A DNA stretch of 32,000 nt from Pirellula staleyi DSM 6068 (GCA_000025185.1 CP001848.1:4170001-4202000); one strand, 5' to 3'. Positions 1 to 32,000 are shown, numbered from the stretch's first letter. The notes: a model not told the origin generated them from the letters alone. Made by a program: numbers and translations.

Positions 1-191
1 GTGAATTTGACAACGATCATCGAGGGCCTGTGAACCTGGATCTCGATGTGACCGGTGCGCGTCGATTGGTGATTCTGCTCGAGCCGCTGGGGCCCGACTT
101 GCGAGCGCAGTTGCTCCTCTGTCAGCCCCGCTTATCCCGCTAAAACCGACCGCCACGCCCGTCGACCCGATGAGGCCAGAAGGCAAGCACG

Positions 192-2042
192 ATGAAGATG
201 ATTTTTTCCACCGCGAAACAGCTGATCGCCGCACTCTTCGTCGCGCTTTTGCAACTGAGTGACGCCGCGATCGCGCTGGCGCAAGAGGCGACGGAAGATA
301 CTGTCGCCAAATCGGCCACGCTGGTTCCCGCTGCTGTTCTTGAAGCGGAGAACAAACGGATCTTGGCGATCGAGCGTGGTGTCCGCTCGACGATCTCGGT
401 CTTCTCCGCCGATGGCAATGGTGGTGGCTCGGGGGTGATGGTTTCGGCCGATGGCTATGCCCTCACCAACTTCCACGTGGTGCAGCCTTGCGGCAACTTT
501 ATGAAATGCAGCTTGCCCGACGGCAATCTCTACGATGCCGTGGTGGTGGGGATCGATCCGACTGGCGATGTGGCGCTCATCAAGCTGCTGGGACGCGATG
601 ACTTCCCACCCGCCACGCTGGCCGATAGCGACAAAGTCCGCGCCGGTGATTGGTGCTTTGCGGTGGGCAATCCATTCCTGCTGGCGACCGATTTTCAGCC
701 GACCGTGTCGTATGGCATCGTGTCGGGAGTGCATCGCTATCAATACCCGGCCGGCACTTTGCTCGAATACGCCGACTGCATTCAAACCGATGCCGCGATC
801 AATCCGGGTAACTCCGGAGGGCCTTTGTTTAATAGCAGCGGCGAACTGATTGGTGTGAATGGACGTGGCTCGTTCGAAAAACGGGGCCGGGTGAATGTCG
901 GGGTGGGCTATGCCATCTCGATCAACCAGATCAAGCATTTCATGGGCTGTTTGCGAAGCGGACGGATCGTCGACCACGCGACAGCGGGCTTCAGTGTTGC
1001 CACCGCTGCTGAAGGGGGCGTGCTCGTTTCGAACATCCTCGAATCGAGCGATGCCTATAAGCGGGGCCTCCGCTACGACGACGAAATCATCGCCTTCGGC
1101 GGCCGCTCGGTGAATTCGGCCAACGCTTTCAAAAACATCCTCGGGATCTTTCCTAAAGGGTGGAAGGTTCCGCTCACCTATCGCAACGAGGCAGGCACCC
1201 ACGACATCGTGGTGCGACTCACCGGCGTGCATGGGGAAGAAGAACTGATCGGACTCGTGCAAAAGCAGGTCGAGGCAGAAGGCCCCAAGCCCATGCCCCG
1301 CCCGATGCCTATGCCCATGCCCGGTGAAGAAAAGCCAGGCGCAGAGAAACCGGAAGAGAAAAAAGCAGCGCCAGCCCCTGCCACCAAACCGGGCGTGCCT
1401 CCGGTGAGCGACGAGCTGAAAAAATGGTTCGTCGGTCGACTCGGCTATGCCAACTATCACTTCAATAAGCTCGAGCTCGATCGCGTTTGGTCGTCGGCCA
1501 CCCAAGACTGCAATCTTGCCGAGGCAACAGGCACCTGGAAGATCGCCGGGACGATCGAAGGCAAAGGTGATTTTCTTTGCGAGCTCTCGAGTACCAAGGC
1601 TTCGATGACCCTAGCCGGGACCACAATTGAGCTTGATCTCGCGAAAGATCTCGACGAGCAAAAAGGTCCAGTAGGGACCGGCGGCTTACTAGTCTCGCTC
1701 TATTTGTGGCGGATGATGCTGGTCGAAGGTCCGGCCAAGTATGGCGAGGTCAGTTACTACGGAACGGCTCCCGATCCTGGTTTTCTCGCGGAAAATGCCG
1801 TGATGTACGATGTATTGTCGGCTGTTCGCAATGTGGTGGAATCGCAACTGCAGTTTTCGCCGAGCGATGGCCGTTTGGCGATTGTCGAATCGCTGGTCGA
1901 CCCCGATGCCGATCCTTGTCGCCTCGTGATGAGCGACTACAAAGCGGCCGGGCCGATGCAGCTTCCCCATCGTTTGTCGATCTCGACCGGCGGTGTGCTG
2001 TATGGCGATTTGGTGATCAGCAGTTTTGAAGTCAGCAAGTAA
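192..2042 (+). CDS. Secreted HtrA/DegP-like S1C serine protease with PDZ-like domain (catalytic triad intact)
   Basis: 616-aa ORF with an N-terminal signal peptide (MKMIFSTAKQLIAALFVALLQLSDAAIALAQE). Trypsin-fold motifs carry an intact triad: TNFHVV (His codon 474-476), GDVALIKL (Asp codon 567-569), INPGNSGGPLF (Ser codon 813-815). A PDZ-like segment follows (GVLVSNILESSDAYKRGLRYDDEIIAFGG). A Pro/Met/Lys-rich linker lies at about 1276-1400, then about 215 aa at the C-terminus that I cannot assign. Confidence 0.85.
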   Translation: MKMIFSTAKQLIAALFVALLQLSDAAIALAQEATEDTVAKSATLVPAAVLEAENKRILAIERGVRSTISVFSADGNGGGSGVMVSADGYALTNFHVVQPCGNFMKCSLPDGNLYDAVVVGIDPTGDVALIKLLGRDDFPPATLADSDKVRAGDWCFAVGNPFLLATDFQPTVSYGIVSGVHRYQYPAGTLLEYADCIQTDAAINPGNSGGPLFNSSGELIGVNGRGSFEKRGRVNVGVGYAISINQIKHFMGCLRSGRIVDHATAGFSVATAAEGGVLVSNILESSDAYKRGLRYDDEIIAFGGRSVNSANAFKNILGIFPKGWKVPLTYRNEAGTHDIVVRLTGVHGEEELIGLVQKQVEAEGPKPMPRPMPMPMPGEEKPGAEKPEEKKAAPAPATKPGVPPVSDELKKWFVGRLGYANYHFNKLELDRVWSSATQDCNLAEATGTWKIAGTIEGKGDFLCELSSTKASMTLAGTTIELDLAKDLDEQKGPVGTGGLLVSLYLWRMMLVEGPAKYGEVSYYGTAPDPGFLAENAVMYDVLSAVRNVVESQLQFSPSDGRLAIVESLVDPDADPCRLVMSDYKAAGPMQLPHRLSISTGGVLYGDLVISSFEVSK

Positions 2043-2100
2043 TGTCGGTCAGCATGATGTGTTGGGTGAGCGATCTGTCTGGTGCAAGAGGGCTGCTGGT

Positions 2101-3123
2101 ATGCGTGAATCCGTGAATCTGCTCGGGCTACTGGTCGCAGGCCTGCTTGTTGCCGCTGCTCTGCTCCCCACGAATCTGGCTGCCCAGTCGCTTCCCGAGG
2201 TGATTACGTCGGTCGAGCCGAAGATGGTGAAAATCTACGGCGCGGGGGGACTCGCGCGGCTCGAAGCGTATCAAAGTGGTTTCCTCATCAGTGGCGAAGG
2301 GCACATCCTGACTGTCTGGAGCTACGTGCTCGATAGCGATGTGATTACCACCGTACTGTCCGATGGCCGGCGACTCGATGCACAGCTCGTCGGCATGGAC
2401 CCGAAACTCGAAATCGCGGTGCTGAAGATCGACGCCACCGAGCTTCCCCATTTCGTGCTCGATGAAGCTGCTTCGCTCACTTCGGGAGATCGGGTCCTCG
2501 CATTTTCCAACTTGTATGGCGTGGCGGCTGGCGATGAGCCTTCGAGCGTTTTACATGGCTCGGTTTCGGCCCTGGCGCCACTTTCGGCCCGGCGCGGTGT
2601 TGCTGCGGCGGCCTATCGGGGACCGGTTTACGTCCTCGATGCGATGACGAATAACCCGGGCGCTGGTGGTGGCGCACTCACCGATCGAAGTGGGCGGATC
2701 GCGGGGATCCTCGGCAAAGAGATGAAGAGCTCGCTCAGCAGCACTTGGATCAACTACGCCATTCCGACGAGTGAACTGACGGAGAGTGTCCTCGATTTGA
2801 TGGCGGGGCGAGCGCGGCCTGTAGTGCGCGATGAAGGGGCCCCAAAGCCGAAAGAGCCGCACACACTGGCAGCGCTGGGAGTGAGCCTGGTCCCTGATTT
2901 TCTCGATAAAACGCCCCCTTTTGTCGAGGCGGTGAAGCTCGGCTCTCCGGCGGCCAAGGCAGGCGTTCGTCCCGATGATCTGGTGCTGTTTATCAACGGC
3001 ACTCTGGTGAGCAGCTGCAAACTGCTGACCGAAGAGGTGAGCTACATCGATCGCCTCGACATGGTGGTGCTGACGCTGCAGCGCGGCGACGAGCTGCTGG
3101 AAGTGACACTCACCAGCGAGTGA
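2101..3123 (+). CDS. HtrA-like trypsin-fold/PDZ protein, predicted catalytically inactive (pseudoprotease)
   Basis: The track ORF begins at a TTG (2026) that overlaps the upstream gene. The ATG at 2101 gives a clean signal peptide (MRESVNLLGLLVAGLLVAAALLPTNLAAQS). The protein aligns by eye to the upstream protease, but the triad positions read TVWSYV (His->Ser), LEIAVLKI (Asp->Glu) and NPGAGGGAL (Ser->Gly, codon 2665-2667). C-terminal PDZ segment: GSPAAKAGVRPDDLVLFINGT. Confidence 0.8.
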   Translation: MRESVNLLGLLVAGLLVAAALLPTNLAAQSLPEVITSVEPKMVKIYGAGGLARLEAYQSGFLISGEGHILTVWSYVLDSDVITTVLSDGRRLDAQLVGMDPKLEIAVLKIDATELPHFVLDEAASLTSGDRVLAFSNLYGVAAGDEPSSVLHGSVSALAPLSARRGVAAAAYRGPVYVLDAMTNNPGAGGGALTDRSGRIAGILGKEMKSSLSSTWINYAIPTSELTESVLDLMAGRARPVVRDEGAPKPKEPHTLAALGVSLVPDFLDKTPPFVEAVKLGSPAAKAGVRPDDLVLFINGTLVSSCKLLTEEVSYIDRLDMVVLTLQRGDELLEVTLTSE

Positions 3124-3180
3124 TCACGCGAGAAGTTGGTTGGGGTTTTGAGGTTGGCCGGCACTTTTTCGAGTCTTCTG

Positions 3181-5139
3181 ATGCGATTTGCTTACTCACT
3201 ACTCGTCGCTGCTCTCTCGCTCGTAGCCACTTTCGCGGCCACGGCCCAAGAGGTCGATTTGCTGCGACTCGAAGACGAAGCAGTGCGAGCTGCGGTGAGT
3301 CGCGTAGCTCCGTCGGTCGTGCGCATTGAAACGGTCGGCGGACTCGAGCGCGTCGGTGAAATATTGATTGGAGGTGGCCCCACGACGGGACTCGTCGTGA
3401 GTGAAGAGGGGCATGTCCTTTCGAGCGCGTTTAACTTTGTGCAGCAGCCGTCGGCGATTCTTGTCGTCCTGCCCAGTGGCGCACGCGCTCCAGCCACCAT
3501 CGTCGCGCGCGATCAAAGTCGCATGCTCGTCCTGCTGAAGGTGACCACGAGCGAAAAGCTGATCGTGCCGCAGACCGTGAAACGGAGTGATCTGCGCGTC
3601 GGTCAGTGGACCATCGCGGTCGGTCGCACGTTCGATCAAGCGGAGCCGAGTGTTTCGCTCGGTGTGCTGAGCGCGAAAGATCGGGTCTGGGGGAAAGCGA
3701 TTCAAACCGATGCCAAGATCTCTCCGACCAATTACGGGGGACCTTTGATCGATATTGAAGGTCGTGTCGCTGGCATTCTCGTGCCGCTGTCGCCTCAAGG
3801 GGGTGATAGTGAAGTCGCTGGTGCCGAGTGGTATGACTCGGGGATCGGCTTCGCAGTTCCGCTCGATGAAATGCTGCCCAGACTCGAGGCCATGAAGCAT
3901 GGTAAAGATCAACTCCCTGGCCTCCTCGGGATTGCGATGAAGCAGGGGAGCCCTTACTCGACCCCTCCAGAGATTATCGCCGCACAAGCCGGTTCGCCCG
4001 CTTCGAAGGCGGGGATCAAAAAGGGAGATGTGATTGTCGAAGCTGCTGGGCGACCGATCGTTCGTCAATCGCAGCTGAAGCATGTGCTCGGCGCGATGTA
4101 TGCGGGGGATAAGGTTGAGCTGGTCGTGAAACGTGGCGATGAGCGCGTGCCACTGACGGCGGAACTGGTCGATAAGCTCGAGCCTTATTCGCATCCCTTC
4201 TTGGGACTCTTGCCGCGGCGCGATAACGGCGATGCTCGTGTGGTGCGCTTTGTCTATCCCGATAGCCCGGCCGCGAAGGCGGGGATTGTGGCGGGGGATA
4301 TCCTCGCGAAGATCGGTGGCGTCGATGCCAAACGCACTGCCGCTGAACTTCACGAGCAACTCGCGGCCGTTGATCCCAAGCAAAAGCTGCAGGTAGAAGT
4401 GGTCCGCGGCGGGGCTGCTATGCCAATCGAACTGCAACCTGCGGTTCAGCCCGAAGTGGTGGCGGCTGATGTTCCTCCGGCGGTGGCTGGTGAACTGCCT
4501 GCGATCGACGCGGCTTATCCTGCCGGGCTGATCGATATCAAGCTGGCTGAAGATGCAGCGGTGGCTAAGCTGCTTGTGCCGTCGAGCTATCGCGCGTCGA
4601 TACCGACGGGGCTGCTCGTGTGGGTGGCACCTCCGGGGAAGTTCGATGTCGAGAAGTGGCGTGCGGCGTGGGAGCCTTGGTGCACCGATCATCAACTCAT
4701 CGCCCTGGCGGTGACGAGTAGTGATGCCTCGCGCTGGCAGCCCACCGAAGCGCCACTGATTCGCAAACTGGTCGACGAAGCGCTGCGACAATATCCGGTC
4801 GACGCCACTCGCGTGGTGATCCTTGGCGAGAGCGCCGGCGGAACGATGGCTCTGCTGGTGGCGGGGAGTGAGCGAGATCGCTTTCGCGGGGTCGCTTCGA
4901 TCGATGCTCCGCCGGCGGCTCGGTCGGCTGTGCCGCAGCCTGACGTGGTGAATCGTTTGGCGGTGCTCTTGGTGGCGTCGAAAGAATCCCCCTCGGAGAA
5001 ACTGATGGTCGCGGCAGCGGCCAAGTATCGTGCCGCTTCGATGCCAGTGACCTTGGTGGAGGTGGAAGCGGGGAAGGGGACGAGCGACGAGACCCGGGCG
5101 AGCATCGTCCGCTGGATCGATACGCTCGACCGTCTCTAG
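3181..5139 (+). CDS. HtrA-like trypsin-fold protein with two PDZ domains and a C-terminal alpha/beta-hydrolase-like domain; protease triad absent
   Basis: The track ORF starts at a TTG (3136). The ATG at 3181 gives the signal peptide MRFAYSLLVAALSLVATFAATAQE. The trypsin-fold core is present (IQTDAKISPTNYGGPLIDIEGRVAGILV), but the triad positions read SAFNFV (no His), RMLVLLKV (Asp->Met) and TNYGG (Ser->Tyr, codon 3733-3735). Two PDZ segments: GSPASKAGIKKGDVIVEAAG and DSPAAKAGIVAGDILAKIGG. The C-terminal domain has a GESAG nucleophile elbow (Ser codon 4831-4833). Confidence 0.8.
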   Translation: MRFAYSLLVAALSLVATFAATAQEVDLLRLEDEAVRAAVSRVAPSVVRIETVGGLERVGEILIGGGPTTGLVVSEEGHVLSSAFNFVQQPSAILVVLPSGARAPATIVARDQSRMLVLLKVTTSEKLIVPQTVKRSDLRVGQWTIAVGRTFDQAEPSVSLGVLSAKDRVWGKAIQTDAKISPTNYGGPLIDIEGRVAGILVPLSPQGGDSEVAGAEWYDSGIGFAVPLDEMLPRLEAMKHGKDQLPGLLGIAMKQGSPYSTPPEIIAAQAGSPASKAGIKKGDVIVEAAGRPIVRQSQLKHVLGAMYAGDKVELVVKRGDERVPLTAELVDKLEPYSHPFLGLLPRRDNGDARVVRFVYPDSPAAKAGIVAGDILAKIGGVDAKRTAAELHEQLAAVDPKQKLQVEVVRGGAAMPIELQPAVQPEVVAADVPPAVAGELPAIDAAYPAGLIDIKLAEDAAVAKLLVPSSYRASIPTGLLVWVAPPGKFDVEKWRAAWEPWCTDHQLIALAVTSSDASRWQPTEAPLIRKLVDEALRQYPVDATRVVILGESAGGTMALLVAGSERDRFRGVASIDAPPAARSAVPQPDVVNRLAVLLVASKESPSEKLMVAAAAKYRAASMPVTLVEVEAGKGTSDETRASIVRWIDTLDRL

Positions 5140-5496
5140 GACGCTGAACTGCTCGACAGCAGCGCAGCAGTAGCCCCCACAGCAGCGCGCCATTTCCAAT
5201 GACAGCAGCGCGCCAAATCTGCCCCCAAGGGGCGCGCGTGATGTTGCGCTTCTTGCGCTTTGGCGCGCGTATCTTGCCCTCCGGCGCGTCCTCGAATCGC
5301 CTTCCAGCAGCAGCCAATCTCCTCCGCTGCTAGCGGCCCTCTTGGCGGTAGTTTGGGCAGTCTGATGTGTGCTTGGGTCGACTGCGGGCTCTCTGAAGAT
5401 TGCGTGAAGTTTGACGCTTTTACCAATTGAACTCGATTTAACGGCCGTACTGGTCGATTCGTTTATTCGGGTCTTCACACATGGGGGGAATTTACC

Positions 5497-6690
5497 ATGC
5501 AATCGAAGTCGATCATTTGGGCTGCCTTGTTGGCGGCTTCTGCGTTTGTTTCTGTCGCTACCGCTCAGTATCCGATGCCGATGTCGGCCGGACCGATGCC
5601 AATGGGCCCAATGCCCGGCATGATGCAAGCCTCGTACATGCAGCCGATGCCGGGTGCTGCACCGATGGCTCCGCCGATGATGCCAGGGGGAATGCCTTGC
5701 ACCACGGCCGCTCCTGGTTGCGGTGATATTGCTGGTGCTGGTGCCTGTGGTGGCAACTGCGGCGATGGCTGTGGTTGTGCCGATGGCTGGACCGACAAGT
5801 GGACTGTCTTCGGCGAGTTCCTCTACGTTCGTCCTCGCGACGCCGAAGTCGCCTACGCTCAGGTCATCAACAGCAACGTTGGTGCCCTGCCTGTCGCACC
5901 GCTGGGCATCGTGGATCCCGAATTCAGCCCTGGTGTTCGCGTGGGACTCAACCGGTTCATGGACGAATGCTCGGCGATTCGCATCAGCTATGCCATGCTC
6001 GATTCGAACACCGAAAGCCAGATGACCTCGAACGCTCCGCTGGCACTTCGCTCGCTGGTGTTCCATCCTGGCACGGCCAACGCCGCTTCGGATGGCGATG
6101 AAGCCACCGCCGCCCTCGACGTCCGCTATCAGCTCATCGACGTCGACTATCGTGGCCTGATCGCTTACGACAACGAGTACAAACTCAACTATGTCGTGGG
6201 TGCTCGCTACGGTCGCCTCGAACAAGATTTCAATCACACCCTGGTGATTCCAGGTACCGAACAACTCGACACCACCGTCGATTTCGATGGTGCTGGTCTC
6301 AAGGTGGGTCTCGAATTCGAACGCTACGGACGCAATCGTCAGTGGTTCGTGTTTGGCAAGGCCAACGCCAGCATGCTGGGTGGCGACTTCCAAGCTCGTT
6401 ACACCCAAACCTCGCTCCCTGGTCCTGCTACCACGCCGGTGGATGTTAGCTGGGAAGCTGGTCGCCTTGTCACGATTACGGAACTCGAAGTCGGTCTCGG
6501 CTGGCAGAATTACTGCGGCAATTTCCGCGTCTCGGCTGGCTACACCGTCTCGTCGTGGTTCAACACGCTCAAGACCAACGAATGGATCTCGGCTGTGCAG
6601 AACGACAACTACGTCGACCCAGCCGACACCACGCTCGATGGCATGATGACCTTCGATGGTCTGACCGCCAAAGCCGAACTCCTCTGGTAA
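5497..6690 (+). CDS. Putative outer-membrane beta-barrel protein (Legionella MOMP / Lpg1974-like) with low-complexity N-terminal extension
   Basis: 397-aa ORF with a GGGGGAA Shine-Dalgarno-like motif about 8 nt upstream. Signal peptide MQSKSIIWAALLAASAFVSVATAQ. A 43-aa Pro/Met-rich tract (5569-5697) is followed by a 27-aa Cys/Gly-rich tract with 6 Cys (5698-5778). The remainder shows alternating amphipathic strand-like patterns (FRVSAGYTVSSWFN, LKVGLEFERYG), the entry motif WTVFGEFLYVRPRDAEVAYA that I recall from the Legionella-OMP family, and a C-terminal aromatic residue (AELLW). The family assignment is from memory, not a search. Confidence 0.6.
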   Translation: MQSKSIIWAALLAASAFVSVATAQYPMPMSAGPMPMGPMPGMMQASYMQPMPGAAPMAPPMMPGGMPCTTAAPGCGDIAGAGACGGNCGDGCGCADGWTDKWTVFGEFLYVRPRDAEVAYAQVINSNVGALPVAPLGIVDPEFSPGVRVGLNRFMDECSAIRISYAMLDSNTESQMTSNAPLALRSLVFHPGTANAASDGDEATAALDVRYQLIDVDYRGLIAYDNEYKLNYVVGARYGRLEQDFNHTLVIPGTEQLDTTVDFDGAGLKVGLEFERYGRNRQWFVFGKANASMLGGDFQARYTQTSLPGPATTPVDVSWEAGRLVTITELEVGLGWQNYCGNFRVSAGYTVSSWFNTLKTNEWISAVQNDNYVDPADTTLDGMMTFDGLTAKAELLW

Positions 6691-6790
6691 CAAGAGCCAG
6701 TTCGCTCGACGATCGGACAAGACCCCAGGCGGTCTGCCACCATTCGAAGAGAAGTCAGCAGACTGCTGCGTGAAGCAAAAAAACCCAAGG

Positions 6791-6823
6791 CCAGGCCTCG
6801 ATTGTTCGAGGTCTGGCTTTTTT
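6791..6823 (+). terminator. Rho-independent terminator downstream of the OMP gene
   Basis: 10-bp stem CCAGGCCTCG (6791-6800) / CGAGGTCTGG (6807-6816) with one G-U pair, loop ATTGTT, then CTTTTTT (6817-6823). An A-tract precedes the stem. Confidence 0.8.
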
Positions 6824-7228
6824 CGTGCGCTAGCGACAACTCACTCACAGGCTCTGTGGCTTCCTGTAGCCAAGCTGTAAGGGACGCTTCTCGTCCCGCA
6901 ATACGCCAGCCATCTCATCGGGTATCAGCGATTCGGCGATCCGCTGTACACATCACCCTTAGACTGGGGGAAAGAAGTTTCTGTGAATTTCCTGGATTTG
7001 CTTGCGGCGAAGGTTTGGAATGCTTACAAGATTTATGGGTTTTAGCGGTCGTAGCGACTTGACCGGTTATTCCGCCAACAGCTACGATCCTCCCCATATT
7101 GCCTGCTTTGCGCCATCCCTACATCGTTTGGCATTCATCTCTAGATTTTCATCGCCGTCATTTGCACCACTTCGTTTCAGTCAGCTAGCGGCTGATCGGC
7201 GGAGTGGGGCACGCCAAGGAGTTCAGCT

Positions 7229-10200
7229 GTGAAGCGTCGTCTCAACCCCCGTCGGCAAGATCTTCAAGCCCAGCAGCGAGCCTCCTTCCTAGGACTAGGA
7301 CGAGCCACTCGTCCGCGCGTCACTCGCCGTGGCCTGTTCGAAATGCTCGAACGTCGCGAAGTGATGGATGCCACCTACCACGACCTGTCAGCCAGTAACT
7401 TCTCGCAAGACTGGACCAACACCGGACTAATTACTACCAACGATAACTGGGGCGGTGTACCAAGTATCGAAGGTTACCTTGGGCAAAATATCACGACCGC
7501 TTCTAACGGCGCTGATCCTCAGGGGCTTTTGACTGTAAGCGCGGTTGCAAATGATCTCGATGTGATCGCAAATCAAACCAATACAACAATTAATAACGGC
7601 GGCATTGCTGAATTTGAACTCGCCGGCAATCCAACGATTGCTTTTCAAGGTTCAGGCACCGCAGACGCTCCATATATCATCGTTTATTTGAACACTACTG
7701 GGCGCGAGAACATCACTTTCTCGTACAACGCCCGCGACATTGACAGCACTCCAACAACTCCACCCTCTGAAGAAGATGCGATTCAGAAGGTCGCTGTTCA
7801 GTATCGTGTTGGTAACACTGGGGATTTCACAAATCTACCGACGGCATACATTCCCGATGCGACAGCTTCTCCAGGCGCGACTCTTATCACGCCGGTAAGT
7901 GTTGTGTTACCAGCAGCAGCAAACAATGTTGCTCAACTACAAATTCGTGTGATCACTTCCAACGCTCAAGGCAGTGATGAGTGGGTAGGGATTGATGACA
8001 TTCTCGTAACTAGCACAGCTGCTGGCGGTGGCGGTAACGCCGCGCCGGTTCTGGCCGATGGCAACTTTGTCGTCACCACGATCGACGAAGATGTGACCGA
8101 TGCAGCCAACACCGGCATGACCGTGACGGCGCTGATCGCTTCGGCCGGTGATCCGATTACCGACACCGATGCCGGAGCACTCGAAGGGATTGCGGTGACG
8201 GCGGTCGACAACACCAACGGCAGCTGGCAATACAGCCTCACCGGTGTGGCACCTTGGACGGCGTTTGGCACACCGACCGCTGCGGCAGCTCGGCTGCTTC
8301 CGGCCGACGGCACCGCGCGTGTGCGATTTGTGCCGAATGCCAACTTCAACGGGGTGATTAACACGGGGCTGACGTTCCGCGCGTGGGATCGCACGACCGG
8401 CACCAGCGGCGGCACTGCCGACACGCAAACGGCTGGCGGCACCACCGCCTTTAGCACCGCCACCGATGCGGCCGCGCTCACCGTGACGTCGGTGAACGAT
8501 GCCCCGACCATCACCCCCATTGCCAATCAGAATACCGCCAGCGGTGTTGCTGTCGGACCGATCGCCTTCACCATCACCGACGTTGATAACGATGTCGCCA
8601 CGTTCGTGAGCCCCACGAACATCTCTGGCTCGTCAGACAACACGACAGTGGTTCCCAATGCCAACATCGTGTTTGGTGGCAGCGGTGCCAGCCGCACGGT
8701 CACCGTCACCCCAGCGGCAGGGCAATCGGGAACGGCAGTCATCACCGTCACGATCAACGACGGTGGCGTGGGTGGCACGGTTACCGAAACGTTCGACATG
8801 GTGGTTGCAGCTCCAGTGCTCAACACACCTGTCGTCACACTGCTAGGGGCAAACGCCACCTTCACCGAAGATGGTGCGGCTGCGGTTGTCGATGCCTTTC
8901 TCACCGTCACCGATGCCGATTCGACCAACCTCACCGGCGCCACGATCACCATCACTAACTTGCTCGATGGTGCAGCTGAATCTCTTGCTCCTAACGTGGG
9001 CAGCACCCCGATTATCGGCAGCTACCTCAATGGTGTCCTCACCCTGAGCGGCACGGCGACCGTTGCACAATACCAGCAAGTCCTGCGTACGATCACCTAC
9101 AGCAACACTTCGCAGAATCCAAGCACTACGCCCCGATCGATCAGCTTCGTGGTGACCGACGGCACCAACAGCAGCGCCGTGGTGAACAAGTCGGTGAATG
9201 TAGTCTCGGTGAACGATAACCCCACGAGCGTCACCCAACTTCCACCGCAAACCATTCAGGTGGGACAGACCGTTAACTTCGTGCTGAACGTCACCGATCC
9301 GGATGACAGTTTGTTTGAACTGTTTGTTATTTCGAACACGAATTTTACCGCAGCTCAGGCAGACTTTGTCAGCTCTGGCTTAGTCGCTTCACCAGAGTTC
9401 AGTGTGACCGGTGTGGCACCTGGCGTTGCAACCATCACTTACCAGGTTCGCGATGACGAATCCGGAACTGGATTGGCCTCGTTCGGCTCATTTGAGGTTA
9501 CCGTCGTTCCCGCTGCAGCAGCCGAGACCGAAGTTGCGGTCTCTGGCAATCAGCTTGTCATTTCCGACATTGGCAACGCCTCGGACGACAACCTCACACT
9601 TTCGATCGATTCCAGCGTTAACCCTCCCGTCTTTGTAATCGCTGATCCAACCAACACCCTCACCACCACGATTGCTGGCGCGACAGGTAACGGAACTAAC
9701 GAACTCCGAATTCCGCTCACCTCGCCTGACCTGGCAACTGTCACAGGTTTGCGAGTTGACACAGGCGCTGGCAACGATACCCTCGCCCTCGACTTCAGCA
9801 ATGGTGCTTTTGCCCTTCTGGGAAATGGTTACTCGGTCGATTTCGTCGGCGGCACCGGGAGCGACGAACTGCAACTCCTCGGCGGCGTTTGGGACACCAA
9901 CCAGTACGACTACGATATTGCCACCGGCCCAACCGATGGCTTTGCAGGCACCATCACGCTGACCGATGTGCTGGTCTCTTCGCTCACGGTGAACTTCGAA
10001 GGCCTCGAGCCGATCCTCAACACCGGCACGGTGACTGATGTCATCTTCAACCTCCCTGCGGTGGCGAATGGTGTCTTCCTCGAAGACAACGGCATAGCCG
10101 CCGATAACATCAGCCGACTCCGCAGCGATGGCACGTTCGAACTCACCGACTTTACGAACCCCACCGGTTCACTCACGGTGAACATGACCGGAGCCTTTTC

Positions 10201-13200
10201 CGACACGGTAATTCTCTCGGGCTTCGACGTTGCCTCGGCTATACCTGTCGTGAACGTCAACACCTCCGATGGCGACGATACTGTTTCGGTCCTCGCAACC
10301 GCTGCTGCCACCGACACAAACATTAGCACCGGCAATGGTATCTCCGACCTGGTGGTGATCGGTCGTGTGTCGTCGGCTGCTGCAGGAACTGGCTCGCTAG
10401 CGAATATCCTCGGCGACATCAACACGCTAGATCCCAATAACATGGATCTGACTGTCGACAACGGTGCCGACGCATCCAATCGCGATTGGCTCATCAGCTC
10501 GCCAGGTGTAGCTCAGGGCCGGATTGCGACCACAGGATTAGGCTTGATCTCGTACGACACAGGTTCCACGAACACGCTCAGCCTTCAAACTGGAACCGGC
10601 AGCGATGAGTTTACGTTCGATTTCACCGGTGGCAATCCCACCGATCCGCTCCCCTTTGCTGGCTTTAATATTAGCGCTGGTGCCGGTGCAGGTAGCGACT
10701 CGATAGTGCTCCAAGGTAGCCCAACGTTCGGCACCGTTACGCATAGCTTTACCAACGACAACGATGGCAACATCGCCATCGAAGGTGCTGACATCAACTA
10801 CATCGGCCTCGAGCCGATTATCGACAACCTCGATGTCAACAACCGCATCTTCAACTTCGCTCAAGAGGTGGATCCTGTTAGCCTGACCCGAGTGAGCGGA
10901 ACTCTCACCCGCATCGAATCGACGGTCAACGAGCAAGTCGACTTCACCACGCCGAACACGTCGCTCACGATTAACGGTTCGGTGACTGCCGGCGCCTTCG
11001 TGCTGCAAGTGCTCGATCTCGCTGACGACTACAACACGGCCACCAACACCATCAACCCCAATTCGACCGGCTTTAGCTCTACCACCTTCGAGACGACGGG
11101 CGACGCCGCCAGCAACTGGATCGTCAACGGTGCCAACAACTTCCAAAATGTGGTCACGGTGAGCCCAGCAGCTGGGACACTCGACAACATCCAGGGTTCG
11201 ATCACCTTCTTCGGTGGCACCGGAAACGCCGACGTTCTCTTCGTGCTCGACTACTCAGACACCGACGACAACACCTACACGCTCGATTCACCTGTACCAG
11301 GCAGCTTTACGATCGACCGCGTCGGTGCAGGTCTCATCACGCACGACTTGGCGGTGGAAGTTGTTCAGCTCGATGCTGGCCGAGGTAACGATACCATCAA
11401 CGTGAACGCCACCAGTGGCGAGGCCTTTACCGAAGTCGAAGGTGGACTTGGCGATGACAGCTTCGGCGTCAACGCTAGCCGACTCGGTGAGGGTGGAACT
11501 GATGGAACCGTCGAACTCATCGGGAACGATGATGACGACACGTTCGACATCTTCATCACCACCCTTGCTGGCATCTCCGCCCCGCTGTCGATCGATGGTG
11601 GAGCCAATAACTTTGCTGTCGATGGCAGCCGCGACACGGTGAATGTTAACGATGTCGTTGGGCTTGGTGCTCTGGTTGCCACCGCCACCTATGGTGCTGG
11701 TTCCGACTTCACCCTCAGCGGTGCGTTGCTGGTGAATGATCTGAACGTCACCCAGGCCGAAACGATCCGCTACTTTGGTGGCGGTGGCGGTGACCAAATC
11801 ACCGTGGTTGGCACCGGTGCCTCCGACGACCTGATCACCGCTGTGCCTCTCAACTCCTTTACAACCCTGGTGTTCAACAACTCACCAGCGGACGCGAGTG
11901 GTCCGTTCAACGGCCCGCCTGAAGATTTCACCACACGCATTCCCGGCGTTTCCGGCGGAAGCGTTCGTCCTGATCTCTACCTCACCGGTTTGGATTCGAC
12001 CACCGGCCTGACCATCTCCGATCCAGGTCCAGGAACTGGCGATCGACTTTACGTTTACGGCCAAAGCGAAGTCGAAGTCAACGACACACTTGCCTTCGAT
12101 CCGTTTGGTTTCGGCGCAGGGGTGATCGTTCCTGCGGTTACTGTTGGCACTGCCTACGACACGATTGTGGTCGACGACACTTCGGTGTCGGTGAACAACT
12201 TTGTTGTCGTCAACTACAACAACACCGACTTCGTGCAGGCTGATCCACTCACCGAAGCTTCGGTGGTTGTGAACAGCGGTTTCGAAGGGAACGTGGTTGG
12301 CACTGCCGACGATATTGCGGTCACCCTGAGCCCGAACTATCGCTTCACCATCAACGGTGGCGATCCCGACCCAGTCACCACGGGTATTGTTCCCCCGAAT
12401 GGCGATCGGTTGTCGATTACCAACACAGCGGATGTCGTGAATATTTGGTCGACGAAAGATCCACTCGGGATCGACCTGCCGATCATCACGATCGATTACG
12501 TTGGCAGTGGACTCGTTCCAATCAGCTTTAGCTCGATCGAAGACTTCGGCACGATCAACGCCACGACAGTGAACCTGATTGGCGACAACAACGATGCTGG
12601 AATCGATCAGAACGATGACTTCCGAGTCTTCGGCGCCGACACCGATGGCGATCCAACCGATGGGGGCTATCAAGAGTTCGTTCTCTTCATCAACAACTCA
12701 CCGACAGCCTTGTCATTCAACAACGTGAAGTTTTTGAATGTGTTTGGCTTCGATCAAGTGAGTGGCGGTCTCGACAACCCTGTGGCTGGCGACGACAGCA
12801 ACATTGATACGCTCGAACTCACACCTTATGCCGACAACTCAGGCACAAACGGCAACAATGCTCCGACAGGCTGGGGCATCGATGTCTTCTTCAATGAAGG
12901 CGAGCCCAACGGCACCGATGGCGCGCAAGATTTGATCATCTACCACACGTCGCTCGGATTTGGTGGCGGCGGAAGTGTGTCGGAAGATATCGTCGTGGTT
13001 CCTTCGGGTCCCGACAACGGTGAAATCCGCGTCACCAATGCTGTCGATGGCAGTTTGATCGTGGTGATTCAGTACGTCGCCAACACCGACTTGATCTTCC
13101 AAGACGATGATGGCTCGCTCACCGATAGCGACACTCTCACGCTGCTGGGCACCGTTCCAGTTACCGCTCAAACTAGCGGTGATGACGATTTCGAAATCGA

Positions 13201-16200
13201 CATGCAAGCTGCCGGCGACGTGGCGAATCCTTGGATTACCGTCACCGACGCCGATTCCAACTTGATCCTCTATCGCGTGCGAAACTTTGTCGGCTTCCCG
13301 ACTATCAGCATCGATACCTTGGCTGGTGACGATGCCGTACTTGTCAATAACAACGCCACCCAGCGGATCGAAGTGTCGCTGGGTGAAGGCGACGACTTAT
13401 TCAATGGCGACTTGAACGGCACTGGCACTTCACTCTCGCTGAATGCACCCGTTTATGGTGGTAGTGGCAACGACATACTGCTGGGTACAAGCGAGGCAGA
13501 TGTTCTTCATGGCGAGGGTGGTTTCGATTCGATCAACGGCGGCGATGGCGCCGACACGCTCTATGGTGGCGACGATATCGACACCTTCAGCGTGATAGCT
13601 GGCGAAGGACTCGACTTCATCTCGGGTGGCAGCGGTTCGACGGACCAAGTGGTTTACAATTCCAGTGTTGCCGAAGTCGCTTCACTTCGCAGCATCTCGG
13701 GTACCGGCGTGGTACTGACGGTCGGTGGCAACCAAGTCTTCGGTGCCAGCGACATCGAGTCGGTTCGATTGGTTTACTCCGGGCAAATAACGCTGACACT
13801 CGAGGACCTCGAGCAGTCGTCGGTGGTCGATGTACAAGTTCGACTTAACTCCGCTGCTGTCGACAGCTTGACAGTCAATGGCTCCCAAGTCTCCGATCAA
13901 ATCTCGGTGGTGCCAGGTGCCGACGGACTGTTTGTCGATGGTCTCCCTTACGATCTGAACATCAGCACCGCTCAGCCAACCGATACGCTGACGATCCTCG
14001 GCCTCGGTGGCAACGACAACCTCATCGCTACCGAAGCTGCGGCAGCACTAATGACCCTCACCTTCGATGGTGGTGCTGGCGATGACTACCTCAGCGCCAA
14101 TGCCACGCTGATTGGTGGCGACGGCAACGACACGCTGATTGGCGGCAGTGGCAATAACATCCTCATCGGTGGAGCAGGCAACGATCTGATCCGCGGCGGA
14201 GCCGGGGACGACACCATCGACGGTGGCGACGGCGACGACACGATCGTGGGTGGCACAGGTGCCGACACCATCGATGGCGGTGCCGATTTCGATACGATCT
14301 TGGTCGAAGGAACTTCGGCGAACGATCGCATTAGTGTGCAGCAAGATACGCCAACGCAGATTCAGTACGAAGTGAGCAATCAGTTCACGCCGGGTGTCGA
14401 TGGTGTGATTGGTGGCGTCGGAACCGAAGTCGATATCCTCAGCAGTGGCTCGGTCGAAGAGATCAAGGTGCTGGCTGGTGCGGGAGACGATCAGATTCTC
14501 GTCCGTCAGGCCGATGGCTTGATCTCCACAAACAGCCAAGCTCTGTCGCTTCGCGTGACGGTTGATGGTGGCTCGCCAGGAGCCAGCGATCGTCTGACGA
14601 TTGTCGACGATGGAGCGGGAGATACGGTCATCCATCGCATTAGTGCTACGCCAGGTTCGGGCTCGTACACGATCGGCGCACTGGCACCGATTTTCTACGA
14701 CGGCATCGAATACACGAGCATGTCGCAGATCGATCCGATCACAGGCGGCACTGGCACCGATGGTCTTGGAAATGGTCGTCTGTATGTCTTCAAGGCAGAC
14801 ACCTACGAGCAGAACAACACGCTCCCGAACGCGACATTCCTCGGTTCGGGGGCTTCGATCAACATCGATCCTGTGATCGATCCAGGTCCTGATGCCGTGT
14901 TTGGCGTGGGTGGCGATGAAGATTGGTATCGACTGGTGGCCGAACAAACGGGCACACTCGATATCCGTGTCTTCTTCCGCTTGCAGCCAACCCTTGCCAA
15001 CGGTCGCCTCGGATTGCCCGGCAACGGCAACCTTGATATTGCGGTCTACGATCTCGATGGCACCGACATCACCAGCACGTTCCGCGTGGTGGGTGCTGCC
15101 GGCGACGAACGAGTTCGCATTCCAGCGGTCGAAGGTCAAACCTATTACTTGCGAGTTCGTGCAAGCACTGCCAACCCCGATGCTGTCAACGTTTACAACA
15201 TCAACGTTGTGAACGATGCTCCGCCCGTGGCTTACGGTCTTGAACTAAACGACCTCGTTGCCTCGGGAACGATTGTCAACTCGATCAGCGCCGTGAGCTT
15301 TATCGGACCTGCGAGCTTGTCGACAGTCGACGACTTCTACAACGGTAAGTGGGTCTACATCACAGCCGGTGCTCGCGCTGGCGAACGTGCTCTCGTCACG
15401 GACTATGTGGGTGCCACTCGCACCTTCACCCTGGCTGCTGGCACAAGTGGACTCACCGGTGCACCAGGGCTCGTGACGTTCCAGGTCGAAAGCTTCGATA
15501 CGGGACGCTCGCAGCTTGATAACCTGACGCGCGACACCACGCCCACGATTGTCTTCCGCCTCGACGACGGCATCTTCCTGAACGATGTTCAAGGCAATGG
15601 CGTGGCCGGAAATCCACCGGTGGGAGCCGTTGCGATTCCGTTCCGCACAGGTCCAGTGGTCGCTGGTCAAGCTGGCTACGCGATTGCGATCTTCGATGAA
15701 GGTGCAAGCCCCAACGGCAGCGGCACGGCTCCTCAGACGCCGATTGGCTACGCCACGCAGATCAGCCCCGGTTTGTATGAGTTCACTCCGACGGTGGCAC
15801 TGGCAGAAGGTTCGCACTTCTTATCGGCCCGCGTTGAAATGCGTGGCAGCGATACGCCGCAACAAATTGCCTACGGTGATCGCAGCAGCTTGCTCGAAAT
15901 CGTAGTCGACTCGACCGCACCACTGGTTGATTTCGGTCTCTACAACGTGCTCGGCGATGGTCTGGTGGCCGATAGCGATAGTGGTGTGATTGGCGATCAA
16001 ACCACCAGCGACACCACCCCATCGTTCTTCGGTCGCGCTGAATCCGATGCGATTGTTCGGCTGTATGTCGACAGTAACGGCAACGGTGTGTTCGATAACA
16101 CTGATCTTCAGATCGGTCAGACGGTGGCTCAGCCATTCGACGGCACCAATCAGTTCCCGAATGGTCAGTGGGAAATCACGTCGCTCTACGACCTCAACAA

Positions 16201-18163
16201 CATCGGTTTGCCACCGGATGGACTTCGCACGCTGTTCGTAACGGCAGAAGATCCTTCGGGGAACGTGAGCGGACTCAACGGCGCGGTGACGTTGCAAATT
16301 TTGATCGACACCGTGGGACCACAAATCCTCGACGTCGATGTCAACACGTTCAACGACCCGCTGATTCCAGCCGACGACAACCCTTACGATCTGTTCGATC
16401 CGAAGGGTGATCCACGTCCAGATCCAGACGGACCGACACCACTAGTTGAGTCGCTGGTGGTCACGATTCGCGACTTGCCAGCCACTCCAGTTGGATTCCT
16501 CGACAATCACTTCATCGAAGCGCTAATCGAGAATCCTGGTCACTATCTGGTGACGGGTGATTACAACGGAATCATCCCGATCTCCGAGATCATCTTCACG
16601 TTCGATGGTGACATCAGCACCCCTGCAATCGATCCGATTGTGGCAGGCGCTGTGCAGGGTGGTTACATCGAAATCGTGTTCGTATCGCCACTTCCCGACG
16701 ATCGTTTCACGCTCGAAATCTCGGACGCCATCACTGATGCAGCGGGCAATGCTCTCGATGGCGAAAGCAACGCCGACGAACCTCAAGAGCCAGTGCCACC
16801 AACCACCATTCGTGGTGTCGATGGGGTGCCGAGTGGCGACAACATCTCGGGTGGCGAATTCGTCGCACGCTTCAATGTCGATACGCGACCTGAAGTTGGC
16901 ACCTGGGCTGCAGGTTCGGTGTGGGTCGACAACAACGGCAACGAGTCGTTCGATCCGAACAACCCTGACTTCTCGAATCGCGATATCGCCTACGTTATCG
17001 GGTTCACCACCGACGAGATCTTCGCTGGCAACTTTGCGAACGTTGGTGGAGTGACCGATAACTTTGACAAGCTCGCCGCTTACGGCCGCGTGAATGGTCA
17101 GTATCGCTGGCTTATCGATACCGACAACGACGGCGTGCCGAACATCATCCAGAACGATGCGATGAATATCAGTGGCTACCCAGCTGCTGGTAACTTCAAC
17201 GGCGACACGACCGATGGTGATGAAGTGGCCGTGTTCGATGGAACGCGTTGGCACCTCGATACCAATGGCGACTATCAGCTCGATAGCACGTTGCCAGGCA
17301 CCAGCATGCGTGGCTTGCCTGTGGTTGGCGATTTCGACGACGATGGTATCGACGATCTCGGCACCTGGACCAACGACACGTTCTATCTCGATCTCAGCAC
17401 GATTGGTGGAATCACTGGCAACTTCGATACGACGTTTGTCTTTGGCTTCATCGGCGCGAACGAACGTCCGATTGCTGGCGACGTGAATGCCGACGGAATC
17501 GACGATCTGGGTCTGTTCGTGCCTAAACGTGCCGGTGTTCCAGATCAGGAAACAGCCGAGTGGTACTTCCTGGTTTCGGGCAACGTGCAGAACGACGATA
17601 ACAACGGTGCCGCCTTGCTGGGACCAACGCTTCCTGAACGGATCGTGACCGATCCTGTCACGGGCAACCCAGTGATTCGCTTCCAGCCCGAGCCGTTCGG
17701 CAACGATGTCTACGTTCGCTATGGCGACGAGTTTGCACTCCCTGTGTTTGGCAACTTCGATCCACCACTTACCACGCTCCCAGCGGTTCTCGATCACAAC
17801 ACGCGTGATCCGCTCGACGTGAACAACAGTGGCGGAATCACGCCATTCGATGCACTGCTCATCATCAACCAGTTGAATCTGAACACTTCGGGAACGCCGA
17901 TCGTCGCGGAGTTCTCGGCCTTCAACTCAGCACCATTTTATGATGTGAGTGCCGATGGCCAAATCACGCCGTTCGATGCGCTGCTGGTCATCAACTGGCT
18001 CAACCAAAACCCAGGAGCTGGTTCGATCAACAGCTCGGTGGGAGAGGGTGAAGGGGAAGGCGAACCAGCCGACGCCATTTTTGCGAGCTACGGCGAAGAT
18101 GATAACGACGAGCTGTATGGCTTGTTGGCCTTGGAGACCAGCGGTAGCGGCAAGAAGAAGTAA
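7229..18163 (+). CDS. Giant (3,644 aa) extracellular mosaic repeat protein: cadherin-like/VNDAPT modules, RTX Ca-binding repeats, PPC domain, Ig-like domains, FG-GAP/VCBS repeats, C-terminal dockerin pair
   Basis: An uninterrupted 10,935-nt ORF starts at GTG 7229, with AAGGA 8 nt upstream. The N-terminus is Arg-rich with ...RRGLFEMLERREVMDA and has no hydrophobic signal peptide. Cadherin-like boundaries are SVNDAPT and SVNDNPT (about 8030-9230). The composition is very acidic and Thr/Asn/Gly/Val/Asp-rich. Sub-domains are listed as separate features. Confidence 0.92.
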   Translation: MKRRLNPRRQDLQAQQRASFLGLGRATRPRVTRRGLFEMLERREVMDATYHDLSASNFSQDWTNTGLITTNDNWGGVPSIEGYLGQNITTASNGADPQGLLTVSAVANDLDVIANQTNTTINNGGIAEFELAGNPTIAFQGSGTADAPYIIVYLNTTGRENITFSYNARDIDSTPTTPPSEEDAIQKVAVQYRVGNTGDFTNLPTAYIPDATASPGATLITPVSVVLPAAANNVAQLQIRVITSNAQGSDEWVGIDDILVTSTAAGGGGNAAPVLADGNFVVTTIDEDVTDAANTGMTVTALIASAGDPITDTDAGALEGIAVTAVDNTNGSWQYSLTGVAPWTAFGTPTAAAARLLPADGTARVRFVPNANFNGVINTGLTFRAWDRTTGTSGGTADTQTAGGTTAFSTATDAAALTVTSVNDAPTITPIANQNTASGVAVGPIAFTITDVDNDVATFVSPTNISGSSDNTTVVPNANIVFGGSGASRTVTVTPAAGQSGTAVITVTINDGGVGGTVTETFDMVVAAPVLNTPVVTLLGANATFTEDGAAAVVDAFLTVTDADSTNLTGATITITNLLDGAAESLAPNVGSTPIIGSYLNGVLTLSGTATVAQYQQVLRTITYSNTSQNPSTTPRSISFVVTDGTNSSAVVNKSVNVVSVNDNPTSVTQLPPQTIQVGQTVNFVLNVTDPDDSLFELFVISNTNFTAAQADFVSSGLVASPEFSVTGVAPGVATITYQVRDDESGTGLASFGSFEVTVVPAAAAETEVAVSGNQLVISDIGNASDDNLTLSIDSSVNPPVFVIADPTNTLTTTIAGATGNGTNELRIPLTSPDLATVTGLRVDTGAGNDTLALDFSNGAFALLGNGYSVDFVGGTGSDELQLLGGVWDTNQYDYDIATGPTDGFAGTITLTDVLVSSLTVNFEGLEPILNTGTVTDVIFNLPAVANGVFLEDNGIAADNISRLRSDGTFELTDFTNPTGSLTVNMTGAFSDTVILSGFDVASAIPVVNVNTSDGDDTVSVLATAAATDTNISTGNGISDLVVIGRVSSAAAGTGSLANILGDINTLDPNNMDLTVDNGADASNRDWLISSPGVAQGRIATTGLGLISYDTGSTNTLSLQTGTGSDEFTFDFTGGNPTDPLPFAGFNISAGAGAGSDSIVLQGSPTFGTVTHSFTNDNDGNIAIEGADINYIGLEPIIDNLDVNNRIFNFAQEVDPVSLTRVSGTLTRIESTVNEQVDFTTPNTSLTINGSVTAGAFVLQVLDLADDYNTATNTINPNSTGFSSTTFETTGDAASNWIVNGANNFQNVVTVSPAAGTLDNIQGSITFFGGTGNADVLFVLDYSDTDDNTYTLDSPVPGSFTIDRVGAGLITHDLAVEVVQLDAGRGNDTINVNATSGEAFTEVEGGLGDDSFGVNASRLGEGGTDGTVELIGNDDDDTFDIFITTLAGISAPLSIDGGANNFAVDGSRDTVNVNDVVGLGALVATATYGAGSDFTLSGALLVNDLNVTQAETIRYFGGGGGDQITVVGTGASDDLITAVPLNSFTTLVFNNSPADASGPFNGPPEDFTTRIPGVSGGSVRPDLYLTGLDSTTGLTISDPGPGTGDRLYVYGQSEVEVNDTLAFDPFGFGAGVIVPAVTVGTAYDTIVVDDTSVSVNNFVVVNYNNTDFVQADPLTEASVVVNSGFEGNVVGTADDIAVTLSPNYRFTINGGDPDPVTTGIVPPNGDRLSITNTADVVNIWSTKDPLGIDLPIITIDYVGSGLVPISFSSIEDFGTINATTVNLIGDNNDAGIDQNDDFRVFGADTDGDPTDGGYQEFVLFINNSPTALSFNNVKFLNVFGFDQVSGGLDNPVAGDDSNIDTLELTPYADNSGTNGNNAPTGWGIDVFFNEGEPNGTDGAQDLIIYHTSLGFGGGGSVSEDIVVVPSGPDNGEIRVTNAVDGSLIVVIQYVANTDLIFQDDDGSLTDSDTLTLLGTVPVTAQTSGDDDFEIDMQAAGDVANPWITVTDADSNLILYRVRNFVGFPTISIDTLAGDDAVLVNNNATQRIEVSLGEGDDLFNGDLNGTGTSLSLNAPVYGGSGNDILLGTSEADVLHGEGGFDSINGGDGADTLYGGDDIDTFSVIAGEGLDFISGGSGSTDQVVYNSSVAEVASLRSISGTGVVLTVGGNQVFGASDIESVRLVYSGQITLTLEDLEQSSVVDVQVRLNSAAVDSLTVNGSQVSDQISVVPGADGLFVDGLPYDLNISTAQPTDTLTILGLGGNDNLIATEAAAALMTLTFDGGAGDDYLSANATLIGGDGNDTLIGGSGNNILIGGAGNDLIRGGAGDDTIDGGDGDDTIVGGTGADTIDGGADFDTILVEGTSANDRISVQQDTPTQIQYEVSNQFTPGVDGVIGGVGTEVDILSSGSVEEIKVLAGAGDDQILVRQADGLISTNSQALSLRVTVDGGSPGASDRLTIVDDGAGDTVIHRISATPGSGSYTIGALAPIFYDGIEYTSMSQIDPITGGTGTDGLGNGRLYVFKADTYEQNNTLPNATFLGSGASINIDPVIDPGPDAVFGVGGDEDWYRLVAEQTGTLDIRVFFRLQPTLANGRLGLPGNGNLDIAVYDLDGTDITSTFRVVGAAGDERVRIPAVEGQTYYLRVRASTANPDAVNVYNINVVNDAPPVAYGLELNDLVASGTIVNSISAVSFIGPASLSTVDDFYNGKWVYITAGARAGERALVTDYVGATRTFTLAAGTSGLTGAPGLVTFQVESFDTGRSQLDNLTRDTTPTIVFRLDDGIFLNDVQGNGVAGNPPVGAVAIPFRTGPVVAGQAGYAIAIFDEGASPNGSGTAPQTPIGYATQISPGLYEFTPTVALAEGSHFLSARVEMRGSDTPQQIAYGDRSSLLEIVVDSTAPLVDFGLYNVLGDGLVADSDSGVIGDQTTSDTTPSFFGRAESDAIVRLYVDSNGNGVFDNTDLQIGQTVAQPFDGTNQFPNGQWEITSLYDLNNIGLPPDGLRTLFVTAEDPSGNVSGLNGAVTLQILIDTVGPQILDVDVNTFNDPLIPADDNPYDLFDPKGDPRPDPDGPTPLVESLVVTIRDLPATPVGFLDNHFIEALIENPGHYLVTGDYNGIIPISEIIFTFDGDISTPAIDPIVAGAVQGGYIEIVFVSPLPDDRFTLEISDAITDAAGNALDGESNADEPQEPVPPTTIRGVDGVPSGDNISGGEFVARFNVDTRPEVGTWAAGSVWVDNNGNESFDPNNPDFSNRDIAYVIGFTTDEIFAGNFANVGGVTDNFDKLAAYGRVNGQYRWLIDTDNDGVPNIIQNDAMNISGYPAAGNFNGDTTDGDEVAVFDGTRWHLDTNGDYQLDSTLPGTSMRGLPVVGDFDDDGIDDLGTWTNDTFYLDLSTIGGITGNFDTTFVFGFIGANERPIAGDVNADGIDDLGLFVPKRAGVPDQETAEWYFLVSGNVQNDDNNGAALLGPTLPERIVTDPVTGNPVIRFQPEPFGNDVYVRYGDEFALPVFGNFDPPLTTLPAVLDHNTRDPLDVNNSGGITPFDALLIINQLNLNTSGTPIVAEFSAFNSAPFYDVSADGQITPFDALLVINWLNQNPGAGSINSSVGEGEGEGEPADAIFASYGEDDNDELYGLLALETSGSGKKK
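13451..13588 (+). repeat. RTX/haemolysin-type Ca-binding nonapeptide repeats, block 1 (inside giant CDS)
   Basis: VYGGSGNDILLGTSEADVLHGEGGFDSINGGDGADTLYGGDDIDTF, with GGxGxD-type spacing. Confidence 0.7.
14063..14296 (+). repeat. RTX/haemolysin-type Ca-binding nonapeptide repeats, block 2 (inside giant CDS)
   Basis: FDGGAGDDYLSANATLIGGDGNDTLIGGSGNNILIGGAGNDLIRGGAGDDTIDGGDGDDTIVGGTGADTIDGGADFDT. This is a regular GGxGxDxLx periodicity, 27 nt at the DNA level. Confidence 0.85.
14798..15214 (+). other. Bacterial pre-peptidase C-terminal (PPC)-like domain inside giant CDS
   Basis: DTYEQNNTLPNATFLG...GDEDWYRLVAEQTGTLDIRVFF...NLDIAVYDLDG...GQTYYLRVRA...NVYNINVVN. This matches the D-x-x-E-x-N-(D/N)-T pattern followed by D(E)DWY, Y-x-(L/V)-x-V that I recall for PF04151. 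Confidence 0.65.
16898..17521 (+). repeat. FG-GAP/VCBS-like repeats (integrin-alpha-type beta-propeller blades) inside giant CDS
   Basis: Recurrent blades: VWVDNNGNESFD, LIDTDNDGVPN, AAGNFNGDTTDGDEVAVF, VVGDFDDDGIDDLGTW, IAGDVNADGIDDLGLF. Confidence 0.7.
17807..18004 (+). repeat. Dockerin type I-like duplicated EF-hand segment at C-terminus of giant CDS
   Basis: DPLDVNNSGGITPFDALLIINQLN and YDVSADGQITPFDALLVINWLN are two copies of the D-x-N/D-x-D/S-G-x-I-T-x-x-D-A-L-x-(I/V)-I-N motif. Confidence 0.8.
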
Positions 18164-18222
18164 GCAGCTTTTCGCCTAACGACTGTGCTGCCCTGCGTTT
18201 GCGGGGCGGCTTAAAAAACAGG

Positions 18223-18266
18223 AGCCCGTTCTGCTGGCATCGAGTCTGGCAGGACGGGCTTTTTTG
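18223..18266 (+). terminator. Rho-independent terminator downstream of giant gene
   Basis: 12-bp stem AGCCCGTTCTGC (18223-18234) / GCAGGACGGGCT (18249-18260) with one G-U pair, 14-nt loop, then TTTTT (18261-18265). A smaller hairpin, CCCTGC-GTTT-GCGGGG, precedes it at about 18191-18206. Confidence 0.85.
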
Positions 18267-18361
18267 TGAAGTCGATCGGGCAGACGCGAATCGTTTCCAG
18301 CCGCCCGCCCCTCCAATTGCCCAAACCGGGTGCTTCGCGGCATAATTAGGTTCTTACCTGA

Positions 18362-18874
18362 ATGTCAGTCAGCGACAGCCGTCGCTCCACGACTCGGATA
18401 CCCAGCGAAGTCTCTCCAAAGGATTTACAAGTGAAGATTGCGACGATTGAAACGAGCAAGGGCACGATCGAAATCGAACTGTATGATGAAAAAGTTCCCA
18501 AGACGGTCGAGAACTTCGAGAAGCTCGTGACCAAAGGGTTCTACGATGGCCTGAAGTTCCATCGCGTGATCGCCGACTTCATGGTGCAAACTGGTTGCCC
18601 TCAAGGAACCGGAACGGGTGGTCCAGGCTACAAGTTTGCCGACGAATTTCATCCGACGCTGAAGCACAGCGGCCCTGGAATTCTCTCGATGGCTAACGCT
18701 GGCCCGAATACCAACGGCTCGCAGTTCTTCATCACCCATGTCGCCACTCCTTGGCTCGACGGCAAGCATTCGGTGTTTGGCAAGGTGACGAAGGGGCAGG
18801 ATGTGGTGGATGCCATCCGTCAGGGGGACGTCATGAAGAAAGTGACAATCACTACCGCCGAAGCTGCCAAGTAA
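18362..18874 (+). CDS. Cyclophilin-type peptidyl-prolyl cis-trans isomerase
   Basis: Motifs [31 protein letters not shown] and [34 protein letters not shown]. The start is uncertain. GTG 18431 ([18 protein letters not shown]...) has AAAGGA 7 nt upstream and would give a typical 147-aa cyclophilin. ATG 18362 is the longest ORF. Confidence 0.9.
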
Positions 18875-18962
18875 ATTGGCAAGCGACCATGCCTCTACAC
18901 TCGCTGAGCAGCGGGTGCTATAGTTCAAAACAGATCGCGATTGCCATTGGCCGCGATCCTTC

Positions 18963-19035
18963 GGGGACGTAGCTCAACTGGGAGAGCGCAGCGTTCGCAA
19001 TGCTGAGGTTGGCGGTTCGATCCCGCTCGTCTCCA
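18963..19035 (+). tRNA. tRNA-Ala (anticodon CGC)
   Basis: The cloverleaf was folded by hand. Acceptor GGGGACG/CGTCTCC includes the G3:U70 alanine identity pair. D arm GCTC-AACTGGGA-GAGC. Anticodon stem CAGCG/TGCTG with loop TTCGCAA (CGC at 18996-18998). T arm GGCGG-TTCGATC-CCGCT. Discriminator A at 19035. The 3' CCA is not encoded. Confidence 0.93.
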
Positions 19036-19069
19036 CTCCCGTCGCTGTCGAAAATGAGTATCTCAAGAG

Positions 19070-19101
19070 GGCCGCTGCTGATCTTCAGTCGCGGCCTTTT
19101 T
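19070..19101 (+). terminator. Rho-independent terminator downstream of tRNA-Ala
   Basis: GGCCGC...GCGGCC outer stem with an inner CTGA/TCAG pairing (19070-19096), followed by TTTTT (19097-19101). It lies between the tRNA and the convergent kinase gene. Confidence 0.65.
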
Positions 19102-19157
19102 CGTGCGCATCCCCAAAAACGAAAGATGCTCGTATGCGGTGGCAGTTGGGCCTTCCG

Positions 19158-20645
19158 CTAAGAATTTACAGCGGTCGCAGGCGCTGCCGCGATGCTGGAA
19201 AGTGGCTTCGCAATCGGAATGGTAAACCGAAAAGTAGTCCCTTCGTTGTCGCGGCTGGTCGCACTGATTTCGCCATGATGGGCATTGATAATCGCCGCAC
19301 AAATGCAGAGCCCCAGCCCCGTTCCACCGACACTGCTGCCACGCGAACGTTTGCGATCGACGCGATAAAACCGCTCGAAAATATGGGGCAAATGCTTCTC
19401 GGGAATTCCGATGCCGTTATCGCTCACAACCACCTCGGCAAGCCCCTTCTCTTCATTCACAAAAAGTGACACGCGAACCACACCGGAGCCCCGGTTCTCG
19501 TTGGTTTCGTCGTCGTACCGGGCTGCCGTGAATTTGATGGCATTGTCGAGCAAGTTGTTCATCACTTGTCGGAGATGCAGACGGTTACCGATCACGGTGC
19601 AGGGAGTAAGCGAATACGACTCGATCCGTAGCCCTCGGAACTCTGCCACCGGCTGAAACATGTCGATCGCCGTCTTCACCACGTCGCTCAGCGAAGTTCG
19701 TTCGGCACTCACGCGGAGTCGATCGGCATCCGATTCCGCCAGCAACAGAAGCTGATTGACGAGCGACTCGAGCGATGCACATTCCTCGATCATTTCGGCC
19801 AGCAGCTCTTCGTACTCTGCAGAACTTCGCCCTTTACTGAGAGCGACTTCCACACTGCTTCGAATGGCGGCTAGTGGCGTGCGAAGTTCGTGGGCTGCGT
19901 TGGCCAAAAAGTCATGTTTTTCCTGCAAATAATCGGCAATTCGATCGAGCAGGCCATTGATCGTGATGGCCAGGTGGTCGAGTTCATCACCCGCATCACG
20001 CAGCGGCAATCGCTCACTTAATTCCGACGGCCTAAGGCTGGCTGTCGTTTGAATAATTTCGGCCAGGGGACGGGTCGCGCGGCCCGCCAGTAAATAACCT
20101 CCCAGTGGGGAAAGTACTAGCACAATGCCACCGACGAGCAGTGTCAAGCGATCGAGCCGCGCCATATCGCGAGTGATGAAGGCTTGGGAAGAGCCGACAC
20201 AAACCTGCTTGCCACGTGGATCTGCGCCGGGAAGATCGAGGAACACGATCCGGTAGCCATCGCGGCTCGTTCGTTTTCGCCCCGATGCGGCAATTGAGAT
20301 CAGATTGAGACCGCCGGGTGTGCCACTGCTCGACCAGGCTGTTAGTCCACGGGCATCAAAAAACTGGACAAACCAACCTTGAAATTCATGTCCCCGCGCT
20401 TTGCGATCGAGCTCTTCTTCGAGCCGCTGCCAGTTCAACTGCTGTTTCTCTTCAGAGAAGTAAAGCGAGATCTCTTGCAGGTCCTGTGTCAGCACCTGAT
20501 CGAGTTCTGCCTGCAGGGCAAAGCGGACACCTTCGCGGAGCGTCACAAGCACCGCAATGCCGGTCAGGATCACCGCAGTGGCATTCCAGAGCATTAGACG
20601 AAATCGGAGTGTCCGGAACTGCGCACTAAGTTGTTCGAAGAACAT
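19158..20645 (-). CDS. Two-component sensor histidine kinase (2 TM, periplasmic loop, HAMP, HisKA, HATPase_c)
   Basis: TM1 LMLWNATAVILTGIAVLVTL and TM2 LTLLVGGIVLVLSPLGGYLLAG. H-box FLANAAHELRTPLAAI. N/G boxes NLLDNAIKFT, DNGIGIPEKHLPHIFERFYRVD, GTGLGLCICAAII. The start overlaps the upstream regulator gene by 20 nt. Confidence 0.9.
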   Translation of the reverse strand: MFFEQLSAQFRTLRFRLMLWNATAVILTGIAVLVTLREGVRFALQAELDQVLTQDLQEISLYFSEEKQQLNWQRLEEELDRKARGHEFQGWFVQFFDARGLTAWSSSGTPGGLNLISIAASGRKRTSRDGYRIVFLDLPGADPRGKQVCVGSSQAFITRDMARLDRLTLLVGGIVLVLSPLGGYLLAGRATRPLAEIIQTTASLRPSELSERLPLRDAGDELDHLAITINGLLDRIADYLQEKHDFLANAAHELRTPLAAIRSSVEVALSKGRSSAEYEELLAEMIEECASLESLVNQLLLLAESDADRLRVSAERTSLSDVVKTAIDMFQPVAEFRGLRIESYSLTPCTVIGNRLHLRQVMNNLLDNAIKFTAARYDDETNENRGSGVVRVSLFVNEEKGLAEVVVSDNGIGIPEKHLPHIFERFYRVDRKRSRGSSVGGTGLGLCICAAIINAHHGEISATSRDNEGTTFRFTIPIAKPLSSIAAAPATAVNS

Positions 20646-21297
20646 ATCCCCGGCCTCGGACGGTTTGAATCAGCGGCTCAGAGAAGCCGCGATCAATCTT
20701 ACCGCGAAGTCGATTGATGTGCACTTCGACAACGTTAGTGACCCCTTCCCAGTCCGATTCCCACAGGTGCTCACAGAGCATTTTGCGAGTGACAACCTGC
20801 CCGGCGTAGCGCATCAAAAACTCGAGCAGGCTGAACTCCGTGGGAGTCAGGCTCAGTTCGCTATCGTTGCGCGTTACTTTGCGATTGGTGAGATCGAGTA
20901 CCAGAGGACCCACCTTCAGCTGCGAACTGGGGCGATCTTTTGTGCGGCGACTGATGGCATCTAGCCGAGCCAAAAGCTCGGGGAAAGCAAACGGTTTGAC
21001 GAGGTAATCATCGGCCCCGCTGTTGAGCCCCGCGACCCGGTCGTCGACTGAACCAAGTGCTGTGAGCATCAAAACCGGGGTGCCGATTCCGTCGTGCCGA
21101 ATCTTGCGAACCACCTCCATGCCGGTTGTATCGGGCAGCATGACATCGAGCACCAGCGCATCAAACTGCTGGGTTGAGGCTTGTTCGAGCCCCGATTTCC
21201 CAGTCCGTTCCCACTGACAAAAGTGTCCCGCTTCGGAGAGGCCGCGCTCCAGTGCTTTCCCAAGCACGGGGTCATCCTCGATGACTAACAGTTTCAC
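20626..21297 (-). CDS. OmpR/PhoB-family response regulator (CusR/CopR-like subfamily by eye)
   Basis: Receiver domain MKLLVIEDD...ALVLDVMLPD...LTALGSVDDRVAGLNSGADDYLVKPFAFPELLARL. Winged-helix domain LTPTEFSLLEFLMRYAGQVVTRKML...VEVHINRLRGKIDRGFSEPLIQTVRGRGYVL. It is close to my recollection of E. coli CusR, but no metal link is demonstrable here. Confidence 0.9.
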   Translation of the reverse strand: MKLLVIEDDPVLGKALERGLSEAGHFCQWERTGKSGLEQASTQQFDALVLDVMLPDTTGMEVVRKIRHDGIGTPVLMLTALGSVDDRVAGLNSGADDYLVKPFAFPELLARLDAISRRTKDRPSSQLKVGPLVLDLTNRKVTRNDSELSLTPTEFSLLEFLMRYAGQVVTRKMLCEHLWESDWEGVTNVVEVHINRLRGKIDRGFSEPLIQTVRGRGYVLRTT

Positions 21298-21324
21298 AAG
21301 GGCGTTCCTTACGTCGTTAATCAG

Positions 21325-21348
21325 GTGTTAGCTTGAATGCACTAACAC
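21325..21348. promoter_or_regulatory. 7-bp perfect inverted repeat GTGTTAG-N10-CTAACAC about 30-50 nt upstream of the response-regulator start
   Basis: Arms lie at 21325-21331 and 21342-21348. It is a candidate operator or 5'-UTR hairpin. The function is not established. Confidence 0.25.
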
Positions 21349-21795
21349 CCTGCTATCGGGTAATTGTCGGAAGGAGAGGAGGCATTGGCTAGGCCCAAAA
21401 TCAGAACCTTGCGAAATCGTAAGGTGAATCATAGCAGGGGTTTCCGCTGCAGCCGTTCCTTACAGATTCGTAACCGATTTGAGGCTTCACAGGCTCACTT
21501 GCAAAGCTAGACTGACCGATGTCAGGCAATGCGGTGGCAATCGATTAAGGCGACTGGATTTCAATCAGCCCAGCCTAAGGTAAGAGGCGGAGCTGAACTG
21601 AGCCCATCGCTGGCCGCGATAGTAGCCCTCGATTTTCGAAAGCTACTCGCAGCCACGCATCGCTTGGTCGGCCATCCATCGCACCCTCGAGATCCACTAG
21701 GCCAGTTCCTAGGAGACACTCGAGGCAAAGCTGGCAATCGCAGGGATTGTTATCGGACCCCGTAACAACCCCCTAGGTATTGTAAGCCCCCGCCC

Positions 21796-21813
21796 CATGC
21801 TTCACGAAGCATG
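21796..21813. promoter_or_regulatory. 8-2-8 palindrome CATGCTTC-AC-GAAGCATG about 65 nt upstream of the SulP start
   Basis: Perfect 8-bp arms lie at 21796-21803 and 21806-21813. It is a candidate dimeric-regulator operator or leader hairpin. The chance expectation in a 578-nt spacer is not negligible. Confidence 0.25.
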
Positions 21814-21875
21814 TTGGTTCGAATGGTGACGCACGTTCGCTGATCGCATGGGAAGCTAAACCCCGGAGAAGAGCT

Positions 21876-23552
21876 GTGGACGCAAGAAAAATCCAGCGAG
21901 CCAACGCACAGGCAACGAACCTGTTTGCGTTTCTGAAGAGCGACGCTGTTTCGGGTTTTCTCGTTTTTCTGATCGCGCTTCCGCTCTGCCTCGCAATTTC
22001 CAAGGCGAGTGGCTTCCCACCTATCGCCGGCATCTTCACGGCTGTGATCGGTGGCTTTGTAACGCCGTGGCTCAGCAACTCCGAACTCACGATCAAAGGT
22101 CCAGCGGCGGGCATGATCGTGATTGTGCTCGGCTGTGTGAATGACTTTGGTGGCACCGGTGGCCAAGACTTCGCCGCCGATATGAACGCCTACAAGTGCA
22201 CCCTTGCCGTGGGGGTCGTTGCAGCTGGCATTCAAATCGTACTAGGACTTTGCCGGGCAGGTGTTCTCGGTGAACTCTTTCCCTCCGCTGCCGTGCACGG
22301 TCTCTTGGCCGCGATCGGCATCATCATCATCGCGAAGCAGGTTCCGGTTGCACTCGGAGAAACAGCGAAAGGGGAACCGCTCGAATTGCTGATGAGCATT
22401 CCCGAAAAAATCCTCCATCTCAATCCCGAGATCGCGACGATTGGAGCCATGAGCTTGCTCCTTTTGTTCCTGCTGCCGCTGGTCCGCATGAAACCTCTGA
22501 AGATGATCCCAGCCCCGCTGCTGGTGCTGATTCTGGCCATTCCACTGGCCAACTATTTCGATCTCTCGCACAAGCATGTCTACAACGTCTTCGGACATCA
22601 GTACACGGTCGACAACACGTTCCTGGTCGACCTGCCGAATCAACTCGGCGCTGCGATTACGCTGCCCAACTTTGACGCCCTCTCGCAGCAAAAAGCGTGG
22701 TACTGGATTGCGATGTTTTCGATGATCGGTAGCCTTGAATCAATGCTCTCAGCCAAAGCTGTCGACCTGATTGACCCACTCAAACGCAAGACCGATCTCA
22801 ACCGCGATCTCTTGGCGGTTGGTGTCGCCAATCTCGCTGCTTCCATGGTCGGCGGCTTGCCGATGATTTCAGAAATCGTGCGTAGTCGAGCCAACGTCGA
22901 TAACGGTGGCCGAACACGCCTAGCCAATGCATTTCACGGTCTGTTTTTGATCGCGTTTGTGGCACTTGTCCCGACTTTGATCGAGATGATTCCGCTCGCC
23001 GCGCTCGCTGCGATGCTGGTCTACACCGGTTTCCGATTGGCCCATCCTCGCGAGTTCGTTCACATCTACAAACTTGGCCGCGAACAGCTTGTGGTGTTTG
23101 TGGGAACGATCATCGCCGTGCTGGCGACCGACCTGCTGATCGGCATCTTCATCGGTGTCGGTATCAAACTCATCATCCACTTCATCAATGGCGTGCCGCT
23201 CACGTCGCTGATCATTCCACAAAACGAAATCACGGAAGTGAGCGCTACGGAAGTGGTCATCACCCCCAAGCACTCCGCTGTCTTTTCGAACTGGATTCTG
23301 CTCCGTCGCCAAATTGAGATTTATGGCATGCAGCAAGAACGACAGGTGACCGTGGACTTCTCGAGCGCGAAGCTCGTCGACTCCACGGTGATGCAAAAAC
23401 TGATGGACATGCAGCGCGAGTATCGCGATCAAGGTCTCGTGCTCGAGATCAAGGGACTCGACGATCACTTCGTGCTCTCGGATCATCCCACCGCAACGCG
23501 CGTTCGTGGTCGTGCGGGCTCGATGGAACCGCTCGAAGCAGCGCATCACTAG
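21876..23552 (+). CDS. SulP-family inorganic anion transporter with C-terminal STAS domain
   Basis: GTG start with GGAGAAGAG upstream. SulP N-terminal signature LKSDAVSGFLVFLIALPLCLAISKASGFPPIAGIFTAVIGGFV. Multiple TM segments. C-terminal STAS-like segment VTVDFSSAKLVDSTVMQKLMDMQREYRDQGLVLEIKGL. Confidence 0.88.
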   Translation: MDARKIQRANAQATNLFAFLKSDAVSGFLVFLIALPLCLAISKASGFPPIAGIFTAVIGGFVTPWLSNSELTIKGPAAGMIVIVLGCVNDFGGTGGQDFAADMNAYKCTLAVGVVAAGIQIVLGLCRAGVLGELFPSAAVHGLLAAIGIIIIAKQVPVALGETAKGEPLELLMSIPEKILHLNPEIATIGAMSLLLLFLLPLVRMKPLKMIPAPLLVLILAIPLANYFDLSHKHVYNVFGHQYTVDNTFLVDLPNQLGAAITLPNFDALSQQKAWYWIAMFSMIGSLESMLSAKAVDLIDPLKRKTDLNRDLLAVGVANLAASMVGGLPMISEIVRSRANVDNGGRTRLANAFHGLFLIAFVALVPTLIEMIPLAALAAMLVYTGFRLAHPREFVHIYKLGREQLVVFVGTIIAVLATDLLIGIFIGVGIKLIIHFINGVPLTSLIIPQNEITEVSATEVVITPKHSAVFSNWILLRRQIEIYGMQQERQVTVDFSSAKLVDSTVMQKLMDMQREYRDQGLVLEIKGLDDHFVLSDHPTATRVRGRAGSMEPLEAAHH

Positions 23553-23634
23553 GGGATGTCGCTACAAGATTAGCGTTCGTGTTTTTGCCGCGTTTGCGAC
23601 TGGAATCCTTCGCGCAAGAGAGTTGCGACGACGA

Positions 23635-24474
23635 TTAATCCGCTGCGGCGATGCGTTCAATAACGCCCCGCACAATCGAGCGCACTTTGTGCTGCACTCG
23701 CTCGGCCACGTCGATCACTTCGTCCGACGAAACCGTCTGCATGGCGTCGGGCTTGGCGACATTTGTCACCGTCGAAATTCCCATCACACGCATGCCGACA
23801 CTCGTTGCTGCGAGCACTTCGGGAACGGTCGACATACCCACTACATCGCCCCCAATGCGTCGAAACAAGCGATATTCGGCCCGTGTTTCGTAGGTGGGAC
23901 CCGAGACGGCAACATACACGCCACGCTTGGGAATAAACCCTTCTTGAATCGCAGCTGATTCGGCCATCGACAGCAGCGCGCGATCGTACAAGTGCTCTTG
24001 AAATCGCTCGACTCGCTCGGGGGACGCAGCTGGCACGGCAACACTTCCTTTGAAGTACATCAGGTTGATGTGATCGTCCATCAGCATCACATCACCGGTT
24101 TCGTAGAGCGGATTCACACCTCCTGCAGCATTGGAGACAATCAAGTACTGACAGCCCAGTTCGCGCATCACGAGGGTTGGAAACATCAGCTGCTCGAGCT
24201 GATATCCCTCGTAGAAATGGCAGCGGCCAGCGAGCATCGCGCACGGCAGACCGAGCAAGTTGCCCAGCAGCAAGCGACCCTTGTGGGCTGGTGCTGTCGA
24301 GTGGGGAAAGCCCGGGATTTGTTTGTAGGGAATCTCGGCGGCGGCTTCGATTTCACTAGCGAGTCCGCCGAGGCCGGTCCCAAGAATCACAGCGACACGC
24401 GGCGTCTCGGTGTAGTGCTTACGAATCTCGGCAGCGGCGAGGGCGATCGATGCTCGGCTCAGAAGGGGATTCAT
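23635..24474 (-). CDS. Purine nucleoside phosphorylase, trimeric (PNP-I/PunA) type, Asn at base-specificity position
   Basis: Motifs VAVILGTGLGGL, GRCHFYEGY, VSGPTYETRAEYR and VGMSTVPEV. ISTVTNVA has its Asn codon at 23761-23763, the equivalent of human PNP Asn243. Confidence 0.88.
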   Translation of the reverse strand: MNPLLSRASIALAAAEIRKHYTETPRVAVILGTGLGGLASEIEAAAEIPYKQIPGFPHSTAPAHKGRLLLGNLLGLPCAMLAGRCHFYEGYQLEQLMFPTLVMRELGCQYLIVSNAAGGVNPLYETGDVMLMDDHINLMYFKGSVAVPAASPERVERFQEHLYDRALLSMAESAAIQEGFIPKRGVYVAVSGPTYETRAEYRLFRRIGGDVVGMSTVPEVLAATSVGMRVMGISTVTNVAKPDAMQTVSSDEVIDVAERVQHKVRSIVRGVIERIAAAD

Positions 24475-24516
24475 GCGCGGCCCAACGAAGTGCTACGGAA
24501 GACCGACTCGAATCAA

Positions 24517-25347
24517 CTACGACACTTGTTCGCCAGCAAGAACGCCTTGCACAAGCTTGCAAAGTTTGGGCTGAGCCGTGTTGGCAACGGCAATGATCTT
24601 CTGCACGTCGGCTGGCTCGAGCGCATCGGGCAAACACATGTCGGTGATGATCGAAAATCCAACCACGCGCATGTTGGAGTGCACTGCCACAATCACTTCA
24701 GGAACAGTCGACATGCCCACCACGTCGGCACCAATCAGTCGCAAGAAGCGATACTCGGCTCGCGTCTCGAGGTTCGGGCCAGAAACGGCAACAAACACGC
24801 CGCGATGCGCCACGATATTCTCTTTGCGAGCAATCTCGAGAGCCCGGTCGATGAGCGCGGGCTCATAGGGGTGGCACATGTCGGGAAAACGTGGGCCCAG
24901 GCGATCGTCGTTAATGCCGATCAGCGGATTGGCCCCCATCAGGTTAATGTGGTCCTCGATCAGCATGATGTCGCCGGTGCGATACTGAGGATTCATGCCG
25001 CCGCAGGCATTGGAGACGACAAGCAAGTTAGCTCCCATCGCTTTCATCACCCGCACAGGCAGGGTGACTTGATCGAGGGGATAGCCTTCGTACATGTGAA
25101 AGCGACCTTCCATCGCCATCACGGGAAGCTTGCCAAGTTTGCCGCAAACGAGGCGTCCACGATGGCTGATGGCCGTCGATTTGGGAAAGTGTGGGATGTT
25201 CTCGTAATCGATCGCTGCTTCGACCTCAATCTGATCGACGAGACTCCCAAGGCCGGTGCCGAGGATGATGCCAGCGTGAGGCGTGGAGCTCCACTGGCTC
25301 TTGATGAAGGCGGCTGCCTCTTGCACTTTTTCGAAGATGCCTTGCAT
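24517..25347 (-). CDS. Purine nucleoside phosphorylase paralogue, Asp at base-specificity position (adenosine/MTA-type predicted)
   Basis: The track ORF extends to 25428. The internal ATG at 25347 (MQGIFEKVQEAAAFIK...) matches the paralogue's N-terminus. Motifs GIILGTGLGSL, GRFHMYEGY, GANPLIGINDDRLGPRFPDM and VGMSTVPEV. FSIITDMC has its Asp codon at 24640-24642. Confidence 0.88.
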   Translation of the reverse strand: MQGIFEKVQEAAAFIKSQWSSTPHAGIILGTGLGSLVDQIEVEAAIDYENIPHFPKSTAISHRGRLVCGKLGKLPVMAMEGRFHMYEGYPLDQVTLPVRVMKAMGANLLVVSNACGGMNPQYRTGDIMLIEDHINLMGANPLIGINDDRLGPRFPDMCHPYEPALIDRALEIARKENIVAHRGVFVAVSGPNLETRAEYRFLRLIGADVVGMSTVPEVIVAVHSNMRVVGFSIITDMCLPDALEPADVQKIIAVANTAQPKLCKLVQGVLAGEQVS

Positions 25348-25609
25348 GGTGATGTTCTCGGCAAGCGTGGGAGTGATAGCAAGCGAATGATTAAAGCACG
25401 CCAGGAGCCCACGGCAAGGGGGAAGCATCGGCTGAAAAAGTGATAGCGGAGTAATGATGGCAAAAAAGTGTCAGAAATTGGTAGCAAACTGCCAAACTGA
25501 CTTTGCACAAAGTGCGGGGGATCAGTAACTTTGCCGCAGCCGGAGAGTGGCGAATAACGTTCACTACCTCAGGTTTTGAAGCCGAGACTTCTTTGTGCGA
25601 GAACTTCCG

Positions 25610-26533
25610 ATGCGACGAACTTTCCTCCCCGTTTTTGTAGTGATCACGACGATCTGCGCCGGATTTGTCTCGGCTCAAGTTCCTTCGCGATCGATGCAGC
25701 CGGCGGCCAGTTCGCCACCTGCGGCTAGTCCACCAGCGATGGGGGGCGTGCGCTCGAGTTTCGGCGAACCAGCACCGACAGGCGGATACCCAGCGGAATC
25801 ACCTCCGGCAGGCGATCCCGCTGTGATTGGACGTATGCAGCACGAAGGCTACGGACTGGCGGGAGGCCGAATTCGCCTTTACGTGTTCGGTGGCTTGGCG
25901 ACAGCCGATTACCGAACCGACGATGCGCGACAAATTGTGATGATGGAAGAAGAGACCAATCTTCCGCTGCCCGACAAAAACTTTTTGTACTACCGCGAGC
26001 TCAAGAGCGGAACACGCTGGGCCGTGGGGCGTTTTCCACGAGAAGACCGCACCTACACCATTTTTCAGCAGACGTCTGATTCCCCAACGCGAAAATGGGA
26101 ACGATTCGACGTCGTGACGCTGCTTGCCATTCCGCCGCAACTAGCGACGAAAACGGCAGCCATGTCACGCGTGGAAGGGGCTCCGATGGAGCGTCCTGCG
26201 CTTCAAAACCGCGCGATGGGTCGCAGTTTTCAGCAGCTGAATTTCCAGCAGCCTGTCGATGAGATGGTGATTGAAAACAGCGACAACCGTGTGGGTGATG
26301 CGGACGTGGAAATGGCACCAGCCGCCGCTGAGTATCAAGATCCTCGCTACACCCCTTCGCCAGCACCCGCTGTCGCGCCAGCCGAGCAACCTCTTTATGG
26401 CAGCGAACCAGCCCCGCAGATGACACCACCGGCGAGCGAAGTTCCTTACGAGCAGCCTGCTGCAAGTGGAGATGCCGCACCGATGCAGCCTCCCCCTTCG
26501 CCCTACGCACCGGTCTATGGCGACGGAGCGTAG
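25610..26533 (+). CDS. Secreted hypothetical protein with Pro/Ala-rich termini
   Basis: ATG 25610 gives the signal peptide MRRTFLPVFVVITTICAGFVSAQ (GTG 25595 is possible). Low-complexity PA-rich N- and C-terminal regions flank a roughly 120-aa globular-looking core. I recognise no motif. The 3' end overlaps the convergent gene by 19 nt. Confidence 0.65.
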   Translation: MRRTFLPVFVVITTICAGFVSAQVPSRSMQPAASSPPAASPPAMGGVRSSFGEPAPTGGYPAESPPAGDPAVIGRMQHEGYGLAGGRIRLYVFGGLATADYRTDDARQIVMMEEETNLPLPDKNFLYYRELKSGTRWAVGRFPREDRTYTIFQQTSDSPTRKWERFDVVTLLAIPPQLATKTAAMSRVEGAPMERPALQNRAMGRSFQQLNFQQPVDEMVIENSDNRVGDADVEMAPAAAEYQDPRYTPSPAPAVAPAEQPLYGSEPAPQMTPPASEVPYEQPAASGDAAPMQPPPSPYAPVYGDGA

Positions 26534-27876
26534 CCAGGAGCTGCGTCAAACTGGGTGACAATCTGACCATCGTCGGCATTCCAAACAAAGACCCGGCCAT
26601 CGAAGCATCCACCCACCACGCGCTTCGAAGGTTCGTGCCAAGCAGCCGCTAATACGGCGTCGCTGGCCCCTTGGTACTCGCGAACATCTTTCAGCTCGGC
26701 GGTGATATAACGCCGCACTTTCTTGTCGGCCGATGGGGCGACAAACGAATCGCCACTGGCGACCAGTTTATAAACTTCTCCGCCAGCACCTCGCTCGCCA
26801 GTGCGATTGGCGTCGGCGATTTTCCAGCGCTGCACCTTGTTGTCGGCGGCTGAGGAAAAGACTTCGCTTCCATCGGGATGAAACAGTACGCCCCGCACAG
26901 GATTCTGGTGATTCGAATAGGTAATCAGCAAATTGCCCGTCGCTGCATCGTAGGCTTTGGCCGTTTTGTCGCGGCTAGCGGAAGCGAGCTTCGAACCATC
27001 GCTACTAAACGCCACCGCAAACACCCAGTCGCTGTGGCTCGAGATCGTCAGCTGCTCGTTTCCGCTGCTTGTTTCGAAAACGCGAATCATGCCATCGGCC
27101 GATGCTGTTGCAATCCGATCACCACTGGGAGAATAGACCACGTCGAACACCACATCGCTCGACAGGGCCAAGGCTCGCACCAAGTTGCCACTAGCGATTT
27201 CGAGCACACGCACTTCGCCTTGTTGTCCTGGTGCGCCGGAAGCAACTGCCATCGTTTTTCCATCGGGACTCATCGTGATGGCAAACACCCGCTGGCCAAC
27301 GCCGCCGATGCGCCGGAGCAGTTTTCCATCGACAGGGCTCCAGACTGTCACCTCGTGATAGCCCCCCACCAGCAGTTCGCTTCCATCGGGAGATAGCGCG
27401 ACCGCTGTCACGGGAATTGGCCGAGCGTACTTTTCCGGAGCTGCGGGGTGCGTGGGAGCCGGGATGTAGCTGGCCAGCGGAGTTTTGGGATCGGGACCAT
27501 CGAAGTTGGCTCCCTCTTTGATCCAGTTTTCAAACACCGCGATCACCTCCTTCGGAAGTGGCTCGCCATCCTTGGGCATCCGTTCGTCTTTGTCTTGTGA
27601 AACCATCCGGCGAAACGATTCACTCGTTTCGAGGTCCTTCGCCGTAAAGCCAGGAGAGGTTGAATCGCCAGCCGACGTCACTTGTGCGAAGGTGTCGACG
27701 CGATAGCCCCCCTCGGCTTTCTTGGGTCCATGGCAGGCGACACAGTGCGTGAGGAGCAGCGGGGCGACATCGCGCCGAAAACTCACTGGTTCAGCCGATA
27801 CCACGGTGGACGAAAACATCGCAATGCAAGTGGCGATTAAGAATCGAATACGCGGCAGCGAGAGATGGGCGTACAT
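26515..27876 (-). CDS. PSCyt1 (planctomycete cytochrome c) domain protein fused to WD40 beta-propeller
   Basis: ATG 27876 gives the signal peptide MYAHLSLPRIRFLIATCIAMFSSTVVSAEP (the track start is 27936). Haem motif in VAPLLLTHCVACHGPKKAEGGYRVDTF. At least five WD-like repeats follow (SPDGKTMAVAS...VRVLE, SPSGDRIATASADGMIRVFE, SSDGSKLASASRDKTAKAYD, HPDGSEVFSSAADNKVQRWK). Confidence 0.85.
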   Translation of the reverse strand: MYAHLSLPRIRFLIATCIAMFSSTVVSAEPVSFRRDVAPLLLTHCVACHGPKKAEGGYRVDTFAQVTSAGDSTSPGFTAKDLETSESFRRMVSQDKDERMPKDGEPLPKEVIAVFENWIKEGANFDGPDPKTPLASYIPAPTHPAAPEKYARPIPVTAVALSPDGSELLVGGYHEVTVWSPVDGKLLRRIGGVGQRVFAITMSPDGKTMAVASGAPGQQGEVRVLEIASGNLVRALALSSDVVFDVVYSPSGDRIATASADGMIRVFETSSGNEQLTISSHSDWVFAVAFSSDGSKLASASRDKTAKAYDAATGNLLITYSNHQNPVRGVLFHPDGSEVFSSAADNKVQRWKIADANRTGERGAGGEVYKLVASGDSFVAPSADKKVRRYITAELKDVREYQGASDAVLAAAWHEPSKRVVGGCFDGRVFVWNADDGQIVTQFDAAPGYAPSP

Positions 27877-27984
27877 CGGCAAAGCTCGAAGGCTGATAGG
27901 GGCGGGGGATAGGGGGCGGGAGTTGGCTGACCCCAAAGGGGCATCAACTAAACCCTATGTTACACGAGCGCCACGATGTGTTAC

Positions 27985-28031
27985 ATAAAAAACGGCAGTG
28001 GTGCCGGAGGTTTCTTCCAGCGCCACTGCCG
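27985..28031 (-). terminator. Rho-independent terminator downstream of the small cytochrome c gene
   Basis: On the minus strand, the 12-bp stem CGGCAGTGGCGC / GCACCACTGCCG (plus-strand coordinates 27993-28004 and 28020-28031, one G-U pair) is followed by TTTTTT (plus-strand AAAAAA at 27987-27992). Confidence 0.8.
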
Positions 28032-28062
28032 CGTTGATGTTTGGCAAAAAATGCAGCGAGAA

Positions 28063-28491
28063 TTACTTCTCGTTCTTGCTCGGAAGAACACCTTCCTTGA
28101 TCAAATCGCCGTAGGCTTTGCCGTCAGCGTTCTTGGCCTCTTCCGAAGCCTTCAGCGCTGAAGCAACGAGTTCCTTGGCCTTGGCAGCTGCTGCTGGATC
28201 GGTAGCAGCGGTCTTGGCGGCGGCTTTGAATTCGTCGTCGTTAAACTTCTCGTGCATCACTTTGCCGAAGTCGTTCAGACCGTGCCCCTTGGCCTTCTTG
28301 TCGGCCCCAGGCGTATGGCACATCGAGCACTTGCCTTCGAGCTCGGCGTACATCTTGGTGAACTTGGCGTACTCTTCCTTTTCGCCGTAGATTTCGGCGA
28401 CAAACTTGGGAAGTGGTGGCAAGGCAAATGCCGATGCTGCTGGTGCAGCGATTCCAAAAATTGCTGCCAGGATCAAAACTCGTTTCATCAT
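28063..28491 (-). CDS. Small secreted mono-haem c-type cytochrome
   Basis: Signal peptide MMKRVLILAAIFGIAAPAASAFA. It has a single CxxCH motif (GKCSMCHTPG) and an Ala/Lys-rich helical C-terminal half. 142 aa. Confidence 0.75.
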   Translation of the reverse strand: MMKRVLILAAIFGIAAPAASAFALPPLPKFVAEIYGEKEEYAKFTKMYAELEGKCSMCHTPGADKKAKGHGLNDFGKVMHEKFNDDEFKAAAKTAATDPAAAAKAKELVASALKASEEAKNADGKAYGDLIKEGVLPSKNEK

Positions 28492-28565
28492 ACTCGTCTC
28501 TCAATTGCTGCTTGTGAAAAGTGGCTGTCTGAAACTACGAACACTCGAAGTACTATCAGCAGAGT

Positions 28566-29999
28566 CTACTTACGCCCCGCTGTGATGAGTGGCCAGGTGT
28601 CGGTGCGGAAAGGGGAGGCTGGGAGGCCGGCTTTGTTGAAGAAGTTAGGCTCGGCGGTGTCTTCCCATGCAAAACGAACCGCGACAGGCTTGGCCACTTC
28701 AGCGGCCGAAACCACCACGGTATCGCCATCGATTTCGGCGGTGGCTGGAACAAATTTCTGATCGTCGCCAGCAATCTGGAAGTGCGACAGCGGCTTGCCA
28801 CCTTCGGCCAGAAGCCCACCATTCACCTCTTTAAACTTCAGGCGAATCTTGCTGCCATTGGCTTCCATCGAATCGTAAACCGGACCACTAAAGACCACCT
28901 CTTTTTTGCCGTAAGTGCTGTTGAGCGCCCACAGAGCGAGGCGGCGTCCCACTTCTTGCTTGTTGCGTGGGTGAATGTCTTTCACGTTCCCAATGTCGGT
29001 GGTTACAGCCATGCCGGTGTTGGGGAGCGAGAGTGTTAGGGCTTGCGATTCCCACTGTTCAGCCAGTTCGCGTGGATCGCTGCCACCGTAATCGAACGGA
29101 GCAAGCTGCACGAAACCGAATGGAAAATCACCCTGACCAAACTGCTTGCGCCAGTCGCTGATCATCACGGGGAACAGCGTGCGATATTGTTCAGCGCGAC
29201 CCTTGTTCGATTCACCTTGGTACCAAATGGCGCCACGAATTCCGTAAGGAACCAGTGGGGCGAGCATGGCGTTGTACAGCACTGTGGGCTGATTGGGGTT
29301 CATCTTGGCGGGATCGATATTCAGCTGACGTTCGGTCATGAACTTCAGCGGTTCCGAAGCGGCGAGCGCTTCTTTGCTCGTCCAAGCTTCGCAGATCGTT
29401 CCACCCCACGAGGTGTTGATCATTCCCACAGGGACATCGAGATCTTGGTGGAGCTTACGACCGAAGAAGTAGCCCACAGCCGAGAAGCCCGGAACCGTGC
29501 TGGGCGAACAAACTTGCCAGGCACCTTTGATATCGGTTTGTGGTTCGCCAGCGACAGCCTTCTCCACCTTGATCATCCGAATGAGCGGGAAGTTGGCAGC
29601 TTCGGCCTCTTTTTGAGGATTGTCGGAAGCAGCGACAGACCACTCCATGTTCGACTGACCCGAGCAGATCCAAACTTCTCCGACGAGAACATCCTTGAAG
29701 CGAACCTCATTGGTTCCCTTCACGACGAGTTCGCGCGCTTCTTTCGATCCGGCTGGCGTTTTCAGCTTGGCCATCCACTTGCCGTTTTCACCGGTGGCGG
29801 CTTTCGCAGTGGCATCGCCGAGCGTGATCGTCACCTCTTCACCCACGGCACCAGTGCCCCAGATGGCAACTTCGCTCGACTGCTGCAAAACCATGTGATC
29901 GCCGAAGACTTTGGGAAGTGCTACTTCGGCTTGCAGATTACTGGCCGCTGCGAGAGCAGCAGCGATCGCCAGCAAGAATGAACGGAAACGTAACTTCAT
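28566..29999 (-). CDS. Sialate O-acetylesterase (SASA/DUF303) family carbohydrate esterase
   Basis: ATG 29999, with GGAG about 11 nt upstream, gives the signal peptide MKLRFRSFLLAIAAALAAASNLQA (the track start is 30098). Family hallmarks LPKVFGDHMVLQQ and VLVGEVWICSGQSNMEW, plus IRGAIWYQGESN. Confidence 0.88.
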   Translation of the reverse strand: MKLRFRSFLLAIAAALAAASNLQAEVALPKVFGDHMVLQQSSEVAIWGTGAVGEEVTITLGDATAKAATGENGKWMAKLKTPAGSKEARELVVKGTNEVRFKDVLVGEVWICSGQSNMEWSVAASDNPQKEAEAANFPLIRMIKVEKAVAGEPQTDIKGAWQVCSPSTVPGFSAVGYFFGRKLHQDLDVPVGMINTSWGGTICEAWTSKEALAASEPLKFMTERQLNIDPAKMNPNQPTVLYNAMLAPLVPYGIRGAIWYQGESNKGRAEQYRTLFPVMISDWRKQFGQGDFPFGFVQLAPFDYGGSDPRELAEQWESQALTLSLPNTGMAVTTDIGNVKDIHPRNKQEVGRRLALWALNSTYGKKEVVFSGPVYDSMEANGSKIRLKFKEVNGGLLAEGGKPLSHFQIAGDDQKFVPATAEIDGDTVVVSAAEVAKPVAVRFAWEDTAEPNFFNKAGLPASPFRTDTWPLITAGRK

Positions 30000-30205
30000 G
30001 GCGGGATTTCTCCAGAGAGGAAAAGAAGCAAGGTGTGGAAATCGAACGTCAGCGGCACGATCAACATGGATCGCGCCGGAGAGTTCGTTTGGCATCAATG
30101 CCGGTAGGCGGGGCAGATTCTAACGGGGTTTGGGCACCACTTCCAGCAAATCATGGCGGTGCTGAATATTTCGTAATCTCAGGGTGTGCGGCGCTCAGGA
30201 GCCCC

Positions 30206-30754
30206 TTAAACCTTTTTTTGGCTTGCCAAAACATCGAGGCAGCCACGGCAGAAATCGGGCAGGTCATCGGGCTTGCGGCTCGACACAAAATGCCGGTCGA
30301 CCACCACCGCAGCATCTTCCCAAATCGCGCCGGCGTTCACCAAATCGTCTTTGATGCCGAGCGATCCGGTGACTCGTACGCCCCGATAAACCCCCGCCGA
30401 GATCGGTATCCAGCCACCGTGACAAATGGCGGCGACCAGTTTTCCTGTCTCCGCAAAGTGACGCACGATCGCCAGCACTTGTGGATCGCGTCGCAGTTTG
30501 TCGGGCATAAAGCCCCCTGGCACAACGAGTCCATCGAACTGCGTAGGATCGACGCTTGCAATCGCAACATCCGACTTGCACGGATAGCTGTGCTTTCCTG
30601 CGTAGAGCTGCTTGGCTTCGTCCGCAGCAATCACCACCTCGGCCCCCGCTTCGATCAGTCGCAGCTTGGGATACCAGAGTTCGAGATCTTCGTAGATATC
30701 GCCGGTGAAGAAGAGAATTTTCTGACCAGCGGCTGAGCGGGGCGAAGTTGTCAT
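30206..30754 (-). CDS. DJ-1/PfpI family protein (class I glutamine amidotransferase-like fold)
   Basis: ATG 30754 (MTTSPRSAAGQKILFFTGD...) gives a typical 182-aa protein (the track start is 30937). Nucleophile elbow KLVAAICHGGW. FDGLVVPGG is also present. Confidence 0.85.
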   Translation of the reverse strand: MTTSPRSAAGQKILFFTGDIYEDLELWYPKLRLIEAGAEVVIAADEAKQLYAGKHSYPCKSDVAIASVDPTQFDGLVVPGGFMPDKLRRDPQVLAIVRHFAETGKLVAAICHGGWIPISAGVYRGVRVTGSLGIKDDLVNAGAIWEDAAVVVDRHFVSSRKPDDLPDFCRGCLDVLASQKKV

Positions 30755-30954
30755 GGAAGCTCGAATCGTGCTTGAGAGTCGTGTTGCAGGAACATGTCTG
30801 GCGGTTTGTAGCACGAAATGGGGCTCGATGAAATGCACGGCGATGCAGGGGGTGTGCAGTAGCCGCGCGTCGCTGATTCGTTCAGAATACGGTTCTCGCG
30901 TGCGAGAGCCTCTCCCACCTTGCAACGACGTAAGCACGACGAAGGAGTTTTGTG

Positions 30955-31740
30955 ATGAGCGACGTGGCCAATCCCGCAGCCTCTGGTGAAGAGACCAAAA
31001 AGTGGCGTCCCCTCAACTCGCGCTGCCGGCGCATTTTTGGCGTGCTGATTGAAAAAGCGAAGACAACGCCTGATGCCTACCCCCTCACACTTTCGGGGCT
31101 CATCACCGGCTGTAATCAAAAGAGCAATCGCGAACCGCAGATGAATCTCGACAGCGATGAGGTCGAGCAGCATCTCGAGGAACTGCGCGCCCTGGGTGCG
31201 GTGACTGAAGTGCAGGGGAGTGGTCGCGTCGCCAAGTATCGCCATCATGCGTACGAGTGGCTCGGGGTCGATAAGTTTGAACTCGCCGTAATGACCGAAC
31301 TGCTGCTGCGGGGCGAACAAACACTGGGGGAACTGCGTGGACGTGCGGCTCGCATGGAGCCGATTGCCGATCTCGCGGCGCTGAAGCCGATCGTCGATTC
31401 GCTGCTGAAAAAGGGGCTGATGATTGCCCTGACACCAGCTGGTCGCGGGCAAATTGTGACGCACAATCTCTACAAAGAGCGGGAGATGGTGGAACTTCGA
31501 GCCCAGTTTGCAAACTACACCCCACCTTCGCCATCAGCAACCGATGACGACGATGGCCCAGTGACGCGGCACGCGCCATCGGCGCCGGTGGCTTCAGCTC
31601 ACGCGACTCCAGCGGCAGCTCCGCTGCGGAGTATCACGGCCGATATGCTGGCGGAACTCAATGTCGAGTTTGCCGAACTTCGTGCCGAAGTGATGCGTCT
31701 GCGCGAGCGCGTGACGACGCTGGAAGATAAAGTGGGTTAG
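30955..31740 (+). CDS. yceH: YceH/DUF480 (UPF0502) family protein
   Basis: GAAGGAG lies 7 nt upstream of ATG 30955 (GTG 30952 is also in frame). It closely resembles E. coli YceH as I remember it: RRIFGVLIEKAKTTPDAYPLTLSGLITGCNQKSNREPQMNLDSDEVEQHLEEL, LLLRGEQTLGELRGRAARM, and a C-terminal coiled-coil ELNVEFAELRAEVMRLRERVTTLE. Confidence 0.85.
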   Translation: MSDVANPAASGEETKKWRPLNSRCRRIFGVLIEKAKTTPDAYPLTLSGLITGCNQKSNREPQMNLDSDEVEQHLEELRALGAVTEVQGSGRVAKYRHHAYEWLGVDKFELAVMTELLLRGEQTLGELRGRAARMEPIADLAALKPIVDSLLKKGLMIALTPAGRGQIVTHNLYKEREMVELRAQFANYTPPSPSATDDDDGPVTRHAPSAPVASAHATPAAAPLRSITADMLAELNVEFAELRAEVMRLRERVTTLEDKVG

Positions 31741-31779
31741 TGGTCGGCGCTATTCTGTGAATCGCCGTCTTGGCTAACG

Positions 31780-32000
31780 CTAGGAAGTGGGACCACGAAA
31801 TAGAGCCGGAGCGAGCGGGGCCAGACTGGCACTGCTGTCGAGTGCCGCGCGAAGTCGCTGAAGATATTCGGCGCGTGGAATTTCCGTTGCACCGAGGCTT
31901 CGCGTGTGGTCGTTGATCCACTGCACGTCGAGTAGTTGAAACCCGCGCTCGAGCAGTGTTTGCTCGAGGAACATCAGGGCGATCTTCGAGCCATCACTCA
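31780..32000 (-). CDS. aat: Leucyl/phenylalanyl-tRNA--protein transferase, 3' portion (5' end beyond window)
   Basis: The frame stays open to the window edge (...SDGSKIALMFLEQTLLERGFQLLDVQWINDHTRSLGATEIPRAEYLQRL...). It matches the C-terminal region of E. coli Aat as I remember it (ASKTAL...[25 protein letters not shown]). Confidence 0.8.
   Translation of the reverse strand, partial: SDGSKIALMFLEQTLLERGFQLLDVQWINDHTRSLGATEIPRAEYLQRLRAALDSSASLAPLAPALFRGPTS

What the first reader, a model, noticed from the sequence alone, without database searches (positions are those of the whole stretch)
192..5139. Tandem triplet of HtrA-like genes: one catalytically intact, two with every triad residue replaced
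Three consecutive same-strand genes (192-2042, 2101-3123, 3181-5139; spacers 58 and 57 nt) each have their own signal peptide. They share a trypsin-fold + PDZ layout and align by eye across the catalytic core. Gene 1 keeps His/Asp/Ser (TNFHVV, GDVALIKL, GNSGGPLF). At the aligned positions gene 2 reads TVWSYV, LEIAVLKI, GAGGGAL (His->Ser, Asp->Glu, Ser->Gly). Gene 3 reads SAFNFV, RMLVLLKV, TNYGGPL (no His, Asp->Met, Ser->Tyr). The surrounding fold motifs (QTDA-x-I, GGPL/GGAL, the G-I-L-G strand) and the PDZ segments are retained, so the fold looks conserved while catalysis is lost. HtrA/DegP proteases are built from trimers, which is established knowledge. Three apparently co-transcribed paralogues in a 1 active : 2 inactive ratio suggest an obligate hetero-oligomeric periplasmic protease/chaperone, with the pseudoprotease subunits providing substrate capture or gating. 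I am not aware of such a heteromeric HtrA module having been described.
Basis: partly seen in the sequence, partly recalled or inferred. Interest (0 to 1): 0.7.

Follow-up and report, generated by a model that had tools for sequence, protein, structure and literature searches.

The report
One live, two dead HtrA proteases
Three neighbouring genes for secreted HtrA-type proteases, one with an intact active site and two that have lost it, are kept together in hundreds of planctomycete species at the end of a long MoxR/Bat-type envelope operon, so the two dead copies have a selected non-catalytic job that nobody has yet tested.

Summary
Genes at 192-2042, 2101-3123 and 3181-5139 all match the HtrA/DegP layout of a trypsin fold plus PDZ. 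HMM alignments to solved DegP/DegQ/MucD structures place His95/Asp126/Ser208 in gene 1. The same columns read Ser74/Glu104/Gly189 in gene 2 and Asn85/Met115/Tyr185 in gene 3.

The order g1-g2-g3 is kept in every related locus whose flanks allow a check (73 of 80 loci; at least 396 species carry g2). The dead triads are conserved, including an invariant Ser in g2 and an invariant aromatic residue in g3. dN/dS is 0.065, 0.065 and 0.089, so the dead copies are as constrained as the live one.

- The trio is the 3' end of an operon of at least 11 genes (MoxR, DUF58, BatA, five unknown envelope proteins, then the trio), which the window edge cuts.
- Gene 1 carries a C-terminal LolA/LolB-like domain.
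- Gene 3 carries a second dead enzyme domain, an alpha/beta hydrolase.

The obligate 1:1:1 heterotrimer could not be tested. Precedents exist: Deg5-Deg8, MamE/MamO and DEG7. My verdict is a new variant of a known kind, of moderately high interest.

The parts
3..143 (+). 3' end of upstream operon gene 'E' (about 420 aa, secreted, NPCBM-like C-terminus), cut by the window edge
   Evidence: The frame-3 translation ...LLLCQPRLSR* matches the C-terminus of E in L081. E precedes g1 in 67 related loci. E is called as a 421-aa NPCBM gene just upstream of g1 in L106.
192..2042 (+). g1: catalytically intact HtrA/DegP-family protease, 616 aa. Layout: signal peptide, protease domain, PDZ, Pro-rich linker, LolA-like domain.
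   Evidence: H95, D126 and S208 are invariant in all orthologues covered.
414..941 (+). g1 protease domain (residues about 75-250). Triad codons: H95 at 474-476, D126 at 567-569, S208 at 813-815.
   Evidence: Trypsin_2 covers 79-222. The alignment to DegP 2zle runs TNFHVV/TNNHVV, GDVALI/SDIALI, GNSGGP/GNSGG.
984..1232 (+). g1 PDZ domain (residues about 265-347)
   Evidence: PDZ and PDZ_2 hit at E 3e-4 and 6e-4, below the gathering score. The region aligns to DegP PDZ1. PF13180 is detected in many orthologues.
1374..2039 (+). g1 C-terminal domain (residues 395-616), preceded by a Pro-rich linker. The fold is a LolA/LolB/RseB-like half-barrel.
   Evidence: AF2 model: pLDDT 92, pTM 0.87. Foldseek PDB top hits: LolA-superfamily NE2245 (3buu), LolA3 and LolB of P. 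gingivalis, and 3bk5, at E 3e-4 to 6e-4 and TM 0.39-0.47. The domain is present in nearly all orthologues.
2101..3123 (+). g2: HtrA-fold pseudoprotease plus one PDZ, 340 aa. Triad columns: S74 (2320-2322), E104 (2410-2412), G189 (2665-2667).
   Evidence: Over orthologues, Ser is invariant, Glu is near-invariant, and the nucleophile column is Ala, Pro or Gly. Omega is 0.065.
3181..5139 (+). g3: HtrA-fold pseudoprotease plus two PDZ domains plus a dead alpha/beta-hydrolase domain, 652 aa. Triad columns: N85 (3433-3435), M115 (3523-3525), Y185 (3733-3735).
   Evidence: The nucleophile column is Tyr 142 / Phe 9 and never Ser in the 151 aligned sequences (g3 plus 150 cluster representatives). Omega is 0.089.
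4516..5136 (+). g3 C-terminal alpha/beta-hydrolase-fold domain (residues about 446-652). The nucleophile-elbow motif GESAGG has S551 at 4831-4833. There is no His in residues 520-652, read directly from the translation.
   Evidence: Peptidase_S9, esterase and Abhydrolase hits. PHA-depolymerase type 1 hit at E 7.5e-12, below cut-off. AF2 model: pLDDT 94.5. Foldseek hits to esterases and DPP-IV at E 4e-10, TM about 0.66. The nucleophile column is Q, G or E in most orthologues and Ser in 5 of 151, and no His reaches 60% conservation in the domain.

Best explanation
The three genes encode ancient, secreted HtrA/DegP paralogues. They form the terminal protease module of a long envelope operon conserved in Pirellulales: MoxR AAA+ ATPase, DUF58, a BatA-type membrane protein, a vWA/GATase1-like/MG2 membrane protein, four further secreted or membrane proteins of unknown fold, then g1, g2 and g3.

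g1 is the only catalytic subunit. It has the His/Asp/Ser triad, a PDZ domain and a LolA/LolB-like domain that probably binds an acyl or lipid moiety.

g2 (dead protease fold plus PDZ) and g3 (dead protease fold, two PDZ domains and a dead alpha/beta-hydrolase domain) are non-catalytic partners kept by selection. They probably capture substrates or activating peptides through their PDZ domains and dead clefts, and so control or target g1. This would resemble MamO with MamE, or Deg5 with Deg8.

The physical form of the partnership, whether mixed trimer-based HtrA oligomers or adaptor contacts, is inferred and not shown. The substrates are most likely components of the same Bat-like envelope assembly; that is also inferred.

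Shown here: the domain anatomy, the loss of both catalytic centres, the conserved linkage, the purifying selection and the operon context.
For: - Triad columns were fixed by alignment to solved HtrAs.
- g1-g2-g3 keep the same order and strand in 73 of 80 loci. The other 7 are cut by a contig end. At least 396 species hold g2.
- The order is also kept in more distant metagenome loci, where g2 is about 47% identical.
- The g1 triad is invariant. In g2, S74 is invariant and the E104 column is near-invariant. The g3 nucleophile column is always Tyr or Phe.
- NG86 omega is 0.065, 0.065 and 0.089 for g1, g2 and g3.
- At the g1-g2 junction, a start codon lies at a 4-nt or 1-nt overlap in 39 of 74 loci.
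- The operon context MoxR (AAA_3, E 2.6e-62), DUF58, BatA_N, A, B, C, D, E, g1, g2, g3 is seen in L086, L092, L094, L104, L081, L082 and in the window's own genome L106.
- The first 143 nt of the window are the end of gene E.
- g1 has a LolA-like domain. g3 has a dead hydrolase domain.
- Precedents for non-catalytic HtrA partners: PMC4794232, PMC4754418, PMC3194040.
Against: - There is no direct evidence that the three proteins touch each other or any Bat-operon protein.
- Co-transcription is inferred only from spacing and conservation.
- The three paralogues are only 26-27% identical to one another, so retention of a common trimer interface is not evident.
- g1 resembles canonical DegP more than it resembles g2 or g3 and could work as an ordinary homo-oligomer.
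- The LolA-like assignment rests on modest TM-scores (0.39-0.47).
- The Bat/MoxR operon itself has no established function (PMC3557215), so the proposed substrates are guesses.
Confidence: 0.6

Rival explanations
1. One reading: an obligate 1:1:1 heterotrimer, or multiples of it, built through the protease domains. It has one active and two gating or substrate-capturing subunits.
For: The one-copy-each gene order is strictly conserved. Junctions are tight and often overlapping, which suits coupled, near-equimolar translation. The protease-fold region is the best conserved part of g3, at 0.65 mean column conservation against 0.40-0.51 for its other domains. Deg5-Deg8 shows that HtrA hetero-oligomers exist (PMC4754418).
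Against: It was not tested: no multimer modelling or biochemistry was available. Mutual identity is only 26-27%. The sizes and domain loads are very different (616, 340 and 652 aa) and may not pack into one symmetric HtrA trimer. Gene linkage does not give stoichiometry.
Confidence: 0.2
2. The three proteins are functionally separate. g1 is an ordinary homo-oligomeric periplasmic protease. g2 and g3 are stand-alone holdase or scaffold components of the Bat-like envelope complex and do not regulate g1.
For: HtrA folds can act as protease-independent chaperones; this is established for DegP and is my own knowledge. g1 looks like a complete canonical HtrA. The extra domains of g3 suggest binding functions of its own. 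All three co-occur with five other conserved envelope genes, so their partners may be those proteins.
Against: The invariant adjacency of exactly these three paralogues over a divergence in which g2 identity falls to about 47% is more than operon membership alone requires. The MamO precedent shows a dead paralogue acting on the live one (PMC4794232).
Confidence: 0.2
3. g2 and/or g3 are still enzymes that use non-canonical residues, for example the invariant Ser74 with Glu104 in g2.
For: Ser74 is invariant and the Glu104 column is near-invariant in g2. Three or four g2 orthologues have Ser in the nucleophile column. The g3 hydrolase domain keeps Ser in the window.
Against: No orthologue has a complete triad in either family. 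The g2 nucleophile column is Ala, Pro or Gly, and the g3 column is Tyr or Phe. The hydrolase domain has no conserved His, and its elbow residue is Q, G or E in most orthologues.
Confidence: 0.03
4. The module is an anti-phage or conflict system of the MoxR-vWA type with a trypsin-like effector.
For: MoxR-vWA ternary conflict systems with protease effectors have been described (PMC7159879). There is a weak bpMoxR Pfam hit at E 2.9e-10.
Against: The MoxR gene matches classical AAA_3 far better (E 2.6e-62) and sits with DUF58 and BatA_N, which is the housekeeping Bat arrangement. PADLOC gives no system hit beyond generic trypsin similarity. The operon is present once per species across at least 396 species, with strong purifying selection and no sign of patchy, mobile distribution.
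Confidence: 0.03
5. g2 and g3 are decaying duplicates (pseudogenes) evolving neutrally.
For: The only support is the loss of all triad residues.
Against: The reading frames are intact in all loci. Omega is 0.065 and 0.089. Hundreds of 50%-identity clusters are full length. The replacement residues are themselves conserved.
Confidence: 0.01

Closest known systems
MamE / MamO of magnetotactic bacteria (HtrA protease plus HtrA pseudoprotease; PMC4794232)
   Same: An active HtrA and a degenerate-triad HtrA paralogue are encoded in one gene cluster. The dead copy is retained by selection and promotes proteolysis by the live one. The paper also reports repeated origin of such pseudoproteases by duplication.
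   Different: g2 and g3 are not MamO orthologues: NCBIfam MamO scores 32 and 27 bits against a cut-off of 800. They have no TauE domain, and a di-His metal site was not examined. Here there are two different dead paralogues, in a MoxR/Bat operon, in Planctomycetota.
Arabidopsis Deg5-Deg8 heterohexamer (reviewed in PMC4754418)
   Same: It is a documented hetero-oligomeric HtrA complex at about 1:1, in which only one partner (Deg8) is proteolytically active as recombinant protein.
   Different: It has two partners, not three. Deg5 lacks a PDZ domain. The genes are unlinked nuclear genes. As far as I recall, without checking here, Deg5 keeps a canonical triad. Its substrate is photosystem II D1.
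Plant DEG7 / yeast Nma111 (active plus degenerate protease domain in one chain; PMC3194040)
   Same: A duplicated HtrA protease domain lost catalysis and specialised in protein-protein interaction and trimerisation.
   Different: The live and dead domains are fused in one polypeptide and form homotrimers. Here they are separate genes with their own signal peptides.
Bat (Bacteroides aerotolerance) / MoxR-DUF58-vWA operons (PMC3557215, PMC5700661)
   Same: The upstream genes of the same operon are MoxR (AAA_3), DUF58 and a BatA_N-domain membrane protein with vWA and GATase1-like domains.
   Different: Nothing I found or recall describes a Bat operon that ends in HtrA genes. The planctomycete version adds five large unknown proteins and the HtrA trio.
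DegS with RseB (E. coli sigma-E envelope stress pathway)
   Same: An HtrA protease works together with a LolA-fold lipid-sensing protein. RseB and MucB appear among the weaker fold matches of the g1 C-terminal domain.
   Different: In E. coli they are separate proteins, and RseB acts on RseA rather than on DegS. Here the LolA-like domain is fused to the protease. No RseA-like or sigma-factor gene lies in the operon.

Membership tests
HtrA/DegP (MEROPS S1C) proteases | Trypsin-fold protease domain | tested here: met
   Pfam Trypsin_2 scores above the gathering cut-off for g1, g2 and g3 (118.5, 67.9 and 70.9 bits against 27.6). Alignments to DegP, DegQ and MucD structures agree.
HtrA/DegP (MEROPS S1C) proteases | At least one C-terminal PDZ domain | tested here: met
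   g2 and g3 score above the PDZ_2 cut-off. g1 is just below it but aligns to DegP PDZ1, and its orthologues carry PF13180.
HtrA/DegP (MEROPS S1C) proteases | His-Asp-Ser catalytic triad in the canonical columns | tested here: not met
   Met for g1 only (H95, D126, S208). g2 has S, E, G and g3 has N, M, Y, and these are conserved in orthologues. g2 and g3 are therefore HtrA-fold pseudoproteases, not proteases.
HtrA/DegP (MEROPS S1C) proteases | Trimer-based oligomer | not testable with these tools
   Only monomer structure prediction was offered.
NCBIfam equivalogs DegP, DegQ, DegS, MamE, MamO | Whole-protein score at or above the curated cut-off | tested here: not met
   All scores are far below the cut-offs. 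For example, g1 scores 217.6 bits on degP_htrA_DO against 416.2, and g2 and g3 score 32 and 27 bits on MamO against 800.
HtrA pseudoprotease partner of an active paralogue (MamO-like role) | Degenerate triad, retained by selection, encoded next to an active paralogue | tested here: met
HtrA pseudoprotease partner of an active paralogue (MamO-like role) | The dead copy stimulates or targets proteolysis by the live copy | not testable with these tools
   This needs genetics or biochemistry.
Hetero-oligomeric HtrA complex (Deg5-Deg8-like) | Physical mixed oligomer of paralogues | not testable with these tools
   No multimer modelling was available. The only indirect support is linkage and overlapping junctions.
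Bat / MoxR-DUF58-vWA operon | MoxR AAA_3 ATPase, DUF58 and a BatA_N membrane protein in one operon with the genes in question | tested here: met
   L086 carries AAA_3 (E 2.6e-62), DUF58 (E 3.6e-49) and BatA (E 2.4e-13), followed on the same strand by A-E and g1-g2. BatA lies upstream in the window's own genome, L106. These genes lie outside the window.
LolA/LolB/RseB fold superfamily (g1 C-terminal domain) | Unclosed beta-barrel with helical lid, similar to solved LolA or LolB | tested here: inconclusive
Alpha/beta-hydrolase serine esterases and peptidases (g3 C-terminal domain) | Alpha/beta-hydrolase fold | tested here: met
   AF2 pLDDT is 94.5. Foldseek hits esterases and DPP-IV at E 4e-10 and TM about 0.66. 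Pfam Peptidase_S9 scores 26.6 bits against 22.6.
Alpha/beta-hydrolase serine esterases and peptidases (g3 C-terminal domain) | Ser-Asp-His catalytic triad | tested here: not met
   The elbow residue is Q, G or E in most orthologues and Ser in 5 of 151. No His reaches 60% conservation in the domain. The window protein has no His in residues 520-652, by direct reading of the translation.

The most novel reading that the evidence does not exclude
The trio is an obligate hetero-oligomeric HtrA machine. Two dedicated pseudoprotease subunits and a fused LolA-like lipid or lipoprotein sensor gate a single catalytic subunit. This machine would be the maturation or quality-control protease of the MoxR/Bat envelope assembly, which would give the first mechanistic handle on what these widespread, enigmatic Bat operons build.
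Probability: 0.2. Interest if true: 0.8.

Novelty: new variant of a known kind. Interest (0 to 1): 0.6.

Why it matters
HtrA proteases are a model for allosteric, oligomer-based protein quality control. Natural assemblies that mix live and dead subunits are known for ClpP/ClpR, proteasomes and FtsH, but are barely documented for bacterial HtrAs.

Here two different dead paralogues have been kept next to one live paralogue across at least 396 species-level genomes, under selection as strong as on the enzyme itself. That is a clean natural experiment on what a protease fold does without catalysis.

The link to a MoxR-DUF58-BatA operon also matters. Bat operons are widespread in Bacteroidota, Spirochaetota and Planctomycetota, yet have no established molecular function. 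A dedicated protease module with a lipid-binding-type domain suggests concrete experiments, such as substrate trapping with g1 S208A and pull-downs of the operon proteins.

Tried and rejected
- A protein search with the g1 C-terminal domain alone found only one hit, because the word index is too insensitive for this fast-evolving domain. I had to repeat it with full-length g1.
- The first dN/dS script timed out. I rewrote it with my own NG86 code. Several pairs were saturated at synonymous sites (dS infinite) and were left out of the medians.
- PDB sequence searches with upstream proteins A, B and E found nothing. Pfam and NCBIfam gave only weak hints for A-E: ThuA/GATase1-like, MG2, NPCBM and DUF4088.
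- The promoter and terminator scan of 1-7300 found no convincing internal promoter or terminator between the three genes, and nothing above shuffled expectation that bears on the question.
- PADLOC gave no defence-system assignment, so I rejected the conflict-system reading.
- Evolutionary-rate covariation and DCA between g1, g2 and g3 were considered but not run. There are too few paired sequences (about 70), and no control genes outside the operon were available.
- Literature searches found no description of this planctomycete trio or of HtrA genes in Bat operons. Absence from the held library is not proof of absence.

Full report

Yes. The same starts, and the same spacers of 58 and 57 nt, are called independently in a public contig whose g1 is 99% identical (GCA_002483025.1, DLHC01000012.1; locus L106).

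All three match Pfam Trypsin_2 above its cut-off and carry PDZ domains. All three align to NCBIfam degP_htrA_DO, though below its cut-off. phmmer alignments to solved HtrA structures place the catalytic columns without ambiguity:

- g1 has TNF-H95-VV, G-D126-VALI and GN-S208-GGP, against DegP 2zle.
- g2 has Ser74, Glu104 and Gly189 in those columns, against DegQ 4ynn and DegP 3mh4.
- g3 has Asn85, Met115 and Tyr185, against MucD 8k2y.

The His column of g3 is Asn. The QTDA motif is kept in g1 and g3 but not in g2.

**2. Conservation elsewhere**

A search with g2 found 3,949 proteins at E <= 1e-10, and the best 120 are 61-100% identical (82% or less apart from the identical P0001). A scan of one genome per species found 396 stretches encoding a g2 relative. 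The 80 kept come from Pirellulaceae and other Planctomycetota, including Blastopirellula marina DSM 3645, Anatilimnocola sp. NA78, a Rhodopirellula MAG and a Candidatus Anammoximicrobium MAG.

- In all 80 loci the neighbours follow the window. g1-g2-g3 share order and strand in 73 loci, and the other 7 are cut by a contig end.
- Both the C-terminal extension of g1 and that of g3 are covered in the orthologues.
- The g1-g2 junction has an in-frame start at a 4-nt overlap in 31 of 74 loci, and at a 1-nt overlap in 8. This fits co-transcription and translational coupling. It is an inference and was not measured.

**3. The substitutions are themselves conserved**

- g1 orthologues keep His, Asp and Ser without exception where the column is covered.
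- In g2, Ser at the His column is invariant (121 of 121; 81 of 81). Glu at the Asp column is 121 of 121 and 76 of 81. The nucleophile column is Ala, Pro or Gly, with Ser in only 3 and 1 sequences, none of which has the His.
- In g3, the nucleophile column is Tyr in 79 of 79 covered sequences in the locus set.
- Among the 150 best representatives of 50%-identity clusters from 1.84 billion proteins, plus g3 itself, that column is Tyr 142 and Phe 9, never Ser. The His column is Asn in 102 of 151, and the Asp column varies.
- That search counted 785 representatives at E <= 1e-30, and the best 150 are almost all near full length.
- More distant metagenome loci, where g2 is about 47% identical, show the same pattern.

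**4. Selection**

I ran Nei-Gojobori dN/dS on the 20 closest locus pairs. The 15-16 pairs with unsaturated dS give these medians:

| Gene | Median omega | Range |
|---|---|---|
| g1 | 0.065 | 0.033-0.095 |
| g2 | 0.065 | 0.014-0.089 |
| g3 | 0.089 | 0.041-0.136 |

The two dead paralogues are as constrained as the enzyme, so the neutral-decay reading is refuted.

**5. The paralogues are old**

g1, g2 and g3 are only 26-27% identical to one another. g1 scores better against E. coli DegP (E 3e-37) than against g2 or g3. The trio is therefore not a recent tandem duplication.

**6.

*g1.* After the PDZ and a Pro-rich linker, g1 has about 220 residues with no Pfam match. With a 115-sequence alignment, AlphaFold2 gives a confident model, with pLDDT 92 and pTM 0.87. 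The Foldseek PDB top hits are all LolA-superfamily proteins:

- NE2245 (3buu)
- LolA3 and LolB of P. gingivalis
- the lipoprotein-sorting domain 3bk5

*g3.* g3 has two PDZ domains and a C-terminal alpha/beta-hydrolase domain:

- Pfam hits Peptidase_S9, esterase and Abhydrolase families.
- The AF2 model has pLDDT 94.5.
- Foldseek hits esterases, PHB depolymerases and DPP-IV at E 4e-10 and TM about 0.66.

In the window the nucleophile elbow reads GESAGG, but residues 520-652 of the window protein contain no His. In orthologues the elbow residue is mostly Gln, Gly or Glu, with Ser in 5 of 151 aligned sequences, and no His reaches 60% conservation. g3 therefore carries two dead catalytic centres.

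**7.

Clustering all ORFs of the related loci showed conserved same-strand genes directly upstream of g1. Gene calls in Anatilimnocola aggregata (L082), in an 82%-identical relative (L081) and in the window's own genome (L106) give the same layout. BatA-domain protein (774 aa) comes first, then A (about 920 aa), B (about 800 aa), C (about 600-680 aa), D (about 355 aa), E (about 420 aa), g1, g2 and g3.

Metagenome loci reached through protein A extend this further upstream to a MoxR ATPase (Pfam AAA_3, E 2.6e-62), DUF58 (E 3.6e-49) and the BatA_N protein. The full order holds even where A is only 36-46% identical (L092, L104).

What can be said about the upstream proteins:

- A has weak vWA, ThuA/GATase1-like and MG2 hits and a C-terminal membrane helix.
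- B has N-terminal membrane helices.
- C is a secreted coiled-coil protein with PGEQK repeats.
- D and E are secreted.
- E ends in an NPCBM-like domain.
- None of A, B or E has a sequence relative in the PDB.

The first 143 nt of the window encode the last 47 residues of E. The finding is therefore the truncated tail of an operon of at least 11 genes. This is the planctomycete form of the Bat (aerotolerance) MoxR-vWA operon, whose molecular function is not established (PMC3557215, PMC5700661). One A homologue (L098) ends its operon without B-E or HtrA genes, so the extension is not universal.

**8. Mechanism**

*Shown:* one intact and two dead HtrA folds, each with PDZ domains; extra LolA-like and dead-hydrolase domains; strict linkage; strong purifying selection; membership of a MoxR/BatA envelope operon.

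*Inferred:* g1 is the only catalyst. g2 and g3 act as non-catalytic partners that bind substrates or activating C-termini through their PDZ domains and retained clefts, and so control or target g1. Their active-site loops are among the most conserved segments: NYGGPL in g3 and LDAMTNNPGAAGGAL in g2. The likely clients are components of the same envelope assembly, and the LolA-like domain adds lipid or lipoprotein recognition.

In HtrAs, activation passes from loop L3 of one subunit to loops LD, L1 and L2 of the neighbour. This is established for DegS and DegP and is my own knowledge. A mixed oligomer in which dead subunits act as sensors for the live one is therefore mechanistically plausible. 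The near-invariance of the LD-loop region of g1 (GNPFLLATDFQPTV, at least 90% conserved) is compatible with that.

No tool here could test physical association. My confidences are:

- 0.6 for the functional-module reading.
- About 0.2 for the strict 1:1:1 heterotrimer.
- About 0.2 for functionally separate proteins.

**9. Comparison with what is known**

- HtrA pseudoproteases that assist an active paralogue are known. MamO has a degenerate site and promotes MamE-dependent proteolysis, and similar dead copies arose three times by duplication (PMC4794232).
- HtrA hetero-oligomers are known. Deg5-Deg8 form roughly 1:1 heterohexamers, and only recombinant Deg8 is active (PMC4754418).
- A degenerate HtrA domain that mediates trimerisation is known in DEG7 (PMC3194040).

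Several things appear new, as far as the held literature shows:

- a bacterial three-gene set with two different, anciently diverged dead paralogues;
- the second dead enzyme domain;
- the fused LolA-like domain;
- the fixed position at the end of a MoxR/Bat operon across Pirellulales.

g2 and g3 are not members of any curated HtrA equivalog. PADLOC gives no defence-system assignment.

**10. Verdict**

I class this as a new variant of a known kind and score interest at 0.6. It is a well-conserved, experimentally tractable natural case of live and dead HtrA paralogues, and a possible entry point into Bat-operon function. Its central mechanistic claim remains untested.

Noticed in passing
window 3-143 (+): This is the C-terminal 47 codons of the upstream operon gene E (NPCBM-like). 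The window edge cuts a much longer operon, so the finding's true unit starts outside the window.
   Followed up: yes
window 5497-6690 (+): A 397-aa gene matches Pfam Legionella_OMP (PF05150, E 5.6e-24), so it is porin-like. It follows g3 only in the closest relatives (seven of the first fifteen genome loci, between L001 and L015, plus L081 and L106) and is probably not part of the module.
   Followed up: partly
window 7229-18163 (+): A giant 3644-aa ORF. Its relatives carry HemolysinCabind, Big_13, DUF4394 and Dockerin_1 hits. It is a conserved neighbour in L081 and L106.
   Followed up: no
window 3199-6720 (-): A 1173-aa antisense ORF overlaps g3 and the porin gene. It has Arg-rich, low-complexity composition and is most likely an artefact of high G+C rather than a gene.
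   Followed up: no
window 19158-21297 (-): A two-component pair: a HAMP/HisKA/HATPase_c histidine kinase and an OmpR-type response regulator whose ORFs overlap by 20 nt.
   Followed up: no
window 23635-25428 (-): Two tandem PNP_UDP_1 phosphorylase-superfamily paralogues (279 and 303 aa).
   Followed up: no
window 26515-27936 (-): A protein with a planctomycete cytochrome c domain (PSCyt1) fused to a WD40 propeller. This is consistent with a planctomycete origin for the window.
   Followed up: no
L082 3980-5776 and L081 3524-5575 (operon gene C): This secreted coiled-coil protein has a long tract of PGEQK / PSEGK pentapeptide repeats. The number and sequence of repeats differ between species.
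   Followed up: no
L098 1-1137 and downstream: A homologue of operon protein A (44% identical) ends its operon and is followed by an opposite-strand gene. No B-E or HtrA genes lie within 10 kb, so some lineages have the shorter Bat-type operon without the trio.
   Followed up: partly
window 4831-4833 (g3 Ser551): The window's g3 keeps Ser in the alpha/beta-hydrolase nucleophile elbow (GESAGG), whereas most orthologues have Gln, Gly or Glu. Residues 520-652 of the window protein contain no His, so this is probably a relic rather than an active site.
   Followed up: partly
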